The position numbers and the translations under genes were made by a program. From assembly GCA_964609675.1 (NCBI GenBank), contig CAZSRX010000016.1, positions 1,659 through 65,658 of the forward strand: 64,000 nt of DNA, read 5' to 3'. The notes below the pieces were generated by a model, which saw only the letters and a program-made list of their open reading frames with translations, had not been told where the DNA came from and did not search any database. Positions 1 to 64,000 of the stretch are shown piece after piece. This DNA is from an uncultured Bacteroidota bacterium (GTDB lineage: Bacteria; CLD3; SB21; JBBIRG01). Positions within the stretch are counted from its first letter, which is position 1. Every line of letters starts with the position of its first letter.

Positions 1-8
1 GTTATGAA

Positions 9-959
9 GTGATAACTAAAGACGGGCCTTGCTGGGCGGAGGTTACGGGAAAATTCCGTTACAGGGCCGATGCGTCCGCGGATTATCCGGCCGTAGGTGA
101 CTGGGTGGCCATTCAGTATTACCCCGATGATGCCTTTGCGTTGATTCACGCCGTGCTGCCGAGGCGAAGCCGTATATCCAGAAAAATGGCGGGCGATAAT
201 ACCGACGAACAGGTTCTGGCGGCCAACATCGATAAAATATTCATCGTATCCGGCCTGGACCAGGATTTCAATATACGAAGAATCGAAAGATATCGGACTC
301 TCGCGGCGGATAGCGGCGCTAAACCCTACATTTTGCTGAATAAAGCCGACCTGTGTACGGATGCGGAAGCTAATGCGCACGCGATACGTGCGGTGTGTCC
401 GAACGTGCCGGTGCTGGTAATATCGGCGATTCATCAAAAAGGCGTCGAATCGATTCTGAAGATAATCGGTTCCGGTGAAACCGCGGTGTTGCTGGGTTCA
501 TCAGGGGTCGGTAAATCGACGATTATTAATGCGCTATTGGATGATGATCGCCAGAAGGTGCAGACCGTCAGCGGGTATATGGATAAAGGAAGACACACTA
601 CCGTTCGGCGGGAGTTGTTTGTAATGCCCGGCGGGGGGCTGCTCATTGACTCTCCGGGACTGCGCGAACTGCAACTGTGGAACGTTGAGGAAAATCTGGC
701 CGTTGCGTTTGAGGATATTGCCGCGCTGGCGGTTCATTGCCGCTACCGGGACTGCAGCCATGTTCAGGAACCGGGATGCGCCGTCCGTCAAGCCATTCAT
801 GACGGCATCCTGGACAAACAACGGTTTAACAATTACCTGAAGCTGCTGCGTGAAATAAAATTTCTGGCCTTGCGGCAGAATGAAGGCGCCGCCCGTGCTG
901 AGCGGTTGCGCTGGAAGTCAATTAAAGCCGCGCACAAACGAAGTAAAAAAAATAATTGA
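9..959 (+). CDS. rsgA: Ribosome small-subunit-dependent GTPase A (RsgA/YjeQ); reading frame is open to the window edge, so the N-terminus may lie upstream of the window
   Basis: Walker A GSSGVGKST. C-terminal zinc-knuckle CRYRDCSHVQEPGCAV. N-terminal OB-fold-like segment. GTG start at 9 with the frame open upstream. Confidence 0.8.
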   Translation: MITKDGPCWAEVTGKFRYRADASADYPAVGDWVAIQYYPDDAFALIHAVLPRRSRISRKMAGDNTDEQVLAANIDKIFIVSGLDQDFNIRRIERYRTLAADSGAKPYILLNKADLCTDAEANAHAIRAVCPNVPVLVISAIHQKGVESILKIIGSGETAVLLGSSGVGKSTIINALLDDDRQKVQTVSGYMDKGRHTTVRRELFVMPGGGLLIDSPGLRELQLWNVEENLAVAFEDIAALAVHCRYRDCSHVQEPGCAVRQAIHDGILDKQRFNNYLKLLREIKFLALRQNEGAARAERLRWKSIKAAHKRSKKNN

Positions 960-1011
960 AAGCGTTTTAAAAATCTAACCGATGGGGCGTTTTTGCACCA
1001 TCCGGAATTTT

Positions 1012-2064
1012 TCAGCAAATCCGCGGCAATTGTTCGCCGCTTGGCATGTCTAATACGCGCTGAGAACCGATGAAGTTTTTTATCGTCACGATGGGATGTT
1101 TTTGATCGTTAACGCGCCCGATGATACCGGCGTCTTTTCCGAGCGGATGCCGGCGCATCTGTTCCAGCGCCTGTTCCGCATGCGAGGACGGGACAAACGC
1201 CACCATGCGGCCTTCGTTGGCGATGAACATCGGGTCAAAGCCGAGTATTTCGCATACGCCGCGCACATCTTCGCGCACGGGGATAGAGGGCTCGTCTACT
1301 GAAATTTGAAATCCTGATGATTCCGCCAGTTCAATCAGCACGCTGCCTACCCCGCCGCGGGTGGCGTCGCGCAGGCAATGAACGGGTATATGATTATCCA
1401 GCAGCGCCTGCACCAGTCCCGAAAGCGGCGCTGTGTCGCTTAGAATTTCCGATTCAAACGCCAGCGATTCCCTGACGGACAGAATGGCCAGCCCGTGCCG
1501 CGCGATATCGCCGTTCAGGATGATCACGTCGCCCGGCCGGATGTTTTTCGGGGAAATACTGACTCCTTCCGGTATCACGCCAACGCCGGCGGTATTGATG
1601 TATAGGCCGTCGCCTTTGCCTTTTTCAACGACCTTGGTGTCGCCCGTAACGATCCGTACGCCGCTTTCCTGCGCGCTGTGCTGCATCGCGGTTACCACAT
1701 CCCACAGCGTGTCCACCGATAATCCTTCCTCGAGAATAAATCCCGCTGACAGGAACAGCGGCCGCGCACCGCACATAGCCAGATCGTTTACCGTGCCATG
1801 AACCGCCAGGTGGCCAATATTGCCTCCGGGGAAGAAAAGCGGCCGCACGACATACGAATCGGTTGTAAAGGCGATGCGGTTCGCGGGAAGGTCTAACAGC
1901 GCGCCGTCATGCTGTAATTCCAGATCCGGATTGCGGAACGCGGTCACAAACAATTTTTGTATCAGCTGATGCATCAGTTTGCCGCCGCCGCCGTGCGCGA
2001 GCAGAATATGCGGATACTGGTCTTTCGGAATCGGGCACGACCAGGTCAGGGGATTATGGTTCAT
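1012..2064 (-). CDS. hypE: Hydrogenase maturation carbamoyl dehydratase HypE (AIR-synthase-related fold)
   Basis: Near-collinear similarity to E. coli HypE ([40 protein letters not shown]). Diagnostic C-terminal PRIC cysteine motif. The ORF track extends to 2130, which would overlap pdxT by 47 nt; the internal ATG at 2064 sits 19 nt downstream of the pdxT stop and is preferred. Confidence 0.8.
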
Positions 2065-2083
2065 AAAGGCTTTCGTTCCGGGG

Positions 2084-2662
2084 TTACCGGATGATATGAT
2101 GGACGAAATACGCGTGAATCCGCTCGTCATCCGTCAGTTCCGGATGGAAGGTCGTCACCAAAATACGTTCCGATTCGGCGGCGAGAATGTGGTCCTCCAT
2201 TCTGGAAAGCACGCGGACATTATGGCCACAGGCGATGATTTTCGGCGCGCGTATATACACCGCATGATAGAGTACAGGTTCGGGAAGATGGACGGTGATA
2301 TCCTTCTCAAAACTGTCAATCTGCCGGCCGTAGCCGTTGCGGATGACCGTGATATCGATAAATCCGAAGCGGAATTGTTCACTATTCCGGATGTGTTTAG
2401 CCACGAGTATCGAGCCTGCGCAGGTTCCGAAAATTGCTCCGCCTTTTTCATAAAAGGCTTTAATGGGTTCGATAAGGTGGAACGCCTCCAGGAGCTTGAT
2501 CAACGTGGTACTCTCGCCTCCGGGAATAATCAATCCCTGAATCGGCGCCAACTGTTCGGGAAGCCGTATTTCGGTATGTGGAATGCCGATGCGGTCGAGA
2601 ATGTGTCCATGGGCCGCGAAGTCGCCCTGCAATGCGAGAATGCCGATGACCGGTTTGCTCAT
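2084..2662 (-). CDS. pdxT: Pyridoxal 5'-phosphate synthase glutaminase subunit PdxT
   Basis: Canonical N-terminus [24 protein letters not shown] and catalytic-Cys region FGTCAG. Lies immediately downstream of pdxS. Confidence 0.9.
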
Positions 2663-2675
2663 AAAAGCTTACCCA

Positions 2676-3599
2676 TTACCACCCGCGGTCGGCGAGTAGT
2701 TCAGACGGTTCCAGCGTTTTGATATCGATACCGACCATGGGTTCGCCGAGGCCTTTGGAGACTTCCGCGAGAATGGCGGGGTCCCGGAAATGCGTCACGG
2801 CTTTGACGATGGCCTCCGCGCGTTTGGCGGGATTGCCGGACTTGAAAATACCGGAGCCGACAAACACGGCTTCGGCGCCCAATTGCATGACCAGCGCCGC
2901 GTCGGCCGGAGTGGCTACGCCGCCGGCGGAAAAATTCGGTACGGGCAGTTTCCCGTTTTTGGCCACCCAGCGGACCCATTCATACGGTGCGCCGAGATTC
3001 TTGGCTTCGGTCATGAGTTCGTCGGCGCCCATGGTAGTCAGTTTGCGTATATGCCCGACAATCGCGCGGATATGGCGTACGGCTTCCACCACGTTGCCGG
3101 TACCGGCCTCGCCCTTCGTGCGGATCATCGCCGCGCCTTCGCCGATGCGCCGCAGCGCCTCGCCTAAATTGGTGGCGCCGCAGACAAACGGAATTTTGAA
3201 GTCATGCTTGTAAATATGATGCGCCTCATCGGCGGGCGTGAGCACTTCGCTCTCGTCGATGAAATCCACGCCGAGCGATTCCAGAATCTGCGCTTCCACA
3301 AAGTGGCCGATGCGGGCTTTGGCCATCACGGGTATCGTTACCGCATTCATGATGTCCACGATCATTTCCGGATCGCTCATGCGGGCCACGCCGCCCTGTT
3401 TGCGGATATCGGCCGGCACACGTTCCAGCGCCATCACCGCGCAGGCGCCCGCGTCCTCGGCGATCTTGGCCTGCTCGGCGTTCACAACGTCCATAATCAC
3501 GCCGCCCTTGAGCATTTCCGCCAGCCCGACTTTTACCTTGAACGTGCCGGTCAGTATTTCATCCTGACGGCCGTTGTCTGTTTTGCTATTGGTTCCCAT
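2676..3599 (-). CDS. pdxS: Pyridoxal 5'-phosphate synthase lyase subunit PdxS
   Basis: Motifs [25 protein letters not shown] and the (beta/alpha)8 SOR/SNZ family pattern. The ORF track starts at an alternative TTG (3614); the first ATG is at 3599. Confidence 0.9.
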
Positions 3600-3671
3600 G
3601 GTTTTACCTTTCAAGCTTCTAGCCTTAAAGTATATAAAAAATTTTAATTATTTGCAATATGCACCGTGGTA

Positions 3672-4595
3672 TTAGATGGAGTCGGATTTCTTGATCAACT
3701 TCCGGAACATCCTTCCCATTTCCGTTGGGCTGACAGTGATGAAGTACACGCCGGTAAGAATCATGGCGCTGCCGGCCAACGTACGCGGGCCGATGTATTC
3801 ATTCAGGAACAGCCATCCGAAAATCAGCGCGACAAGGGGCGTCATCAGCGGAATCACCGACGCTTCCATCGGCGTGACTTTCTTGATTACCCACATGTAC
3901 AATCCAAACGCGATGGCCGATCCCACAATGCCCAGATACAGAATCGCCGCGGCGCCGACGGCTGAAAATTCAATGCGGTCCCAGGGCTCAGAAACGACGC
4001 TGACCATCGACAGGAGCAGACCGGCCACGAGCATCTGCACGGCCGTGTTATTCAGCGCGGGAATACGCTCTGCATGTACCTTGACATATACCGCCATATA
4101 CGATGAAACCAGCGCGCTCAGCACCAGCGCGACATAACCCATCAAATACGTTTCCGTAGCCATGAACTGCGGATCGTATATCACTATCATTCCGAGAAAG
4201 CTGAGTATCAGACCGATGCCATGCGCCGCAAACACCGGCTGCTCTTTATACATGAATACGCTCAGGATGAGTATGAATGCCGGCATGGTGGCGAAAAGTA
4301 CCGCGCTGATGCCCGAATCGATAAACTGTTCCGCCCAGAACACCAGACCATAAATGACGCTTTGCTGCAGACCGATAAAAATCATGGTGCGAATGCTTTT
4401 ACGGTCGGAGGGGAATGGACTTCCGCGAAAACGGATGACGGCGTACAGAAACAGAAACGCCGTGAGAAACCGCACTCCCGCGCAGAAAAAGGGCGGGTAC
4501 GCTTCGATGCCTAGTTTAATACCCAGCCAGGTCGATCCCCAGATAAACGAAAGGATGAGAATGACCAGAGTCGGCATATATTTTTTTTCGCGCAT
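3672..4595 (-). CDS. EamA/DMT-family (drug/metabolite transporter) permease, 10 predicted TM helices
   Basis: Two tandem 5-TM hydrophobic halves typical of the DMT superfamily. The ORF track extends to 4661 from a TTG; the in-frame ATG at 4595 (MREKKYMPTLV...) immediately precedes TM1. Confidence 0.7.
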   Translation of the reverse strand: MREKKYMPTLVILILSFIWGSTWLGIKLGIEAYPPFFCAGVRFLTAFLFLYAVIRFRGSPFPSDRKSIRTMIFIGLQQSVIYGLVFWAEQFIDSGISAVLFATMPAFILILSVFMYKEQPVFAAHGIGLILSFLGMIVIYDPQFMATETYLMGYVALVLSALVSSYMAVYVKVHAERIPALNNTAVQMLVAGLLLSMVSVVSEPWDRIEFSAVGAAAILYLGIVGSAIAFGLYMWVIKKVTPMEASVIPLMTPLVALIFGWLFLNEYIGPRTLAGSAMILTGVYFITVSPTEMGRMFRKLIKKSDSI

Positions 4596-5367
4596 AAAAA
4601 TCCCTCTCCGCGGGTTCATCGCCGAGAGGGGGTAAATATAATCTTTCAAAGCAAAAATCAAACAATTATTATATTAACCGTTATCACCGCTTCGCGTCTG
4701 AAAATGTTTTTTATATATGCGGCGAGGAACGGCGTATCGCCAATGGCAAACGACTCAATGATTAAGGCATCAAACCGACGTTAGATAAGGATGCCGGGAT
4801 CATTAATCTTTTATTTAAAAACGATAAACGTAAAGGGTATGTATAAAAAAATTTTGATGATGATTTCATAAAAAGTTTTTCAGGGAGGGGAGAACATTAA
4901 GCGCCGGAGAGCCAAGGGCAAATCTGCACAGCGATCGGTTCCGCCTGTACGTAAGCTTCACTCAAGTAATTGATCTTCACAAAAAATCGTTGACGGTGTT
5001 GGTATAGAGTCTAAATATTTTCCGGTTCTTTCCAGGTCTGCCATGCGTTTTCGTGCGTCGGACCGTCGGCGTTGGTAGTCGGCGGCGGGTATTATGCTGG
5101 AAGGGCGGTTGTATACGTTTAGGGTGAATGCCTTATCCCGATAGACTACGTACTGACAAACGGTATCCAAAATAAAGGCATGTTTTTCGGCGCAGAGAAT
5201 CAGTCCGGTCAGTTTTCGCCTTAGACAAAAAGTTTTACATTGATGCGTACGGCACGGATATCCAATTTAACCTGTTTATCGCGTGCGGCTTTAATCGTTT
5301 AATGCGTTTTACGCTACCGGCCGGCGTGAGTACCTCACGGGCGGAATCGGCTGAACGTTTGAGGCAT

Positions 5368-5403
5368 GCGTAAAAAAGCCGTGTTTTCCGGACGGCTTTT
5401 TAA
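5368..5403 (-). terminator. Rho-independent terminator downstream of msrB
   Basis: Inverted repeat AAAAGCCGT/ACGGCTTTT with flanking A- and T-tracts, 85 nt after the msrB stop. Symmetric, so it could act on either strand. Confidence 0.5.
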
Positions 5404-5487
5404 GGTTCAGTTAGACCAATCCGGGCTGCGCGGGTTACGGCGGACCGGTATGAGGTTTTTTTGGTGAACGTGTTGATACGGGAGGGA

Positions 5488-5979
5488 TTATTTTTTCCTG
5501 AAATCCAGCGCCGCTGAGTTGATGCAATACCGGCGGCCGGTGGGTTTGGGTCCGTCGTCAAATACATGACCCAGATGGCCGCCGCATCGGGAGCAGAGAA
5601 CTTCCGTGCGAATCATACCATAGGACGTATCTTCTTTTTCTTCGATGCAGGTTGCGTCATAGGGCTGAAAAAAACTCGGCCATCCGGAACCGGAATTGTA
5701 TTTGGCGTCGGATTTAAAGAGCGGTTGCCCGCACGCGGCACAGTGATAAACGCCCGCCTCGTGGTGGTCATAATATTTCCCCGTGAAAGGCGCTTCGGTA
5801 CCTTTTTCCCGCATAATGCAATAAGTCCCCTTAGGAAGGATTTTTTTCCATTCGTCGTTGTCTTTGATCAGTTTCGTTTCCATCGTCGAGTCTCCGTGAG
5901 ATTGGTTTGTTTCATTCTGTGCCCGGCAGGAAGGTACAGGGATCGGAATAAGTATAAGAAGTATTATCAAGAGCTTCAT
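5488..5979 (-). CDS. msrB: Peptide-methionine (R)-S-oxide reductase MsrB with an N-terminal signal/lipoprotein peptide
   Basis: MsrB core including both CxxC zinc pairs (HCAACG..., CSRCGGHLGHVFDDGP) and GWPSF. The ORF track's 239-aa frame is an upstream extension; a start at ATG 5979 (MKLLIILLILIPIPVPSC...) gives a signal peptide ahead of the catalytic domain. Confidence 0.85.
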   Translation of the reverse strand: MKLLIILLILIPIPVPSCRAQNETNQSHGDSTMETKLIKDNDEWKKILPKGTYCIMREKGTEAPFTGKYYDHHEAGVYHCAACGQPLFKSDAKYNSGSGWPSFFQPYDATCIEEKEDTSYGMIRTEVLCSRCGGHLGHVFDDGPKPTGRRYCINSAALDFRKK

Positions 5980-7016
5980 AAAATCTTTCGTTCTGTCATG
6001 AAAAAAACGAACGACATTTGTAAATATTCCGGGACAGGTATATTTGTTTAACGGCCTAATCGGGATTCGTAAAAAGCGGGATGAATTATGTCTACAAACG
6101 AAAAATTCCAATAAAAAAAATTGCGGCAAGCGAGGATGGGGAGTCTCACATGCCGCGTTGCTTAGATACACACAACACACAAGGGGAAGCTTTTTTAAAC
6201 TGATCAATTAGTAGACAAATTATGAGCCAAAAAAATTTAAGATTAAATTTTTTTTAAACTCTTAATTTTTAATATATAGTCACAACCTATACATAACCCC
6301 AAAAGAAAATGTGTTAATTATTATTTACAAAAATGTAATATTTAATTTACACCAAATCCAAAATAGCAATATTTACTTCGTATAGGAACTAGTACTCATG
6401 CGAGCATTTTTTTGTTAAAACTTATAAATTTAAAAATGATAACGGTTGTTATGTTACATAACCGTTTTGAGAGAAAACCGTTTATAATTTATTTAATATC
6501 GAATATCCGAGGTTATCGGATACTTAATTTTATTCAACTTCCTCCGTTTCAGAGTCCAAACCATCGCTATTTCCTACGGCTATCCATATAATTACCGTTT
6601 GGGCTCTTTAGTAGTTTAAGCGGAAATTTCTTTACTCCCGGAGGATTCAAGAACGGAATTTTCACAGGCGGTTGACGGAAAAGTCAAAAGCATGCTCCGT
6701 GCAAACCGGGTCAGTACGTGCTTCTTTTTTTTCTTTCTGGTCTAATTTGTTATGGTTAAAAGAATTTCAGAAATTGTTTATGTCAACAATCGTGTCGTTT
6801 TGTAAATATTTATTATGTATAAACTTATAAAAGAAATTAATTTTTAAGGTCAAAATTTTGCTCTTCAGAAGTCCAAAAGGACAAATGATTGACCGGCTTT
6901 TTGAGCCTTTTTTGGGGGTTTATAAAAATATAGTTGTAATATCTTGTTTTAGGTATTATATTTAGCTGTTTTAATATCATTTAAGAATACTCATCAGGAA
7001 ATTCGGAGAAAGAATT

Positions 7017-8228
<1,212 letters not shown>

Positions 8229-8276
8229 AGGAATTTTTTCCGCCGCCCAGGGTTGAATTTTATAAACGAGGTTATC

Positions 8277-9395
8277 ATGCATACAGGTAAAAACAACGAA
8301 ATGTCCAAAGCGCATCTGAATACCATCGAAGTGACCGAGGAACTGATACAGCAGTTGCCGAAGACCGATCTGCACTGCCACCTTGACGGCAGCTGCCGCG
8401 TGGAAACCCTGCTCGAACTCGCGCAGGAACAGAAAGTGCACCTGCCTTATAATGATTACGACAAACTGCGCGCACATCTCGAAGTCGGCGACAAGTGCAA
8501 GAATCTTGTGGACTATCTGAAGGGATTCGCGGTGACGCTGTCGGTGATGCAGGAACCCTACGCCATAGAGCGCGTGGCGTTTGAACTGGCCGAAGATGCC
8601 GCCAAGGAAAACGTCCGCTACCTTGAAGTTCGGTTTTCACCCATTCTGCATATCAACAAGGGCAAGCGCATGACGGAGATTCTCGATTCGGTTATTCGCG
8701 GCCTGATACGCGCGGAGGCGAAATACAACATCAAGACCGGCGTGATTATTTGCGGCATGCGGAACATCAGTCCCGAAACCTCGCTGCGGCTGGCCGAACT
8801 GACCGTGGCCTACAAAAACAAGAAAGTCATGGGATTTGACCTGGCCGGGCAGGAGGACAGTTATCCGGCCAAGGAGCATCAGGAAGCCTTCGCGCTGATC
8901 CTGAAAAACAACATCAACACCACAGCGCATGCCGGCGAAGCGTACGGACCGAACAGCGTCAAACAGGCCATTCACGACTGCGGCGCGCACCGGATTGGCC
9001 ACGGCACGCGGCTCATCGAGGACGGCGATCTGCTGAATTACGTCAACGACCACCGCATCCCTCTGGAAATCTGTCTCTCGAGCAACGTGCAGACCAAAGC
9101 CGTGAAGGATTATATTTCCCACCCGCTCCGGATTTATTACGATTTCGGCCTGCGCGTGACGCTCAACACCGACAACCGGCTCATGTCGGCGACCACGGTA
9201 TCGAAAGAAATTTATCTGGCGGCCAAGACGTTCAAATTCACCTTTGACGATATCTGCAACATTATTATCAACGGTTTTAAGAGCACCTTTCTGCCATACC
9301 GCGACCGCGTCGTGCTGCTGAATCAGGCCCTGGCCGAACTCCATCACTTCGGATTTGGTTCGAATTATATGGATACCAAAGCCGCCTCCACATAA
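8277..9395 (+). CDS. add: Adenosine/adenine deaminase family metallohydrolase
   Basis: HCHLDGS metal-binding motif, HAGE motif and C-terminal TLNTDN motif of the adenosine deaminase family. The ORF track starts at TTG 8253; the first ATG is at 8277. Confidence 0.8.
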   Translation: MHTGKNNEMSKAHLNTIEVTEELIQQLPKTDLHCHLDGSCRVETLLELAQEQKVHLPYNDYDKLRAHLEVGDKCKNLVDYLKGFAVTLSVMQEPYAIERVAFELAEDAAKENVRYLEVRFSPILHINKGKRMTEILDSVIRGLIRAEAKYNIKTGVIICGMRNISPETSLRLAELTVAYKNKKVMGFDLAGQEDSYPAKEHQEAFALILKNNINTTAHAGEAYGPNSVKQAIHDCGAHRIGHGTRLIEDGDLLNYVNDHRIPLEICLSSNVQTKAVKDYISHPLRIYYDFGLRVTLNTDNRLMSATTVSKEIYLAAKTFKFTFDDICNIIINGFKSTFLPYRDRVVLLNQALAELHHFGFGSNYMDTKAAST

Positions 9396-9425
9396 ACCGG
9401 CTGGCCCGATACCTTCGCATGGTTT

Positions 9426-10376
9426 TTGAACTTCGTGCAGCCGGCAACGCAACCGCTCGGGCTCTACCCTCGTGAAAGCGCCGTGAATTACCTTCTGGAA
9501 CAATTTCTCGATTATCTGGCCATTGAGAAAAATCTGTCGGCAAACACCATCGATTCCTACCGGCTCGATATCCGCCGATACCTGCAGTTTGCGGAACACC
9601 AACGGCAACGCGCGTCGGTGGAGGACATTACGGATCAAGACATTTCCGCTTTCGTGCATCTGCTGGACGAACTGGGACTGGCGGCGCGGAGCGTGGCGCG
9701 CAATCTATCCGCGATACGCACGTTCCACAAATTCCTGATGAACGAAGAAATCACGGATCATGATCCAACCGCATTGGTCGAGTTGCCGAAACTGCCCAAG
9801 GCCCTGCCGCCGGTGCTGGAGGTCCACGAAGTGGAGTTAATTCTGGAACAGCCCGATACGCTGCAGTATTTGGGCCTACGCGACCGCGCCATGCTGGAAC
9901 TGCTTTACGCCTGCGGCCTCAGGATATCCGAACTGCTCGGACTAACGCAGAACCAGTTCCAGCCGGAGTCGGGATTCATCCGCGTGATGGGGAAAGGGTC
10001 CAAGGAACGCTTAGTGCCGGTGGGAAAAATCGCCATCGACTGGGTGGTGAGGTATCAGGAAAAAGTCCGGCCGAAATTCGTCCAAGCCGACGCGGCGAAC
10101 GATATTTTATTTCTGAATGCGCAGGGTAAGAAGATGAGCCGGATGGGATTCTGGAAGATTCTGAGAAAATACGTCACGCAGGCCGGTATCGAAAAGGCCA
10201 TCACGCCGCATACGTTCCGGCATTCCTTCGCCACGCATCTGCTCGAAGGCGGCGCCGACCTCCGCGTCGTTCAGGAATTGCTGGGCCATTCCGACATCGC
10301 TACCACGCAGATTTATACCCATATTGACCGCGAATACCTCAAAGAAGTGCATCACACCTATCATCCGCGGAAGTAA
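9426..10376 (+). CDS. xerD: Tyrosine site-specific recombinase of the XerC/XerD type
   Basis: N-terminal SAM-like core-binding domain ([29 protein letters not shown]). Catalytic-domain motifs [38 protein letters not shown]... with a HHTYHPRK terminus resembling XerD. The XerC-versus-XerD assignment is tentative. Confidence 0.75.
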
Positions 10377-10617
10377 AAAACCGCTGTCAATCCCTGATGC
10401 GGCAGAACCGAAATGCATACGGTACCACGGATAACCGCATGGACCCAGCGGATATTTAATTTGACAGCAACGGGCGTTTTATGTTTTTGCGGTAAATGGA
10501 TCCAATCTCAAACCGTAGATGGTAATGGATAGCGCCTAACGGTATCTTGTTGACGAAAAGGCGTCACCGAGCGTCGGGTCTATAAAAATACATGGCCGCA
10601 TCCCTTAGGGATTTGTT

Positions 10618-11148
10618 TTAATCCATAATCAACTGATCTTCGATTCTTTCATCGAACACCGAAAATCCGTTTTGGATATAATTTCGCAGCGCATTGGGAT
10701 GGTCGCGGTCATTCGTATGCAGCCACAACCGTCGCGGATTGCATGTCCATGCCTGCCGGATGGTCCACTTCAGGAAGTAACTGCCTAAACCCCGACCGCG
10801 GAACTCCGGCATCAATCCGAAGTATTTGATTTCAATAGACGGACTTTCACGGCCGTCCAGTTCCACGAAACCGGCAGGAACGCCGCGGGCGTAGAGTACG
10901 TAAATGGATACCATTTCATGGCCGATAATATCCATGAGTTCCTTGTCCGTCAGCGCTTTGCGGTCTGCCCAGCCCACATCATGGCCAACCGCATGATACA
11001 GATAGCGGTAGAAGCTCACCGTTATGGCTTCGGCGCGCATGACGGTAATACCCGGAGGATCGGACAAATCGATCATCGGCGCGCTTTTCATTTCCAGATA
11101 CGTTACGCGGGTCTTGACCGTTGCAGGTGTTGAATGCATGACAGACAA
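10618..11148 (-). CDS. GNAT-family N-acetyltransferase
   Basis: Acetyl-CoA-binding motif region FRGRGLGSYFLKWTI, about 170 aa. The start is TTG at 11148 or ATG at 11139. Confidence 0.7.
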   Translation of the reverse strand: MSVMHSTPATVKTRVTYLEMKSAPMIDLSDPPGITVMRAEAITVSFYRYLYHAVGHDVGWADRKALTDKELMDIIGHEMVSIYVLYARGVPAGFVELDGRESPSIEIKYFGLMPEFRGRGLGSYFLKWTIRQAWTCNPRRLWLHTNDRDHPNALRNYIQNGFSVFDERIEDQLIMD

Positions 11149-11228
11149 TGTTTTTTCGGTTAAATTTTAGCCGTTGGATAACAGCGTTCAGCGATAATAC
11201 CGTTTTGAGTCTGCATTATGTTCTTGTC

Positions 11229-11795
11229 TTATTTTAGAAAATCTCTGATATACATTTCTACCGTGCGGACCTCCGGAATCCCTAGAAAACCTACTTTACG
11301 GCTGATGGTGTTTTTATCGGAATCGGTTGTGAATTCGGTACGGAAATACAGATGGCCGCTGCCGTCGGCTTTTTCCACCCGTTCGATATTTTTTATTTCT
11401 GCGGGACCGTAGGCGGTTACTTTTTTAGTGCTGCCGCTCAAATCGATGATCAACGCGCGACGATCGGTAACGGCATACAGCGTCATTCCCGCTTTTCTGG
11501 CTTTCAGGATCGGTGATGCCAGAAGATAAATACCAATAGCGACGAATGGTAATCCGAAGAGCGGGAATACAAAACGAAAAAGGCCCTCCGTGTCGGATGT
11601 AATCCAGAAAGACATGGCCGTCCATCCGACGGAAAACAGCGTCCAGGGTATTCCAAATAAGAATAGCGGCAGCGCTTCTTTCGAAAATTCCTGGGGCGCA
11701 GGCTGTCCATACCAAACGGCATGTTCGCCATGCAACAATTCGCCGTTTACGATGGTCTGCATTTCAAAAGGGTCCATACATGCCTCCGATTCCAT
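11229..11795 (-). CDS. Hypothetical membrane protein with two TM helices and a bPH/YdbS-like fold
   Basis: ORF of 188 aa with two adjacent hydrophobic helices followed by a soluble beta-rich domain. No motif is recognisable. An alternative ATG lies at 11777. Confidence 0.45.
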   Translation of the reverse strand: MESEACMDPFEMQTIVNGELLHGEHAVWYGQPAPQEFSKEALPLFLFGIPWTLFSVGWTAMSFWITSDTEGLFRFVFPLFGLPFVAIGIYLLASPILKARKAGMTLYAVTDRRALIIDLSGSTKKVTAYGPAEIKNIERVEKADGSGHLYFRTEFTTDSDKNTISRKVGFLGIPEVRTVEMYIRDFLK

Positions 11796-11919
11796 CAGGT
11801 GATATTTTATTCTTTGGCGGTTGCACCGGGTGTTGTTTCGCGAACGGGGTCATAAAATACTTATTGATTTCAACATTCGGCCTTATTAAGTTTCGCCAAC
11901 AAAAAATAAAGAAAAAAAA

Positions 11920-13311
11920 ATGAATTTGAAATCAATTTTTTTAGAAGTTCTCAATGCGGACCGGATACGGGATGACGCGGAAACGCTTGCCGAATACGGC
12001 AAGGATCGGACAAAAGACTACGCACCCGATGCCGGATTAGTGGTATTTCCGAAAACGCCGCAGGAAGTGCAGGATATCGTCCGAATTGCCTATGAAAGAA
12101 ACATTCCGCTCGTGCCGTCGGGAGGCCGCACGGGGTATGCCGCCGGCGCCGTTGCCAGAAACAGGGAAGTCGTGATATCGCTGGAGAAAATGAATGCGAT
12201 CACCGCGATCGATGTCGAAGGCGGCGTCGTCCGTTGCGAGGCGGGCGTGATTCTGGAGAATCTGCAGAACGCCGTGGCCGAAGAAGGCATGTATCTGCCG
12301 CTGGATTTCGCGGCGCGCGGCAGTTGTCAGATCGGCGGATGCCTGTCCACCAACGCCGGCGGGCTGAAGGTCCTGAAATACGGCATGACCCGCGATTTAG
12401 TCCTCGGATTGGAGGCCGTGATTGCTAACGGGGAATGGCTGACGCTGAACGAAGGGTTATATAAAAACAACGCCGGCTATGATCTCAAACAGTTATTCAT
12501 TGGCGCGGAGGGCACGCTTGGCATCATTACCCAGGTTGCGCTTAAAATAGTGCCGCCGCCGAAACGCCTGCAGGCCGCTCTGCTGGCCGTCACTAACTTT
12601 GTGGCTATCCTGGCCATCCTGAAAGCGGCCAAACTCAGAGCGCTGGACATCACCGCGTTTGAATTTTTCACGGAAGCCGGGCTGAAAGCGGTTCTGGAGC
12701 ATATCCCGGATGCGCGCAATCCGTTTGATGGTTTTTATCCTTTTTATGTCCTGCTTGAAATCGACGCGGGAACCGACGGCGATGCACTTTCCGGATTTCT
12801 GGAAGCTCTCGCGGAAAAAGAAATGGTTGCCGACGGGACTATCGCTTCCGGATCCGCACAATTCAAAGCCCTGTGGGGACTGCGGGAAAATATTTCCGAA
12901 AGCATCAGCCGGCTCGGCCATTTTCATAAAAACGATATTTCGGTTCCCGTCTCTTCGCTGAGCCGGTTTATTCCGGAGTTTGAGGAACTCATACGGACAA
13001 GCTACCGCGGTTTTGAGGTGCTGTTTTTCGGCCATATCGGCGACGGCAATATTCATGTAAACGTGATTGACCGCACGCGGCGTCCGCCCGAAGAATTTTT
13101 GTCCCTGGCCGCGGAACTGGATAAACAAATGGCTGAGAAAGTGTGCGCCTACGGCGGTAGTATCAGCGCCGAGCACGGGATCGGCCTTCTCAAGAAAAAC
13201 CTGCTCCCGTACCAGCGCAATGCGCTTCAACTGGAACTGATGCGCTCCGTGAAACGTATTTTTGATCCGAAAAACCTATTTAATCCGGGAAAAATCATCG
13301 ACATGAAATAA
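11920..13311 (+). CDS. FAD-linked oxidase (GlcD/D-lactate dehydrogenase family)
   Basis: FAD-binding PCMH domain (VVFPKTPQEVQDIVRIAYERNIPLVPSGGRTGYAGGA-like) and a C-terminal FAD-oxidase domain with GHIGDGNIH. Confidence 0.8.
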   Translation: MNLKSIFLEVLNADRIRDDAETLAEYGKDRTKDYAPDAGLVVFPKTPQEVQDIVRIAYERNIPLVPSGGRTGYAAGAVARNREVVISLEKMNAITAIDVEGGVVRCEAGVILENLQNAVAEEGMYLPLDFAARGSCQIGGCLSTNAGGLKVLKYGMTRDLVLGLEAVIANGEWLTLNEGLYKNNAGYDLKQLFIGAEGTLGIITQVALKIVPPPKRLQAALLAVTNFVAILAILKAAKLRALDITAFEFFTEAGLKAVLEHIPDARNPFDGFYPFYVLLEIDAGTDGDALSGFLEALAEKEMVADGTIASGSAQFKALWGLRENISESISRLGHFHKNDISVPVSSLSRFIPEFEELIRTSYRGFEVLFFGHIGDGNIHVNVIDRTRRPPEEFLSLAAELDKQMAEKVCAYGGSISAEHGIGLLKKNLLPYQRNALQLELMRSVKRIFDPKNLFNPGKIIDMK

Positions 13312-13317
13312 AAAAAT

Positions 13318-13372
13318 CCCGCGACGGATACGCATCGGTTTTTTCGCATCCGTTGCGGGATTTGCAAGGCCG
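13318..13372. terminator. Imperfect hairpin between convergent genes; candidate bidirectional terminator
   Basis: AAATCCCGCGACGGATACGC ... GCATCCGTTGCGGGATTT arms of about 16 bp with one mismatch, and a T-tract in the loop region. Confidence 0.35.
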
Positions 13373-13376
13373 CGGC

Positions 13377-13733
13377 TTACGGCTGTTCCGGCGGATTTTT
13401 CTTTACGTGCGCTTTCTCAAGGCCGAACGACAGGATGAGCGCAAGACCGCTGAACAGGAAAATCAGGGCTAGCGTCATTTCTTCGCTGACATAGTACGGG
13501 AACAGACTGCGGATGAACAAGGCCAGACCGATGCCGATCAGAACAAGCCCCCACTTGATGGAGCTTAACGCCAGGTCCGCCACGGGCTTGATATATAAAT
13601 ATTTTATCCGTTCGTCCACCATGTTTTGAGCGATCAGTTTGCGCCGGAGATTGTTATCTGAAATAATCTTGACAATTAAAACTACCAGGGCAAAAAAACC
13701 CAGCGGTACCAGAATTTCAACGACATGGGCCAT
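13377..13733 (-). CDS. Small integral membrane protein (3 TM), hypothetical
   Basis: 118-aa ORF with an ATG start and three hydrophobic helices. No identifiable motif. Confidence 0.45.
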   Translation of the reverse strand: MAHVVEILVPLGFFALVVLIVKIISDNNLRRKLIAQNMVDERIKYLYIKPVADLALSSIKWGLVLIGIGLALFIRSLFPYYVSEEMTLALIFLFSGLALILSFGLEKAHVKKNPPEQP

Positions 13734-13875
13734 AAAATACTCCTTATTTAAAATGATATGATTTTGTCATACTTACTGCAATCTGACCGCTGAATCGGAA
13801 AAAAGTTGCATTTATTGCTGTTTGCAACTTATATTAAAATCGTCGGTCTGATATACCAGTTGCCAGTAATGCAAG

Positions 13876-14493
13876 GTGGATATGACGGATTACCGACCGG
13901 TTATAGAAGCGGTTTTAAAAGGAAACCTTGATGATTTTAAAATCATCATCGATGCGCATCAGGCGCTGGTCACACAGATTGTTTTCCGGATGATTCAGAA
14001 TCCCGCGGACCGCGAAGAACTCGGACAGGAAATATTTGTTAAGATTTATAAAAATTTATCCGGGTTTCAGTTTAATGCTAAACTCTCCACCTGGATTGCG
14101 CGGATTGCCTATAACAACTGCGTCAATTATCTGAAAAAAAAGAAAGCAATGCTCTATACCGATTTTAAAATAGCCGATGCCGACCCGGAAGATGACGAGG
14201 CGTCCTTTTTTGAGGAATCCATCAGCGCGGATTACTGGAGTACGACCGAGTCACCGGATCAACCGTTAATCAGACGGGAGACTTCGGAGGCGCTTTCCCG
14301 TTCCATGGAATCCCTGCCGGCAGTGTACCGTACCATTGTTACGCTCTATCATGTTCAGGAAATGAGTTATCAGGAAATCAGCGGCATCACGAACCTGCCG
14401 GAAGGCACAGTGAAAAGTTATCTGTTTCGCGCGCGCCGAATGTTAAAAGAAAAATTATTATCCCAGTATCACCATGAGGATTTGAGCGTATGA
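13876..14493 (+). CDS. ECF-subfamily RNA polymerase sigma-70 factor
   Basis: Region 2 (QEIFVKIYKNL...WIARIAYNNCVNYLKKKK) and region 4 helix-turn-helix (YQEISGITNLPEGTVKSYLFRARRMLKE). GTG at 13876 and ATG at 13882. Confidence 0.85.
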   Translation: MDMTDYRPVIEAVLKGNLDDFKIIIDAHQALVTQIVFRMIQNPADREELGQEIFVKIYKNLSGFQFNAKLSTWIARIAYNNCVNYLKKKKAMLYTDFKIADADPEDDEASFFEESISADYWSTTESPDQPLIRRETSEALSRSMESLPAVYRTIVTLYHVQEMSYQEISGITNLPEGTVKSYLFRARRMLKEKLLSQYHHEDLSV

Positions 14494-14981
14494 ATCATTT
14501 AACTGACCGGGAAATACAGGATAGCCTGAGTGCGGATCCCCAGTCTATTAAGGAACCTGCACGCGCGCACCTGTTGACCTGCGAACTTTGCCGCGAACGG
14601 CTGGCATGGTACCGCGGACTAGCCCTCAGACTGAAAGAACCGCCGGCCGTTCAGTTTTCGCCCGCGTTTGCGGAGAACGTCCTCCGGACGATTCAGACGC
14701 AGAATGAAAGCCGGCTATTCTGGTTTGAACAGGCGCTGACGGGGGGGTGTATCATTCTTGGGATCATTCTCGCATCCGTTTACATCGACTGGTCGTTTGT
14801 TAAAACATGGATAAATCAAGCGGCCGCGCTGGTGGCGCTCATCCCGTCACCGATTGCCGGGAGCGGATACAGCAAACTAGGGGTTTATCTGATATTTATC
14901 GCGGTTTTGCTGTGTGTTTTTAAAATTGCCGACCGCATTTGGACCCGACAGCGCGTCAGTTATCATAAACCAATTTATTAA
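14490..14981 (+). CDS. Putative anti-sigma factor (zinc-finger anti-sigma domain plus TM helices)
   Basis: Start overlaps the sigma-factor stop (ATGA). N-terminal HLLTCELCRERL resembles the ZAS/anti-sigma zinc motif, followed by two TM helices. Confidence 0.55.
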   Translation: MNHLTDREIQDSLSADPQSIKEPARAHLLTCELCRERLAWYRGLALRLKEPPAVQFSPAFAENVLRTIQTQNESRLFWFEQALTGGCIILGIILASVYIDWSFVKTWINQAAALVALIPSPIAGSGYSKLGVYLIFIAVLLCVFKIADRIWTRQRVSYHKPIY

Positions 14982-14984
14982 GCG

Positions 14985-15668
14985 ATGACCTGCGAAGAAA
15001 TATTAAAGAAACTGGAATCGTCCGGCACCGAAAAAAACCGGCAGAAACTGCAGACTTTAGGCGCAGGCAATAGCGTCTTCGGTGTCAGCGAATCCAACCT
15101 GAAAAAATTGGCCGAGAAAACAGGCCCCAATCATGAACTTGGCCTTCAGCTGTGGGATAGCGGCTTCATCGAAGCGCAACGGTTGGCGACCATGATCATC
15201 GAGCCTGCCCGCCTGACTCCGGACGACATGGATCGAATGGTAGCGACGATAACGTATTATGAGGTTGCCGATGCGTTTGTAAAAAATGTAGTCGTTCAAA
15301 CGCCGCATATCCTTCCGAAAATGAAATTATGGATTCAATCTGAAAAGGAATACATCAAGCGCTGCGGTTATACTCTGCTGGCGCTTCTGGCCGAAGCGGT
15401 GCCATCGCCGATTACCAACGAGGAGTGGCTGGAATATATTTATACCATCGAAAAAGAAATTTCCACTTCGCCTAACCGGTCCCGCGAGGCGATGAACGCC
15501 GCCCTGATAGCCATCGGCAAACGCAACAAGTTGTTGAACATGGAGGCGCTGATCATCGGTATGCGGATGGGACGAATAATCATCGAACACGGCGGCAAGG
15601 AAGTCCGGACGCCCTATGCGATGGATATACTCGGCGAGAAAAAGCTAAAACAGTCGTTTTTAGAATAA
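14985..15668 (+). CDS. DNA alkylation repair protein (AlkC/AlkD-like HEAT-repeat glycosylase family)
   Basis: The size and N-terminal region (EEILKKLESSGTEKNRQKLQTLGAGNSVFGVSESNLKKLAEK) match the DNA_alkylation family. Confidence 0.65.
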   Translation: MTCEEILKKLESSGTEKNRQKLQTLGAGNSVFGVSESNLKKLAEKTGPNHELGLQLWDSGFIEAQRLATMIIEPARLTPDDMDRMVATITYYEVADAFVKNVVVQTPHILPKMKLWIQSEKEYIKRCGYTLLALLAEAVPSPITNEEWLEYIYTIEKEISTSPNRSREAMNAALIAIGKRNKLLNMEALIIGMRMGRIIIEHGGKEVRTPYAMDILGEKKLKQSFLE

Positions 15669-15922
15669 CCGAAAGTCACCGGTATTATCCCTCCTCCGGT
15701 GCCGGTAATCAAAACAGCAACATTTCTTTTTTAAGCGAAAAATATTTTCATCAAACAATTGATTAACAGCGGGTACCTGCCGACACGGCATCGATGCGTG
15801 TCGGCGCCAATTACTTACTCCAATAACATGCCATTGATCGGTCGTCAAGGCGGCGGCGTGTCTTGACATTTAAAAAAAATCAATTATTTTAAAAAAGAAA
15901 AAAGGGAGTGCGATTTTTTTAC

Positions 15923-17017
15923 ATGTCCTCGGCCGTTCGTAAATATTTTTGGATTTTCAATGTGGCGGCATGGACCGTGCTGGCGTTGTTTATGAGCCGC
16001 CAGTTGTATGACGCCTACCGACTGAGCGACCACCCCATCAACGGGTTTACCGCATTTATCATGGAGATGGCGTACTGCCTGCAGTGGATGCTTCTGGCTC
16101 CGCTGGTGCTGCGTCTGGCCATGCGGTTCCGTTTTGACAGCCGATCGTGGTATATCAGCGCGCCGGTGCACATTGTTTCCGGAATGATGCTGTCTTCGCT
16201 GACCATGATTGTCAGGACGATCCTGCAGTGGATTATCATCCGGCAAATGGCTGCGCCGTTTTCCTGGGAACGCGTTCTGCATTCGGCGTTTGAAGCGTAT
16301 GATTACGGCATCATGAGTTATCTGCTGTTGCTGCTGATTAGTTATGTATTTGAATATTACGGGCGTTTTCAGGAACGGGAACATGCCGCCGCCCGTTTAG
16401 AGACTCAGCTGGTGCAGGCGCAGCTCCAGGCGCTCCGGATGCAACTTCATCCCCATTTTTTATTTAACACCCTGCACGCCATTGCGGTACTGATCCGCAA
16501 GAACGACCATCAGACCGCCGTGGCCATGCTCACCGGGCTGAGCGATTTGTTGCGTCTGACGCTGAACGGCGCGCCATCGCAGGAAGTATCCCTAAAGCAG
16601 GAGCTGGAAATATTAGACATCTATTTAAAGATTCAAAAAATGCGTTTTCAGGACCGGCTCAGCGTTTCGATGGATATTTCGCCCGATGTTCTTGAGGCGC
16701 AGGTACCGCATCTGGTACTCCAGCCGCTGGTGGAAAACGCAATCCAGCACGGCATAGCGGCGCTTGCAAAGGCCGGTCACCTCAGCGTGCAGGCAAGACG
16801 CGAAAACGGATGGCTATGTGTCCGCGTTCAGGACGACGGCCCGGGCTTTACACAGCCTATCGAAGAACTGCAGAACGAAGGCATCGGTTTGTCCAATACG
16901 CGGGCCCGATTGCAAAAAATGTACGGCGCGTCCTGCTGTCTGGATCTGGCCAATCATCCCGAAGGCGGCGCAGTCGTCTCGCTGAAGATACCGTATCAAA
17001 CCATTCCACAGACATGA
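15923..17017 (+). CDS. LytS/YehU-type sensor histidine kinase (membrane-bound)
   Basis: N-terminal TM helices. His_kinase H-box LHPHFLFNTLHAI. HATPase_c motifs (VENAIQHG, DDGPGF, GIGLSN). The ORF track starts at GTG 15908; the ATG is at 15923. Confidence 0.8.
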   Translation: MSSAVRKYFWIFNVAAWTVLALFMSRQLYDAYRLSDHPINGFTAFIMEMAYCLQWMLLAPLVLRLAMRFRFDSRSWYISAPVHIVSGMMLSSLTMIVRTILQWIIIRQMAAPFSWERVLHSAFEAYDYGIMSYLLLLLISYVFEYYGRFQEREHAAARLETQLVQAQLQALRMQLHPHFLFNTLHAIAVLIRKNDHQTAVAMLTGLSDLLRLTLNGAPSQEVSLKQELEILDIYLKIQKMRFQDRLSVSMDISPDVLEAQVPHLVLQPLVENAIQHGIAALAKAGHLSVQARRENGWLCVRVQDDGPGFTQPIEELQNEGIGLSNTRARLQKMYGASCCLDLANHPEGGAVVSLKIPYQTIPQT

Positions 17018-17814
17018 ACCCTATTCGCACGTTAATTGTGGACGATGAACCGCTGGCGCGCGAAGGCATCCGCCTGCTGATTGAGAACAAACCGGCGTTT
17101 CAGGTCATCGGCGAATGCGGCAGCGGCGCCGAGGCCTTGGAATTTCTGAACCAGCAGCCTGCGGATCTCCTGTTCATCGACGTCCAGATGCCTGAAATGA
17201 ACGGCATCGAAGCGGCAGCAGCTATCCGGCAGGAACCCATGCCCATCGTCGTTTTTGTAACCGCTTACGATCAATATGCGCTGGAGGCTTTCCGCGTACA
17301 CGCTTTGGATTATCTACTTAAACCGTTTAACGATGCGCAATTTTATTCGGTTCTGGATCGTATCCGGGCTCTCGTGGAACAGCGGCAATTCAAAGACCTG
17401 AGCGACCGGTTGATTCAAATGCTCTCGCAGTATCATCAGGCGCGTAATGCTTTTCAACCAATATCACCGGCGACGGATTACATCACCAGGATTCCGGTTA
17501 CCGCCGATGGTAAAATCGTTTTTATACGAACCAGCGATATTGAATGGATCGAGGCCGCGGATTATTATGTCGAAATTCATACCCGATCCGGAATGTTTCT
17601 GCACCGTGAAACGATGAACCGGCTGGAGTCCCAACTGGATCCGAAAAAATTTTTCCGCATCCACCGTTCGACGATTGTGCCTTTAGGATCTATCCAGGCT
17701 CTGGAACCTTATTTTAACGGCGAATATTATGTCGTGCTAGAAAACGGCCGAAAATTCAAACTCAGTAAAAATAGGGCCGATGAGCTGAAAAGACAATTGC
17801 AAATCACAGCCTGA
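17014..17814 (+). CDS. LytR/AlgR-family response regulator (REC plus LytTR DNA-binding domain)
   Basis: Receiver domain MNPIRTLIVDDEPLAREGIRLLIE with a conserved Asp (FIDVQMP). C-terminal LytTR domain. The ATG overlaps the kinase stop (ATGA). Confidence 0.85.
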   Translation: MNPIRTLIVDDEPLAREGIRLLIENKPAFQVIGECGSGAEALEFLNQQPADLLFIDVQMPEMNGIEAAAAIRQEPMPIVVFVTAYDQYALEAFRVHALDYLLKPFNDAQFYSVLDRIRALVEQRQFKDLSDRLIQMLSQYHQARNAFQPISPATDYITRIPVTADGKIVFIRTSDIEWIEAADYYVEIHTRSGMFLHRETMNRLESQLDPKKFFRIHRSTIVPLGSIQALEPYFNGEYYVVLENGRKFKLSKNRADELKRQLQITA

Positions 17815-17934
17815 CTTTATTTCACCGACTTAATCCATATATTCTCTGCAAAAATCACTGCTTTGACTGCAGCATGGTTTCTTGGTGGTACTTTTTGTCT
17901 TATTTTGACTTGAGTACCAAATTAAGGAGATAAC

Positions 17935-18393
17935 ATGCATTATGTATTGATTTTCTTAAACATTGTTTTAGTGTTTGGCTGTGCCCGTACGGAGGATGTT
18001 GAAAAAACCAGGCACGAACTGATGAACTTGGAGAGGACATTCAGCGCAACCTCTGTCGAAAAGGGATTTTACGAGGCGCTGAGACTGTATAAAGCCGATG
18101 AAACAATGTTTTTAAAAGACCGGCCGGTAACCGATATCAGCGAGATTAATCAGATGCTGTCCAGAACTTTTTCCGGAACCGTGACCTGGGAGCCGCTATT
18201 CTGTGATGTATCGGCATCCGGCGATATGGGATATACTTACGGGCCTGCAACATTCGAGGTGAAAGATTCTACCGGCAACCGTAAAGTTTTGACGAGTTAT
18301 TACTTGACTATATGGAAAAAACAGCCGGACGGCCAGTGGAAATATGTCATGGATACCGGCACACAGCCTAAGCCGTCTGAATCAAATAAGTAG
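17935..18393 (+). CDS. Small secreted lipoprotein of the SnoaL/NTF2-like (DUF4440-like) fold
   Basis: Signal peptide with a lipobox (LVFGC). About 130-aa beta-rich domain with a WKKQPDGQWKY motif typical of NTF2-like proteins. Confidence 0.45.
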   Translation: MHYVLIFLNIVLVFGCARTEDVEKTRHELMNLERTFSATSVEKGFYEALRLYKADETMFLKDRPVTDISEINQMLSRTFSGTVTWEPLFCDVSASGDMGYTYGPATFEVKDSTGNRKVLTSYYLTIWKKQPDGQWKYVMDTGTQPKPSESNK

Positions 18394-18427
18394 TCATTTT
18401 GTTTTATAAATTGAAGGAGTCATAACC

Positions 18428-20200
18428 ATGTTAAGACAATCGCTGATGATCACCTGGCTGATGGCCGTAATCGGAACATGGGATGTTAATGCGGACATCC
18501 TGCGGGTTCCGGCGGATTACGCAACGATTCAGGCGGCAATCCAAGCCGCCGTCAATGGTGATACGGTGCTGGTAGCGCCGGGCACGTATTATGAAAATAT
18601 CAATTACCGGGGAAAAGGCATTACGGTTGCCAGTCATTTTATCCTTGATAATAATGTCAGTCATATCGAAGCGACGATTATCGACGGCAGTCAGCCGGCG
18701 CATCCGGATACGGGCAGTTGTGTACTTATAACCAGTCCTACATCGGCGACGGCCGGCGATACCAGCGCCGCGCTCATCGGGTTTACGATACGCAACGGCA
18801 GCGGCACCCGCTGGCGGGATGAGCACGGAGCGGGTTATTACCGTGAAGGCGGCGGGATACTGGTCGAGTATCTGTCTCCGAGAATCATGTATAATCTGAT
18901 AATGAATAATACGGCCACGAACACAATTAACTGCACGAGCGCCGGCGGCGGCGGTATCCGATGCGGCGACGGCAGTCCGAGGATAACCAACAATGTTATT
19001 GTCCGCAACACAGCGCTGTACGGACCGGCTATCGTTATCAACTATTGCGGCGGAGTAATAAGAAATAATATCATCCATCGCAACACGGGCGGCAGCGCGT
19101 ATTACGGAGGTTCCGCGGTCTGGGCCAACAGTGACGGCCCTACAAGTAAAACCATTGAAAATAACATGATTATCGCGAATACTTCTACACTGACCAACGC
19201 GACCGGCGGCATCCTTATGTGGGGCACAAGTTGTACGCTCAGAAACAATATATTGTGGAGTAACGTTCCCAATCAGGTCAAGACACAATCCGGCGGCAGT
19301 TTCAGCGCATCTTATAACACGATTCAGGGTGGTTATTCAGGCGCCGGAAACCTATCGCAGAATCCATGCTTCGCAGACAGCGGTTTTATTTTAGCAGACG
19401 GTTCGTCCTGTATTGATGCCGGAAATCCTGATTCCGTTTATTTCGATCCTGAAAATTCGTTAGCGCCGGGTTATGCGCTCTGGCCGTCAAAAGGGGGATT
19501 GCGTAACGATCAGGGAGCTTACGGCGGAAGCGGCAGAATCCTTTTGCCGCTCATCACAGGAGCCTGGTTTCAGTTGAATACATCCTTGCTGAATTTCGGA
19601 ACCGTCAATCTTAACGATTCCGTGACCGGAAAAATTGTTGTGGCGAATTATGGCATTAGTCCCTTGTTGATGGACAGCGTGGTGATTAAGAACGGAAGTC
19701 CCGGCGTGACGATTGCCAATCTACCGCCAAGCATACTGGCGCCTGTAAAGACGGATACTATCTTTGTCGGATGGAAGCCCCTCACCGCGGATGCGCTCAG
19801 TGACACGGTTCTTATTTACCATTCCGATACAACCACCGCATCGCCACGGATGGCCCGCATCACCGGAACGGTTGCCACGGTGGCGGTACCGGATGACCGG
19901 GAACGTCCTCAGGCATTTTATCTGGAGCCCAACTTTCCGAATCCTTTTAATCCTTCTACCGTGATCCGTTATCAGTTAGCCGAACGCAGTGCCGTTTCAT
20001 TAAAAATTTACAACCTGCTCGGGCAGGAAATTGTTTCTTTAGTAAAGGGCTACTATCCGGCGGGGCATTACCAAACCGTGTGGAACGGCAGGGATGATTC
20101 AGGAAAATCCGTGAGCGGAGGCGTGTATATCTACCGGCTTCAGGCCTTTGCAGACGGTCAAAGCCACGTGCAATCGAGAAAAATGATTTTAATTAAATGA
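18428..20200 (+). CDS. Secreted right-handed parallel beta-helix repeat protein with a T9SS C-terminal sorting domain
   Basis: Signal peptide. Repeated NN(I/V)I..NT motifs of parallel beta-helix repeats. The terminal ~80 aa (FPNPFNPSTVIRYQL...IYNLLGQEIVSL...WNGRDDSGKSVSGGVYIYRL) match the Por secretion tail (T9SS type-A CTD). Confidence 0.75.
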   Translation: MLRQSLMITWLMAVIGTWDVNADILRVPADYATIQAAIQAAVNGDTVLVAPGTYYENINYRGKGITVASHFILDNNVSHIEATIIDGSQPAHPDTGSCVLITSPTSATAGDTSAALIGFTIRNGSGTRWRDEHGAGYYREGGGILVEYLSPRIMYNLIMNNTATNTINCTSAGGGGIRCGDGSPRITNNVIVRNTALYGPAIVINYCGGVIRNNIIHRNTGGSAYYGGSAVWANSDGPTSKTIENNMIIANTSTLTNATGGILMWGTSCTLRNNILWSNVPNQVKTQSGGSFSASYNTIQGGYSGAGNLSQNPCFADSGFILADGSSCIDAGNPDSVYFDPENSLAPGYALWPSKGGLRNDQGAYGGSGRILLPLITGAWFQLNTSLLNFGTVNLNDSVTGKIVVANYGISPLLMDSVVIKNGSPGVTIANLPPSILAPVKTDTIFVGWKPLTADALSDTVLIYHSDTTTASPRMARITGTVATVAVPDDRERPQAFYLEPNFPNPFNPSTVIRYQLAERSAVSLKIYNLLGQEIVSLVKGYYPAGHYQTVWNGRDDSGKSVSGGVYIYRLQAFADGQSHVQSRKMILIK

Positions 20201-20238
20201 ATAGTTTCAAACCGATGGATTTTTATTGAAGAATGGTA

Positions 20239-20272
20239 CACGGGAATATTAAAAATATTCCCGTTTTTATTT
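20239..20272 (+). terminator. Rho-independent terminator after the beta-helix gene
   Basis: ACGGGAATATT-AAA-AATATTCCCGT hairpin followed by TTTTTATTT. Confidence 0.55.
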
Positions 20273-20322
20273 CGATAAAACCGGAAGGCGAATGGAGTTG
20301 GTCTTCCGATAGTGATTTTTGG

Positions 20323-22449
20323 TCAGTAAGCGAGTAACGTTTCGAGTTTATTTTTAATATCTTCTTCGTTTACTAAAACGGCCGCTTCGAGTATTCGCGA
20401 GAAGGGCACCGGAGAGTCTTTGCTGCCCAGTCGCATGACCGGGGCGTCGAGAAATTCGAAGCAGGTTTCTGCGATGCGGGCGGCGATTTCGCCGCCGAAC
20501 CCTCCGGTAATTTTATCTTCATGCACCACCAGCGCGCGGCCGGTTTTTTTTACGGATTGCCGGATCGTTTCCATATCGAGCGGAATCAGCGAACGGATAT
20601 CGATGACTTCGACGGAACGGTTTAGTTCGGCCAGTTTTGCGGCGGCGCGGAGCGACCAGTGCACGGTGGTTCCGTAAGTTATTACGGTGGCGTCCGTTCC
20701 GGGCCTGCGGATACGGGCTTTGCCGAACGGGACCACATGATCGGGCCCGGTCTTTGGGCTTTGCGCGAATATCTGGTTGTAGAGGTACTTGGGTTCCAGG
20801 AACAGCGTAACGCCGCGCGAGCGGATGGCGGTTCGCAGCAGGCCGCAGGCGTCATCGGCGAAGGCCGGCACGACGATGCGCAGACCGGGGAGCGCCGCCA
20901 TCAGGCCCTCGACATTCTGCGAGTGATACAATCCGCCGCCGATATAACCGCCACTGGCCAGGCGCAGGACGATGTTGGGGCTGTTTTGGCCGTTCGAGCG
21001 GTAATATTCATGACTGGTTTCCACCACCTGTTCCATAGCCGGCCAGACGTAATCAGCGAACTGCGCGGCTTCGATTACGATGCGGATATCGTCCCGGAAA
21101 CGCGAAAAACCGTTGGCCGTGCCGACGATATAGTCCTCGGCGATCGGCGCGTTAAACACCCGCTCCGGCCCGAATGCCTGCAGCATCCCCTTGGTAACAT
21201 TAAACACGCCGCCCTTGTCTTTGGAGGCAACGTCCTGGCCCCAGAGAAACGTGTGTGGGTTGCGCGTAAATTCTTCGTGCAGGGTCCGGTTAATCGCTTC
21301 GCGGAGTTTCTCCGTCGATTCGCCTTCGGGTACCGGCGTTTCCTCAACTTCCAGCGGTTCCGGTGTGATAAAGTCGGTAGCGGTGGACGGGTCGGGCGTG
21401 GGCGCTTCTTCGGCGCGCCGGGCGGCTTCCTGAACGGTGGTTTCGTTTTCCGTTTCGATGCGCGCCAGTTCTTCTTCCGTGAAAAATTTATTTTCTAACA
21501 AATAATTCCTGAAATTCAGGAGCGGGTCTTTGGAACGGGCTTCTTGCAGTTCTTCGGGTGAGCGGTACAATTCCTGCCGGTCGCTGTTGGAGTGCGAATG
21601 CAGTCGCAGGCAGTCCGCGTGCACCAGCGCCGGCCCTTTGCCGGCATGCACATAATCCAGCGCCGCATCCATGGCGCGGCGGCTGTCAAAGAAATCCTTG
21701 CCGTCGCAGTTGAAAACGCCGAGGTTTTTTAGCCCTTTGTAATTATCCGAAACGACGGGATTGGCCGTCTGCTGGGCAAGCGGCACGCTGATGCCGTAGC
21801 GGTTGTTCTGGATGACAAAGATGACCGGCAGTATCTCTCGGGACGCGCCGTTGAGCGCCTCGTACACATAACCTTCGGAGGACGACGCTTCCCCGAAGCT
21901 GGCGAATGCGATCGCGTCGGATTGGTAATATTTGATTGCCCGCGCTACGCCGACAGCATGCAGCGTGTGGTTGGAAACATTGGAAGATACATTCTCAATC
22001 TGAATCGACGGCTTGGCAAAATGATTGGACATATGCCGGCCGCCGCCCGCCACGTCGTCCCGGCGGCTGAGGCCGTTCAGCATGATTTCCTCCACCGTTA
22101 TTCCCGCCGCCAGGCACGTCAGCTGGTCGCGATAATACGGAAATAAAAAATCTTTACCCGGGCGAAAGGAAAGCCCTAAAGCCAGTTGGATGCCTTCGTG
22201 CCCCGCGCACATGGCCAGATACGACCATCCCTTCGCCTGACGGATGAAACGCGACGCCTGTTCGTCAATGAGCCGGCTGGTATGCGCCAGACGATACCAC
22301 GGCTCTAGCGTCGTCTTATCATAATCGGTTTTGACGGAATTATTTTTTTTCAAGTTGTTAACCCTCTGATTTATTCTTTTCAAAAATAATAACACTTTAA
22401 TAATTATTTTATTTCTGTATTTCAAGTTCATTTTATTCTGCGGATACAT
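20323..22449 (-). CDS. 2-oxoacid dehydrogenase E1 component with fused alpha and beta subunits (TPP-dependent)
   Basis: The N-terminal half has an E1-alpha TPP-binding fold (GHEGIQLALG, ASFGEASSSEG). The C-terminal half has a transketolase-like beta subunit (FNAPIAEDYIVGTANG, LPGLRIVVPA). The ORF track starts at TTG 22470, giving a Lys/Asn-rich extension; ATGs lie at 22449 and 22431. Confidence 0.75.
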   Translation of the reverse strand: MYPQNKMNLKYRNKIIIKVLLFLKRINQRVNNLKKNNSVKTDYDKTTLEPWYRLAHTSRLIDEQASRFIRQAKGWSYLAMCAGHEGIQLALGLSFRPGKDFLFPYYRDQLTCLAAGITVEEIMLNGLSRRDDVAGGGRHMSNHFAKPSIQIENVSSNVSNHTLHAVGVARAIKYYQSDAIAFASFGEASSSEGYVYEALNGASREILPVIFVIQNNRYGISVPLAQQTANPVVSDNYKGLKNLGVFNCDGKDFFDSRRAMDAALDYVHAGKGPALVHADCLRLHSHSNSDRQELYRSPEELQEARSKDPLLNFRNYLLENKFFTEEELARIETENETTVQEAARRAEEAPTPDPSTATDFITPEPLEVEETPVPEGESTEKLREAINRTLHEEFTRNPHTFLWGQDVASKDKGGVFNVTKGMLQAFGPERVFNAPIAEDYIVGTANGFSRFRDDIRIVIEAAQFADYVWPAMEQVVETSHEYYRSNGQNSPNIVLRLASGGYIGGGLYHSQNVEGLMAALPGLRIVVPAFADDACGLLRTAIRSRGVTLFLEPKYLYNQIFAQSPKTGPDHVVPFGKARIRRPGTDATVITYGTTVHWSLRAAAKLAELNRSVEVIDIRSLIPLDMETIRQSVKKTGRALVVHEDKITGGFGGEIAARIAETCFEFLDAPVMRLGSKDSPVPFSRILEAAVLVNEEDIKNKLETLLAY

Positions 22450-22664
22450 TCGGCTGAATTTTGAAATCAATTAATATTAGTTTGAAATATCCGCCGGCGT
22501 AACATCTTCCTATAGATTTTTCTTGAAATAGAAAAAAAAAAATTCTATATAGCTATAAAGTTTGTATTGCTTATCTTAAAGAAAGATGATACGCCTTTCA
22601 TAAGCTGTTCATATAATTTTCTAATTTTAATTTACCACTCATTGATTGAAGGAGCATACCGGAT

Positions 22665-24614
22665 ATGCGATGGAAAATTTTTTTGGTTTTGATTATACTG
22701 CTCGGTTTAAACAACCGGATTGTGCGGGCACAATCCCCAAACGATGTAATCATCAATGAAATACTGAACGGCTCGGTATATAAAGACGCTGTGGAATTGC
22801 TGGTAGTGAAGCCCGGCGGCGTGGATATGCGCGGATGGGTGATTACGGACCTGAACAATCCGGCAGCAACCCCCTCTACGACCGAAGGTTTTTGCACTTT
22901 ACCGATGAACCCTTTCCTGCAGGCCGTACCGCCGTTTACGCGTATCCTTCTTGTTTTTACCAAATCCACCGGCGCGGTATCGCCAAAAGCCGCGCAAGAC
23001 ACAACGGCTTCCGACGACAGCACCCTCGTGCTTTTTTCCTTCGGGCCTGACAGCTTGTTGAATCCTACACCGGCGGGTTCCGGAGTTAATTTAAGCGATA
23101 ATGACAATGTGGTGCTGATAGCCGGGTCAAACCTGTCGAGCGATCCGGTAATTGATAAAGTATTTTATGGAACCGGCAGCGACGGCTGGACCAGCGGTAC
23201 CTGGATGAATAATTTTGCCAATATCACCAGCGGTTATATCGCCTATTTTGTTAATGATTCACTGGGCAATCTTAACAATGATAACGGCGCCTCCGGCAAA
23301 GGATGGACCAGCCCCGCGGCCGAAGCCGGGCACACACTGGGACGGATTAATCCGGGACAATTACTCGGCGGGAGGCCGATACGGTTAGGCGCGGTTACAC
23401 GCACGCCGACTACGCCGGATTCCACGCAATCCGTAACGGTGCAGACGACTATCGGTTTCCTGAACCCGCCGATTACCGCAAAAGTTATATTTTCATACAA
23501 CGCCGTTACCGACAGCGTGACGATGACCAACCCGTCGGATTCCACCTATCAGGGCGTAATTCCAGCCAACCCGCCGGGAACGAAGGTTTATTATTTTATT
23601 AAAGTAACCGATAATCTGAATCATGTGGCTTTATCGGGTACGGACAGTTTTACCGTAAGCACGCCGGTGGTTTTTACTTCTATCGCTAATATACAGGCTA
23701 ATACACCCGCCTATGAAAACCAGATGGTGACCATTACGGGCATCGTCGTCATTGGCGACAGTGTACTCCGGGCCACACCGGCACGGCAGTCCTATGTGGT
23801 TGACCGTAGCATCACGTCCGGCGTCAACGGGATACAGATATACCAAGGCTCATTTACGGCCCCGAAACTGAACCGCGGCGATTCGGTTATTATCACCGGT
23901 AAAGTGATTACCTACAGCGGTACGACGGAAATTACCGATCCGATTACATTGACCGTGGTATCCACGGGAAATTCGATACCGGCGCCCATCAAGCAATCCA
24001 TCTCGCAGGTTATGAACGTGGCCGATGAAGGCAAGTGGGTGCGTATCAAAGGCACGGTGGTGGACAACTGGTCCGCTGTCGGCGGTTACAACGTTAAAGT
24101 GGACGACGGCACCGGCAATGTACTGGTGCGTATCTGGAACTCGACCGGCATTAATGGTTCGGCGTACGCTATCAATTCGGTGTTTACGTTCAATACCATC
24201 ATCGGGATTTACAATAACGCGACGCAGTTGCTGCTGGGATACGCGGCAGATGCCGGGCCGGATACGGCGGGCCAGGGCAATTTCAAAGCGAATATCCGGG
24301 TGTCGCCGCATCCGTTTAATCCCATGGCCGGCGAAAAGATTAAGTATGCACTGGCGTACGGCGAAAACGCGCGTATTGTCCTGCGTGTATTCGACATGAC
24401 CGGCCGGCTGATCACGACTCTGATTGACGAGGTTAAGTACATCGGGCGCGATGAAACGGAGGATCCGTTCCGCACCTGGGATGGCCGTACAATGGAAAGC
24501 AAGCAATTGGTGCCGGTTGGTACGTACATTATGCATCTGGAGGTAACGAATCGAAAAACCGGGAAGAGTTCCACAAAGACCGCGCCGATTGTGATCGGAA
24601 CGAAACTGAAGTAA
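22665..24614 (+). CDS. Secreted surface protein with an N-terminal lamin-tail domain (LTD), two OB-fold-like modules and a T9SS-type C-terminal sorting domain; no nuclease catalytic domain
   Basis: Signal peptide. LTD signature VIINEILNGS...VELLVVKPGGVDMRGWVITDL. Two repeats resembling the OB-fold modules of ExeM-type extracellular nucleases (IANIQANTPAYENQMVTITGIVV; ISQVMNVADEGKWVRIKGTVV). C-terminus HPFNPMAGEKIKYALAYGENARIVLRVFDMTGRLITTL...WDGRT... is T9SS-CTD-like. Confidence 0.6.
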   Translation: MRWKIFLVLIILLGLNNRIVRAQSPNDVIINEILNGSVYKDAVELLVVKPGGVDMRGWVITDLNNPAATPSTTEGFCTLPMNPFLQAVPPFTRILLVFTKSTGAVSPKAAQDTTASDDSTLVLFSFGPDSLLNPTPAGSGVNLSDNDNVVLIAGSNLSSDPVIDKVFYGTGSDGWTSGTWMNNFANITSGYIAYFVNDSLGNLNNDNGASGKGWTSPAAEAGHTLGRINPGQLLGGRPIRLGAVTRTPTTPDSTQSVTVQTTIGFLNPPITAKVIFSYNAVTDSVTMTNPSDSTYQGVIPANPPGTKVYYFIKVTDNLNHVALSGTDSFTVSTPVVFTSIANIQANTPAYENQMVTITGIVVIGDSVLRATPARQSYVVDRSITSGVNGIQIYQGSFTAPKLNRGDSVIITGKVITYSGTTEITDPITLTVVSTGNSIPAPIKQSISQVMNVADEGKWVRIKGTVVDNWSAVGGYNVKVDDGTGNVLVRIWNSTGINGSAYAINSVFTFNTIIGIYNNATQLLLGYAADAGPDTAGQGNFKANIRVSPHPFNPMAGEKIKYALAYGENARIVLRVFDMTGRLITTLIDEVKYIGRDETEDPFRTWDGRTMESKQLVPVGTYIMHLEVTNRKTGKSSTKTAPIVIGTKLK

Positions 24615-24652
24615 ATGATTTATTGGTTTAATATAAAGGTTCTGAGGTATAT

Positions 24653-25606
24653 ATGAATAAAAAAGCGATCCTTCTTCTTGCAATCCTATTGGGATATGCG
24701 CAATGGGGCTTTGGCCAGGTGGCCACGGAGATGCCGCCGCAGGGTCCACGAGCCAGCGCGCTGGCCGGGACGTTTGTTGCCGTTGCCAACGACGGCTGGG
24801 CGATGTTTCATAATCCCGCCGGATTGGCTAACCTGAAATCCATGCAAGCGTTTAGCTCCTATCAGGTGCTGTATATCAATTCCCTGACCAACATGATGGG
24901 CGGATTTGCGCTGCCGTCCGGGACCCTTTTAGGCAGCGACCGGTTCGGAACGGTGGGAATATACTATGAATACCTGAATACGGGGGTGGACAAGGGGCAG
25001 TCGCTGACGGGGCAATCCGAGCGGCTTGCCACAGAGTGGGCGCTGGGGTTTTCTCACGGCATGACACTGCTCAAGGATGTCCGTTCGTCTCTGTCATTCG
25101 GTTATAACCTGAAAATGTATTATCTGGATTACGGTACGTCCGCCGGCATGAGCGGCGACGGCAGCGACGGCACCGATCTGGGAAATATATATAAGCTGGG
25201 GATGGATCTCGGTGTCATGGCTTCCCTGCGCGAGCGGGTGTGGCTGGGCGCTTACCTGATGAATTTCAACCAGCCGAAAATCGGCACTACCGGTCAGGTC
25301 CGGGAACTGCCCCAGAAACTATCTGTCGGCGCTTCGTACATGCCCCATGACGGGGTTCTTACCGCCGTCGGGCTGGAACGGAGTACCAGCAAGAACACCC
25401 GCATCAAAGGCGGCGTCGAAGCCGAACTTGCGGACGTGTCCAATTTTACCGTCCACGGCCGCTTCGGGATAATCTCAAATCCCAACACGTACACCATCGG
25501 TTTCGGGGCGGCCTATCACGGCGTTCATTTTGATTATGCGCTGATGATTCACCCCATACTCAGCACCACGCATCAGTTCGGGCTGATGTATGATTTCGGG
25601 AAATAG
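24653..25606 (+). CDS. Outer-membrane beta-barrel of the PorV/PorQ/FadL-like family (T9SS-associated shuttle-type outer-membrane protein)
   Basis: Signal peptide. N-terminal signature ASALAGTFVAVANDGWAMFHNPAGLANL, characteristic of PorV/PorQ and FadL-like barrels. Alternating hydrophobic beta-strand pattern, 317 aa. Confidence 0.45.
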   Translation: MNKKAILLLAILLGYAQWGFGQVATEMPPQGPRASALAGTFVAVANDGWAMFHNPAGLANLKSMQAFSSYQVLYINSLTNMMGGFALPSGTLLGSDRFGTVGIYYEYLNTGVDKGQSLTGQSERLATEWALGFSHGMTLLKDVRSSLSFGYNLKMYYLDYGTSAGMSGDGSDGTDLGNIYKLGMDLGVMASLRERVWLGAYLMNFNQPKIGTTGQVRELPQKLSVGASYMPHDGVLTAVGLERSTSKNTRIKGGVEAELADVSNFTVHGRFGIISNPNTYTIGFGAAYHGVHFDYALMIHPILSTTHQFGLMYDFGK

Positions 25607-25615
25607 CACGCAACC

Positions 25616-28183
25616 ATGATCCAATCATCAGGAATGACTATGTTTCGAATAACACTTATAACCGCAATTATGCTTGGGGCCGCTCTGAGCCTGCGCGCGC
25701 AGGAAGGGGTTTATCATAAGGACCACAAGCTGGACATTAACAACGCGACGCTCGCTGAAATCGAGCGCCTGCCCATTTCCGGGGAACTGGCGCGGAGGAT
25801 TTACGAGCGGATCCAATATAGCGGGCCGCTGGAAAGCATCTTCGAGCTCAACCAGATCGAGGGCGTGACGCAGGAATTGTTTAACCAATTGAAGCCCATA
25901 ATCGCCGTTCGGCCGTTTGAGAAGGATGAAGACCTGAAGCGCCTCGAGGATAATTATTACAAAATTGAACGCTGGGCAAGCACCTCCGAAGGTACGACCG
26001 AAAATCTTGTCGATCAGTGGTACGACCAGCTCATCAATCCGATTAATATCAATAAAGCGGATTATTTTGACCTGATCAACCTGCCAAACGTCAGCCCGAT
26101 TGATGCGGCGGCAATCGTTAAGCATATCCGCAATCAGGATGAAATCAAAAGCCGCAGCGATCTCCGCGGAGTCAGCGGCCTGGGTAGTTTTGCGTTCAAC
26201 AGCGTGGACGACTTTGTGGTGTACAAGGACCCGGACGAAAAAAACCGGTTCCGGGGTAATTACACCTGGATCTACAAGAACATTCCGTTTATTTCCGGTA
26301 GTTCCGATAATGCCGAGGATATCAAGCAGCTGGTAGAACGCGACAATCCGTGGAACTCCTACCATAAGGCGCGGCTTAAGTACGGCGCCAAATATAAAGC
26401 CGGATTTTCCGCGGAACGCAAGCTCGGTCAGGATCCGTATTTTTATAAATATTATCTGAGTTACGAGGACAAATACGGCGACGATCTGAAAGTCAAAATG
26501 ATTTTTGGTAATTATCTGGCTTCCTTCGGCCACGGCGTGGTGATGGAAAACACCGATTTTTTCTCGTCGCGTAAATCGGGGTTTGGATTCCAGAAACGGG
26601 CGAACGGTATCTTCGGGGATATTTCACGGACTAATGAATTTTCCCTTCGCGGCGCGGCGGCGGAGGCTTCCTGGAAGTGGTTTCGCGCAGACGCCTTTTA
26701 TTCCTACAACACCCGCGATGCGGTCGTCAATCCGGACGGCACGTTTTCCGCGCTGATTGTGATGACCCCGCGGATGCCGTACGGACTGAGCAGCGACACG
26801 CTCAACCGGCCGAACAGCCTGGTGCCGAGCAATATGCGCAATGCCGTCACGGAAATCACTTATGGGGGCCACCTGACCTATTCGTTGGCTCCCGGCATAA
26901 ATATCGGCGCTACGGCCTATGAAAGCCTTTATGACCGGCCCCTCGACTTCCAGATTAATACCGTGCTCAACACCGACGGCAAGCCCAAGTTTCTGAACGA
27001 TTTCGGCAATTCGGTCGATGCCGAGATTGCCGCTTCGTATGAGTCCACAGCCAAGTCATCGATGTGGGACAAAGCCCGGGCTTCGCGTTCCGTGTACGGT
27101 ATGGATTTTACTTATACCTACAAAAACATCGTTTTTTCCGGCGAACACGCCCGGCTGTATAAGCAGGACAGCGTGTACCGGGTAACCGTGAATAACGAAA
27201 CCGTTCGGCGCACGGTCCGCCAGCGCGATCCCCGCGCCACCGTCCTGATGGCCTACACGCAGTTTCGCACGCTGAATTTCCTGGTACTCTACCGGAATTA
27301 CGATCTGCAGTTTGACAATCCCTACCAGCGTTCGTTCTCAAACTATGCGCGGTTCAAGAGTTCCATTTACGAAGACGAGTTTTATCTTGCCGATAACATT
27401 TATTCCGAACTCTGGAGCACATCCTATCAACCCCAGGCCGAGCGCGGGTTCTACACAAATCTCCGGTACCAGATATCGGAGAAATGGCTGACCGCGCTGG
27501 ATTACGATACCTGGACGCGCGTGGCGGACAACATGCGCTATTACCGCTGGGTAACGCGGCTGGAATACCGGCCGTTGTTCAACATGCGTATTCAGGCGAG
27601 CAATAAGTTCCAGTCCCGCGGCTATAACCCGCTGATGCCGACGAGTTATCTGGTCCGCGAATCCATTATTCGCGTGATTCTGCGGCTGTCGCGGTTCGAC
27701 GAAATGACTGTGACATATTTCAACGGGTTTACGGAATGGCCCAGCCGGCCGCGGCTTTCCGACGCGCCCGGCGGCGACGGCAGCGCCGGTAACGACAACG
27801 ATACCCCCCGCGGCAACGCAGGCTCTCCGGGCGATATGTTCGGCGTACAGGTGACACACTATTTTAATAATAATTTTAAAATCATCGGCTCCACCCAAAT
27901 CTACAAGGGCTTCTACTGGACGTTTGAGGATACGGATTTTCGCGTGTTCAATGCGCCGAACGTAGCCACCCGCTACTGGGTCGCCGCTTTTGCCCGGCTG
28001 AGCCCGAACCTGTCCGTGCGCCTGAAATATTCTTACGACCATCAGGAAGCGCAGACAGGCGTGCAGGGCTCGCGAATCCCCGTCAAAGGGGTTACCGATT
28101 ACCGCAATGCGCCCAAGTATGACAATCCGTATATTATAAAGAATAATTCGGACATACGTTTCCAGCTGGATTATAGTTTTTAA
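25616..28183 (+). CDS. Large (855 aa) secreted outer-membrane-type protein with two tandem ComEA-like helix-hairpin-helix DNA-binding modules at the N-terminus and a long beta-rich (barrel-like) C-terminal region
   Basis: Signal peptide (MFRITLITAIMLGAALSLRAQ). HhH module 1: INNATLAEIERLPISGELARRIYERIQYSGPLESIFELNQIEGVTQELFNQLKPII. HhH module 2: ININKADYFDLINLPNVSPIDAAAIVKHIRNQDEIKSRSDLRGVSGLGSFAFNSV. About 600 aa follow, rich in Tyr/Gly/Asn with alternating polarity and ending in an aromatic-rich ...FQLDYSF terminus. Confidence 0.55.
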   Translation: MIQSSGMTMFRITLITAIMLGAALSLRAQEGVYHKDHKLDINNATLAEIERLPISGELARRIYERIQYSGPLESIFELNQIEGVTQELFNQLKPIIAVRPFEKDEDLKRLEDNYYKIERWASTSEGTTENLVDQWYDQLINPININKADYFDLINLPNVSPIDAAAIVKHIRNQDEIKSRSDLRGVSGLGSFAFNSVDDFVVYKDPDEKNRFRGNYTWIYKNIPFISGSSDNAEDIKQLVERDNPWNSYHKARLKYGAKYKAGFSAERKLGQDPYFYKYYLSYEDKYGDDLKVKMIFGNYLASFGHGVVMENTDFFSSRKSGFGFQKRANGIFGDISRTNEFSLRGAAAEASWKWFRADAFYSYNTRDAVVNPDGTFSALIVMTPRMPYGLSSDTLNRPNSLVPSNMRNAVTEITYGGHLTYSLAPGINIGATAYESLYDRPLDFQINTVLNTDGKPKFLNDFGNSVDAEIAASYESTAKSSMWDKARASRSVYGMDFTYTYKNIVFSGEHARLYKQDSVYRVTVNNETVRRTVRQRDPRATVLMAYTQFRTLNFLVLYRNYDLQFDNPYQRSFSNYARFKSSIYEDEFYLADNIYSELWSTSYQPQAERGFYTNLRYQISEKWLTALDYDTWTRVADNMRYYRWVTRLEYRPLFNMRIQASNKFQSRGYNPLMPTSYLVRESIIRVILRLSRFDEMTVTYFNGFTEWPSRPRLSDAPGGDGSAGNDNDTPRGNAGSPGDMFGVQVTHYFNNNFKIIGSTQIYKGFYWTFEDTDFRVFNAPNVATRYWVAAFARLSPNLSVRLKYSYDHQEAQTGVQGSRIPVKGVTDYRNAPKYDNPYIIKNNSDIRFQLDYSF

Positions 28184-28258
28184 ACGGAGCAATTATAGGA
28201 AACACACGGCACGAATAAAAAAAAATACCTAGGATAAAATAAATTCTTCGGAGGTTCT

Positions 28259-29653
28259 GTGAAACGATTAAACCTGTTTATATTCGGATGGACGCTATGC
28301 CTGACGGTGTTGGCGGCGGACATGCTCAGCGCACAAACTTATTTTGATTACATTATCGGCAAGAAACGGGACAGCTTCAACGCCCGGTCGATGGCGTTGG
28401 GTCATACGGGCGCTGTATCCAGCTACCGGGCATCGGCGATTATGACAAACCCCGCGTTGCTGTGGCAGGGTTTTGCGCCCGGTGCGGCGCCGCATCAGGT
28501 GCTGGTGGACGCCTCGTATGTCGCCCTGCGGCCCAGCGAAAACCGTTCTTTCCCTCTGCTGGATACCTTCGGCGACGTGATTACCGAGACGATCTATGCT
28601 ACCAACAGCCCCCTGTATTACAATACCGATATCGGCGCGCTGTACAAATTTAATGATCATTTATATTTCGGTGCGGGGTCGTTTGCGTATTATACGTTTT
28701 ATTACGATTACAAAGAACGGTTATCCGCGCAGTTGCCCAGTTCAGCCGTCAACCGGGATCCCTTTCTGGACAATCAGATTTCTTATGGCAACGGTACCTG
28801 GCGCACGTATTCTTTAAGCGTGAGTACCCACTGGATGGAACAGATTGGATTCGGCGCCACGCTGAATTATATTACGGGTTCGGGATTCCGCGACCATTAC
28901 CGCTACAGCCTGCTGAAAACCGATTACTCCGGAATCCATAACACGATCGATTACCGCAACCGGACCAACGGCGGCCGTTCGATGAATCTTATTCTGGGCG
29001 CTTCGTATCAGGTGACGCCGCATATTCTGCTGGGCGCATCCATGACCATGCCCTGGTCCATCAAGACGAAAGGCAATATCTTTTATCCCGGCATGGATAC
29101 CACGCTGGTATTACCGCGGCATTTCGCGGATACAACCGGCTCTTACGGAAATCCCGTACCGCTGGATATCAAGCATTCGCAGCCCGTACAAGTTTCTCTG
29201 GGCGTAGAATACCGTCCGAAGAACGAGTTGTTCTCCCGCTTCATCGTGGACGTCAATTTCACGAACTGGAAATCCTACAAGCAAACGTTTAGCCGCGCCG
29301 TGCCGGTGCAGGGCGATACGGTAAACGCGTTCCGGCCGCCGTTCAAAGATGTCTGGGACATCCATGTTGGCGTGGAACATATTCTTTTCGGCAGCGTGCC
29401 GCTCCGGTATGGGTTTTCGCACATCGGTTCACCGATGAATAATGCGCTGACCACGACGGCCTTCAGTATCGGTACGGGAAAGGAATGGGACGCGTTTAAA
29501 TTTGACGCGGCCATCGAAATCGCCAACCGGGATTATAAATACCTAATTCTGTTCCCGCAAACGGCCGCCGACCGATCCTCTCTGGACCGGGTGGAAGAAT
29601 CGACAGTAAGTTTCCAGTTCTCAGTGTGCTACCGTTTCGGTTTTGTTAAATAA
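28259..29653 (+). CDS. FadL/PorV-superfamily outer-membrane beta-barrel transporter-like protein
   Basis: GTG start 5 nt after GGAGG. Signal peptide. N-terminal signature ARSMALGHTGAVSSYRASAIMTNPALL of the OMPP1/FadL/TodX and PorV families. 464 aa with beta-strand periodicity and a C-terminal YRFGFVK. Confidence 0.5.
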   Translation: MKRLNLFIFGWTLCLTVLAADMLSAQTYFDYIIGKKRDSFNARSMALGHTGAVSSYRASAIMTNPALLWQGFAPGAAPHQVLVDASYVALRPSENRSFPLLDTFGDVITETIYATNSPLYYNTDIGALYKFNDHLYFGAGSFAYYTFYYDYKERLSAQLPSSAVNRDPFLDNQISYGNGTWRTYSLSVSTHWMEQIGFGATLNYITGSGFRDHYRYSLLKTDYSGIHNTIDYRNRTNGGRSMNLILGASYQVTPHILLGASMTMPWSIKTKGNIFYPGMDTTLVLPRHFADTTGSYGNPVPLDIKHSQPVQVSLGVEYRPKNELFSRFIVDVNFTNWKSYKQTFSRAVPVQGDTVNAFRPPFKDVWDIHVGVEHILFGSVPLRYGFSHIGSPMNNALTTTAFSIGTGKEWDAFKFDAAIEIANRDYKYLILFPQTAADRSSLDRVEESTVSFQFSVCYRFGFVK

Positions 29654-29673
29654 TCTAAAAGAAAAGAGTACCT

Positions 29674-31320
29674 ATGATCCGAACGATCCTTTGCCTGACG
29701 CTGGTTTTTGCCTCATCCGTCTTTGCGCAGAAAAAATATTCATGGCCGGATGACCAATACCAGAAGATCACGCTTATCTTTACCAATGACGTTCACGGCG
29801 GCATCACGCTGACCGAAGCGTCGTTCATCAATCCCGATTTCCCGCCGATTATCGGTGGAGGGCCCTCGGCCGCCCGATATATCAACCTCTACCGGGAAAA
29901 AGCCTTAGAAAAAAAATGGGGCGTCCTTTTACTCGATCAGGGCGACTGGTTTCAGGGAACGCTGGTGGGTACGCGTTCGGGCGGCTCGGCCGTGTTCGAT
30001 TATATGAACATGATTAAATATGATGCCGCTGTCATCGGCAACCATGACTTTGACATGGGAAAAGACAATGTTGTCAAGCTGGTGGAAAAGGCCCAATTCC
30101 CTGTCCTGGCCGCCAATATCATCGATAAAAGCACCAATAGCATCGCGGATTTTGTGAAGCCCTACCTAATCAAGGAATTATACGGCATTAAAATCGGCAT
30201 CATCGGTTTAGCCACGCGTTCAACTAAGGTCATGAGTTATCCGAAGCATATCGAAGGACTCGATTTTCTGCCGGAAATTCCTGTTGCAAGAAAGTATGTA
30301 AAAAAACTGCGTGAAGAAGAAGGATGCGATTTCATTATTCTGGCCACGCACTCCTGGCTGGACTACAATCCCGCCGAAGGATACGCCAATCTTTTAAAGG
30401 ATAAAGCTAAAAATAAAGATTTTGAAACCAGCACGGCCAGCGCCATCGAGATCGCGCATTTTGTGGAAGGCATTGACGTGATTCTCGGCGGGCATATTCA
30501 CAAGGGTCACGACAAACCCTGGGAAGAGCCGGATAATCATACATTGATAATTCAGTCTTATGCCAACAGCAGTTCATCACTGGGACAGATTAATTTTTAT
30601 TTTGATCGCCGCACCAAAACATTTGCCGGTTATGACTTCGACAACGATAAAGGCGCGATGCTAACGCTATTTGCGGATGAATTCTGGCCGGATCAGGCTT
30701 TTTATGATTCTATCGTTGTGCTGCAGCGGCAATATGAAAAGGGCTTTGACGACGTGCTCGGCGTCAGCGAGGAACCGCTCACCCGTACTGCCGGCGAATC
30801 CACCATGGGCAATGTGGTTGTGGACGCCATGCGGGCCGAAGGCAAGGCGGATGTAGCCGTATCCAATTATGGCGGCATACGGGCCGAGATCAAGTCCGGA
30901 ACCATTACCGCCCGCGACGTCTTTAAGGTCATGCCTTTTGACAATAAAATTGTCCTTATGCGCGTAACCGGTGCGTTTATCAAGGAACTGGTGGAAGATC
31001 GTGTTGCGGGCAGCAGCAACGGCATGCTGGTTTCAGGAATGAAGGTGGTTGCCGACAAGAATCTTCCGGACAGGGAGCGCGTAACCCTTCTGGAGATCGG
31101 CGGCAAACCGTATGACCCGGATGCGCTCTACACCCTGGCGGTTTCCGATTATCTGGCAGAAGGCAATTCCGGTTTCAGCCGACTCACCACCGTCAATCAG
31201 GAAGAAATAGCCCAGACGGGTATTGCCATCCGCGACGCCCTCATCAATTATATAAAAGCGCAGACGCCACTCAAGCCCAAACTGGAAGGCCGTTTCAAAA
31301 TTATTAAGAAAAACCTGTGA
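29674..31320 (+). CDS. Secreted bifunctional metallophosphatase/5'-nucleotidase (UshA/NadN-like)
   Basis: Signal peptide. Calcineurin-like motifs (FTNDVHGG, GNHDFD, GGHIHKGH). C-terminal 5'-nucleotidase substrate-binding domain. Confidence 0.8.
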   Translation: MIRTILCLTLVFASSVFAQKKYSWPDDQYQKITLIFTNDVHGGITLTEASFINPDFPPIIGGGPSAARYINLYREKALEKKWGVLLLDQGDWFQGTLVGTRSGGSAVFDYMNMIKYDAAVIGNHDFDMGKDNVVKLVEKAQFPVLAANIIDKSTNSIADFVKPYLIKELYGIKIGIIGLATRSTKVMSYPKHIEGLDFLPEIPVARKYVKKLREEEGCDFIILATHSWLDYNPAEGYANLLKDKAKNKDFETSTASAIEIAHFVEGIDVILGGHIHKGHDKPWEEPDNHTLIIQSYANSSSSLGQINFYFDRRTKTFAGYDFDNDKGAMLTLFADEFWPDQAFYDSIVVLQRQYEKGFDDVLGVSEEPLTRTAGESTMGNVVVDAMRAEGKADVAVSNYGGIRAEIKSGTITARDVFKVMPFDNKIVLMRVTGAFIKELVEDRVAGSSNGMLVSGMKVVADKNLPDRERVTLLEIGGKPYDPDALYTLAVSDYLAEGNSGFSRLTTVNQEEIAQTGIAIRDALINYIKAQTPLKPKLEGRFKIIKKNL

Positions 31321-31340
31321 TGGCTTGAAGTTATACCATA

Positions 31341-31382
31341 AAAAAACTCCCTGTACGCGATGGTTCAGGGAGTTTTTTTTTA
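31341..31382. terminator. Bidirectional rho-independent terminator between the 5'-nucleotidase gene and hisS
   Basis: AACTCCCTG-N12-CAGGGAGTT hairpin preceded by an A6 tract and followed by a T9 tract. Confidence 0.7.
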
Positions 31383-31397
31383 AGAATACGGTATGAT

Positions 31398-32663
31398 TTA
31401 GGCGCGGGAAAGTTCCTTTTCCATAACCGGAAGGAGCGCGTCCAGAGAAAGCGTCTGCTGTTCGCCGTTTTCCATATTTTTGAGCGTGCATTCATTTCTC
31501 AGGAGTTCGTCATCGCCCACGATTACCACAAAACGGGCATTCAGCCGGTTGGCGTCGCGCATCTGCGCTTTGAGACTGCGGCTGAGATAATCCATTTCGG
31601 CGGCGATGCCGTGGTGGCGGAGCGCCTGCAGGTACGAGGCCATGGCTTCGCGTGCGGCATCTCCCAGGGCCGCGATATACACCATCACCGAGTCCCGCGG
31701 GCCGAATGCCAGGTTCATCGATTCCATAACAAGGATCAGGCGTTCCATGCCAGCCGCGAAACCCACGGCAGGCGTTTCTTTACCGCCTAAGTCTGAGCAA
31801 AGCAGATCATAACGGCCGCCGCCGCCGAGCGCGTTCTGTGAACCCAGATGACTACTTTGGATTTCGTAAGCCGTCTTGGTGTAATAATCCAATCCGCGCA
31901 CCAGCCGTCCGTCCACGGTGTATCGGATGTTCATATTGGTCAGAATTTTCTTTACCTTTTCAAAGTGCTGGCCGCATTCGCCGCAGAGATAGTCATGAAT
32001 CAACGGAGCGTCTTGAGTCAGGGCGATATCGGATTCATTTTTGGAATCCAGAATACGCATCGGATTAATTTCCAGACGGCGCCGGCTTTCCGGTGAAAGC
32101 TGGTCATGCAGGGTCCTCAGAAAATCCGTCAGGGTTTGCCGGTACGGCGGGCGGCAGCGCGGGCAGCCGACGCTGTTGATGATGAACTGCAGATCCCGGA
32201 TGCCGAGTTCCTCGTAGATGGTCAAGGCGACCAGCATCGTTTCCACATCCGTTTCCGGTGCGCTACTCCCAATGGCTTCGACGCCGAACTGATGAAATTG
32301 GCGTAAGCGGCCTTTTTGCGGACGTTCCTGACGGAACATCGGGCCCAGATAATAAACTTTGGTCAGCCCTTGCTGGGCGCCGAGGCTGTTCTGAATGTAG
32401 GCACGCATTACGGAGGCGGTCATCTCCGGTCGGAGCGTGAGGCTCTCGCCGCCTTTATCCATGAAGGTATACATTTCCTTCCCCACGACGTCGGTGGCTT
32501 CGCCGATGCTCCGGCTGAATAATTCGGTATATTCAAAAAGCGGCGTGCGGATTTCCTTATAATTAAAACGCCGCATTACGTCTGTAATCCGCTCTTCGAT
32601 ATAATGCCACTTGGAAATATCGGCCGGCAGAACGTCTTTGGTGCCGGTGGGAATCTGGTACAT
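31398..32663 (-). CDS. hisS: Histidine--tRNA ligase
   Basis: Class-II aaRS motifs and HisRS signature (YQIPTGTKDVLP, FRQERPQKGRLRQFHQFGVE, GGGRYDLL). C-terminal anticodon-binding domain. The ATG is at 32663, one codon after the GTG at 32666. Confidence 0.9.
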   Translation of the reverse strand: MYQIPTGTKDVLPADISKWHYIEERITDVMRRFNYKEIRTPLFEYTELFSRSIGEATDVVGKEMYTFMDKGGESLTLRPEMTASVMRAYIQNSLGAQQGLTKVYYLGPMFRQERPQKGRLRQFHQFGVEAIGSSAPETDVETMLVALTIYEELGIRDLQFIINSVGCPRCRPPYRQTLTDFLRTLHDQLSPESRRRLEINPMRILDSKNESDIALTQDAPLIHDYLCGECGQHFEKVKKILTNMNIRYTVDGRLVRGLDYYTKTAYEIQSSHLGSQNALGGGGRYDLLCSDLGGKETPAVGFAAGMERLILVMESMNLAFGPRDSVMVYIAALGDAAREAMASYLQALRHHGIAAEMDYLSRSLKAQMRDANRLNARFVVIVGDDELLRNECTLKNMENGEQQTLSLDALLPVMEKELSRA

Positions 32664-32687
32664 CACGGTTGACTCCTTTGAAATAAA

Positions 32688-34484
32688 TCAGAATGAACCC
32701 GGAGAATTAATTTCCTGCGATAACCGCTGCAGATGGCCGGATACTTCCACCATTTTCTGGCTTTTACGATGGAGTTCCTTGGCGCTGGCATCGAGGTCCT
32801 TGATGCTGGACCAGACCTGCTCGTGCGCAATCCGCTGTTGCTGGATAGCGATGGATATATTGCCGACGGAATCGGTAACCTGGCGGATGGCGCTATGAAT
32901 TTCCTGAAAAGACAGCTGGGCGTCATTGGCGTTGCGTACCGCCTGATTGACCTGTTTGAGTTCTTTTTCCATGGCCAAAACAGAGACATGGGATGTTTTT
33001 TTTACGTCCCCGATGATTTTTTTTATTTCTTCAGTCGAATCGGAAATATTCTGCGCCAGCTGGCGGATTTCTTTGGCCACTACGCCGAACCGCTCGCCCA
33101 TCTCACCGGCTGTGGCTGTTTCGATGGCGGCGTTGAAAGCGAGGATTTTTGTGTGATCGGTGACATAATTGATGATGCGGATGACATCCTCTATCTGTAC
33201 CATCTTTAAACTCAGGTCCATAATGCGCTGGGAACTGGCGATGGCTTCCTGATGAATATGATCGATACTCTGCAGGGTTTTGTCGAGATGCTCACGGCCT
33301 CTTTCAATTTCTTTCAGACCGTTCTGGGTCATGGTAGCGGCCAGGACGGCATCGGTGGAAATCTGGTTGACGGAGTGAACCAGTTCTTCGACGGTGGACG
33401 ATAATTGCGAGAGGGCGGATGCCTGACTGTATGCCACACCGGCTTCGTATTTGGTAGCGTTCAGGATTTCTTCGGTTTTTTCCCGGATATCCATACGGTG
33501 CCGGCGTATGTTTTCGATTTCCGGCGACCAATGATGCATCAGAAGCATCACCGCGTTGCCCAATTGCCCGCGTTCGTCGCTGAGAAAAAACCCGTATGGT
33601 TTGACAGCGGAGCCGTTGATGCGGTGGTTCAGAAAACGCTTGAGATAATCCTGTGTGTACTGGAGAGGGCGTATCATCGAATGGGAAATTAGCCAGGAAA
33701 TATATCCGGCCAGACCGATCGCGGCAAATAACAGTAAAATCATCTTAATGTAGAAGACATCCTGAAGATGACTATCAATCGGTCGCAAAGCCGCCCATAT
33801 GATAAAGGTAAAGACCGATACAAAAGGAACGCTGATTTGCAGAATCAGCTTGACGCGGTAACTGAGAAAACCGGATTCATCTTCTTTGACGTAATATAAT
33901 GACGGAAAAACGTTGGTAAGTTCCTGGGCTATGGTGATCATGCGGTTTTCTGCGGAGAGAAACACCATGACAGCCAGAGGGCCAAGCAATAACATACCGA
34001 TGAATAAGGCATGCACGATGCCGAGGATGACGGCCGTTGTATCGGCCGGAGTGGCTATCGCAAAAATAATTTCACGGATCAGGATCAGTGCAAAGGCCGG
34101 CGCCAGCAGTCCGTATGCCGTTATGCGGAACGGATAAGCGGTAAGCGCGCCGCCGATGAGTTTGCTGATAAATTCAGAATCGCCATGGAGCGGCCGGCCG
34201 GAGGTCATTTTGAAAAAGGAATAGGCATGCCGTAAGGCGTATCGATGCACCGCGAGGCCGGCTCCCGTAACCAGAATCACGGAAAGCAGAGCCGAAAACC
34301 ATGGATAAACCCGCAGGCTTCCGGATATGAAAATAATGTCATAATAAAAATACATTCCCGCAAGCGTCAGCAACCAGCAAGGCCACAGCAATTCGCCAAA
34401 GAGTCGCCACAGATAGCGGGTGGAGAATGTCGGTGTGAAAACAGGCGTCGAGGAGGGTTTGGTTTCATCGTTTATCGGCGTCAT
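32688..34484 (-). CDS. Methyl-accepting chemotaxis protein with a multi-TM N-terminal module, HAMP domain and MA signalling domain
   Basis: About 270 aa with at least 6 hydrophobic helices. The HAMP-like linker is followed by a methyl-accepting signalling domain (…ASSQRIMDLSLKMVQIEDVIRIINYVTDHTKILAFNAAIETATAGEMGERFGVVAKEIRQLA...). Confidence 0.85.
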   Translation of the reverse strand: MTPINDETKPSSTPVFTPTFSTRYLWRLFGELLWPCWLLTLAGMYFYYDIIFISGSLRVYPWFSALLSVILVTGAGLAVHRYALRHAYSFFKMTSGRPLHGDSEFISKLIGGALTAYPFRITAYGLLAPAFALILIREIIFAIATPADTTAVILGIVHALFIGMLLLGPLAVMVFLSAENRMITIAQELTNVFPSLYYVKEDESGFLSYRVKLILQISVPFVSVFTFIIWAALRPIDSHLQDVFYIKMILLLFAAIGLAGYISWLISHSMIRPLQYTQDYLKRFLNHRINGSAVKPYGFFLSDERGQLGNAVMLLMHHWSPEIENIRRHRMDIREKTEEILNATKYEAGVAYSQASALSQLSSTVEELVHSVNQISTDAVLAATMTQNGLKEIERGREHLDKTLQSIDHIHQEAIASSQRIMDLSLKMVQIEDVIRIINYVTDHTKILAFNAAIETATAGEMGERFGVVAKEIRQLAQNISDSTEEIKKIIGDVKKTSHVSVLAMEKELKQVNQAVRNANDAQLSFQEIHSAIRQVTDSVGNISIAIQQQRIAHEQVWSSIKDLDASAKELHRKSQKMVEVSGHLQRLSQEINSPGSF

Positions 34485-34488
34485 CGGA

Positions 34489-37431
34489 TTATCCTATTAA
34501 GCTTTCCACGGTGTCGATCAGGTTGGTTTGGTCAAATGAGCCTTTGACAATGTAAGCATTGGCGCCGACTTCGATACCGCGCCGTTTGTCATCAGCGGAA
34601 TCCCTGGAAGTAACGATAACAACCGGTATGTTCTGCAGGTTTTTTTCGGCGCGGATTTGCGCGGTCAACGTAAACCCGTCCATGAGCGGCATCTCCAGAT
34701 CGGTTACGATCAGATCGTATGTTTTCTGCCGAATTTTTTCCATGGCATCCAGGCCGTCTTTGGCTGTGTCCACATCGTAGCCATAGGCCTGGAGAATAGT
34801 TTTTTCCACCTCGCGGGTATTGAGAGAATCATCCACTACGAGGATTGTCTGGGCGGTCTTGCGCGCGGCGCCGGAAGCCACCGTGACCGAAAATTCCCTG
34901 GTCGTCAGGATTAATTGAGGTACGTGCAGAATGAACACAATTTCGTTATTGCCCGCAATGGTCGCCGAAGAAATGGTCTTGATTTTATGAAAATGTCTGG
35001 GCAGGGATTTAACGATGACTTCTTTTTCCTCAATGATATCGTCCACAATGAAACCCGCCCTCTCGCCGCTGGCATGCGCGATGATGACGAACAGTTCATC
35101 CTGAGGAACCGATTCCGTAAGGGGCACGCCCATGACGTCGCTCAAAGGGAGGATGGGAATCAGCTGATTGCGGAGACGAATGGCTTTTTTCTGGATGACC
35201 TCGATGATTTCCGAGCGGTTAATTTTCAGCGTTTCCGCCACCGAGGGTATAGGGAATGCGAATTTACTGCGTCCGGTCCGTACAAAGAGGGCGTGCAGGG
35301 AAGTGAGCGTCAGGGGAAGATGGATAGAAAAACACGTGCCGCGGCCGCGCTGGCTGTCGACGGACAAATAGCCCTTGAGTTCTTCCACGCTCTGCTTGAC
35401 CACGTCCATGCCATAGCCGCGTCCGGAGATGTCAGTAATAAAATCCGCGGTGCTGAATCCGGGGAGAAAAATCAGATTAATGATATCATTTTCGCTGAGG
35501 CGGTCAATCGCCTGATCTTCCGGGAGCAGACGTTTTTGCAGAGCGCGGGATTTGATTTTGTCCAGATCCAGGCCGCCGCCGTCGTCCCGGACCTCGATGA
35601 CAATGGACGTGCCCTCGTTACGAGCCGCGATTTCCAGCAGGCCGGTCGGCGGCTTGCCCAGTGCGCGGCGTACATCGGCAGTCTCGATGCCGTGATCAAT
35701 CGCGTTGCGGATCAGGTGAATCAGCGGTTCGTTGAGCTTCTCGACCATTTTCCGGTCCAGTTCCGTCTCCCGGCCGCGAATGACCAGTTCGACCTCTTTG
35801 CCGAGATTCCGCGCCAAATCGCGGACAGCACGGGGATAGGCGTCAAAAATAGTACTCAGCGCTATCATTCGCATGCCCATGACAATGGTCTGAATTTCAT
35901 TGATCAGCAGGGCGAATGCGGCGGCATCTTCGCGGCTGCGCTTGGTGAGGCCTTCAAATTGCTCGAGCATGCGGATGCCGCCCAGCGTGACCTCCTCTTC
36001 CAGATGACTCCATTCGGGTTCGGCATTCCGCGGCAAGGATTTACGCATACGAATAATTAATTCCTGAACCAGCCGTGAATACCGGCGCGTCTGCGTGAAC
36101 AGCTTCCGGAAATCCTGGATATTTTCGTCCCGGCGCATCTGGGCCGTGATGAGTTCGCCGACAGCATTGATCAGGGCGTCCAGTTTGTCAAGGCGGATGC
36201 GGATTTCCTCGGCGACCGTTTTTACGGCCTGCGGCGATTTATCGGGCTCAGATTCAGCGACAGAAATAAACTTTTTCTGGCCGAGCATTTCCCGCGCGGC
36301 TTTCTGTTCTTTCAGAATCTGGTTGAGTTGTTCGCGGGAGATATAGCCGAATGCAATAAGGCGCTCGCCCAGCGGAATCCGCGCGTCAGAATTCCGGTTG
36401 ACATGAAATAACTGCTCCCGGGTTATCAGGCCGGCCTGGATGAGCCGTTCACCGAGACTGTCGGCGGGGGACAGTTCCTGGCCGGCGACGACGGTTTCCA
36501 GATGGGCGCCTGTCTGTCCGATGGCAGCCTGGGTTACGCCAATCCGCGCGGCATCTACCGGCTGACCTTCGACAACCTGATCCAGTAAATCCAGTATGGC
36601 CACATCCTTGAACGATTCCTGTCCGCCCTGCTGTATGGCTGTCAGAATTCTGCGGATAACTTGCATCGTATTCGTAATAATGTTCAGGTAATCGGGCTGC
36701 CATGTGGATTTTTTTTCCCAGATCTGACGATAAATGGTTTCAATCCGCTGGGCAATACTGCTGGTGCTTTCAAATTTGAGCATCCGCGCGGATCCTTTAA
36801 GCGTATGAGCGGCCCGAAAACCTTTTTCGGCCGCCGTCATATTATCCGGCTCTTTATGAAGAACGGTACCAGCCTCCGTTATGGACCTGACATGTTCTTC
36901 CGCCTCTGTAATAAAGCGGGTTATAAAAGCGGATTTGTCCAGCACGATCGGTTTATCGCTTTTTTTAACCGGTACCGTCAAAGCAGGTTCGGCGAGTAAG
37001 ATTTCCGGAGCGGTTTTGTGCGTTGTGGCGGATACGGCTTCGCCCGGATTTTTTTGGATGGCTTCCAGGCGCTGAAGAAGGGGCTGAATATCCACATGCC
37101 CTTCCTGATTATGCGGTACAGCTTCGAGTAACGCGGACAAACCGTCCAAACTGGAAAGCAAAACATCGATTAGAGCGCTGGTTAGCGAGACCGTGCCTTT
37201 GGAAGCCAGTTGCAGTACATCCTCAACGGCATGGGACAGTTCCGACATCGGGGTTACATTAAGCATCCGCGCGGACCCCTTTACCGTATGAATGACCCGC
37301 ATGGCTTCCTGAAGGAGGTTCTTATCCGAAGGTGTTTTCTCCAGCCCAAGAAAAGCCTGGTTTAACTTCTGGATATTATCGCGTGTTTCTGCGGTAAATT
37401 TTTGGATAAATTGTGTACGGTCGAATTTCAT
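34489..37431 (-). CDS. cheA: Chemotaxis histidine kinase CheA fused to a C-terminal CheY-like receiver (FrzE-like hybrid), with an inserted MshEN-like tandem motif
   Basis: Two HPt domains (HTVKGSARML; AHTLKGSARML). Dimerisation segment. HATPase_c (HLIRNAIDHG, DDGGGLD, GRGYGMDVV). CheW-like domain. REC domain (ILVVDDSLNTREV...DLIVTDLEMPLMDG...K). Residues ~330-380 carry two 24-residue repeats LGERLIQAGLITREQLFHV.../LGERLIAFGYISREQLNQILKEQ that match the T2SSE_N/MshEN consensus. Confidence 0.85.
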   Translation of the reverse strand: MKFDRTQFIQKFTAETRDNIQKLNQAFLGLEKTPSDKNLLQEAMRVIHTVKGSARMLNVTPMSELSHAVEDVLQLASKGTVSLTSALIDVLLSSLDGLSALLEAVPHNQEGHVDIQPLLQRLEAIQKNPGEAVSATTHKTAPEILLAEPALTVPVKKSDKPIVLDKSAFITRFITEAEEHVRSITEAGTVLHKEPDNMTAAEKGFRAAHTLKGSARMLKFESTSSIAQRIETIYRQIWEKKSTWQPDYLNIITNTMQVIRRILTAIQQGGQESFKDVAILDLLDQVVEGQPVDAARIGVTQAAIGQTGAHLETVVAGQELSPADSLGERLIQAGLITREQLFHVNRNSDARIPLGERLIAFGYISREQLNQILKEQKAAREMLGQKKFISVAESEPDKSPQAVKTVAEEIRIRLDKLDALINAVGELITAQMRRDENIQDFRKLFTQTRRYSRLVQELIIRMRKSLPRNAEPEWSHLEEEVTLGGIRMLEQFEGLTKRSREDAAAFALLINEIQTIVMGMRMIALSTIFDAYPRAVRDLARNLGKEVELVIRGRETELDRKMVEKLNEPLIHLIRNAIDHGIETADVRRALGKPPTGLLEIAARNEGTSIVIEVRDDGGGLDLDKIKSRALQKRLLPEDQAIDRLSENDIINLIFLPGFSTADFITDISGRGYGMDVVKQSVEELKGYLSVDSQRGRGTCFSIHLPLTLTSLHALFVRTGRSKFAFPIPSVAETLKINRSEIIEVIQKKAIRLRNQLIPILPLSDVMGVPLTESVPQDELFVIIAHASGERAGFIVDDIIEEKEVIVKSLPRHFHKIKTISSATIAGNNEIVFILHVPQLILTTREFSVTVASGAARKTAQTILVVDDSLNTREVEKTILQAYGYDVDTAKDGLDAMEKIRQKTYDLIVTDLEMPLMDGFTLTAQIRAEKNLQNIPVVIVTSRDSADDKRRGIEVGANAYIVKGSFDQTNLIDTVESLIG

Positions 37432-37471
37432 AATCGGGTTATATTAAACCTATAAAGATATAAGTTTTTCT

Positions 37472-38941
37472 TTATTGTTGCAAATATTGTTTACAGGCAT
37501 TGATTAAGTATTCGGATGAATATCCGAGCGCAGCGAAAGATAAAGAAGTGTCTTTATGCTGCTCCAGAATTTTTATGGTGTTTTTATATTCCCTCCGGGA
37601 ATCGGTTTTCTGACCCTGGAGCCAGTATAACGAAGCCAGCTGGAAATGCGCCAGAGCCATGTCCGGTTTTAAAAACAGCGCGCGCCTGAACTGATCGGCG
37701 GCGGCGGTATAGTTTTTTTCGTACATCTCAATCAGACCAAGCAGGAAGAATATTTCCGCATTCAGCGGATCGTTGGTTTGCATAATTGCGCAAACCTGCC
37801 GGGCATCGCTGAATTTTTCCTGACCGATGAGCATGTGCGTTTTAATGATCAGAAACGGCGTTTCGGTAGCGTGGTGTTCTTCCATGAGTGTGAGCGAGCG
37901 CTCGTAGTCGCCGGATTTGAATAGAGCAAATACCAGGTCGAAGGAATAAGGCGTCTCCTTTTTGGCCGTTTCTTTTTCATCCTTTACGGATAGTACCGTC
38001 TCGGTATCGGGGGTTAAAGAATCCACTTCACGCCGGATGGAGGCGACTTCTTTACGGATAGGGGTCAGATCCCGAGCCGTTTCTTTTAACGGCATAGTCG
38101 TATCCGATTTCTGATAGAGATATACATTGTCGATTTCAACCAGCCGCATGTAGCCGAAATTGTGATGCAGGGTTTCCGAAGATCCCAGAAATAAATACCC
38201 GCCGGTTTTAAGACATTCGCTGAGTTTATGGTTTATATATTCGATTTTTTCCTTGGAAAAGTAGATGGAGACATTCCGGAAAAAAATAATATCCAGATCG
38301 GTCAGTTCCGGCGGGTAGGGTTCCTGGAACAGATTGTGATACTGAAAACGGACCAGAGATTTAACGACGTCATTCACGATGCGGATGTCGGAGCCGGTTT
38401 CTTCAGCCGGTTTGAAATAGGTATTCAGATAATACGGTTCAATAGCGCGGAATGAATTTTTTCCGTACTGGCCACGACGGGCGGATTCCACGGCCTGAAG
38501 ATCGATGTCCGTGCCGATAACCGCGGCATCATACGGGCCTGTAATCATGCGGGATTCAAGAACCGTGACAGCCAGCGAGTACGCTTCCTCGCCCGAAGAA
38601 CAGCCGGCGCTCCAGATACGGATTTTTTTTTCGCTTTTTTGCCGCAGCAGTTCGGGGATGATATAGTTCTTGAGTACGCGGTAATGCGCCGGTTCCCGAA
38701 AAAAATACGTTTCGTTGTTCGTGATCATTTCAGTAAAGAAACGGATCTCAGCATTCGGGTCCGGCGATGGCTGAAGCAGGGCGTGATATTGAACCGGGTG
38801 CGTCAGGCCGAGTTGGTTCATGCGGTCCTGTATTTTTTTAGTCAAGTCGGGCAGTGCGTCCTCGGCGATCTGTATGCCGCAGTGCTCCAGAATCGTTTTC
38901 CGGAAAAGATCGAGAATGTTTTTTGTGAAGCTTGTATCCAT
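37472..38941 (-). CDS. cheR: Chemotaxis protein methyltransferase CheR with C-terminal TPR repeats
   Basis: CheR SAM-binding core (IRIWSAGCSSGEEAYSLAV, FFRNVSIYF). C-terminal TPR-like helical repeats. Confidence 0.85.
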   Translation of the reverse strand: MDTSFTKNILDLFRKTILEHCGIQIAEDALPDLTKKIQDRMNQLGLTHPVQYHALLQPSPDPNAEIRFFTEMITNNETYFFREPAHYRVLKNYIIPELLRQKSEKKIRIWSAGCSSGEEAYSLAVTVLESRMITGPYDAAVIGTDIDLQAVESARRGQYGKNSFRAIEPYYLNTYFKPAEETGSDIRIVNDVVKSLVRFQYHNLFQEPYPPELTDLDIIFFRNVSIYFSKEKIEYINHKLSECLKTGGYLFLGSSETLHHNFGYMRLVEIDNVYLYQKSDTTMPLKETARDLTPIRKEVASIRREVDSLTPDTETVLSVKDEKETAKKETPYSFDLVFALFKSGDYERSLTLMEEHHATETPFLIIKTHMLIGQEKFSDARQVCAIMQTNDPLNAEIFFLLGLIEMYEKNYTAAADQFRRALFLKPDMALAHFQLASLYWLQGQKTDSRREYKNTIKILEQHKDTSLSFAALGYSSEYLINACKQYLQQ

Positions 38942-38953
38942 GACCGCCGGATA

Positions 38954-39988
38954 TTAATACGTGAGACGGTTGACGGTGCCGGCCAGACGGACAATCTCGG
39001 GAGCGATAGCATCGAGGGGCAGAACCTGCTCCGCCGCGCCCCGTTCGATGGCTTCCTTAGGCATACCAAATATTAGCGAAGTGGCTTCGTCCTGCGCAAT
39101 GGTATGCCCTCCGGCGTTCAGGATGGCTTTCAGCCCGCGGGCGCCATCGTGGCCCATACCGGTGAGTACAACGCCCACCGTATGATGGCGGCTGACCCGC
39201 GCCAGCGATTCCAGCAACAGATTACCCGACGGGCGTTGGCCTTCATCCGCAGGCCGGTCGCTAAGTATCAGGCGGAAGGTCTCGCTGACTTCCAGATGGC
39301 AGCCGGTGTCGGCGATGTAAACATGACCGGATTCCATAGCGACATCCGGCCGCGCCAGATGCACGTTCAACGGCGATACGTCGTCAAGCCATTCCACGAG
39401 GCCTTGAACGAATCCCTCCGCAATATGCTGCACAATCAGAACAGAAGCGGCTAAATTTTTAGGCAGTTGGCTAAGCAGTGAAGCCAGGGCGCGCGGCCCT
39501 CCGGTGGAAGCCACGATACCTACCGTTTGCGTTACCGCCGGGGGCTGGTCGTCGGCCGGCGCAGGCACATGCCGGCCCGCCAGATGCGTCACCACACGGA
39601 CTTTTGAAATCAGCTTGATTTTACGGTTAAATTCGTCGTAACGCTTAAAATTGGAAAGCACTTCCAGTTCGGGCTTTTCCAGCACTTCCAGCGCGCCCAC
39701 GGACAAGGACTGGAAAGCAATGTTTGCATCCATACTCGAAGTAATGACCAGAATCGGCGTGGGATGATAGGCCATAATCCTGCGGATGGCTTCAAGGCCG
39801 TTCATGACGGGCATGTGAATATCGATGGTGATGACGTGGGGCTTAAGCGCGGCGGCCATTTCTACGGTTTCACGGCCGTTAGTTGCGCGCCCGACTACCT
39901 GAATATCCGGATCGGTCTGCAGAATGGCTTCGATGATATCCAGCGCGGTAGGCGAATCATCGGCAATGAGTACGCGTACTTTGGACAT
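38954..39988 (-). CDS. cheB: Protein-glutamate methylesterase/glutaminase CheB (REC plus methylesterase domain)
   Basis: Receiver domain MSKVRVLIADDSPTALDIIE...DIHMPVMNG. Catalytic domain with GASTGGP/HH motifs (VASTGGPRAL, GMGHDGARGL). Confidence 0.9.
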   Translation of the reverse strand: MSKVRVLIADDSPTALDIIEAILQTDPDIQVVGRATNGRETVEMAAALKPHVITIDIHMPVMNGLEAIRRIMAYHPTPILVITSSMDANIAFQSLSVGALEVLEKPELEVLSNFKRYDEFNRKIKLISKVRVVTHLAGRHVPAPADDQPPAVTQTVGIVASTGGPRALASLLSQLPKNLAASVLIVQHIAEGFVQGLVEWLDDVSPLNVHLARPDVAMESGHVYIADTGCHLEVSETFRLILSDRPADEGQRPSGNLLLESLARVSRHHTVGVVLTGMGHDGARGLKAILNAGGHTIAQDEATSLIFGMPKEAIERGAAEQVLPLDAIAPEIVRLAGTVNRLTY

Positions 39989-40004
39989 AAAGCACCTGTT
40001 GGGT

Positions 40005-41786
40005 TTAACGGCCTAATATTTTACGCGCTTCAAGCGCAGCCATGCGTTCGATAGCGTGGACGTCCTGGAGCTCCATGATGGACGCCGCTACGTTGCGGGC
40101 GTACTCAAACGTGGTGTGGCGAATGATTTTTTTTATTTTCGGCAACATCGGCGCCAGCACGCTGAATTCCTTAAGGCCGAGGCCGAGCAGCAAAATCGTG
40201 GCGTTGGGATTGCTGGCCATTTCGCCGCACATAGAAACCGGAATGTGATGCCGTTCGCCGGTTTCAATAGTCATGCGTATCAATCGCAACACCGACGGAT
40301 GGAAACAACTGTAGATATTGGATACTTTCGGATTACCCCGGTCGGCGGCCAGCGTGTACTGAACAAGGTCATTGGTGCCGATGCTGAAAAAATCCGATTC
40401 GGTTGCCAGCACATCCGCCATCAGGGCCGCGGCAGGCGTTTCAATCATGATGCCAATCCGCGGATTTTCCTGGTACGCCAAACCTTCCTTTTGCAACTCA
40501 TGCTGGCACTGTTGAATGATTTTTTTGGCGGCGCGCACTTCCTCAATGCCGGTTATCATCGGCAGCATGATTTCAACGGGATATTTTGCGGCCAGCCGCA
40601 GGAGCGCGCGTATTTGCGGCTTAAAAAATTCCGGGCACTCCAGCCCGATACGTATGGCGCGCCATCCGAGGAACGGATTATCTTCGTGAACATAGCCGTG
40701 ATCCGTAAGGATTTCCAGCGGCACCTTGTCGCCGCCGACGTCGAACGTACGCATGACGACCGGCAGCGGCGCCAAACGCTGCGCGATAACGGCATATTGG
40801 TCATATTGCTCCCGCTCGGTGGGAATTTCACGTTTTGTGAAAAGCAGGTATTCCGTGCGGTAAAGGCCGATGCCTTCGGCGCCCAGCTGCAGGGCGGTTG
40901 GCACTTCATCCAGCAGTTCCACATTGGCCATGAGCTTAATGGCGCGGCCGTCCTGCGTGATGCAGGGCAGGGGCGCCATCGAAGCCAGCGCGCGGGTTTC
41001 CTTTTTGTGCTGTTCAATCTTGCGGCGGTATTTTTCCACGGTAGCCGGATAAGGATTCAGAATGACTTCGCCCGACTGTCCGTCCACGATTACCAGGTCG
41101 CTGTCCGCAAGAAAGCCGGTGACATTGACGATGCCGACCACGGCCGGGATATTCAGGGAGCGCGCGATGATCGCAAAATGCGACACCTGGCTGCCGGATT
41201 CGGATATGAAGCCGAGAATGCGCGCCCGGTCTATGTTCAGTATATCCGACGGTTTAATCGCGTCGGCGACTATCACCGACGGTTCTTCCACATGGATGAC
41301 GCGTTGCTGGCCGAGCAGATTGTTCAGAACACGGCGCTTAACGTCTTCGATATCCACCGCGCGCTCCCGCAGGTATTCGTTGCTCGATTTCAGAAAGCTG
41401 TTCTTGAATTTGTCCATCGTGGTCGAAAAAGCGGCCTCGGCATTGATATGTTGACCCTGGATTATCTTCAGCGTCCCGCGAATCATTTCCTCATCTTCCA
41501 GAATCAGGAAATGCGATTCCAGAATCTGGCCGTATTCCTTACCGTATTTTTTCTTAGCTTCGTCAATCTGATGATTCAGTTGTTCCCGTGTAGCTTCCAG
41601 CGCGCGTTGGAACCGTTCGGATTCCTGAAGGATATCGCCGGGAGATGTCAGTTTAAATTCGTTCACCTCCGGGATTGCGGAACGGATGATACCGACCGGT
41701 CCCAAGGCGTAACCGCCTGAGACCGCGATGCCTTTGATAATCAGTTCTTCCTGCAGGCTGATGCGTTTCTTTTTGGTATGAGGCAT
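40005..41786 (-). CDS. ptsI: Phosphoenolpyruvate-protein phosphotransferase (PTS Enzyme I)
   Basis: N-terminal HPr-binding domain. Phospho-histidine domain (GSQVSHFAIIARSLNIPAVVG). PEP-utilising TIM-barrel domain (CGEMA). 593 aa. Confidence 0.9.
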   Translation of the reverse strand: MPHTKKKRISLQEELIIKGIAVSGGYALGPVGIIRSAIPEVNEFKLTSPGDILQESERFQRALEATREQLNHQIDEAKKKYGKEYGQILESHFLILEDEEMIRGTLKIIQGQHINAEAAFSTTMDKFKNSFLKSSNEYLRERAVDIEDVKRRVLNNLLGQQRVIHVEEPSVIVADAIKPSDILNIDRARILGFISESGSQVSHFAIIARSLNIPAVVGIVNVTGFLADSDLVIVDGQSGEVILNPYPATVEKYRRKIEQHKKETRALASMAPLPCITQDGRAIKLMANVELLDEVPTALQLGAEGIGLYRTEYLLFTKREIPTEREQYDQYAVIAQRLAPLPVVMRTFDVGGDKVPLEILTDHGYVHEDNPFLGWRAIRIGLECPEFFKPQIRALLRLAAKYPVEIMLPMITGIEEVRAAKKIIQQCQHELQKEGLAYQENPRIGIMIETPAAALMADVLATESDFFSIGTNDLVQYTLAADRGNPKVSNIYSCFHPSVLRLIRMTIETGERHHIPVSMCGEMASNPNATILLLGLGLKEFSVLAPMLPKIKKIIRHTTFEYARNVAASIMELQDVHAIERMAALEARKILGR

Positions 41787-41818
41787 GCGATCGTTCCGTG
41801 TCAGGGTGTAGAGATCAT

Positions 41819-42085
41819 TTAATCTTCATAAAATTTTTGCTGGAACAGTTCCACGATGGCTTCCATTGCGCCGGCTTCGTCGGGGCCTTCGGTGCGTATC
41901 CGTACGATACTGCCCATCGCAGCGGCCAGCATCATCACGCTCATGATACTTTTCGCGTTCACCTCGGTGCCGTCGCAGGAAAGAAAGACGTCGGAGTTAA
42001 ACCGGCTGGCGGTTTTGACCAGCAGGGCCGACGGGCGGGCGTGAATCCCCGCTTTATTGATCACTTCAACATCTTGTTCGAGCAT
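41819..42085 (-). CDS. ptsH: Phosphocarrier protein HPr
   Basis: An 88-aa frame from ATG 42085 (MLEQDVEVINKAGIHARPSALLV...) carrying the active-site His15 context GIHARP. The 126-aa ORF in the track is an upstream extension. Confidence 0.8.
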   Translation of the reverse strand: MLEQDVEVINKAGIHARPSALLVKTASRFNSDVFLSCDGTEVNAKSIMSVMMLAAAMGSIVRIRTEGPDEAGAMEAIVELFQQKFYED

Positions 42086-42117
42086 GGCGGTTCCAGAGCG
42101 CAAAGAATGGGTTGCGG

Positions 42118-43098
42118 TTAATACTGCCGTTTCCACATGCGGATAGTCAGTTCGACCAGTTGCCGGCGGGCTGGCGAATCCGGAAACGCCGCCAGGCATT
42201 GCATCGCGTCGCGTAGGTGCCGGTCCACGACCGACTCAATTTGGTGTCGGATGCGGCTGGCCGTAAGAAATTCATTGAATGTTTTCAGCGCTTCCAGATG
42301 AACGTTTTTCGGATTATCCGGATGAAATTTTTCCAGCAGGCGCCGGCCGTCGGGATGCTGATCGGCGAGGATAGTCACGTAGGTTTTTTTCTTCTCAATG
42401 AGATCGCTGCCGATGTCTTTGCCGAAGGTTTTCTCGTCGCCGGTAACGTCGAGCAGGTCGTCCTGAATCTGAAACGCGGTGCCGAAATGGCGGCCGTAAT
42501 CGGAGGCCATGCGCACAAAGGCGGCGCGGGCCCCGCTGAGCGCCACGCCCAGATGCATCGATACCCGGAACAGCGCGGCCGTCTTTTTCCGGATCATATC
42601 GAGGTAGGCTTTCAGGGAAATTTTTTTCTGCGATTCAAATTCCTTGTCCAGCGCCTGACCCTCGCAGAGTTCGATAAAACCTTCGGAGAATATTTCCACA
42701 ATTTCCTGCAGTTTCGGCGTATCGCACGCGCTCAGGCTTTTGTAGGCGATGGCGGCCAGCAGGTCGCCGCTCAGGATGGCCACGTTCACGTCCCATCGCT
42801 TATGCAACGTCGGACGACCGCGGCGAAGATCGTCATTATCCATGATATCATCATGCACCAAAGAGAAATTGTGCAGAATCTCTACGGCGGCGGCCGCCGG
42901 AAGCGCTTTCCGGTAATCCGGTTTGTGCAGCGCATAAGCCAGCAGCGTCATCACCGCGCGGAGCCGTTTGCCGCCTCCGGTGAACAGGTACCGCGCCGGA
43001 TCGTAAAGGGTTTTCGGATTGGGCTTACTTATATATCCATCAATGGTTTTCTGGATATCCCTGATGATTTTCTCAATATTGATTTTTGCCGTTTCCAA
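42118..43098 (-). CDS. Polyprenyl diphosphate synthase (trans-isoprenyl diphosphate synthase family, IspB/GGPPS-like)
   Basis: First Asp-rich motif LVHDDIMDNDDLRRGRPT and second motif IQDDLLDVTGD. TTG start at 43098. Confidence 0.8.
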   Translation of the reverse strand: METAKINIEKIIRDIQKTIDGYISKPNPKTLYDPARYLFTGGGKRLRAVMTLLAYALHKPDYRKALPAAAAVEILHNFSLVHDDIMDNDDLRRGRPTLHKRWDVNVAILSGDLLAAIAYKSLSACDTPKLQEIVEIFSEGFIELCEGQALDKEFESQKKISLKAYLDMIRKKTAALFRVSMHLGVALSGARAAFVRMASDYGRHFGTAFQIQDDLLDVTGDEKTFGKDIGSDLIEKKKTYVTILADQHPDGRRLLEKFHPDNPKNVHLEALKTFNEFLTASRIRHQIESVVDRHLRDAMQCLAAFPDSPARRQLVELTIRMWKRQY

Positions 43099-43360
43099 TA
43101 TGAATTCTCTGATTTGTTAGTATCTTTAGATTAAATTTTAATGAATATGTATAAGATAATCAAGATAATAAATTATTCCGTTTTTCGGTTATTTAAATAT
43201 TACCGCTGGCAATAACGTGTATATTCGGTTTTTACTAAGTAAAATTTCACGTCCAGATTAAAAATAAATTTTTAGTTTTTTTGGAAAGTAAGCATGGTAA
43301 AAATGATTTTAAGGTTTAATTCGATTGATTATCCTTTTCTGCACGTTTTGGATAGACTGT

Positions 43361-43384
43361 AAGTGGTATAAGGTGGTACGGTGT
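43361..43384 (+). promoter_or_regulatory. Upstream set of phased GTGG(TA) direct repeats; candidate distal MraZ box
   Basis: GTGGTA at 43363 and 43373 (10-bp phasing), plus a degenerate GGTG at 43380. Lies in the AT-rich region 130 bp upstream of mraZ. Confidence 0.35.
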
Positions 43385-43480
43385 TTTTTTTTAAAGAAAA
43401 CAATTGTTTTACCCTTAATTATTAAAATAATTGAAATTATATAATTTTTCTCTTGACTTTTAGGTATAAATAGTTGAATT

Positions 43481-43508
43481 TAGTGGTAAAAAGTGGTATA
43501 AAGTGGAA
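43481..43508 (+). promoter_or_regulatory. Three 10-bp-phased AGTGGTA(A/T)A direct repeats abutting the mraZ start; candidate MraZ operator
   Basis: GTGG at 43483, 43493 and 43503, exactly one helical turn apart, ending 5 nt before the mraZ ATG (43513). E. coli MraZ binds three direct repeats phased 10 bp apart in the Pmra region. Confidence 0.55.
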
Positions 43509-43512
43509 TATT

Positions 43513-43950
43513 ATGGCTTCTTTTAAAGGCACTTACAGTCATATACTTGAGCCAAAAAACCGAATCAGTATTCCGGCAAAAATGCGGAACAGCCTGGTTC
43601 CGGAGGATAACAACACGCTGGTTATGACGCGCGGATTTGAGCAGTGCATCTACATTTACCCGCTGACGGAGTGGAAAAAGATGGAAGACAAAATCCGCAC
43701 GCTGTCCGTGATGGATTCGGATACCCGAAAGTTCATCCGTCTGATACTCGGGCACGCTCAGGAATACGAATGCGACAAGCAGGGAAGGATTGTCCTGCCG
43801 CAGAACCTGCTGACCTACGCCAATATTGAAAAAGACGTCATCATCATCGGTATGCTTAACTGGATGGAGGTGTGGAATCCCGCGCTGTATGAAAGCGTCC
43901 ACCAATCCTTCGATCTGGAAAAGACTGCCGAGAAGATGATGATTTTTTAA
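43513..43950 (+). CDS. mraZ: Transcriptional regulator MraZ
   Basis: Tandem MraZ/SpoVT-AbrB half-domains (FKGTYSHILEPKNRISIPAKMR; ...KQGRIVLPQNL). First gene of the dcw cluster. The ORF track starts 13 codons earlier at 43474, which would cover the repeats. Confidence 0.85.
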   Translation: MASFKGTYSHILEPKNRISIPAKMRNSLVPEDNNTLVMTRGFEQCIYIYPLTEWKKMEDKIRTLSVMDSDTRKFIRLILGHAQEYECDKQGRIVLPQNLLTYANIEKDVIIIGMLNWMEVWNPALYESVHQSFDLEKTAEKMMIF

Positions 43951-43965
43951 TTCAGGAACTTCCGC

Positions 43966-44898
43966 ATGCCGTTTGAACATGAAATGAAGAACGCCGAGAC
44001 CGGTTACCATGTACCGGTGATGCGGCAAGAAGTCATCGACTGGCTGGCCGTGGAGGCCGACCATGTGATTGTGGACGCGACACTGGGCGGCGGCGGCCAT
44101 ACGGAAGCGATCCTAAACGCCGAGCCGCATTGCCGGGTTGTCGGGCTGGATGCCGATCCCGACGCCATTCGATTTGCTTCGGAACGGTTGAAAAAGTTCG
44201 GCGAACGCTTCATACCGCGGATGGTTAATTTCAGGGACATCAAAGATGTTTTGAGCGATTTGAATATAGCTTCGGTCAACGGGATTCTGATGGATCTGGG
44301 CGTATCGTCGTTTCAGCTCGACCGGTCGGAGCGCGGATTCAGTTACCGTCACGACAAGCCTCTGGATATGCGGTTCAGCGACCGCCAGACGCTGACGGCC
44401 GCCCGGATTATTCAGACGTATCCGGAAGCGAAACTGGCCGATATTTTTTTTCATTACGGCGAGGAACGGCATTCCAGGCGTATCGCGCGCGCCATCGTGC
44501 GCCAGCGGGGTTTTCACGAAATTAAAACGACGCATGATCTTGCGGAAGCGGTACGCAGCGCTGTTGGCCCCAGGTTTGTCAATAAAACGCTTTCAAGGGT
44601 TTTTCAGTCCCTGCGCATCGAAGTCAACGGGGAATTGGAAAATCTGAAGCACGCCCTGTCGGCGGCGCTGTCGGTGCTGAAATCAGGCGGACGCATTGTC
44701 GTGATTGCCTACCATTCACTGGAAGACCGTATCGTTAAAAATTTTTTTAAAGCCCATACCCATTCCGAACGGGATCCGCTGGAACTGCATCGCCTGACGG
44801 TGCTGACCAAAAAACCGGTGGTGCCCTCCGAAGAGGAAGTTAAAAATAATCCGCGTGCCCGAAGCGCCAAACTGCGGGTCGCTGAACGGACCATATAA
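43966..44898 (+). CDS. rsmH: 16S rRNA (cytosine1402-N4)-methyltransferase
   Basis: YHVPVMRQEVIDWL, SAM-binding DATLGGGGH, and MDLGVSSFQLD. Confidence 0.9.
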   Translation: MPFEHEMKNAETGYHVPVMRQEVIDWLAVEADHVIVDATLGGGGHTEAILNAEPHCRVVGLDADPDAIRFASERLKKFGERFIPRMVNFRDIKDVLSDLNIASVNGILMDLGVSSFQLDRSERGFSYRHDKPLDMRFSDRQTLTAARIIQTYPEAKLADIFFHYGEERHSRRIARAIVRQRGFHEIKTTHDLAEAVRSAVGPRFVNKTLSRVFQSLRIEVNGELENLKHALSAALSVLKSGGRIVVIAYHSLEDRIVKNFFKAHTHSERDPLELHRLTVLTKKPVVPSEEEVKNNPRARSAKLRVAERTI

Positions 44899-44916
44899 GA
44901 AAGCGGGAATTCGTCC

Positions 44917-45459
44917 ATGCCTTCACGCTATACGCCTTTAACAGGATTCGACGTCAACGATAAAAAATTTTTTATTCCGGATGAACCCATACTGCCCCGG
45001 ATAACCGAGCCGGAAATCAAACCGTCCGGGGCGTATAAGAAATTTTCCCGGAAACCGGTCACGCCAGCGCCCAAGCCGGAGCCGGTTTCATCCGGACAGG
45101 CCTCCGCAGAAACCGAAACGCCCCCTGTTCCTACACCTTCGTTGCGTCTGCTGAAAGTGTACGCATGGATATTTCTTGTCGCCTTGATGATGACCCTGTG
45201 GATATGGGAAATCGCTTCGATGCGAAATACCTTGCTTGATATCGAAATATTGAAAGACAAAAAGCTCGAAATAGAAAAAACCAACGAAGCGATACGCGCC
45301 GATATCGCGCGCCTGTCCGGTTACCAGCGCCTAGAGAAAACGGCTACCGAACAGTTGCATCTCCGGCCGGCCAAAGAAAAGCCCGGCGTTCTGCTGGTGG
45401 ATTCCGAAAAGTGGCGGCAGGCTCTTGCGACGGACAGTTTGTACCGTCTGGAACCTTGA
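44917..45459 (+). CDS. ftsL: Putative cell-division protein FtsL with a proline-rich N-terminal extension
   Basis: Occupies the conserved position between rsmH and ftsI. Single TM helix (VYAWIFLVALMMTLWIW) followed by a coiled-coil segment. Assignment is by synteny and topology. Confidence 0.5.
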   Translation: MPSRYTPLTGFDVNDKKFFIPDEPILPRITEPEIKPSGAYKKFSRKPVTPAPKPEPVSSGQASAETETPPVPTPSLRLLKVYAWIFLVALMMTLWIWEIASMRNTLLDIEILKDKKLEIEKTNEAIRADIARLSGYQRLEKTATEQLHLRPAKEKPGVLLVDSEKWRQALATDSLYRLEP

Positions 45460-45468
45460 GAGGATACG

Positions 45469-47625
45469 ATGAAAACGAAAGAACCTATAACCAATACGGC
45501 CCGTTTTACGCGCAAGCGTGTCATACGCCTGCGCACGCTCATCCTGGGCTTGCTGCTGATGACGGTTGTTATTGTCATCCGTCTGGCGGCGATTCAGGTT
45601 GTCGATCACGACCGGTACCAGCAAATGGCCCGACAGCAGTATGAGCGGAAAGTGACGCTTGAAGCCGAACGCGGCACTATATATGACCGCAACATGCAGA
45701 AAATTGCCGTAAATCTTATTCAATATGCGTATGCGGCGGATCCGAGTTTTATGAAAGAAGAAGACAAAGACGCCGTGGCCGATAACCTGGCCCGCGTCTT
45801 TAAGAAATCAAGGACTGAATACCGCAAACTGCTTGCGAAGAAAACCGCTTTCGTCTGGCTTGAACGTTCCGCGACCGTCCAGCAGTCGGAACGCATCCGC
45901 GATTCCGTACCGGGCCTGATCAAATTGCAGTCTTTGCGCCGTTATTATCCGTTCGGAAAAGCTACGGCTCCGGTGGTGGGCATTACCGACATTGATAATC
46001 GCGGCATCAGCGGCATCGAATCCGCCATGGACTCCCTGATCAGCGGGCATCACGGATGGGCTATTCTGCAGGCCGACGCGCGGGGCCGGCTGGCGCCAAA
46101 TCCTGAATATCCGCATCAGGAACCCATTAACGGCCAGGATGTTATCTTAACCATCGATGCGCAGTACCAGACGGTGGCGTTGCAGGAACTGGAAAAGTCC
46201 ATCGAGGAATACGGCGCGGAAAGCGGCATGGCCGTTATCCTGTCTCCTAAAACCGGTGAAATTCTGGCGATGGTCAACGCGCCGTCGTTCGATCCCAATC
46301 AGCGGGAGCAAATCAGGCCGGAACTGATGCGCAACCGGATTATTACCGACCTGTACGAACCCGGTTCCACATTCAAGGCCATTTCCGCCGTCGCCGCTAT
46401 TGAAGAGCGCGTCGTCAGTCCCGGTGATGCCATTTACTGCGAGAACGGCAAAATTCGCCTGTACAATCATATAATACATGACAGCAAGCCGCACCGGACC
46501 CTGACCTTTACGCAGGTCGTGGAACAGTCCAGCAATATCGGCATCATCAAGACGATACAGAAAGTCGGCGATGAAAAGTTATACCAATATGCGCGCGCCT
46601 TCGGATTCGGTAATGAAACCGGGATTGACATGGACGGCGAAGTCCGCGGGGTGCTGCAGCATCCGTCAAAATGGTCGGGGCTGTCGCTACCGATGATTGC
46701 GATCGGGCAGGAAATATCCGTCACAGCCCTCCAACTCGCCAATGCGTACGCCGCGATTGCCAACGGCGGAGCGCTCAACCGTCCGTATGTTGTCAAAGGC
46801 ACGGTGGATCCGCTGACGCATATTGTCACCGAGCATGAACCGCAAACGCTCCGAACGGTGGCTTCTGCAGGCACCATGCAGAAAGTTACCGCCATGCTGC
46901 GTCAGGTAGTGGTTTCCGGTACCGGCCAGCGCGTTAAAATATCCGGTGTGGACATTGCCGGAAAAACCGGAACGGCGCAGCGCGTTAATCAGGGACAGAA
47001 AGGATATGCACAGGGTCAGTACAACGCATCGTTTGTGGGATTCTTTCCCGTGCAGGATCCGCAACTGGTGTTTCTGGTGATTGTCAGCAATCCGAAGAAA
47101 AGCATTTGGGGTGAAACCTCGGCTGCGCTGACCGCCCGGGCGATCATTGAACGGATTCTCAACAGCTCCGATGAAATGGCGCGCACCATTAACCGCGTGA
47201 TCGCCGAAGCCGATACCATCGGGAATTCGCCGTCCGGCACGGACACGGATTTGCCCGATGTGACCTATATGGCGGCCGATGAAGCCCTGAAACTGCTGGA
47301 TCAAATGGATATCCGTTACCGCGTTACCGGCAGCGGGGAGCGTATTGTGGAGCAAAAATGGAAAGCCGGTACAGAGGGACGCGAATTATGGCTGGTGCGC
47401 GGCTCCCAGTACGGCCCGGTCAATACCGCCGTTCTGGACGATGACAGCCGGACCCGCCTGCCCGACGTCCGCGGATTGAGCGTGCGCGAAGCTTTAAACC
47501 GGCTCTACCAGTCGGGCGTGGAGGTACGCGTCAAAGGTAACGGCTTCGTCATCGCGCAGTCGCCCTCCGGCGGGCGCCTGGTTAAATCCAACAGCATCTG
47601 CACGATACAGTGTCGGCCGCAATAG
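45469..47625 (+). CDS. ftsI: Peptidoglycan D,D-transpeptidase FtsI (PBP3 class) with a C-terminal PASTA domain
   Basis: N-terminal TM helix and PBP dimerisation domain. Transpeptidase motifs STFK (YEPGSTFKAIS), SSN (EQSSNIG), KTGT (AGKTGTAQ). Terminal PASTA-like domain (LPDVRGLSVREALNRL...VKGNGFVIAQSP). Confidence 0.85.
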   Translation: MKTKEPITNTARFTRKRVIRLRTLILGLLLMTVVIVIRLAAIQVVDHDRYQQMARQQYERKVTLEAERGTIYDRNMQKIAVNLIQYAYAADPSFMKEEDKDAVADNLARVFKKSRTEYRKLLAKKTAFVWLERSATVQQSERIRDSVPGLIKLQSLRRYYPFGKATAPVVGITDIDNRGISGIESAMDSLISGHHGWAILQADARGRLAPNPEYPHQEPINGQDVILTIDAQYQTVALQELEKSIEEYGAESGMAVILSPKTGEILAMVNAPSFDPNQREQIRPELMRNRIITDLYEPGSTFKAISAVAAIEERVVSPGDAIYCENGKIRLYNHIIHDSKPHRTLTFTQVVEQSSNIGIIKTIQKVGDEKLYQYARAFGFGNETGIDMDGEVRGVLQHPSKWSGLSLPMIAIGQEISVTALQLANAYAAIANGGALNRPYVVKGTVDPLTHIVTEHEPQTLRTVASAGTMQKVTAMLRQVVVSGTGQRVKISGVDIAGKTGTAQRVNQGQKGYAQGQYNASFVGFFPVQDPQLVFLVIVSNPKKSIWGETSAALTARAIIERILNSSDEMARTINRVIAEADTIGNSPSGTDTDLPDVTYMAADEALKLLDQMDIRYRVTGSGERIVEQKWKAGTEGRELWLVRGSQYGPVNTAVLDDDSRTRLPDVRGLSVREALNRLYQSGVEVRVKGNGFVIAQSPSGGRLVKSNSICTIQCRPQ

Positions 47626-47640
47626 AACGATGAACGAATT

Positions 47641-49017
47641 ATGAGCGCTTTTACTATAAAAGATTTTCAGCGTCTGGGTTCCGTCCGGCATGTTGCGCCG
47701 GAATGGACGGCGGCAGCCGTCAGTACCGACAGCAGGACACTGGATAAAGGCCATGTGTTTTTCGCGCTTCCCGGAAAGCAACATGATGGACATGACTTTG
47801 TGGCTCCGGCGCTTGATGCCGGCGCTGTTTGCGTGGTTTCCGAAGCCTGGTTTGAACGGAACGGGCATCGGTTCGCGCATCGGCCGCTGGTAGTCGTTGA
47901 AGACACGCTTAAAGCGCTTCAGCAATTAGCCTGTCATCACCGACAGCAGTTCGGCTGTTCGGTGATTGCGGTTACGGGCACCAACGGGAAGACCACGTGC
48001 AAGGAAATGCTGAGCGCCGTATTTTCCTCCACGTTCAATACCGTAGCGACCCGGGGTAATTTTAACAACGAAATCGGCGTGCCTTTGACGCTGTTGCAGA
48101 TTCGCGCCGACACGGAGATTGCCGTGGTGGAAATGGGCGCCGATCATCCCGGCGATATTGCGCTGCTATGCGAAATCGCGCTGCCCGACAGTGGCGTGAT
48201 CACGAATGTCGGCAAGGCGCATCTGGAGTTTTTCGGCACTGTTGAGCGCGTGGCGGCCACCAAGCTGGAATTATTCAATTATCTGCTGGCCGACGGCGTC
48301 CGCTACATCAATGCGGATGATCCGCGGATCAGCCCCCATCAAGCCCTCGGGAGCGGGTTCTACACCTTCGGCTATGAAAAGCCGTCCGATTACCGCGGCG
48401 AGGTGCTTGCCGTTGATCAAGAAGGTTGCGCACGGATTCGTGTTACCGGTCCGGAGATGGAGCATCTGGAATTCCAACTACAGGCGCCGGGACTTCACCA
48501 GAAATATAATGCGCTGATTGCGGCTTCTATCGGTTTATCCATGGGCCTACCGGCCGAAGCCGTTACCCATGCGCTGGAAAATTATCGCCCGCTCAGCAAC
48601 CGTCTTTCCGTCCGGCGTTCCCGCAACCGCGTCATAGTCGATGATACGTACAACGCTAACCCGGAATCCATGCGCGCGGCGGTGGAAACCCTGTTTCAGA
48701 TTGCCTGCGAAGGCCGACGGTTCTGCGTGCTCGGCGATATGCTGGAACTGGGCGAATCATCGGCGATTGAGCATCAGCGGCTCGGCGAATGGCTGCGGGA
48801 AAAATCCTTATCGGGTATTTATCTGTTAGGGCCGCACATGAAGAAAACCGCGGAAGCGCTTGATGCATGCGCCGCCGTCCGGCATTTTGATAAAAAAGAA
48901 GAATTGATAAAGATGTTAAAGACGTCCATTCAGGACGGTGATGCGGTGTTGGTAAAAGGTTCACGCGGCATGCATATGGAAGACGTAACCGAAGCCCTTA
49001 ATACCTTTGCGGAGTAA
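47641..49017 (+). CDS. murF: UDP-N-acetylmuramoyl-tripeptide--D-alanyl-D-alanine ligase
   Basis: GTNGKTT P-loop. MurF-specific NFNNEIGVPLTLL, VIVDDTYNANPESM and C-terminal VKGSRGMHMED. No DNPR motif of MurE. Confidence 0.85.
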   Translation: MSAFTIKDFQRLGSVRHVAPEWTAAAVSTDSRTLDKGHVFFALPGKQHDGHDFVAPALDAGAVCVVSEAWFERNGHRFAHRPLVVVEDTLKALQQLACHHRQQFGCSVIAVTGTNGKTTCKEMLSAVFSSTFNTVATRGNFNNEIGVPLTLLQIRADTEIAVVEMGADHPGDIALLCEIALPDSGVITNVGKAHLEFFGTVERVAATKLELFNYLLADGVRYINADDPRISPHQALGSGFYTFGYEKPSDYRGEVLAVDQEGCARIRVTGPEMEHLEFQLQAPGLHQKYNALIAASIGLSMGLPAEAVTHALENYRPLSNRLSVRRSRNRVIVDDTYNANPESMRAAVETLFQIACEGRRFCVLGDMLELGESSAIEHQRLGEWLREKSLSGIYLLGPHMKKTAEALDACAAVRHFDKKEELIKMLKTSIQDGDAVLVKGSRGMHMEDVTEALNTFAE

Positions 49018-49021
49018 CGGT

Positions 49022-50128
49022 ATGTTTTATTATTTATATCAGTTGATAGCCGACTACGGAATATCAGGAACCAATTTGTTCCGCTACATTACGTTTCGTT
49101 CAGCCATGGCCGCCGTTACCGCGCTGGCGATTAGTCTGTTTGTTGGCCCGTATATTATCCGAAAGCTCAAAGAAAAGCAGATTGGCGAAGAAATCCGCAC
49201 CGACGGTCCGCAGACGCATCTGTCTAAAGCCGGCACGCCGACCATGGGCGGGCTGATTGTACTGGCTTCAGTAATTTTTCCCACGCTGCTCTGGGCGGAT
49301 CTTTCCAATACGCTGGTCCTTTTGATTTTACTGTCCACGGTGTGGATGGGCGCCGTCGGCTTTATTGACGATTATCTCAAGGCAATAAAAAAAATGAAAA
49401 GCGGTCTGGTGGCGCGGTATAAAACGATCGGCCAGATTTCTCTTGGATTGATTATCGGTTCGGTGATATACTTCTCGCCGGAATTTGAATCCATCGCGAC
49501 CATCACTACCATACCGTTTTTTAAGAACATGAATCTCGATTTCGGCTATTTCTATATTCCGCTGGTGGTGCTGGTAATCACGGCGACGTCAAATGCGGTG
49601 AACCTCACCGACGGTCTGGATGGCCTGGCCATCGGCATCGTTTCCATCGCCGTTGCCGCGTTCGGCCTTATCTGCTACGTCACGGGTAATGTGAATTACA
49701 GCGATTATCTGAATATACTGTACATACCGCAGAGCAGCGAACTGACGATTTTCTGCACGGCGCTGGTCGGCGCGGGACTTGGCTTTTTATGGTACAATGC
49801 GTATCCGGCGCAGGTGTTTATGGGCGATACGGGCGCGCTCGCGCTGGGCAGCGCCATCGGGACGATTGCCATTCTGGTGAAAAAAGAACTATTGTTGCCG
49901 ATCATCGGCGGCGTCTTTGTCGCGGAAACGTTGTCGGTAATCATTCAGGTGCAGTATTTCCGATACACGAAAAAGAAATACGGGGTAGGCCGCCGGATAT
50001 TTCTGATGGCGCCTCTGCATCACCATTTTGAACTCAAGGGCTGGCATGAAACCAAGGTCGTCACGCGTTTCTGGATTATGGCGGTTCTATGCGCGCTCTT
50101 AACTTTAACTACATTCAAAGTGCGGTAA
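49022..50128 (+). CDS. mraY: Phospho-N-acetylmuramoyl-pentapeptide transferase
   Basis: Ten-TM glycosyltransferase-4 family with DDYLK, NAVNLTDGLDGLA and HHHFE motifs. The ATG at 49022 lies just after the murF stop; the ORF track's TTG at 49007 overlaps murF. Confidence 0.9.
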   Translation: MFYYLYQLIADYGISGTNLFRYITFRSAMAAVTALAISLFVGPYIIRKLKEKQIGEEIRTDGPQTHLSKAGTPTMGGLIVLASVIFPTLLWADLSNTLVLLILLSTVWMGAVGFIDDYLKAIKKMKSGLVARYKTIGQISLGLIIGSVIYFSPEFESIATITTIPFFKNMNLDFGYFYIPLVVLVITATSNAVNLTDGLDGLAIGIVSIAVAAFGLICYVTGNVNYSDYLNILYIPQSSELTIFCTALVGAGLGFLWYNAYPAQVFMGDTGALALGSAIGTIAILVKKELLLPIIGGVFVAETLSVIIQVQYFRYTKKKYGVGRRIFLMAPLHHHFELKGWHETKVVTRFWIMAVLCALLTLTTFKVR

Positions 50129-50130
50129 TC

Positions 50131-51519
50131 ATGAATCACGGATCAGGCTCCACCGGATACGACCTGTTTAAGAACCGAAAGATTGCGGTTATCGGCGCCG
50201 CTAAAAGCGGACTGGCGGTTGTTCGCTTATTGAAAAACCATGATGCGGTGGTATTCGTCAGCGAAAAAGAGAAGGCCGAAAAGCGGATGGCGGAACACGA
50301 ACAGCTACGCGCGTGGCATGTCGAATGTGAATTCGGTCAGCATAGCGAACGGATTCTGGAATCCGATTTTATCGTGATCAGTCCCGGCGTGCCCGGGAAT
50401 ATTCCCGTTCTACGGCAGGCCCGGCAGGCCAACATTCCGGTTTACAGCGAACTCGAAGTCGCTTCGTGGCTCCTTCGTTCGCCGATGATTGCCATCACCG
50501 GAAGTAACGGTAAGACCACCACCACGACGCTGACCGGTAAAATATTTGAAGCGGCCGGCCGGCCGGTCATAGTGGCGGGAAATGTCGGTACGCCGCTGTC
50601 GGCATTTGCCGAAAACAGCGCGCCGGATGGGGTCGCCGTCATCGAAGTGAGCAGTTTTCAGGCCGAGGGTTTTCTGCACTTCCGGCCGAAGATAGGCGTT
50701 CTGCTGAACCTGTCGCCGGACCACATGGATCGGTATGTTTCGGTGGAAGAATATTATGCCGCAAAAAAACGCGTTTTTGAGAACCAGCGCAGCGACGATT
50801 ACCTGGTTTACAACGATGACGACGAAGAAGTCAAACGATGGACCGAGTCCATCCGCGCGCGAAAAATTCCTTTCAGTGTCCGGAACACTCTGGCATTCGG
50901 CGCGTTTATCCGGGACAACCGGATTCTATACAAGGTCAACGATACCGAAGTGGATGTGCTGGCGACCGACGAACTGGGCATCCGGGGAAAGCATAATGTT
51001 TACAACGCGCTGGCCGCGGTTTTATGCGCTTCGCTCATGCAGGTGCCGCCGGATGTTATAAGAAAAGTCTTGCGCGATTTTAAAGGCGTCGAGCATCGTC
51101 TGGAACTGGTTGCGGAGATTAACGGCGTAAAATATTATAACGACTCCAAAGCCACCAATGTGGATTCCGCTTATTACGCGCTGGATAGCTTTACCGGGAA
51201 AAAAATATGGTGGATTGCCGGCGGCAAACATAAAGGATCGCCTTATACGCCGCTACGGGAACTGGTCCGTAAAAATGTCCGCGGAATGCTGCTGATCGGC
51301 CAGGCCGCTTCCATCATCGAAAGCGACCTCAGCGGATGCGCGCCGGTAATACAGGCTGAGACTCTGGACAACGCCGTACGACTGGCCTTCGGGCAAGCGG
51401 CCCCCGGCGATGTGGTGCTCCTGTCGCCGGCCTGTTCCAGCTACGACCAGTTTAACAATTACGAAGAACGCGGCCGCCGCTTCAAAGAAGCCGTTCACAA
51501 TCTAAAAAATAACTTGTAA
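50131..51519 (+). CDS. murD: UDP-N-acetylmuramoylalanine--D-glutamate ligase
   Basis: N-terminal Rossmann domain (IAVIGAAKSGLAVVRLL), P-loop GSNGKTTTT and C-terminal Mur ligase domain. The ATG at 50131 follows the mraY stop. Confidence 0.85.
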   Translation: MNHGSGSTGYDLFKNRKIAVIGAAKSGLAVVRLLKNHDAVVFVSEKEKAEKRMAEHEQLRAWHVECEFGQHSERILESDFIVISPGVPGNIPVLRQARQANIPVYSELEVASWLLRSPMIAITGSNGKTTTTTLTGKIFEAAGRPVIVAGNVGTPLSAFAENSAPDGVAVIEVSSFQAEGFLHFRPKIGVLLNLSPDHMDRYVSVEEYYAAKKRVFENQRSDDYLVYNDDDEEVKRWTESIRARKIPFSVRNTLAFGAFIRDNRILYKVNDTEVDVLATDELGIRGKHNVYNALAAVLCASLMQVPPDVIRKVLRDFKGVEHRLELVAEINGVKYYNDSKATNVDSAYYALDSFTGKKIWWIAGGKHKGSPYTPLRELVRKNVRGMLLIGQAASIIESDLSGCAPVIQAETLDNAVRLAFGQAAPGDVVLLSPACSSYDQFNNYEERGRRFKEAVHNLKNNL

Positions 51520-51534
51520 CCCTATTGAAACACC

Positions 51535-52830
51535 ATGACAGAACAAACAATAAAACCGGCTCAATCCATAGATAAAATATTGCTGATGGTGGTACTGATT
51601 CTGATGACGTTTGGCATTGTCATGATATTCAGCGCCAGCCAGGTTATTGCAGAGAGGAAATTCGATAACACGTTCCATTTTCTGCTGCAGCAATTGCTGC
51701 GCGTCTGTCTGGGCTTCCTGATACTGGTGGTAGCGGCCAAATACGATTATCATAATTATATGAATAAAACGATGCTGTTCATGCTGATCGCTTTTATTCT
51801 GCTGATTGTGGTGCTGGGACTGGAGCGGGTTAAAGGGGCTTCGCGATGGCTCTCCATCGGCGGCTTCGGCATCCAGCCTTCTGAAATCGCCAAGCTGGGT
51901 CTGATTTTTTATCTGGCTGCATACCTGAACAACAAGGGTGACCGGATTCGCGATTTTCAGAACGGCCTGCTGCCGCCCTTGCTGATAGCGGGCGTCTTTG
52001 CGTTCATGATCATCCTGCAGCCCAATTTCAGTACGGCGGTGGTCCTGATGATGATGGTTCTCGCTGTATTATTCATCGGAGGCATGCGGATGAAGCATCT
52101 GCTCCTGCTGCTGGGTTCGCTGATACCGTTGGCGGGGATTCTTGCCGTCGTGAGTCCCTACCGCTTTGCGCGTCTCTATACGTTTATGCATCCGGAATCG
52201 GATGCGCAGGGGATGGGCTATCAGATTAAACAATCGTTGATTAGTTTCGGCAACGGCGGCCTTTTCGGCGTCGGTCTCGGGGAAGGCAAACAGAAAATGC
52301 TTTTTCTGCCGGAACCGTTTACGGATTTTATTTATTCCATCATCGGCGAGGAACTGGGATTCATCGGGGCGGTAGCCGTGCTGGCGCTGTTTGTTGTGTT
52401 TCTGTTCCGCGCCGTCAAAATCGCCCGAACCGCGCCGGACCTTTACGGTTTTTATCTGGCCGCCGGCATTATCATCAGCATCGCGCTGTACGTGGTAATC
52501 AATGCCGGCGTAGCGGTCGGGATTTTTCCGACCACCGGACTGCCGATGCCGTTTATCAGTTATGGCGGCACCTCGCTGTTGTTTACGTGTTTCATGATCG
52601 GCGTCCTGCTGAACATATCCAAACAAAGCGTGTCCAAAGAAGAAGCGCTCAAGGTTATCATGCCCGAAGGCGACAACGGCGAACGTCTGAGCGAGAATTT
52701 TAATGTGTATATGAATGCCGATGAAAATCCGGCCGGTAAAGCATACAAAAAAACCGGTACGGTGCCGCCGCAATCGGCAAAGAACAAAAAATCGATACCC
52801 AGCATAGTGGGTATGGATTTTTCCGATTAA
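51535..52830 (+). CDS. ftsW: SEDS-family peptidoglycan glycosyltransferase FtsW
   Basis: Ten-TM SEDS protein with PSE(I)AKL and LPEPFTDFI motifs. Sits in the conserved position between murD and murG. Confidence 0.85.
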   Translation: MTEQTIKPAQSIDKILLMVVLILMTFGIVMIFSASQVIAERKFDNTFHFLLQQLLRVCLGFLILVVAAKYDYHNYMNKTMLFMLIAFILLIVVLGLERVKGASRWLSIGGFGIQPSEIAKLGLIFYLAAYLNNKGDRIRDFQNGLLPPLLIAGVFAFMIILQPNFSTAVVLMMMVLAVLFIGGMRMKHLLLLLGSLIPLAGILAVVSPYRFARLYTFMHPESDAQGMGYQIKQSLISFGNGGLFGVGLGEGKQKMLFLPEPFTDFIYSIIGEELGFIGAVAVLALFVVFLFRAVKIARTAPDLYGFYLAAGIIISIALYVVINAGVAVGIFPTTGLPMPFISYGGTSLLFTCFMIGVLLNISKQSVSKEEALKVIMPEGDNGERLSENFNVYMNADENPAGKAYKKTGTVPPQSAKNKKSIPSIVGMDFSD

Positions 52831-52831
52831 T

Positions 52832-53950
52832 ATGAAACCTTTACGCTTTGTCATAGCCGCCGGAGGTACCGGCGGACACATTTATCCCGCGCTGGCCATC
52901 GGCGAGGCCTTGCGATTGCGTCATCCCGAATGCCGGATTTTATACGTCGGTACTAACCGGGGGCTGGAAAAGAAAGTAATACCGGCCGGAGGATTCGAAC
53001 TGAAAACGATTGTCATGAGCGGTATCGTGCGGAGCTGGGCGCCGATGGATATTCTTAAAAATTTAATCGCGCCGTTTAAAGCGCTTATCGGTTTTTTACA
53101 GTCCTTGTGGATTGTGATTCGGTTCCGGCCGGACGCCGTAATCGGTTGCGGGGGTTACGTAACCGGTCCGGTAGTGCTGATTGCGCACTGGTTTGGGAAA
53201 CCTACGATTCTGCAGGAACAGAATTCCAGGCCGGGCCGTACAACCGTGGCGTTATCGCGATGGGTGGATCAAGTGCATATCGCTTACGAAGAAGCCGGTG
53301 CGTTTATCCGGAGAAAACCTATCGTCCATGTGAGCGGCAATCCCTTACGGCAGGGACTGCTCCGGATACCCAGAGAGGAAGCCTGCGCGCGATGGAAGCT
53401 GGATGTGGCGATGCCGGTTTTGCTGATTCTCGGAGGCAGTCTGGGCGCGCGGTCGATCAATCTGGCTATGATAGATATTTATCAGGAACTGATGGCGGCA
53501 ACACGCGTCCAAATAATCTGGCAGTGCGGTTCTGCGGATTATAATATGCTGGAAGCCAAAATAAAGGATCATACGGAAGGCCTGCGCCTTTTTCCTTTTA
53601 TCGACGATATGTCCGCGGCCTATTCCTGCGCCGATCTCGTTCTTTGCCGCGCTGGCGCGATGACCCTGTCCGAACTCACGTGGATGGGCGCGCCCGCCGT
53701 GCTGGTGCCGTATCCGTATGCGGCCGATAATCATCAGGAATATAACGCGCAATCGCTGGTCCGGCGAGGCGCCGCGGTTATGCTGCTAAATCATGAACTG
53801 CAGACTAAACTGAAATATGTTCTGACGGATTTACTGAACCGGCCTGAACAGCTTAAAAATATGGCGGCGAATAGTTCGCAACTCCGGCAGCCCGACGCGG
53901 CCCGGCGCATGGCCGACAGCATCCTGAACCTTGTCAGAAGGAGCCACTGA
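52832..53950 (+). CDS. murG: UDP-N-acetylglucosamine--N-acetylmuramyl-(pentapeptide) pyrophosphoryl-undecaprenol N-acetylglucosamine transferase
   Basis: GT28 N-terminus FVIAAGGTGGHIYPALA and C-terminal donor-binding domain. Confidence 0.9.
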   Translation: MKPLRFVIAAGGTGGHIYPALAIGEALRLRHPECRILYVGTNRGLEKKVIPAGGFELKTIVMSGIVRSWAPMDILKNLIAPFKALIGFLQSLWIVIRFRPDAVIGCGGYVTGPVVLIAHWFGKPTILQEQNSRPGRTTVALSRWVDQVHIAYEEAGAFIRRKPIVHVSGNPLRQGLLRIPREEACARWKLDVAMPVLLILGGSLGARSINLAMIDIYQELMAATRVQIIWQCGSADYNMLEAKIKDHTEGLRLFPFIDDMSAAYSCADLVLCRAGAMTLSELTWMGAPAVLVPYPYAADNHQEYNAQSLVRRGAAVMLLNHELQTKLKYVLTDLLNRPEQLKNMAANSSQLRQPDAARRMADSILNLVRRSH

Positions 53951-53957
53951 TTTTTTT

Positions 53958-55340
53958 ATGAAGCAAACGATACGGCACATACATTTTATAGGTATCGGCG
54001 GCATCGGCATGAGCGCGCTCGCGGAAATCCTGCACCGGAAAGGTTATGCGGTCAGCGGTTCCGATCAGGCGCGGAGTGCGGTCACCGCGCATCTCGCGGA
54101 AAAAGGGATTACGGTGTTTGAGGGACACCGCAGCGAACAGGTGCGCGGCGAACTCGTGGTGTACAGCTCGGCTATCGACGTTTCCAATCCGGAGCTGGCG
54201 GAAGCCCGCCGGCGGAATATCCCGTGCATCAAGCGGGCCGAACTGCTGGGAGAACTGCTGCGGAACCGAAAAGGCATCTGTGTCGCCGGCACGCATGGCA
54301 AAACCACCACGTCGGCAATGATCGGTACGATGCTTATTCACGCGGGCTTTGATCCCACGCTGTTCATCGGCGGTATCGTTAAGGCAATCCAATCCAACAC
54401 ACGGTTGGGCGACAGCGAATGGATCGTAGCGGAGGCCGATGAGTTTGACCGCTCTTTTCTGCAGATGCATTCGTTTATCAGCGTGATCAACAACATTGAA
54501 GCCGACCATCTCGATTGTTATCGGGATTTAGAAGATTTGCGGCAGTCTTTCACGCAGTTTGCCAATATGACCTCGCTCTTCGGCTCCGTGGTTATCAACG
54601 TGGATGATCCGGGCGCGGCAGGGATTTTGCCCTCTGTGGTACGGAAAAAGATTACGCTGGGTATTCGTAAACCGGCTATGCTGACGGCCGGCGCTATACA
54701 TACCGGAAACGGAAAGACATCTTTTTCGGTAATGGATAATCACAATCAACTGGGCCAGATCCAACTTGTAATACCGGGCATGCATAATGTTTATAATGCT
54801 CTGGCGGCCGTTGCGGTAGGGCTCGAACTGGAAATTCCGTTTGAAACCATCCGGCAGTCCCTGTCGGTCTTTGAAGGCGCGGCCCGCCGTTTCGACATCA
54901 TCGGAACACCGGGCGATATTACGGTGATCGACGATTACGCGCATCATCCTTCAGAGATCCGCGCGACGCTGCGCTCGGCGAAAGAACGATACCCGCAGAA
55001 CCGTATCATTGCGGTCTTTCAGCCCCACCTGTACTCCCGGACGCGCGATTTTCTGGATGATTTTGCGCAGGCCTTTCAGACGGCCGACCGGGTCATCCTG
55101 ACCGATATCTATGCCGCGCGTGAAAAGCCGATTCCGGGGTTGGATCTGATACAAATTCTTAACGATAAACTTACTGCCGCGCATCCGCATGCGGAACTGA
55201 TAAAAAATCAGCAACAGATACCGCCGGCGCTCTGGTCCCTCTGCCGACCCGGCGATGTGGTGATTTTTCTCGGTGCGGGCGATATCACGCAGACGGCTAA
55301 GCAGTTCGCCGAATTTCACAACAAGAAAGCATCGAAATGA
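53958..55340 (+). CDS. murC: UDP-N-acetylmuramate--L-alanine ligase
   Basis: IHFIGIGGIGMSALAE Rossmann start, GTHGKTTTS P-loop and Mur ligase C-domain. The ATG at 53958 follows the murG stop. Confidence 0.9.
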   Translation: MKQTIRHIHFIGIGGIGMSALAEILHRKGYAVSGSDQARSAVTAHLAEKGITVFEGHRSEQVRGELVVYSSAIDVSNPELAEARRRNIPCIKRAELLGELLRNRKGICVAGTHGKTTTSAMIGTMLIHAGFDPTLFIGGIVKAIQSNTRLGDSEWIVAEADEFDRSFLQMHSFISVINNIEADHLDCYRDLEDLRQSFTQFANMTSLFGSVVINVDDPGAAGILPSVVRKKITLGIRKPAMLTAGAIHTGNGKTSFSVMDNHNQLGQIQLVIPGMHNVYNALAAVAVGLELEIPFETIRQSLSVFEGAARRFDIIGTPGDITVIDDYAHHPSEIRATLRSAKERYPQNRIIAVFQPHLYSRTRDFLDDFAQAFQTADRVILTDIYAAREKPIPGLDLIQILNDKLTAAHPHAELIKNQQQIPPALWSLCRPGDVVIFLGAGDITQTAKQFAEFHNKKASK

Positions 55341-56263
55341 ACGAAATCCGAAAAGTTTTTTCTGGAATCCTGATGCCCGATGAACCGATGGCCAGGCACA
55401 CCTGGTACCGTATCGGCGGACCGGCCGATTGGTACTGCGTTCCGGATACGGTGGAGGATCTGAAAACGCTCGTGCAATACTGCAGCACATCGAAAACACC
55501 TTATTGGGTAGTTGGTAAAGGCACAAATGTGCTAATCAGCGATGACGGCATCCGCGGAGCGGTAATCGATCTGTCGGCCGCCTGTCAGTTCGTGGAATTC
55601 GCCGGAAAATCGGTTACAGTCGGCGCGGCCTATCAGGTGCCGAAGCTGGTTATGGAGTGTGAAAAACGCGCACTGGGCGGCCTGGAATTATTTGCCGGAA
55701 TTCCCGGCAGTGTCGGCGGCGCGTTGAAGATGAACGCCGGCTGCAACGGACGCGAGATTTATGAATATGTCAAAATCGTCAATTATTTAGAGCCGTCCGG
55801 CATGCGTGTTGTTGCGAAAAAGGACATGGCCTACACTTACCGGCATGTGCCGCTTTTTGACGATCCGCTGAAAATCATTGTTTCGGCGGAGCTGACGCTG
55901 GAGCCGGAAGACCCCGCGGTACTTGTTGAACGGCGGAAAACCTCACTGGAAAAACGCCAGCAAACGCAGCCGATCAGCCAGCCGTGCTGCGGCAGTGTTT
56001 TCAAAAACCCGAAAGATAATCACGCCGGGCGCCTGATTGAACAGAGCGGCCTGAAAGGATATCGCGTGGGCGGCGCAGCGGTTTCCGAAAAACACGCCAA
56101 TTTTATTGTTAACGAAGGCGCGGCTACCGCAGCCGATGTCCTGCACATTATTCAGCATATACAACAAACGGTACACAGACAATATAATATATGGCTGGAA
56201 CCCGAAGTCAAATTAATTGGCTTTCCGGATCCGGTCCTGCAACGCGTGTTGAAGTATGATTAG
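55337..56263 (+). CDS. murB: UDP-N-acetylenolpyruvoylglucosamine reductase
   Basis: FAD-binding PCMH domain (GGPADWYCVP, VGKGTNVLISD) and C-terminal MurB domain. The start overlaps the murC stop (ATGA). Confidence 0.85.
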   Translation: MNEIRKVFSGILMPDEPMARHTWYRIGGPADWYCVPDTVEDLKTLVQYCSTSKTPYWVVGKGTNVLISDDGIRGAVIDLSAACQFVEFAGKSVTVGAAYQVPKLVMECEKRALGGLELFAGIPGSVGGALKMNAGCNGREIYEYVKIVNYLEPSGMRVVAKKDMAYTYRHVPLFDDPLKIIVSAELTLEPEDPAVLVERRKTSLEKRQQTQPISQPCCGSVFKNPKDNHAGRLIEQSGLKGYRVGGAAVSEKHANFIVNEGAATAADVLHIIQHIQQTVHRQYNIWLEPEVKLIGFPDPVLQRVLKYD

Positions 56264-57380
56264 AAAAAAACGCACACAAAGCCAGGTCGATTTGTTTGCC
56301 GACGAACTGATGGAACTGGAATCGGAGGTTCATAAAGAATCCCGTTCTATGACGCGAACTCCGTCACGGGTGTCCGCCACGAGTTCGAGCGCGGTCGCGG
56401 ATTACCGTAAAACCGCTTCGGTCGATGTGGTGAACCACGAGGACAGCGGCGAGCTGTTTGAGCAGGCAACGGAAGAAATAACCTTGCCCGAAACCGATGA
56501 AACGCCGGTTCCTCAAACGGCCTCGAAGAAAGACGGGGACAGCAGGGATTTCATCATTAACCGCGATTTTGCCGACGGTTTCTATGTCCGTGAAACGCCG
56601 CCGGATAATGAGCAAACATCCCTTACCGGCCGTACCCATCGGACGCTCATGCGGCGCCGGTTGATGAAACTGTTGCTGTTGGTTTTTCTGATTATGATCC
56701 TGCTGACGGTTCTCAATTGGAAAGAATGGGTTACTGAGTCCTCGCTGTTTACGCTTAAAAACATTGTCGTTACCAATACCATTCTCGCCACCCGTGAAGA
56801 AGTCCTGCAATCGGCCGGCCTGGAAAAAAACGCGCGGCTCGGAACCATCAACCTGGAGGCCGTGGCGGAGCGCGTGAAAAAAAATCCGCTTTTCCGGAAT
56901 GTCACCGTGAGCCGCAACTACCCTTCGACCGTGGTAATCACGGTCGAAGAACGCCGTCCGCTCAGCTTCCTGATTGGTCAGGACATTTACGCCATGGATG
57001 AAGAAGGCGTGATTCTGCCGAAGCTTAAACCGATCCGCCAGTACAACCTGCCGGTGATTACGGGTATCCGTACCGCGGTGAAACCGGGGCTGCGAGCCCA
57101 GTCAAACGAATTGAAAGCGATATTACAATTTCTCAAAATGGCGAAGGATCGCACACCGGCTCTGTATTTTGAAATCTCGGAAATAAACCGCCAGAAAGAC
57201 CGGACCGTGCTGTACCTGAATACCCTGCCGGTGGCGTTGGTGGCGGACATGAATTATCCGGCCAGAACTCTGCTCTATATGGAGCTGGTGCAGCAGGCGC
57301 TCAAAGACGGCGCGCGGCTCCGCGATCTCCGGGAAGTGGATCTGCGTTACGACGGCCAGTTGGTATTAAGGAAAAAATAG
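56256..57380 (+). CDS. ftsQ: Cell-division protein FtsQ/DivIB with an ~130-aa acidic cytoplasmic N-terminal extension
   Basis: Single TM (LMKLLLLVFLIMILLTVL) followed by a POTRA-like domain and beta domain. Sits in the conserved position between murB and ftsA. Confidence 0.6.
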   Translation: MIRKKRTQSQVDLFADELMELESEVHKESRSMTRTPSRVSATSSSAVADYRKTASVDVVNHEDSGELFEQATEEITLPETDETPVPQTASKKDGDSRDFIINRDFADGFYVRETPPDNEQTSLTGRTHRTLMRRRLMKLLLLVFLIMILLTVLNWKEWVTESSLFTLKNIVVTNTILATREEVLQSAGLEKNARLGTINLEAVAERVKKNPLFRNVTVSRNYPSTVVITVEERRPLSFLIGQDIYAMDEEGVILPKLKPIRQYNLPVITGIRTAVKPGLRAQSNELKAILQFLKMAKDRTPALYFEISEINRQKDRTVLYLNTLPVALVADMNYPARTLLYMELVQQALKDGARLRDLREVDLRYDGQLVLRKK

Positions 57381-57402
57381 ATAAATCAAATACAGGTGTA
57401 AT

Positions 57403-58707
57403 ATGTCGGGTAGCATAGTTGTCGGGTTGGATATCGGTACCACCAAGATTGCCGCCATCATTGCCGAAGTGAGCGGGCGGGATGTAAAGATCCTTGGGGT
57501 CGGCAAATATCCGTCCGTTGGTCTCAAACGCGGCATGGTGGTCAATATTGACCAGACCGTGGAATCCATTAAAAAAGCGATGCAGCAGGCGGAATTGATG
57601 GCCGGCGTACAAGCAGAATCTGTGTACGTGGGCATCGCCGGCGATCATGTCCGCGGCATCAACAGCCATGCGGTTGTGGCGGTAGGCCGCCAGGATCACG
57701 AAATCACCGAGGATGATGTCCGTCGGGTGATTGACGCCGCAAAAGCCGTAACGATGCCGATGGATCGCGAGATTATTCATGTCATTCCGCAGGAGTTTAT
57801 CGTGGACAACCAGGAAGGCATACGCAATCCCATCGGTTTGACCGGCACGCGGCTGGAAGTGGAGGCGCATGTGGTGACCGGCGCAGTGGCCTCGGCGCAG
57901 AACACCTGCCGCTGCGTGCAGCGCGCGGGTTTCCGTGTAAAAGACCTCGTCCTGCAGCCCCTGGCCTCGAGTTATGCCGTACTGGAACGCGAGGAACAGG
58001 AACTGGGTGTGGCGCTCGTCGATATCGGCGGCGGTACCACCGACATCGCCGTATTCTTCGACGGCAGCATCCGCTCCACGGACATGATTGGTCTCGCCGG
58101 ACAGGTCGTAACCAATGATGTCTCAATCTGCCTGAAAACCGCCAACGAACGCGCCGAAGAGATTAAGACCAAACACGGATGCGCCTTTGCGCAACTGGTC
58201 GCGGAAGAGGATATTATCAGCATACCGATGGTTGGCGGTCGTCAACCGCGGGAAATTTCCAGGAAGTATCTGGCCAAAATCATTGAAGCGCGCATGACCG
58301 AAATCTTCAACCTCGTGCAGTTTAACCTGACCGAGAATAAACTGATCAGCGTTATGAACGCCGGTTTAGTGCTGACCGGAGGTGGTTCGCTGCTGCCGGG
58401 CACCGAGGAACTTGCGGCGGAAATATTCAAAATGCCGGTTCGCACCGGCATCCCGAGCGGACTCGGCGGTCTGATGGGCGAGGCCAGCAGCCCCGTGTTT
58501 GCCACCAGCGTCGGGCTCATTCACTACGGTTATCAGAAAGACCGGCTTAAACATCAGGACGATTATCAGGATGACGATACGTATGATAACGGCGAGGAAG
58601 AGGCCGGTCCGGAAATCACCGACGACCAGGGTGTGCCGCGCCGTGAGGGCAAACTGTACGATAAAATTCTGGATAACCTGAAGAAATTTGCGAAGGAATT
58701 TTTTTAA
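57403..58707 (+). CDS. ftsA: Cell-division protein FtsA (actin-like ATPase)
   Basis: IVVGLDIGTTKIAAIIAE N-terminus, actin-fold phosphate-binding motifs (DIGGGTTD), and a C-terminal acidic/amphipathic tail. Confidence 0.9.
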   Translation: MSGSIVVGLDIGTTKIAAIIAEVSGRDVKILGVGKYPSVGLKRGMVVNIDQTVESIKKAMQQAELMAGVQAESVYVGIAGDHVRGINSHAVVAVGRQDHEITEDDVRRVIDAAKAVTMPMDREIIHVIPQEFIVDNQEGIRNPIGLTGTRLEVEAHVVTGAVASAQNTCRCVQRAGFRVKDLVLQPLASSYAVLEREEQELGVALVDIGGGTTDIAVFFDGSIRSTDMIGLAGQVVTNDVSICLKTANERAEEIKTKHGCAFAQLVAEEDIISIPMVGGRQPREISRKYLAKIIEARMTEIFNLVQFNLTENKLISVMNAGLVLTGGGSLLPGTEELAAEIFKMPVRTGIPSGLGGLMGEASSPVFATSVGLIHYGYQKDRLKHQDDYQDDDTYDNGEEEAGPEITDDQGVPRREGKLYDKILDNLKKFAKEFF

Positions 58708-58733
58708 TAGAAACTTATAACGGGAGTACGACC

Positions 58734-59972
58734 ATGATTACTTTAGACGATGTACGGGAATACGGCGCGAAAATGCGTATTGTGGGCGTCGGTGGCGGCG
58801 GTTGCAACGCGGTCAACGGCATGATCACCCAAAACCTCGCCGGCGTGGATTTTATAGCCATTAATACCGACCTGCAGGTGCTGGAAGCCAACAAAGCGTC
58901 GCACAAGATTCAGATCGGTAAGAATCTCACCAAGGGCCTCGGAGCCGGCGCCAATCCTGAAATCGGCAAGCGCGCCGCGGAAGAGGATCTGGACGATATC
59001 AAACGCCATCTTGACGGTTCCGATCTCGTATTTATCACCGGCGGCATGGGCGGCGGCACAGGTACCGGCGCCGCTCCGGTCATCGCCGAAACCGCGAAAA
59101 GTCTCGGTGCGCTGACGATCGGCATTGTGACCAAACCGTTCGGGTTTGAGCGGGAAAAACGTATGGCGCAGGCCGTCAAAGGCATCGAGGAACTGCGACG
59201 CCATGTGGATACCCTCATCGTCATTCCCAATGAAAAACTCCTCACCGTTCTCCCGAAAAATACGACGCTGATGCAGGCATTCAAAACCGCCGATGATATT
59301 CTCTACCGCGCGACCAAAGGCATCTCCGATTTAATCACGAACACCGGTTATATCAATGTGGATTTTGCCGATATTAAGAAAGTCATGAGCAATGCCGGCG
59401 ACGCGATTATGGGCATGGGTATCGGCACCGGCGCCAACCGCGGCGAGGAAGCCGTCCGGCAAGCCATCAGCAGTCCGTTGCTGGAGGAAACGAACATCGA
59501 AGGCGCCTCCGGCATCCTGCTGAACTTCACCTGCCCGATGGACGTTACCATGGAAGAAGTGGAACTCATATCCGGACTCATCACCAAGGTTGCCGGGCGC
59601 GATGCCGACGTGATCTGGGGCTACGTGGTGGACGAGAACCTGCAGAACGAGATTCATGTCACTGTCATCGCCGCGGGCCTTAACCGGCGCTCCAATCAAA
59701 AGGCAACGGACAATGAAACCGCGCCGACGGGTATGGCTTTTATGAAAAAGAACAGCAGCGGCGGTTACGAATACTTCGACCACCTCCATGCGATTCGAAT
59801 GAACCAGTACCGCGATCTGGAAACACCCGCCATCAAACGCACCGAGTCGGATATCGCCGCGGAATCTGAGAACGCGTTGATAGATACTCCGGTGCTGCAG
59901 CAAACCGGAACCGACGGCAACCTCACGGACAGCAACATTCCGACATTTCTGAGGAATCATCTGAAACGTTAG
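58734..59972 (+). CDS. ftsZ: Cell-division GTPase FtsZ
   Basis: Tubulin signature GGGTGTG, the RIVGVGGGGCNAV N-terminus, the T7 loop NVDFAD, and a C-terminal conserved peptide (DIPTFLRNH). Confidence 0.95.
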   Translation: MITLDDVREYGAKMRIVGVGGGGCNAVNGMITQNLAGVDFIAINTDLQVLEANKASHKIQIGKNLTKGLGAGANPEIGKRAAEEDLDDIKRHLDGSDLVFITGGMGGGTGTGAAPVIAETAKSLGALTIGIVTKPFGFEREKRMAQAVKGIEELRRHVDTLIVIPNEKLLTVLPKNTTLMQAFKTADDILYRATKGISDLITNTGYINVDFADIKKVMSNAGDAIMGMGIGTGANRGEEAVRQAISSPLLEETNIEGASGILLNFTCPMDVTMEEVELISGLITKVAGRDADVIWGYVVDENLQNEIHVTVIAAGLNRRSNQKATDNETAPTGMAFMKKNSSGGYEYFDHLHAIRMNQYRDLETPAIKRTESDIAAESENALIDTPVLQQTGTDGNLTDSNIPTFLRNHLKR

Positions 59973-59989
59973 AGCCTGGCGGCAAAAAA

Positions 59990-60035
59990 GGAAAAGCCGT
60001 TCATCCTAAAAGGATGAACGGCTTATATTTTTAAA
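59990..60035. terminator. Bidirectional rho-independent terminator after ftsZ
   Basis: AAGCCGTTCATCC-TAAAA-GGATGAACGGCTT perfect 13-bp hairpin flanked by A- and T-tracts, 18 nt after the ftsZ stop. Confidence 0.7.
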
Positions 60036-60048
60036 TAAGGATAAATAT

Positions 60049-63000
60049 CTATTTCTGTTTGTTAGCATCCATCTTTTCCAACGCTTCAAAATATTTACGA
60101 ATCAGTTCCTGATAATCTTTGGAAAAACCTTCCTGCATGGCGCGCAGGAGGTCCTGACGGAGCTTGTTGCGGCGATCGGTGAGGTTATCCGGCAATTCGC
60201 CGGGACTCTTCGTTTTATAGGATTTAGCCGTCTCGCCTTTGCGTTTCTCGCTTTGATCCTTTTCGTGAATGGAACGGGTAGCGTCGAGCATGCGCTGTAA
60301 TATTTTCTGCTGGCGTTCAATGGTTTTTCGATTGACGTTTTGGTTTTTCATGTCCTTGATGACTTCTTCCATGTCCTTGGCCATCTGGCCCAGTTGCCCC
60401 TGGAAGTTCTGTTGACCCTGCGCCTGCGCCTGAAGGGCTTCCATCGCCTCCTTCAACGCCTGTTGTTCGGCCATCATACGGCCAAGCTGCGCCTGTTGCT
60501 CCTGCGAGAGCATGCCTTCGTTGCCGTCTTGTCCCTGGCCCGGCATAAGCGGTAGCGTACCGTCGTTGATCTGGCCTTGCTTGCCGGCCATCTGCTGAAG
60601 TTGCTGCATGAGTTGCTGCATACCCGTGCCGGACTGACCCTGTTGGATTTGGTTCATGCTTTCCATCAGCATCCGGATGGCCTCGTTGACCGAACCCATA
60701 GCCATTTGCTGCCGTTCAGTGGCGCCCAGGGCGTTACGTTCCGCCAGCTGACGTACGGACTCCTGCATGGAGGCGAGTGCCTGCCCGAACACTTTGCCGA
60801 GCGCGGAGTTCACAAAGAACGTCTGATTGGAAAGCGCAACGAGATTATCGGCAACGCGCTCCATGCCGGCCTGCAGATCGGCTTGTTCCTGCGCGCGCAG
60901 GCGGAAATCATCGCTCAGGTATGACAGGAGGCGGCTGTCCTGCAAGACGACTTCCTGGCCTTTGGAAATCTCCAGCAGGTCGTATATAATTTTACGCATG
61001 GCCGCCATAATCTGCTCGTCCTGCTGATCACGGAATTCCTTCTGCGCGCGGCTAACCTGGCGGGACAACGAATCCAGATCGTCTTTGACGGCCTGCTGGT
61101 TGTCGCGTTCCTGTTTCTGGTTTGCCCGTTTGTTCTGAATCGCGTTACGGGACTGCTGCATTTTGCTCTGGGTCTTGCCGCTTTTAATCTGCTCGGACGC
61201 TTTTTCAAGCTCTTTGGTTTCGTACTTCGGATTGATCTCTTTGACCGTCTCCTTCAGTAATTCCGCTTTTTTCTGCAGGTCATTGAGGGCCTTTTCTAAG
61301 CGTTCCTGTTCCCTGGCCAGCGCCTGCTGTTCCTCGTCAGTCTTGGTTTTCTGTGATTCCTGGTTAATCTGCTCCTGGCGACGCTTCAGGTCCTCCGTTT
61401 CCTTTCTTAGTTGGTCGAACATCATTTCCGCCTTGATACGCTTCAGCAGTTCCAGCGTGCGTTCCACGCTCTGCTTGAATGCCTCCTGGTCGAACTTAAA
61501 CTGCTTCATGGCGTCCTTAAGCATCTTCGGGTCGAAGTTTTTCTGCATCGCCTCCTGCAGTTTGCGCATCATGTCCTGGAATTCTTTGTTGTTAATCTCG
61601 GAAAGCAGTTTCTGCAGTTCCTGGTATTTTTCCAGGGTTTCTTTGGAAAGGACGTTGTTCTCGTCGAGTTTCTGAGTCAACGCCTGCAGGTTTTCCTTCA
61701 TCTCCTGAACTTGTTTCTGGAGGTTTTCCTGCTTCTCGGTCAGCTGCTTGATTTTTTCCTTGTCCTTCCAGTCTAATTTTTTATCCTTCAGCAGATCGCG
61801 ATGGATATCCTCGAGTTCTTTTTGTATGTCTTCGCTTTTTTCCAGGATGTCTTCGGCTTTTTGAATCGCGAGATCCTGTCCTTTGGACGCTTCGGCGAAT
61901 ATCTCGGCCAGCGACGGGAAGCGCAGTTTTCTTACGGCGGATTTGGCGCTCTTGGGCCCGCTGATGTTGTCGTTATCAAATACTTCCAGGTAAAAGCTCA
62001 TCACGTCTTCCGGCTGGAGGTTGAGTTTTTCAAGGGCCCATGTATAAAAAATCGTCTGCGTGAGGTTGCCGGGCGCGAGGAGAAATGAGATGTCGGCCGA
62101 AGTATAATTTTCCTGAGGCGGCAGGAATCCCTTGGTTTCGTCTAATTTGTAATGCAAAAGTAGCCGCGACAGGCCGAAGTCATCCTGCGTCTCCGCGGTA
62201 ATGCGTACGGTCATGTCTTCAGTGATATCGAAGTCCTGCGCCGGCTCAGTCATTTGTATAAACGGATACGCGTCCGGTATAACGGTGACCGCGTATTCAA
62301 CCGGCTCGGCGCTCGGGATGCCTTCGGTATCGGTTAAATCAATATGATAAGCGCCCGACTGTTTCAAGCGGAAGGCGCCTTCGGCTTTGTGCGGCGCGAC
62401 GCGGCTTACGCTTAGCGGCACCATGGTACTGTCTGTGAAGACAAGCCGGGCGTCATGCAGTGGCTTGGTGGACTCCATCTTGATTTTTACCCATGTGCCC
62501 CTCAAGCCCGCGATTTCGCCGTTGTTTTCGTCCAGCGCGACCGGCTCCATATTCGCATACGACGGGTATTCCAGTTCAACCAAAAGCCGCTTCAGGGCAG
62601 GCCGCTTCACCACATCGATACGGTATTCTTCCGAACGGATACGGTAGGCCTGACCGAATATCCGCGATGAAGCTTCGGCGTAATACCGCACGGGCTGGCG
62701 GACATGGGCCAGCGTAAAAGGATACATCCCGGCGCTGTCGTGACGGGCGGTTTCTTCTTTGTAATAATCGCCGTCGGCAAATTGTGTGAAAACGCTGATC
62801 TTGTCGGGATACGGCCAGTCATGACTGCCCAGACGCGTCATCTGAAAACGAAGTTTTACGGTTTCCCCGTGCAGTACCGAACCATGGCCCGGCTCCGCGG
62901 TAATGATAAACGGCGCCGGTGGGGCGAAGCGTTCATTCGGATAAACCAGACGCCTGTATGCGTCGATATAGGATGAATGAAATAATATGAAAATCGCGGC

Positions 63001-63516
63001 CAGCCCGGCATAGATGTAACGATTCCTCCGGAATGCCCTTCGGATTTTACTGCGGTCGGCGGCAAGAGAGAAATCCAGAGGCATGGCCTGTTTATAAACG
63101 GAAAATATCGCCGCGTCCGTCAGAGCCCGTGAATAATAGGGCGATTCGGCCGCGCCGGAGCGGAAAAGCTCCAGAACATTGCGCAGCTTGTCCCGGATTT
63201 CGGGAAAACGGCGTCCTACTTGTTCGGCCAGATAGGTATCCGGATAAGAAGGAAACACATTGATCATGCGCAGGAAAGGCAGACCGAGCAGATAAAAACA
63301 AGCCAGACCCAGCAGGGTGATTACTGAAATCAGCGTCAGCCAGCGTCCCGCTGGTTCCATTGTCGCCAGCGCCTCAATACCGCCGGAGATTATCAGCAGA
63401 CCGATAGCCGCGGACAGCCAGTAATAAAAACCGGCCATAAGGTCTGTACGGTTATACAAACGTCTCAGCGAAGAAAGTTTCTGCTCGAAATATTTAAGAC
63501 ATTCCAATGAACTCAT
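60049..63516 (-). CDS. Large (1155 aa) membrane-anchored protein with N-terminal TM helices, central Ig/beta-sandwich-like repeats and an ~500-aa Gln/Glu/Lys-rich coiled-coil/low-complexity region; possibly related to the DUF4175/TIGR02302-type low-complexity proteins
   Basis: Three hydrophobic segments in the first 200 aa. Residues ~560-1100 show heptad-like periodicity and QQ/GQ-rich low complexity (QKLDENNVLSKETLEKYQELQKLL..., GQGQDGNEGMLSQEQQAQLG...). The family assignment is recalled from memory and is not verified. Confidence 0.5.
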   Translation of the reverse strand: MSSLECLKYFEQKLSSLRRLYNRTDLMAGFYYWLSAAIGLLIISGGIEALATMEPAGRWLTLISVITLLGLACFYLLGLPFLRMINVFPSYPDTYLAEQVGRRFPEIRDKLRNVLELFRSGAAESPYYSRALTDAAIFSVYKQAMPLDFSLAADRSKIRRAFRRNRYIYAGLAAIFILFHSSYIDAYRRLVYPNERFAPPAPFIITAEPGHGSVLHGETVKLRFQMTRLGSHDWPYPDKISVFTQFADGDYYKEETARHDSAGMYPFTLAHVRQPVRYYAEASSRIFGQAYRIRSEEYRIDVVKRPALKRLLVELEYPSYANMEPVALDENNGEIAGLRGTWVKIKMESTKPLHDARLVFTDSTMVPLSVSRVAPHKAEGAFRLKQSGAYHIDLTDTEGIPSAEPVEYAVTVIPDAYPFIQMTEPAQDFDITEDMTVRITAETQDDFGLSRLLLHYKLDETKGFLPPQENYTSADISFLLAPGNLTQTIFYTWALEKLNLQPEDVMSFYLEVFDNDNISGPKSAKSAVRKLRFPSLAEIFAEASKGQDLAIQKAEDILEKSEDIQKELEDIHRDLLKDKKLDWKDKEKIKQLTEKQENLQKQVQEMKENLQALTQKLDENNVLSKETLEKYQELQKLLSEINNKEFQDMMRKLQEAMQKNFDPKMLKDAMKQFKFDQEAFKQSVERTLELLKRIKAEMMFDQLRKETEDLKRRQEQINQESQKTKTDEEQQALAREQERLEKALNDLQKKAELLKETVKEINPKYETKELEKASEQIKSGKTQSKMQQSRNAIQNKRANQKQERDNQQAVKDDLDSLSRQVSRAQKEFRDQQDEQIMAAMRKIIYDLLEISKGQEVVLQDSRLLSYLSDDFRLRAQEQADLQAGMERVADNLVALSNQTFFVNSALGKVFGQALASMQESVRQLAERNALGATERQQMAMGSVNEAIRMLMESMNQIQQGQSGTGMQQLMQQLQQMAGKQGQINDGTLPLMPGQGQDGNEGMLSQEQQAQLGRMMAEQQALKEAMEALQAQAQGQQNFQGQLGQMAKDMEEVIKDMKNQNVNRKTIERQQKILQRMLDATRSIHEKDQSEKRKGETAKSYKTKSPGELPDNLTDRRNKLRQDLLRAMQEGFSKDYQELIRKYFEALEKMDANKQK

Positions 63517-63698
63517 GGATAGAAGCTTTATTTGTATGTACGAAATGAACCTTTATTTGTTTTAATAAATTATTGAATGAATCATAGGCATAAAGTATTT
63601 TATTTTAAACATATTTAAAAGTTTTTTTTAATGCCAATTTACGATAATTATTAATACATTTAACTGATTTTAAAAATATTTTTTTTTGAGGAACTACC

Positions 63699-64000
63699 AT
63701 GAAAACAAAACCTTTTATTGTATCGCTTCCGATCTTTTTATTTTTGGTGTGGATCGATGAAAGCATCCGGGCCGAGGTCGTGGATTCCTCGGCGTACGGA
63801 TTCACGGTTCGCGGGATGGTCACCGTGCACGCTGATTCTCAAACCGTCTACAAACATCTTGTAAAGGATGTCAGTAAGTGGTGGGATCCGGATCATACAT
63901 TCTCCGGGCAATCTAAGAATCTGTCTATCGATGCCAGAGCGAACGGCTGCTTCTGTGAAAAACTTGATAACGGCGGCAGCGTCCGACACATGACCGTCGT
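63699..64000 (+). CDS. Secreted SRPBCC/AHSA1-like domain protein, 3'-truncated by the window edge
   Basis: ATG at 63699, not present in the ORF track. Signal peptide MKTKPFIVSLPIFLFLVW. The motif VYKHLVKDVSKWWDP resembles the Activator-of-Hsp90-ATPase/SRPBCC family. The frame is open to the window end. Confidence 0.4.
   Translation, partial: MKTKPFIVSLPIFLFLVWIDESIRAEVVDSSAYGFTVRGMVTVHADSQTVYKHLVKDVSKWWDPDHTFSGQSKNLSIDARANGCFCEKLDNGGSVRHMTV

Follow-up and report, generated by a model that had tools for sequence, protein, structure and literature searches.

Within the window, a 64,000-nucleotide stretch of DNA from an uncultured Bacteroidota bacterium, positions 22665 to 31320 hold five open reading frames (g1 to g5), all on the plus strand and separated by gaps of 38, 9, 75 and 20 nt (Table 1). 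Coordinates and gaps are exactly those of the original prediction, which also assigned a signal peptide to every product, and inspection of the N-termini agrees in five of five cases: each is basic, then hydrophobic, and ends in a small residue and Gln, as is typical of SPI signal peptides.

Table 1. Features of the g1-g5 locus, in window positions
Feature	Position	Strand	Description
Upstream intergenic region	22471-22664	.	AT-rich, GC ~0.32; presumed promoter region
g1	22665-24614	+	649 aa; residues: signal peptide 1-23, lamin-tail ~26-235, Ig-like ~240-335, tandem OB of DUF5689 type ~337-535, T9SS-type C-terminal domain ~545-649
g1 tandem OB-fold (DUF5689-like) region	23673-24269	+	Proposed DNA-binding module
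g1 C-terminal domain	24297-24614	+	T9SS type A / FlgD_ig-like beta-sandwich
g2	24653-25606	+	317 aa; small outer-membrane barrel, PorV/PorQ/FadL superfamily
g3	25616-28183	+	855 aa; alternative start 25640
g3 HhH (HHH_3) modules	25721-26218	+	Residues 36-100 and 141-201, acidic linker between
g3 beta-barrel	26249-28180	+	Residues 212-855, ~26 strands; conserved long loops at residues 304-343 and 563-608
g4	28259-29653	+	464 aa; larger FadL/PorV-type outer-membrane barrel
g5	29674-31320	+	548 aa; periplasmic metallophosphatase / 5'-nucleotidase, UshA/NadN/CpdB superfamily
Intrinsic terminator hairpin	31341-31382	.	A7, GC-rich stem, T9; between g5 and convergent hisS

Transcription signals and reading frames

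The strong terminator predicted downstream of g5 is real, with a folding energy of -28.8 kcal/mol (z -6.3), and the arrangement of its A7 tract, stem and T9 tract makes it bidirectional and common to g5 and hisS. The hairpin was not picked up by a rule-based terminator scan. At the other end of the locus, the upstream intergenic region separates g1 from a divergent E1 dehydrogenase gene. The AT-richness claimed for this island was confirmed, but its role as the g1 promoter is presumed from composition only; an Rfam search of the region gave no match and, when the upstream regions of orthologues were compared, the ribosome-binding site was the only common motif. In the window this site is a GGAG immediately 5' of the g1 ATG. 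The layout as a single unit is essentially right, as are the domains assigned to the products. The position 25640 is preceded by an AGGA ribosome-binding site and public gene calls give g3 as 847 aa, and it is more likely than 25616 to be the true start, which would widen the g2-g3 gap to 33 nt. The g4 frame opens with a GTG codon, with GGAGG upstream as its ribosome-binding site.

Proteins encoded by the five genes

As predicted, no catalytic domain was found in g1. Its description as a lamin-tail/OB-fold protein is supported at the level of the family; the window protein itself falls below the Pfam thresholds for LTD, OB and DUF5689, with a weak OB match of 22 bits and the lamin-tail domain not detected. 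The domain assignment in Table 1 is made by transitivity and is thus a probable one: an LTD match occurs in 7 of 9 close homologues and, among the 34 family members, in 21, while 30 of the 34 have OB folds and 6 have a DUF5689 match. Among the latter, the homologue from the marine relative L049 aligns with the OB pair of window g1 at 31% identity (E 2e-33), and its matching segment scores 40.1 bits against DUF5689, above the Pfam cut-off of 28.6. The OB region of g1 also matched tRNA_anti-codon weakly, and likewise the OB segment of ExeM_NucH, the only segment of that model to match (20.7 bits against a cut-off of 300, no EEP catalytic domain). Foldseek returned the HIN-200 dsDNA binders p202 (4jbm), p204 and IFI16, as well as LEF-3; the g1 model has a low pLDDT of 58, so these fold matches derive from its better-modelled middle part only.

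The C-terminal domain of g1 ends in the motif GK..K.APIV(I/V)GT.L and shares 32% identity (E 2e-9) with its counterpart in the neighbouring gene product of 18428-20200; that counterpart clears the FlgD_ig cut-off. FlgD_ig is matched in 18 and Por_Secre_tail in 4 of the 34 relatives, and the domain also matches the C-terminal domain of PorU; on homology, g1 qualifies as a predicted T9SS type A cargo. Within the family, mean pairwise identity is 0.51 across the C-terminal domain and 0.38 across the OB folds; the sorting domain is thus better conserved than the cargo it carries, a pattern that fits a domain kept to bind a partner. We propose that g2 could be its dedicated anchor or shuttle. No core T9SS genes (GldKLMN, SprA, PorV, PorU) were found among the window genes examined.

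The similarity of g2 to PorV/PorQ barrels is clear (PorV_fam NF033709, E 3e-17), but its 63.2 bits stay under the NCBIfam cut-off of 90, and none of the PorV, PorQ and PorP family cut-offs is reached; against Toluene_X (PF03349) it scored 16.4 bits. For g4, a FadL-like character had been proposed, and Toluene_X is indeed matched over residues 44-398, although with 29.4 bits, just below the gathering threshold of 29.7, while PorV_fam gave 28.8 bits against 90 (E 9e-7). The g2 and g4 families align by hhalign at 98.4% and are, by this profile comparison, homologous barrels, g4 being a paralogue of g2.

The product of g3 belongs to an outer-membrane protein family so far undescribed. Its two HhH stretches score 65.2 bits against HHH_3 (cut-off 27), with profile matches to the ComEA structures 8dss, 8dfk and 2duy and also to EEPD1, whereas the NCBIfam ComEA model (TIGR01259) gave 41.6 bits, below its cut-off of 152. 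In the AF2 model the barrel has turns of 5 residues or fewer on the side of the termini and loops of up to 49 residues on the opposite side, and the C-terminal residue is an aromatic Phe. This is standard outer-membrane protein topology and therefore the HhH modules are predicted to lie on the periplasmic side, like ComEA, and not on the cell surface. Plug or TonB features were not found in g3.

The ComEA-type label given to these modules stands for the overall similarity but not for the residues expected to contact DNA. The GhG motif is missing from three of the four hairpins and module 1 has no Lys pair. In V. cholerae ComEA, loss of K62/K63 abolishes DNA binding (PMC3879209); g3 module 2 reads N-V-S-P-I-D, which puts Ile-Asp at this position, D163 aligns with K63, and all of 37 sequences have this Asp. 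The HhH region is net acidic, with a median of -7. Thermus ComEA (2duy) also lacks the Lys pair, so that this criterion is not absolute, but with the GhG hairpins degenerate, the Lys pair gone and an invariant Asp in place of K63, DNA binding by the g3 modules is not secure.

The 5'-nucleotidase assignment of g5 was confirmed at the domain level, with Metallophos (35.4 bits) and 5_nucleotid_C (122.5 bits) both over cut-off, and the motifs DxH, GD, GNHD and GHxH are all present, which indicates an intact active site; against the UshA equivalog model g5 scored 190.5 bits, below the cut-off of 600. Neither a C-terminal sorting domain nor a lipobox was found in g5, and its homologues likewise carry SPI signals without a C-terminal sorting domain. 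Profile searches detected no nuclease domains in g1-g5.

Conservation of the cluster across phyla

Conservation of the gene neighbourhood, a natural expectation of the original prediction, was borne out. In 40 loci from several phyla the only conserved gene families around g3 are g1-g5, the flanking genes being unrelated and variable, and this clustering is far beyond chance. The order g1-g2-g3-g4 was found in about 28 of the 40, under five phylum-level labels by our count, with Bacteroidota, Calditrichota, Zixibacteria and Gemmatimonadota among the MAG labels. Even a subfamily 25% identical to window g3 keeps the trio of LTD/OB protein, PorV-like barrel and HhH barrel. The g2 gene always accompanies g1 and is missing wherever g1 is missing, and g4 is present, by synteny, at every locus with g3, short-form g2/g3 pairs excepted. 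The 5'-nucleotidase gene follows g4 in 16 of the 29 loci with enough sequence; its predicted link to the cluster is thus recurrent, but the conserved core is g1-g4, and g5 is an accessory that about half of the loci have.

In Cloacimonadota the locus is reduced to g3-g4-g5, g1 and g2 being absent. Such a set would suit a reading of the cluster as a small-molecule scavenger, in which g3 and g4 form channels for nucleotides, NAD or nucleotide-sugars that g5 hydrolyses in the periplasm as UshA and NadN do, and in which the OB and HhH modules play no part with polymeric DNA; both the superfamily of g5 and the nuclease-free cluster of the window are compatible with it. However, a nucleotide porin would need far less than a 26-strand barrel with ComEA-like modules plus a surface protein of the DUF5689/LTD kind, and g5 is missing in nearly half of the loci though g1-g4 persist. 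We consider uptake of small molecules alone very improbable.

A nuclease does occur in one lineage: in L049 a T9SS-sorted endonuclease I (83.9 bits) lies directly 3' of g4, and after it come overlapping reading frames for MBL-fold, HhH and LTD proteins. A check of 10 other neighbours found no nuclease beside the cluster. Together, the conserved gene order, the DUF5689 relationship of the g1 OB pair, the HIN-200 resemblance and this endonuclease strengthen the nucleic-acid link of the cluster.

Relation to known systems and proposed role

The Shewanella ExeM/UshA pair was the comparator first put forward, but the ddbABCDEF DNA-utilisation locus of Bacteroides thetaiotaomicron and the related RA0C_RS04915 + RA0C_RS04920 of Riemerella anatipestifer fit better (PMC12478041, PMC8459023). 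DdbD and RA0C_RS04920, both DUF5689 proteins, belong to systems for DNA depletion and natural transformation that have been characterised by experiment (PMC12478041, PMC8459023), and the DdbD model was reported to be similar to p202 HIN on dsDNA, 4JBM, the same structure that our Foldseek search gave independently for g1. Like these systems, the present one, here known from its genes, would be a locus of FCB-group bacteria that handles exogenous DNA at the outer membrane, with a surface protein carrying a DUF5689/HIN-like tandem OB module (the g1 family), a neighbouring outer-membrane barrel gene and secreted or periplasmic nucleic-acid enzymes (g5 here, endonuclease I in L049). A direct DUF5689 match, as expected of a DdbD-type neighbour, is given by the six relatives, above the cut-off in L049, and not by window g1. 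Several differences set the cluster apart. The HhH-fused barrel of g3 is not of the TonB-dependent or CarboxypepD_reg type, and the DdbC-type TonB-dependent/CarboxypepD_reg transporter that anchors the Ddb locus (PMC12478041) is not found in the cluster; the DUF5689-like g1 is a putative T9SS cargo with LTD instead of a lipoprotein; two extra PorV/FadL-type barrels are present; the Ddb locus includes nucleases, unlike g1-g5 of the window; and the carriers come from Calditrichota, Zixibacteria, Cloacimonadota and lineages like them rather than from Bacteroidia or Flavobacteriia.

In competence systems, ComEA receives DNA in the periplasm and acts as a ratchet (PMC3879209). The g3 modules share with it significant HHH_3 similarity and a predicted periplasmic location, but they are fused to a 650-residue barrel, whereas ComEA is small and free or membrane-anchored, and they have mostly lost the hairpins and the essential Lys pair; type IV pilus and secretin genes are not found near the cluster. 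The likeness raises natural transformation, rather than nutrition, as a purpose: g1 would capture DNA, g3 would replace PilQ and the type IV pilus in passing intact dsDNA to ComEC, and g5 would recycle the degraded strand. RA0C_RS04920 and a periplasmic HhH protein are both essential for Riemerella transformation, Ddb is evolutionarily related to the transformation system and most loci lack a nuclease. ComEC contains an MBL-fold domain, and MBL-fold genes lie inside the L049 cluster. However, comEC, dprA and comF were found near none of the loci examined, the DNA-binding lysines are not conserved, the secreted endonuclease I of L049 would destroy transforming DNA, and g5 is linked to the cluster in 16 of 29 loci and is kept with g3-g4 in Cloacimonadota even where g1 and g2 are lost. 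A role in transformation is therefore possible but unlikely.

With Shewanella ExeM and Vibrio Xds, g1 shares an arrangement that corresponds to the ExeM N-terminal LTD plus two OB folds, and the OB region is needed for ExeM activity (PMC6085458). It differs in that the EEP or any other catalytic domain is missing and functions are split over separate proteins, and in that ExeM has a GlyGly-CTERM signal where g1 has the T9SS domain. In Bacillus YhcR, a sortase-sorted protein, OB folds are joined to a 5'-nucleotidase domain; this parallels g1 + g5, although g1 would be sorted via T9SS.

The pairing of g1 with g2 recalls the T9SS anchor pairs PorQ-PorZ and PorV-PorU and the PorP-like barrels with type B CTD cargo (PMC10947112, PMC9143113), since here too a C-terminally sorted cargo is encoded beside a PorV/PorQ-superfamily barrel. 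The g1-g2 pair is putative, and g2 stays under the family cut-offs; its cargo is a candidate DNA binder rather than part of the T9SS itself. In two lineages, Balneolaceae and an Ignavibacteria MAG, a short-form g2/g3 pair adjoins the T9SS gene porD, divergently and without g1, g4 or g5, so that the two barrels may serve the T9SS in a way that has nothing to do with DNA. In L010 and L040, genes for PorU-like C25 peptidases lie next to the cluster. Accordingly, g1 might be a DNA-binding biofilm-matrix adhesin displayed on g2, with g3 and g4 as T9SS-associated scaffolds that form no channel and take up no DNA. The C-terminal domain of g1, the PorV/PorQ-like nature of g2 and g4, the capacity of cognate barrels to anchor T9SS cargo (PMC9143113, PMC10947112) and the acidic HhH region of g3, which lacks the lysines of ComEA, all agree with such a display. 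It leaves unexplained, however, the recurrent periplasmic 5'-nucleotidase, the endonuclease and the Cloacimonadota loci that have no cargo/anchor pair, and the porD and PorU adjacencies occur in two lineages each, with porD on the opposite strand. We regard display without uptake as quite improbable.

The reading that we favour, with a probability of about 0.55, is that the cluster is a Ddb-like locus for capture and import of extracellular DNA with a different, TonB-independent transporter, and to this extent the original interpretation is partly supported. Four separate nucleic-acid-tied domain types speak for it (HHH_3/ComEA-like, OB+LTD, DUF5689 and 5'-nucleotidase); the nuclease-free window, the degenerate acidic HhH modules, the sub-threshold g1 and the porD-adjacent short pairs speak against it. 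The analysis establishes the conserved gene order, the homologies of the domains, a predicted fold and topology for the barrel and the intact catalytic motifs of g5. In the model that we infer, covering DNA binding, g1-g2 pairing, passage through g3 and a nutritional purpose, T9SS would export g1, and the co-encoded g2 would keep it at the cell surface by holding on to its unusually conserved C-terminal domain, after the example of PorQ-PorZ and PorV-PorU. To catch extracellular DNA, g1 would use its tandem OB (DUF5689/HIN-like) module together with its lamin-tail domain, and DNA or large fragments would cross the outer membrane via g3, a barrel of ~26 strands without plug or TonB box, with g4 as its obligate partner. 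In the periplasm, the HhH modules could be a ratchet biasing inward movement or a dock for a periplasmic partner. Periplasmic nucleases encoded elsewhere, or inside the cluster in one lineage, would make nucleotides, which g5 would dephosphorylate to nucleosides and phosphate for uptake. The host range of this proposed nucleic-acid acquisition locus would be the FCB group (Fibrobacterota-Chlorobiota-Bacteroidota and allied phyla). If this is true, the cluster would represent a DNA-uptake machine built from parts unlike those of known DNA-uptake systems, in phyla that have been little studied.

Organization and conservation of the cluster

Five genes lie on the plus strand within 22665-31320 of the window, encoding a surface protein with lamin-tail (LTD) and OB folds (g1, 649 aa), a barrel (g2, 317 aa), a barrel with HHH_3/ComEA-like (HhH) modules (g3, 855 aa), a further barrel (g4, 464 aa) and a 5'-nucleotidase (g5, 548 aa). 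ORF calls and inspection of the N-termini bore out this arrangement as originally predicted, with intergenic gaps of 38, 9, 75 and 20 nt, in order, and an SPI-type signal peptide (basic, then hydrophobic, then a small residue and Q) on every product; none of the inspected N-termini of g1-g5 has a lipobox. Ribosome-binding sites precede g1 (GGAG) and g4 (GGAGG), and a g3 start at 25640 would change the g2-g3 gap to 33 nt. AT-rich sequence (GC about 0.32) precedes g1, the neighbouring E1 dehydrogenase gene is divergent, and the strong terminator predicted at the other end was confirmed by folding. This layout is compatible with a single transcription unit. No riboswitch or other RNA element was found in 22300-31600, a comparison 5' of g1 over three orthologous loci revealed the ribosome-binding site as the only common motif, and a promoter/terminator scan gave signals not above shuffles and missed the real terminator. 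The genes around the cluster have unrelated housekeeping and chemotaxis functions.

A word-index search gave 48 homologues of g3, and at E < 1e-30 there were about 194 representative clusters; all of these are without a name or annotated "HhH domain-containing". We examined 40 genomic loci from MAGs labelled Bacteroidota, Calditrichota, Zixibacteria, Gemmatimonadota and Cloacimonadota by tblastn and assumption-free clustering of all their ORFs, and the only families conserved around g3 were the five predicted to form the cluster, g1 to g5, in that order, with flanking genes that vary by lineage. The g1-g2-g3-g4 series was present in every locus with a long enough contig, except in Cloacimonadota, which keep g3-g4-g5 without g1 and g2, and g5 comes after g4 in 16 of the 29 loci. 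This co-occurrence pattern divides the cluster in three: g1 paired with g2, g3 paired with g4, and g5 as an accessory. Even a g3 subfamily with only 25% identity to the window protein has the same trio of LTD/OB protein, PorV-like barrel (263 aa) and HhH barrel. ABC-transporter genes upstream in some loci (families c5, c15 and c36) were rejected as members of the unit, being lineage-specific sugar-type transporters, and in one MAG (L027) a 1224-aa g3-g4 fusion ORF is spurious, created by a stretch of masked N. No account of this cluster turned up in full-text searches, including those directed at Calditrichota, Zixibacteria or Cloacimonadota.

None of 10 cluster-flanking neighbours checked in related loci was a nuclease; they were peptidases, kinases, HAD hydrolases and similar. 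The sole in-cluster nuclease found, an endonuclease I (83.9 bits) that bears a T9SS C-terminal domain, is that of L049, a marine metagenome locus whose g3 (P0036) is labelled Gemmatimonadetes, and it occupies exactly the position of g5 in other loci. It opens a series of genes directly after g4, mostly in overlapping frames, one of which encodes three LTD repeats along with CARDB domains; the series looks like an extended DNA-processing variant of the cluster. The related locus L050 has g1 (with a weak DUF5689 match), g2, g3 and g4, and its 5'-nucleotidase lies 9 kb off.

Coordinates of features in the window and in related loci (L handles)
Feature	Location	Strand	Details
Adenosine deaminase gene	window 8253-9395	+	TIGR01430, 302.6 bits; 13 kb upstream of cluster
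Beta-helix/Ig-domain protein	window 18428-20200	+	590 aa; 2.4 kb upstream of cluster
g3 start codon, ambiguous	window 25616-25642	+	longest ORF from 25616; AGGA ribosome-binding site and public calls (847 aa) favour ATG 25640
Conserved g3 loop, residues 304-343	window 26525-26644	+	motif GVVMENTDFF..RKSG.GF.KR
Conserved g3 loop, residues 563-608	window 27302-27439	+	motif FDNPYQRSFSNY
Terminator hairpin	window 31341-31382		A7/stem/T9; common to g5 and convergent hisS; folding -28.8 kcal/mol, z -6.3
Genes directly after g4	L049:12957-20501		endonuclease I, two MBL-fold, 600-aa HhH, DUF3006, LTD/CARDB protein
Enlarged Calditrichota g1	L006:1557-6293
Enlarged Calditrichota g1	L012:4735-8817
Short-form g2/g3 pair	L043:6192-10058		Balneolaceae genome
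Short-form g2/g3 pair	L044:7044-10821		Ignavibacteria MAG
PorU-like Peptidase_C25 protein	L010:15688-19314		labelled Gemmatimonadota
PorU-like Peptidase_C25 protein	L040:1852-5193		Cloacimonadota
NamZ/DUF1343 gene	L041:3629-4804		divergent
NamZ/DUF1343 gene	L042:1400-2575		divergent
Masked N run	L027:12327-12405

The surface protein, the co-encoded barrels and the nucleotidase

With the window g1 as query, profile searches gave only weak matches, one to OB and others to the ExeM/NucH OB segment and the PorU C-terminal domain. Of 34 relatives, 30 have OB folds, 21 an LTD, 18 a C-terminal domain of FlgD_ig or T9SS type and six a DUF5689 match, so the predicted LTD/OB protein holds for the family, although the window g1 itself matches OB only weakly. 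In ExeM, an LTD and two OB folds precede an EEP nuclease domain (PMC6085458); given the same LTD and two-OB layout, g1 has the ExeM plan minus the nuclease domain and plus a T9SS C-terminal domain, and its likeness to ExeM is confined to the non-catalytic half. Calditrichota versions of g1, such as those of L006 and L012, are enlarged (1000-1578 aa) and contain as many as three LTD and three OB-pair units, with a C-terminal domain that is almost unchanged. Two g1 paralogues occur in four loci (L005, L019, L028 and L039).

The L049 homologue of g1 carries DUF5689 (40.1 bits, cut-off 28.6) in a segment aligning to window g1 residues 337-530, and the whole pairwise alignment, over window residues 337-648, has 31% identity (E 2e-33). 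DUF5689 members include DdbD of ddbABCDEF (Ddb), the DNA-utilisation locus of Bacteroides thetaiotaomicron, whose authors reported a likeness between the DdbD model and the dsDNA-bound p202 HIN domain, 4JBM (PMC12478041). Foldseek with our g1 model independently returned 4jbm, p202, p204 and IFI16, as well as the ssDNA binder LEF-3; the quality of this g1 model is modest (pLDDT 58 overall, 70-85 over the OB region and below 50 in the LTD). Another member, RA0C_RS04920, is essential in Riemerella transformation (PMC8459023), and that our cluster likewise serves natural transformation is a reading we regard as unlikely. A DUF1343 protein is also among the genes essential to natural transformation in Riemerella (PMC8459023); NamZ/DUF1343 genes lie upstream of the distantly related g1-g2-g3 trio at L041 and L042, and this adjacency may be coincidence.

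The C-terminal domain is the best-conserved part of the g1 family (mean pairwise identity 0.51 vs 0.38-0.39 in the OB folds), and in the window g1 it is 32% identical to the corresponding domain of the adjacent T9SS-type protein. The beta-helix/Ig-domain protein encoded upstream of the cluster bears a T9SS C-terminal domain of the FlgD_ig/CHU_C type, which indicates that sorting signals of this class are in use in the organism. Of the predicted PorV/PorQ-like (g2) and FadL-like (g4) barrels, the similarity was recovered but both score below threshold: g2 matches PorV_fam at E 3e-17, under the curated cut-off, and g4, which matches PorV_fam too, falls slightly under that of FadL/Toluene_X. The two families are homologous by profile comparison (98.4%, E 5e-15), and neither sequence directly matched a solved structure. 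By analogy with the PorQ-PorZ, PorV-PorU and PorP-like barrel/type B CTD cargo pairs (PMC10947112, PMC9143113), g1 would be put on the cell surface by the T9SS and retained there by g2, its cognate PorV-like barrel, via the conserved C-terminal domain.

Some related loci are compatible with a T9SS-centred reading, surface display or adhesion without import, which we consider improbable. Short-form g3 proteins combine a single HhH module with a barrel of about 500 aa and are partnered by a g2-like barrel of about 260-284 aa, and at L043 and L044 this pair is divergent beside the T9SS gene porD (DUF4835; NF052317, 283 bits in L043), with no g1, g4 or g5 at either locus. PorU-like Peptidase_C25 proteins of 1113-1208 aa also adjoin the cluster at L010, where the protein ends in a FlgD_ig C-terminal domain, and at L040. 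The HhH-barrel gene of L044 appears frameshifted between signal peptide and HhH module, and the 600-aa HhH protein of L049 has only the N-terminal module in common with the short-form barrels.

The product of g5 contains Metallophos and 5_nucleotid_C domains with intact metal-binding motifs and belongs to the UshA/NadN/CpdB superfamily, which upholds the predicted UshA-like nucleotidase at superfamily level but not as a UshA equivalog. Since its homologues have SPI signals and lack a C-terminal sorting domain, a periplasmic location is expected. That the cluster serves only small-nucleotide scavenging is, in our estimate, very unlikely. The window also encodes an adenosine deaminase; the end products of the Ddb pathway are deaminated nucleobases (PMC12478041), but 13 kb is too great a distance to claim a tie between this gene and the cluster.

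The HhH-barrel protein

The AF2 model of g3 (pLDDT 80, pTM 0.77) contains about 26 strands between residue 212 and the terminal Phe, preceded by two HHH_3 modules (residues 36-100 and 141-201) that match ComEA structures and EEPD1. Connections are 2-5 residues long on the face that bears both termini and up to 49 residues on the opposite one, a standard outer-membrane protein topology that would place the HhH modules in the periplasm, as predicted from the model. The two ComEA-type modules and the outer-membrane barrel of the original prediction were thus recovered, but the features expected for DNA binding are incomplete, as the GhG motif is kept in only one of the four HhH hairpins. In Vibrio cholerae ComEA, K62/K63 are needed for DNA binding and K63E abolishes function (PMC3879209); at this position module 2 of g3 has Ile-Asp, and the Asp does not vary in any of 37 sequences. 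The N-terminal region as a whole has a net acidic charge, and net charge proved indecisive as a DNA-binding test since the HhH domain of Bacillus ComEA, counted on the alignment, is slightly acidic too. Conservation in g3 peaks in two long loops outside the strands (residues 304-343 and 563-608), both on the side predicted to be extracellular, which could serve for constriction, gating or partner binding. Likeness to ComEA is confined to the HhH modules, and g3 is a new outer-membrane protein family within the cluster.

A candidate route for DNA import

The best-supported account is that the cluster is a Ddb-like system for extracellular-DNA capture and import, to which we assign a probability of roughly 0.55. 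We infer each step from homology, topology and gene linkage: the DUF5689/HIN-like OB pair of g1 would bind DNA, the large g3 barrel would be its passage, with the periplasmic HhH modules as a ComEA-style ratchet or docking site, and periplasmic nucleases followed by g5 would liberate nucleosides and phosphate. Ddb and the Riemerella outer-membrane uptake genes are the closest known systems; the cluster has the general locus logic and a putative DUF5689-type module in common with them. However, both are defined by a TonB-dependent transporter, whereas in the cluster its place is taken by an HhH-fused barrel together with two barrels of PorV/FadL type, and their receptor is a lipoprotein rather than a putative T9SS cargo. 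The cluster would belong to a known kind of locus, those for outer-membrane DNA acquisition, and contains a new outer-membrane protein family.

A more speculative possibility, which we hold only tentatively, is that g3 is an unrecognised outer-membrane translocon importing dsDNA without type IV pilus, secretin or TonB energy, a large monomeric barrel with built-in ComEA-like periplasmic modules, fed by a T9SS-displayed DUF5689/LTD receptor on a dedicated PorV-like barrel. Pilus-independent crossing of the outer membrane by DNA is only now being resolved, via the Riemerella system and Ddb. If g3 does move DNA without pilus or TonB, it would be a new category, a third route for DNA over the Gram-negative outer membrane. 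The cluster joins a similar DNA-binding module to another, TonB-independent type of barrel, which points to a solution reached independently. For T9SS biology, the cluster offers a testable example of a PorV-like barrel serving one cargo protein. Extracellular DNA is a major phosphorus and nitrogen pool in sediments and digesters, where Calditrichota, Zixibacteria, Cloacimonadota and uncultured Bacteroidota are abundant. The locus could be a genomic marker of the DNA consumers in these environments and, should the translocon reading be true, its architecture would be widespread in their phyla.

Follow-up and report, generated by a model that had tools for sequence, protein, structure and literature searches.

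The way DNA passes through the outer membrane has been worked out well only for the type IV pilus/secretin route, and a TonB-dependent DNA route with a surface DUF5689 protein has been proposed only recently for Bacteroidota. The Bacteroidales DNA-utilization locus ddbABCDEF encodes a TonB-dependent transporter (DdbC), a DUF5689 surface protein (DdbD) and secreted and periplasmic nucleases (PMC12478041). In Riemerella anatipestifer, outer-membrane genes for transformation specify a surface DUF5689 protein (RA0C_RS04920), an outer-membrane barrel (RS04915) and a periplasmic helix-hairpin-helix (HhH) protein (RS02645) (PMC8459023).

Here we analysed a 64,000 bp stretch of DNA (the window) from an uncultured Bacteroidota bacterium, in which a single 855-aa protein joins a large outer-membrane barrel to two ComEA-type HhH modules, a previously undescribed fusion. 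The first-pass annotation had not recognised this combination as a described family, and our searches agree: the barrel (residues 212–855) matched no Pfam or NCBIfam model, and a literature search on the architecture or the cluster found nothing specific, with the Ddb and Riemerella systems surfacing as analogues. We consider the 855-aa protein, with a probability of roughly 55%, to be the outer-membrane subunit at the centre of a five-gene module, complete in itself, that acquires extracellular nucleic acid in T9SS-bearing FCB lineages.

Comparison with described systems

Like the Ddb locus, which comes from the same superphylum and follows a similar PUL-like logic, the module places a surface OB-like/DUF5689 protein, a putative DNA binder, beside an outer-membrane barrel and predicted SPI- and SPII-targeted nucleic-acid hydrolases; a member of the surface OB/LTD/DUF5689 family was found near the barrel, at most four genes upstream of it, in 51 of 52 loci. 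In contrast to Ddb, the conduit is not a TonB-dependent transporter and has 24–26 strands and HhH modules at its N-terminus, the T9SS and not a lipoprotein pathway delivers the surface proteins, the locus includes two PorV/BamG-like barrels as integral parts, and the window version carries a nucleotidase in place of nucleases. A TonB-dependent transporter of the DdbC, RA0C_RS04915 or SusC type (N-terminal plug, TonB box, 22 strands) was rejected for the 855-aa protein because a Pfam profile search gave no Plug, TonB_dep_Rec or CarboxypepD_reg match.

Three functional pieces are held in common with Riemerella, namely a surface DUF5689-type protein, an outer-membrane beta-barrel and a periplasmic HhH. 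There, however, the HhH protein is a separate gene located elsewhere and the barrel resembles TonB-dependent transporters, whereas here a single polypeptide contains both barrel and HhH, the barrel family is unrelated, and the linked genes are those of catabolic enzymes and not comEC/dprA. The domain set of LTD, OB folds and EEP is also that of the extracellular nucleases ExeM, Xds and NucH (PMC6085458), although the module spreads these domains over a T9SS surface protein that is non-catalytic and enzymes of the EEP or nucleotidase type that are encoded separately, arranged about a putative complex of outer-membrane barrels. In the PorV-SprA, PorQ-PorZ and BamG-BamA assemblies (PMC12611786, PMC12365241), small barrels of the FadL family associate with a larger one and/or retain proteins at the surface, and both genes flanking the HhH barrel match PorV_fam, the family of the downstream gene also matching BamG. 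In contrast to these pairs, scores here lie below the curated PorV, PorQ and BamG cut-offs, the partner would be the HhH barrel instead of SprA or BamA, and we infer the physical interaction.

The HhH-barrel protein

Table 1. Features of the HhH-barrel protein and its neighbours, in window positions.
Feature	Position	Strand	Basis
Module gene 1, secreted LTD-like / Ig-like / two OB-fold protein with T9SS C-terminal sorting domain, 649 aa	22665..24614	+	
Module gene 2, small outer-membrane barrel, PorV/PorQ-family relative, 317 aa	24653..25606	+	NF033709 E = 3e-17
Whole ORF, HhH-HhH-barrel outer-membrane protein, 855 aa	25616..28183	+	ORF list, translation
Signal peptide region, residues 1–28	25616..25699	+	Hydrophobic helix 9–28 in model
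HhH module 1, residues 36–98, ComEA/EEPD1-type fold, degenerate hairpin 1 (LPISG)	25721..25909	+	HHH_3 and TIGR00426 matches; EEPD1, ComEA alignments
Acidic three-helix linker, residues 99–139	25910..26032	+	Helices 105–112, 114–123, 129–140 (model)
HhH module 2, residues 140–203, NVSPIDAAAI motif conserved	26033..26224	+	Best HHH_3 stretch 141–201
Transmembrane beta-barrel, residues 212–855, ending in aromatic C-terminal signal LDYSF	26249..28180	+	DSSP: 26 strands; family core 24
Strand 5–6 loop, long and highly conserved, residues 304–343	26525..26644	+	Mean column conservation 0.70 vs 0.51 for strands
Beta-hairpin insertion, residues 519–534, DSSP strands 12–13, lineage-specific	27170..27217	+	Column conservation 0.05–0.19
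Second long loop, residues 563–608, highly conserved, FDNPYQRSFSNY motif	27302..27439	+	Conservation 0.67
Module gene 4, FadL-family barrel, PorV/BamG-like, 464 aa	28259..29653	+	Toluene_X E = 3.6e-7
Module gene 5, UshA-like 5'-nucleotidase / phosphodiesterase, 548 aa	29674..31320	+	Metallophos and 5_nucleotid_C; UshA and multifunctional nucleotidase models

The true start of the open reading frame is probably M9 at position 25640, judging from the representative of its 100%-identical cluster, which has 847 aa and so begins at that residue. Cleavage is predicted between LRA and Q (site read by eye), and the protein is Sec-exported. The two tandem ComEA-like modules named in the first-pass annotation were borne out: HHH_3 (PF12836) is significant over two stretches, residues ~36–98 and ~140–203 (65.2 bits, E = 5.8e-18; Pfam gathering threshold 27 bits), and precomputed PF12836 matches are present in 47 of 48 full-length homologues. 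The best sequence match to the tandem arrangement was EEPD1 (PDB 9yi2, E = 3.4e-18), in which tandem HhH are coupled to an EEP nuclease domain; about half of the gene modules encode EEP enzymes. Unlike the soluble EEPD1 of eukaryotes, the present protein has its HhH pair on a membrane barrel, with EEP domains on separate polypeptides. PsbU, a non-DNA-binding HhH_3 protein, is a weak match to module 1. A GspK-like T2SS module was tried and rejected (E = 0.0094, below threshold).

The periplasmic competence DNA receptor ComEA (PDB 8dfk, 8dss, 2duy) is free or membrane-anchored, whereas the modules here are barrel-tethered and in tandem, are not basic, and score far below the cut-offs of both ComEA NCBIfam models (TIGR01259, 41.6 bits vs 152.35; TIGR00426, 25.8 vs 53.1). 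In V. cholerae ComEA the hairpin-1 Gly and Lys residues are needed for binding to DNA, which K63E abolishes. On alignment, both modules lack the G-h-G (GxG) of hairpin 1 and the two lysines through which ComEA contacts DNA (V. cholerae G60, K62/K63): module 1 has Leu or Glu where ComEA has the Gly / Lys pair, and D163 of module 2 occupies the position equivalent to the critical K63. Module 2 retains the GLG of its second hairpin, its NVSPID aligns without gaps to GVGPSK of B. subtilis ComEA (8dfk), and P161, D163 and A164 are almost invariant across homologues. Since the ComEA DNA-contact residues are replaced, DNA binding by the modules is unproven, and the family mean net charges of modules 1 and 2 (−2.6 and +1.2; linker −4.9) call for caution over non-specific dsDNA binding. 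What stands of their initial description as DNA-binding is the link to DNA or nucleic acid, mainly through conserved neighbours; the hairpin-1 residues, the near-invariant D163 and the acidic to neutral charge weaken the case for DNA binding by the modules themselves.

The remainder of the protein, first described as barrel-like with an aromatic C-terminus, was confidently modelled as just such a beta-barrel, of 24–26 strands. We found the signal peptide, even strand number, short turns, long loops and C-terminal aromatic residue of outer-membrane beta-barrels, F855 being kept in at least 90% of family members. The long loops all fall at odd-numbered strand connections and the even-numbered connections are fixed at 2–5 residues, and this loop-length pattern in the model therefore places the N-terminal HhH modules in the periplasm, not at the surface. 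The earlier suggestion of a surface DNA receptor was consequently abandoned for this protein; that role is predicted to fall to the upstream T9SS-exported OB-fold/LTD protein. The loop at residues 304–343, of 35–41 aa throughout the family and with G307, R319 and G331 invariant, is a candidate lumen constriction, gate or binding element. The FDNPYQRSFSNY motif of the second long loop was picked as the most conserved for a genome scan, and the hairpin insertion is missing from most homologues.

Against PapC/FimD ushers (24 strands), MtrB and LptD (26 strands), the barrel gave identities of 8–12% and TM-scores of 0.2–0.33, a likeness generic to barrels. In contrast to those systems, there are no usher plug/Ig domains or LptD jellyroll here, and no chaperone, cytochrome or LptE genes. 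A chaperone-usher pore was rejected (no usher Pfam match, no plug/Ig domains, no chaperone or pilin neighbours, identity 8–9%), as was an SprA-like T9SS translocon, SprA being missing from the structural match lists.

Gene context and distribution

The check on homologues and neighbours proposed with the first-pass annotation returned 482 species genomes that encode relatives of the HhH barrel (Marinimicrobia, Calditrichota, Zixibacteria, Gemmatimonadota and Bacteroidota-like MAGs) and a conserved five-gene module, kept across hundreds of marine and sediment bacterial species. The module consists, in order, of a T9SS-exported LTD/OB-fold/DUF5689 protein, a PorV/PorQ-like barrel, the HhH barrel, a PorV/BamG-like barrel and a UshA-like nucleotidase. 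One or two T9SS-sorted LTD/OB-fold/DUF5689 proteins are encoded upstream of the HhH barrel, which nearly always lies between two small FadL-family (PorV/PorQ/BamG-like) barrels, with gene 2 directly upstream in 59 and gene 4 directly downstream in 63 of 69 loci.

The 649-aa product of gene 1 is a predicted surface nucleic-acid binder; taken alone it has sub-threshold Pfam matches only, and its model is poor outside residues 240–530. The 317-aa barrel reached 63.2 bits with NF033709 against a curated cut-off of 90 bits, and in its family PorV_fam is matched by 27/27 members at E ≤ 1e-3 (best 2.8e-23); by these profile scores we treat it as a relative of the PorV/PorQ family rather than a confirmed member. 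In the family of gene 4, PorV_fam is matched by 27 and BamG by 15 of 29 members, the window copy having no BamG match. A BAM subunit role for the 464-aa barrel was rejected, as BamG matches occur only in some members and the other genes of the operon have nothing to do with OMP assembly. The 548-aa UshA-like enzyme carries an SPI-type signal peptide and is predicted to be periplasmic.

Either a UshA-like nucleotidase architecture or a pair of Metallophos-EEP protein and EEP lipoprotein was found in 44 of 54 loci. The nucleotidase is swapped for EEP nuclease-type enzymes in about half of the loci, EEP-domain enzymes with SPI and lipoprotein signals, predicted to be nucleases, being present in 23 of 54; the window module has the UshA-like nucleotidase only and no nuclease gene. 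The EEP superfamily also includes phosphatases that are not nucleases. No comEC, dprA or comF gene was found within the window or recurring beside the module. A promoter/terminator scan of positions 22300–31600 stayed near shuffled background and gave no interpretable site (promoter-like 18 vs 11.1 ± 3.6 shuffled; terminator-like 13 vs 11.5). PAP2 phosphatases and nucleoside phosphorylases flank the module now and then.

Proposed function and alternative explanations

Capture and import of extracellular nucleic acid is the most likely role of the five-gene cluster, and the strongest evidence for a nucleic-acid role is the conserved gene context, more than the HhH modules. We propose that T9SS would export the OB-fold/LTD proteins, whose C-terminal domains would be held at the surface by the flanking PorV/BamG-like barrels, and that these barrels may dock on the large HhH barrel by analogy with PorV on SprA and BamG on BamA. 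The surface proteins would bind extracellular DNA or RNA which, either intact or after trimming by EEP lipoproteins in the loci that have them, would cross the wide HhH barrel, with the two ultra-conserved loops gating its passage. The tethered periplasmic HhH modules could then receive the chain as it arrives or provide a dock for the periplasmic enzyme, and the nucleotidase or Metallophos-EEP enzyme would release nucleosides and phosphate for uptake. Because the searches detected neither a plug domain nor a TonB-dependent receptor family, import would proceed without TonB drive and would be powered from the periplasmic side, through binding and hydrolysis there. Against import of nucleic acid stand HhH modules without ComEA DNA contacts and net acidic or neutral, a window module without a nuclease, an EEP superfamily to which non-nuclease phosphatases also belong, and a window OB-fold protein with sub-threshold matches and a partly poor model. 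A bolder version, which we advance tentatively and think doubtful, would see in the HhH barrel a monomeric outer-membrane translocon for nucleic acid that belongs to a new class and dispenses with TonB-type elements: a 24-strand pore with built-in periplasmic 'catch' modules. Two PorV/BamG-like barrels as scaffolds and the OB-fold proteins displayed by the T9SS would complete a nucleic-acid 'utilisome', the main environmental DNA/RNA route (for food, possibly transformation) of Marinimicrobia, Calditrichota, Zixibacteria and Gemmatimonadota, and one that would need neither a type IV pilus secretin nor a TonB-dependent receptor.

The acidic modules without ComEA DNA contacts, and the weak match of module 1 to PsbU, would also fit a barrel that is a scaffold and not a conduit. 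It and the two PorV/BamG-like barrels would then anchor T9SS-exported OB-fold/LTD proteins through which the cell adheres to extracellular DNA in particles or biofilm matrix, and the HhH would be periplasmic protein-docking or envelope-tethering modules. The FadL-family barrels PorV, PorQ and BamG are indeed known anchors or scaffolds in the FCB superphylum. We nevertheless regard this as unlikely: a barrel of 24–26 strands with two ultra-conserved long loops is big for simple anchoring, the cargo could be anchored by the small barrels without it, and adhesion by itself would not account for phosphoesterases, both periplasmic and lipoprotein, being so tightly linked to the module. Less probable again is a DNA-import route for natural transformation, in which the module would be the functional counterpart of RA0C_RS04920, RS04915 and RS02645, with barrel and HhH protein fused, and long DNA would pass to ComEC instead of serving as food. 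The components map one for one onto the Riemerella model, the Ddb study calls such loci and transformation systems related (PMC12478041), and with 24–26 strands the barrel is comparable in size to PapC, MtrB and LptD, through which folded or bulky substrates travel. However, the module ends in nucleotide- or nucleic-acid-degrading enzymes in 44 of 54 loci, which points to catabolism, comEC, dprA and comF do not accompany it, and the HhH DNA-contact residues are degenerate; the transformation reading is in any case compatible with acquisition of nucleic acid and not exclusive of it.

In the least probable of these explanations, the HhH barrel would be a specific porin that supplies the periplasmic UshA-like enzyme with small phosphorylated solutes (nucleotides, dinucleotides, NAD, short oligonucleotides or other organophosphates) and transports no polymeric DNA. 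The nucleotidase-only module of the window and the occasional flanking phosphatases and phosphorylases are consistent with it, and UshA/NadN-type enzymes use nucleotides and NAD as substrates in the periplasm of Vibrio and Haemophilus. Nucleoside and nucleotide channels known so far are, however, small barrels, and a 24–26-strand barrel with surface OB-fold/LTD/DUF5689 proteins and EEP enzymes fits a polymer better.

If acquisition of extracellular nucleic acid is indeed its role, the HhH barrel family would represent a third solution to DNA passage, a wide single-chain barrel with ComEA-type modules on its periplasmic face, acting with PorV/BamG-like barrels and T9SS cargo. The module would also provide a clean test of the idea that binding modules tethered in the periplasm can bias the import of a polymer, in place of TonB or pilus retraction. 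In the ocean interior and in sediments, extracellular nucleic acid is a major pool of phosphorus and nitrogen; the carrier lineages are abundant there and for the most part uncultured, and the module is therefore a candidate metagenome marker for DNA foraging. The PorV/BamG barrel family would likewise gain a third candidate role, beyond T9SS and BAM.

The HhH barrel protein

The HhH barrel protein is encoded by an intact 855-codon open reading frame (ORF) at 25616–28183 of the window, and the ORF check found no comparable ORF on the opposite strand of this interval. A database protein with 100% identity begins at M9 of the ORF, a start that would give a classic signal peptide, MFRITLITAIMLGAALSLRA, predicted to be cleaved before Gln. 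The two tandem helix-hairpin-helix (HhH) modules reported in the first-pass annotation were both recovered, at approximately residues 36–98 and 140–203, as significant matches to Pfam HHH_3 (E = 5.8e-18, 65.2 bits; cut-off 27), and the protein is an HHH_3-domain protein. Searching the PDB with a 48-sequence family profile matched the tandem HhH of EEPD1 (9yi2, E = 3.4e-18) as well as the ComEA chains 8dss, 8dfk and 2duy. NCBIfam ComEA models also matched both regions at scores far under the model cut-offs, and membership of ComEA itself was rejected on these scores, the hairpin-1 residues and the architecture. For the remaining 650 residues the profile gave no PDB sequence match, and no Pfam or NCBIfam model was found.

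According to the DSSP string and the family alignment, the even-numbered strand connections of the barrel (residues 212–855) are all 2–5 residues and near-constant in length family-wide, and the long connections (25, 40, 43, 49, 46, 26 and 31 residues) are all odd-numbered. The C-terminal residue is a nearly invariant Phe in the alignment. This is the standard pattern of an outer-membrane protein (OMP) whose N and C termini are both periplasmic, thus the N-terminal HhH modules are predicted to be periplasmic, as is ComEA, and not exposed on the surface as had been proposed. Most of the 48 homologues in the alignment lack strands 12–13, thus the family core comprises 24 strands; in the window lineage they form a specific beta-hairpin insertion in an otherwise 4-residue external loop. 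Although external loops are usually the most variable part of OMPs, loops 304–343 and 563–608 are more conserved than any other segment of the protein (0.70 and 0.67, compared with 0.51 for strands) and nearly fixed in length across the family, suggesting that both have a function and possibly fold into the lumen.

The proposal that the HhH modules bind DNA holds at the level of fold and family, but is doubtful in detail. In V. cholerae ComEA, DNA binding requires the hairpin-1 GIG motif and K62/K63, and the K63E and G60V/E substitutions abolish uptake (PMC3879209). An ungapped alignment pairs HhH module 2 (LPNVSPIDAAAI) with B. subtilis ComEA (ISGVGPSKAEAI); both hairpin-1 glycines are replaced, and the key Lys position is taken by D163, a residue with at least 90% conservation across the family. 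In HhH module 1 the corresponding positions carry Leu or Glu. The second hairpins retain G-h-x (GVT and GLG in the window protein; GID and GLS in the consensus), and the family mean net charge is −2.6 for module 1, −4.9 for the linker (residues 99–139) and +1.2 for module 2. The modules may bind nucleic acid via hairpin 2, or may have turned into docking or gating modules.

A conserved five-gene module

The HhH barrel gene is the third of five co-directional genes spaced 9–75 nt apart. In a clustering of ORFs from 84 loci the families of these five genes were the only recurrent ones, present in 83, 73, 70, 68 and 57 loci, with the next most frequent neighbour family in only 16. Conditional on available flank, the PorV/Q-like barrel is immediately upstream of the HhH barrel in 59/69 loci, the FadL-like barrel immediately downstream in 63/69, and the OB-fold protein at most four genes upstream in 51/52. 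This five-gene linkage, like the domain content, barrel fold and coherence of the family, is established. By eye, all five genes have predicted signal peptides that cleave before Gln (VRA↓Q, GFG↓Q, LRA↓Q, LSA↓Q and VFA↓Q). Gln at +1 has been described as a rule for signal-peptidase-I substrates in Bacteroidota, and these signal peptides would be consistent with an FCB-superphylum host.

Features of the window
Feature	Position	Strand	Length	Description
	8253–9395	+		Adenosine deaminase
	9426–10376	+		XerC/D-type tyrosine recombinase
	18428–20200	+	590 aa	Right-handed beta-helix protein, T9SS sorting domain
	20323–22470	opposite to module		E1 dehydrogenase
Gene 1	22665–24614	+	649 aa	LTD-like / Ig-like / two OB folds, T9SS C-terminal domain
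Gene 2	24653–25606	+	317 aa	PorV/PorQ-like barrel
Gene 3	25616–28183	+	855 aa	HhH barrel
Strands 12–13	27170–27217			Residues 519–534 of gene 3, hairpin insertion
Gene 4	28259–29653	+	464 aa	FadL-family barrel, PorV/BamG-like
Gene 5	29674–31320	+	548 aa	UshA-like nucleotidase
Chemotaxis cluster	32688–39988	−		MCP, 980-aa Hpt/HATPase/CheW/receiver protein, CheR with TPR repeats, CheB
	60049–63516	−	1155 aa	DUF4175 protein

Forty members of the gene 1 family, which often occurs as two tandem copies, include 33 with LTD (best 7.6e-28), 28 with the nucleic-acid OB fold PF01336 (best 1.9e-19), eight with DUF5689 (best 4.7e-10) and many with T9SS sorting domains. Among the proteins related to it by profile are LTD+EEP nucleases, LTD+Endonuclease_1 and PLD-nuclease+DUF5689 proteins; compared with ExeM-type nucleases, the gene 1 domains correspond to the non-catalytic modules. 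The confidently modelled part (residues 240–530) matches MCM-N, RPA, Stn1 and aaRS anticodon OB folds, and also HIN domains, including 4jbm, the comparator structure used for DdbD (PMC12478041).

Genes 2 and 4 encode FadL-superfamily barrels. PorV_fam was matched in 27/27 scanned members of the gene 2 family, some of which also matched PorQ, PorV2 or PorP/SprF, and in 27/29 of the gene 4 family, where BamG was matched in 15/29. BamG forms a 14-strand barrel, which binds laterally to BamA and holds a surface protein (PMC12611786). The gene 5 position is filled in 44/54 loci by one or other of two interchangeable forms: Metallophos plus 5_nucleotid_C, as in the window (24/54), or a Metallophos-like-EEP fusion carrying an SPI signal and, after it, an EEP-only protein whose signal is of the lipoprotein type (23/54). 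The fusion (L025:13767–16699, L014:15358–16887 and approximately 20 further loci) replaces the 5_nucleotid_C architecture; its Metallophos-like N-domain is 34–39% identical to the window nucleotidase, its EEP domain is C-terminal, and the EEP-only lipoprotein always follows it.

In a scan of one genome per species, relatives were found in 482 genomes. The best 80 are from Marinimicrobia/Fidelibacterota, Calditrichota, Zixibacteria, Gemmatimonadota and MAGs labelled Bacteroidota, of which these MAGs are nearest to the window protein (66–76% identity); Cloacimonadota and Balneolaceae also have members. The barrel alone, used as a phmmer query against 1.84 billion representatives, retrieved only 182 clusters, and in every full-length match it begins approximately 190–300 residues into the protein, thus the barrel is not found without an N-terminal extension. 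The most divergent members retain at least the PorV/Q-like and barrel genes. The most divergent of all, a 685-aa protein from a Balneolaceae MAG (L005:7225–10058), lacks HhH module 1. Its only remaining partner is the PorV/Q-like gene upstream; the OB-fold protein, FadL-like barrel and nucleotidase are all missing from its vicinity. This suggests a minimal unit made up of the small barrel and the HhH barrel.

A TARA Oceans Gemmatimonadota contig (L002:11957–18502) carries an expanded DNA-processing version of the locus, in which the module is followed by Endonuclease_1 and two metallo-beta-lactamase-fold proteins, with a second HHH_3 protein (600 aa), DUF3006 and a 1195-aa protein with three LTD domains. 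In 16 loci a sensor kinase lies near the module, approximately 6–8 kb downstream of the barrel gene, as at L042:17011–20634 (−), where the 1208-aa protein combines Reg_prop propeller repeats, Y_Y_Y, PAS, HisKA_2 and HATPase. This sensor layout is similar to that of hybrid two-component regulators in the polysaccharide-utilization loci of Bacteroidota, and the kinase may regulate the module.

A putative nucleic-acid acquisition system

Evidence for function comes chiefly from genomic context: the nucleic-acid role first proposed is favoured by the conserved neighbours, but not by the detail of the HhH modules, in which ComEA contact residues are replaced. We estimate a probability of roughly 55% that the module captures and imports nucleic acid, with periplasmic breakdown. 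OB/LTD proteins would be exported by the T9SS, and their C-terminal domains held by flanking PorV/BamG-like barrels docked on the HhH barrel; an arrangement in which the barrel is a scaffold for DNA-adhesive surface proteins, without transport, is unlikely. Extracellular nucleic acid captured by these surface proteins would cross via the wide HhH barrel, controlled by loops 304–343 and 563–608; a porin for small nucleotides only is the least probable alternative. In the import reading the periplasmic HhH modules would then take the incoming chain or position a periplasmic enzyme, with breakdown completed by the nucleotidase or EEP enzymes. Since no plug or TonB-dependent receptor family was matched in Pfam or NCBIfam, the direction of import would be set by binding and hydrolysis in the periplasm. 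A transformation conduit, which is compatible with nucleic-acid acquisition, appears slightly less plausible than the scaffold.

The closest systems are Bacteroidales ddbABCDEF (PMC12478041) and the Riemerella transformation genes (PMC8459023), both of which pair a DUF5689 protein on the surface with a barrel in the outer membrane; Riemerella also requires a separate periplasmic HhH protein (PMC8459023). The family appears analogous to these on paper, yet is a member of neither: its barrel is no TonB-dependent transporter, its HhH part is fused to the barrel, its surface proteins are predicted T9SS cargo and not lipoproteins, and two FadL-family barrels are integral to the module. Likeness to ushers, MtrB and LptD is generic. 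No description of the barrel or module was found in the literature, Pfam or NCBIfam, and we infer a new barrel family at the core of what would be a known kind of system, the FCB-superphylum outer-membrane nucleic-acid acquisition loci. The module is widespread, conserved and experimentally approachable, and its HhH modules are atypical.

Other genes in the window

The beta-helix protein encoded just upstream of the module, from which it is separated by the E1 dehydrogenase gene, is predicted to be further T9SS cargo. The chemotaxis cluster suggests that the host is likely motile. Motility is uncommon in many Bacteroidota, a hint that the lineage may be deep-branching or Rhodothermia/Balneolia-like. 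The adenosine deaminase gene adjoins the recombinase gene; its product could act on nucleosides after their uptake, but the gene is 13 kb away from the module. The sole match of the 1155-aa protein was DUF4175 (E = 9.7e-15).
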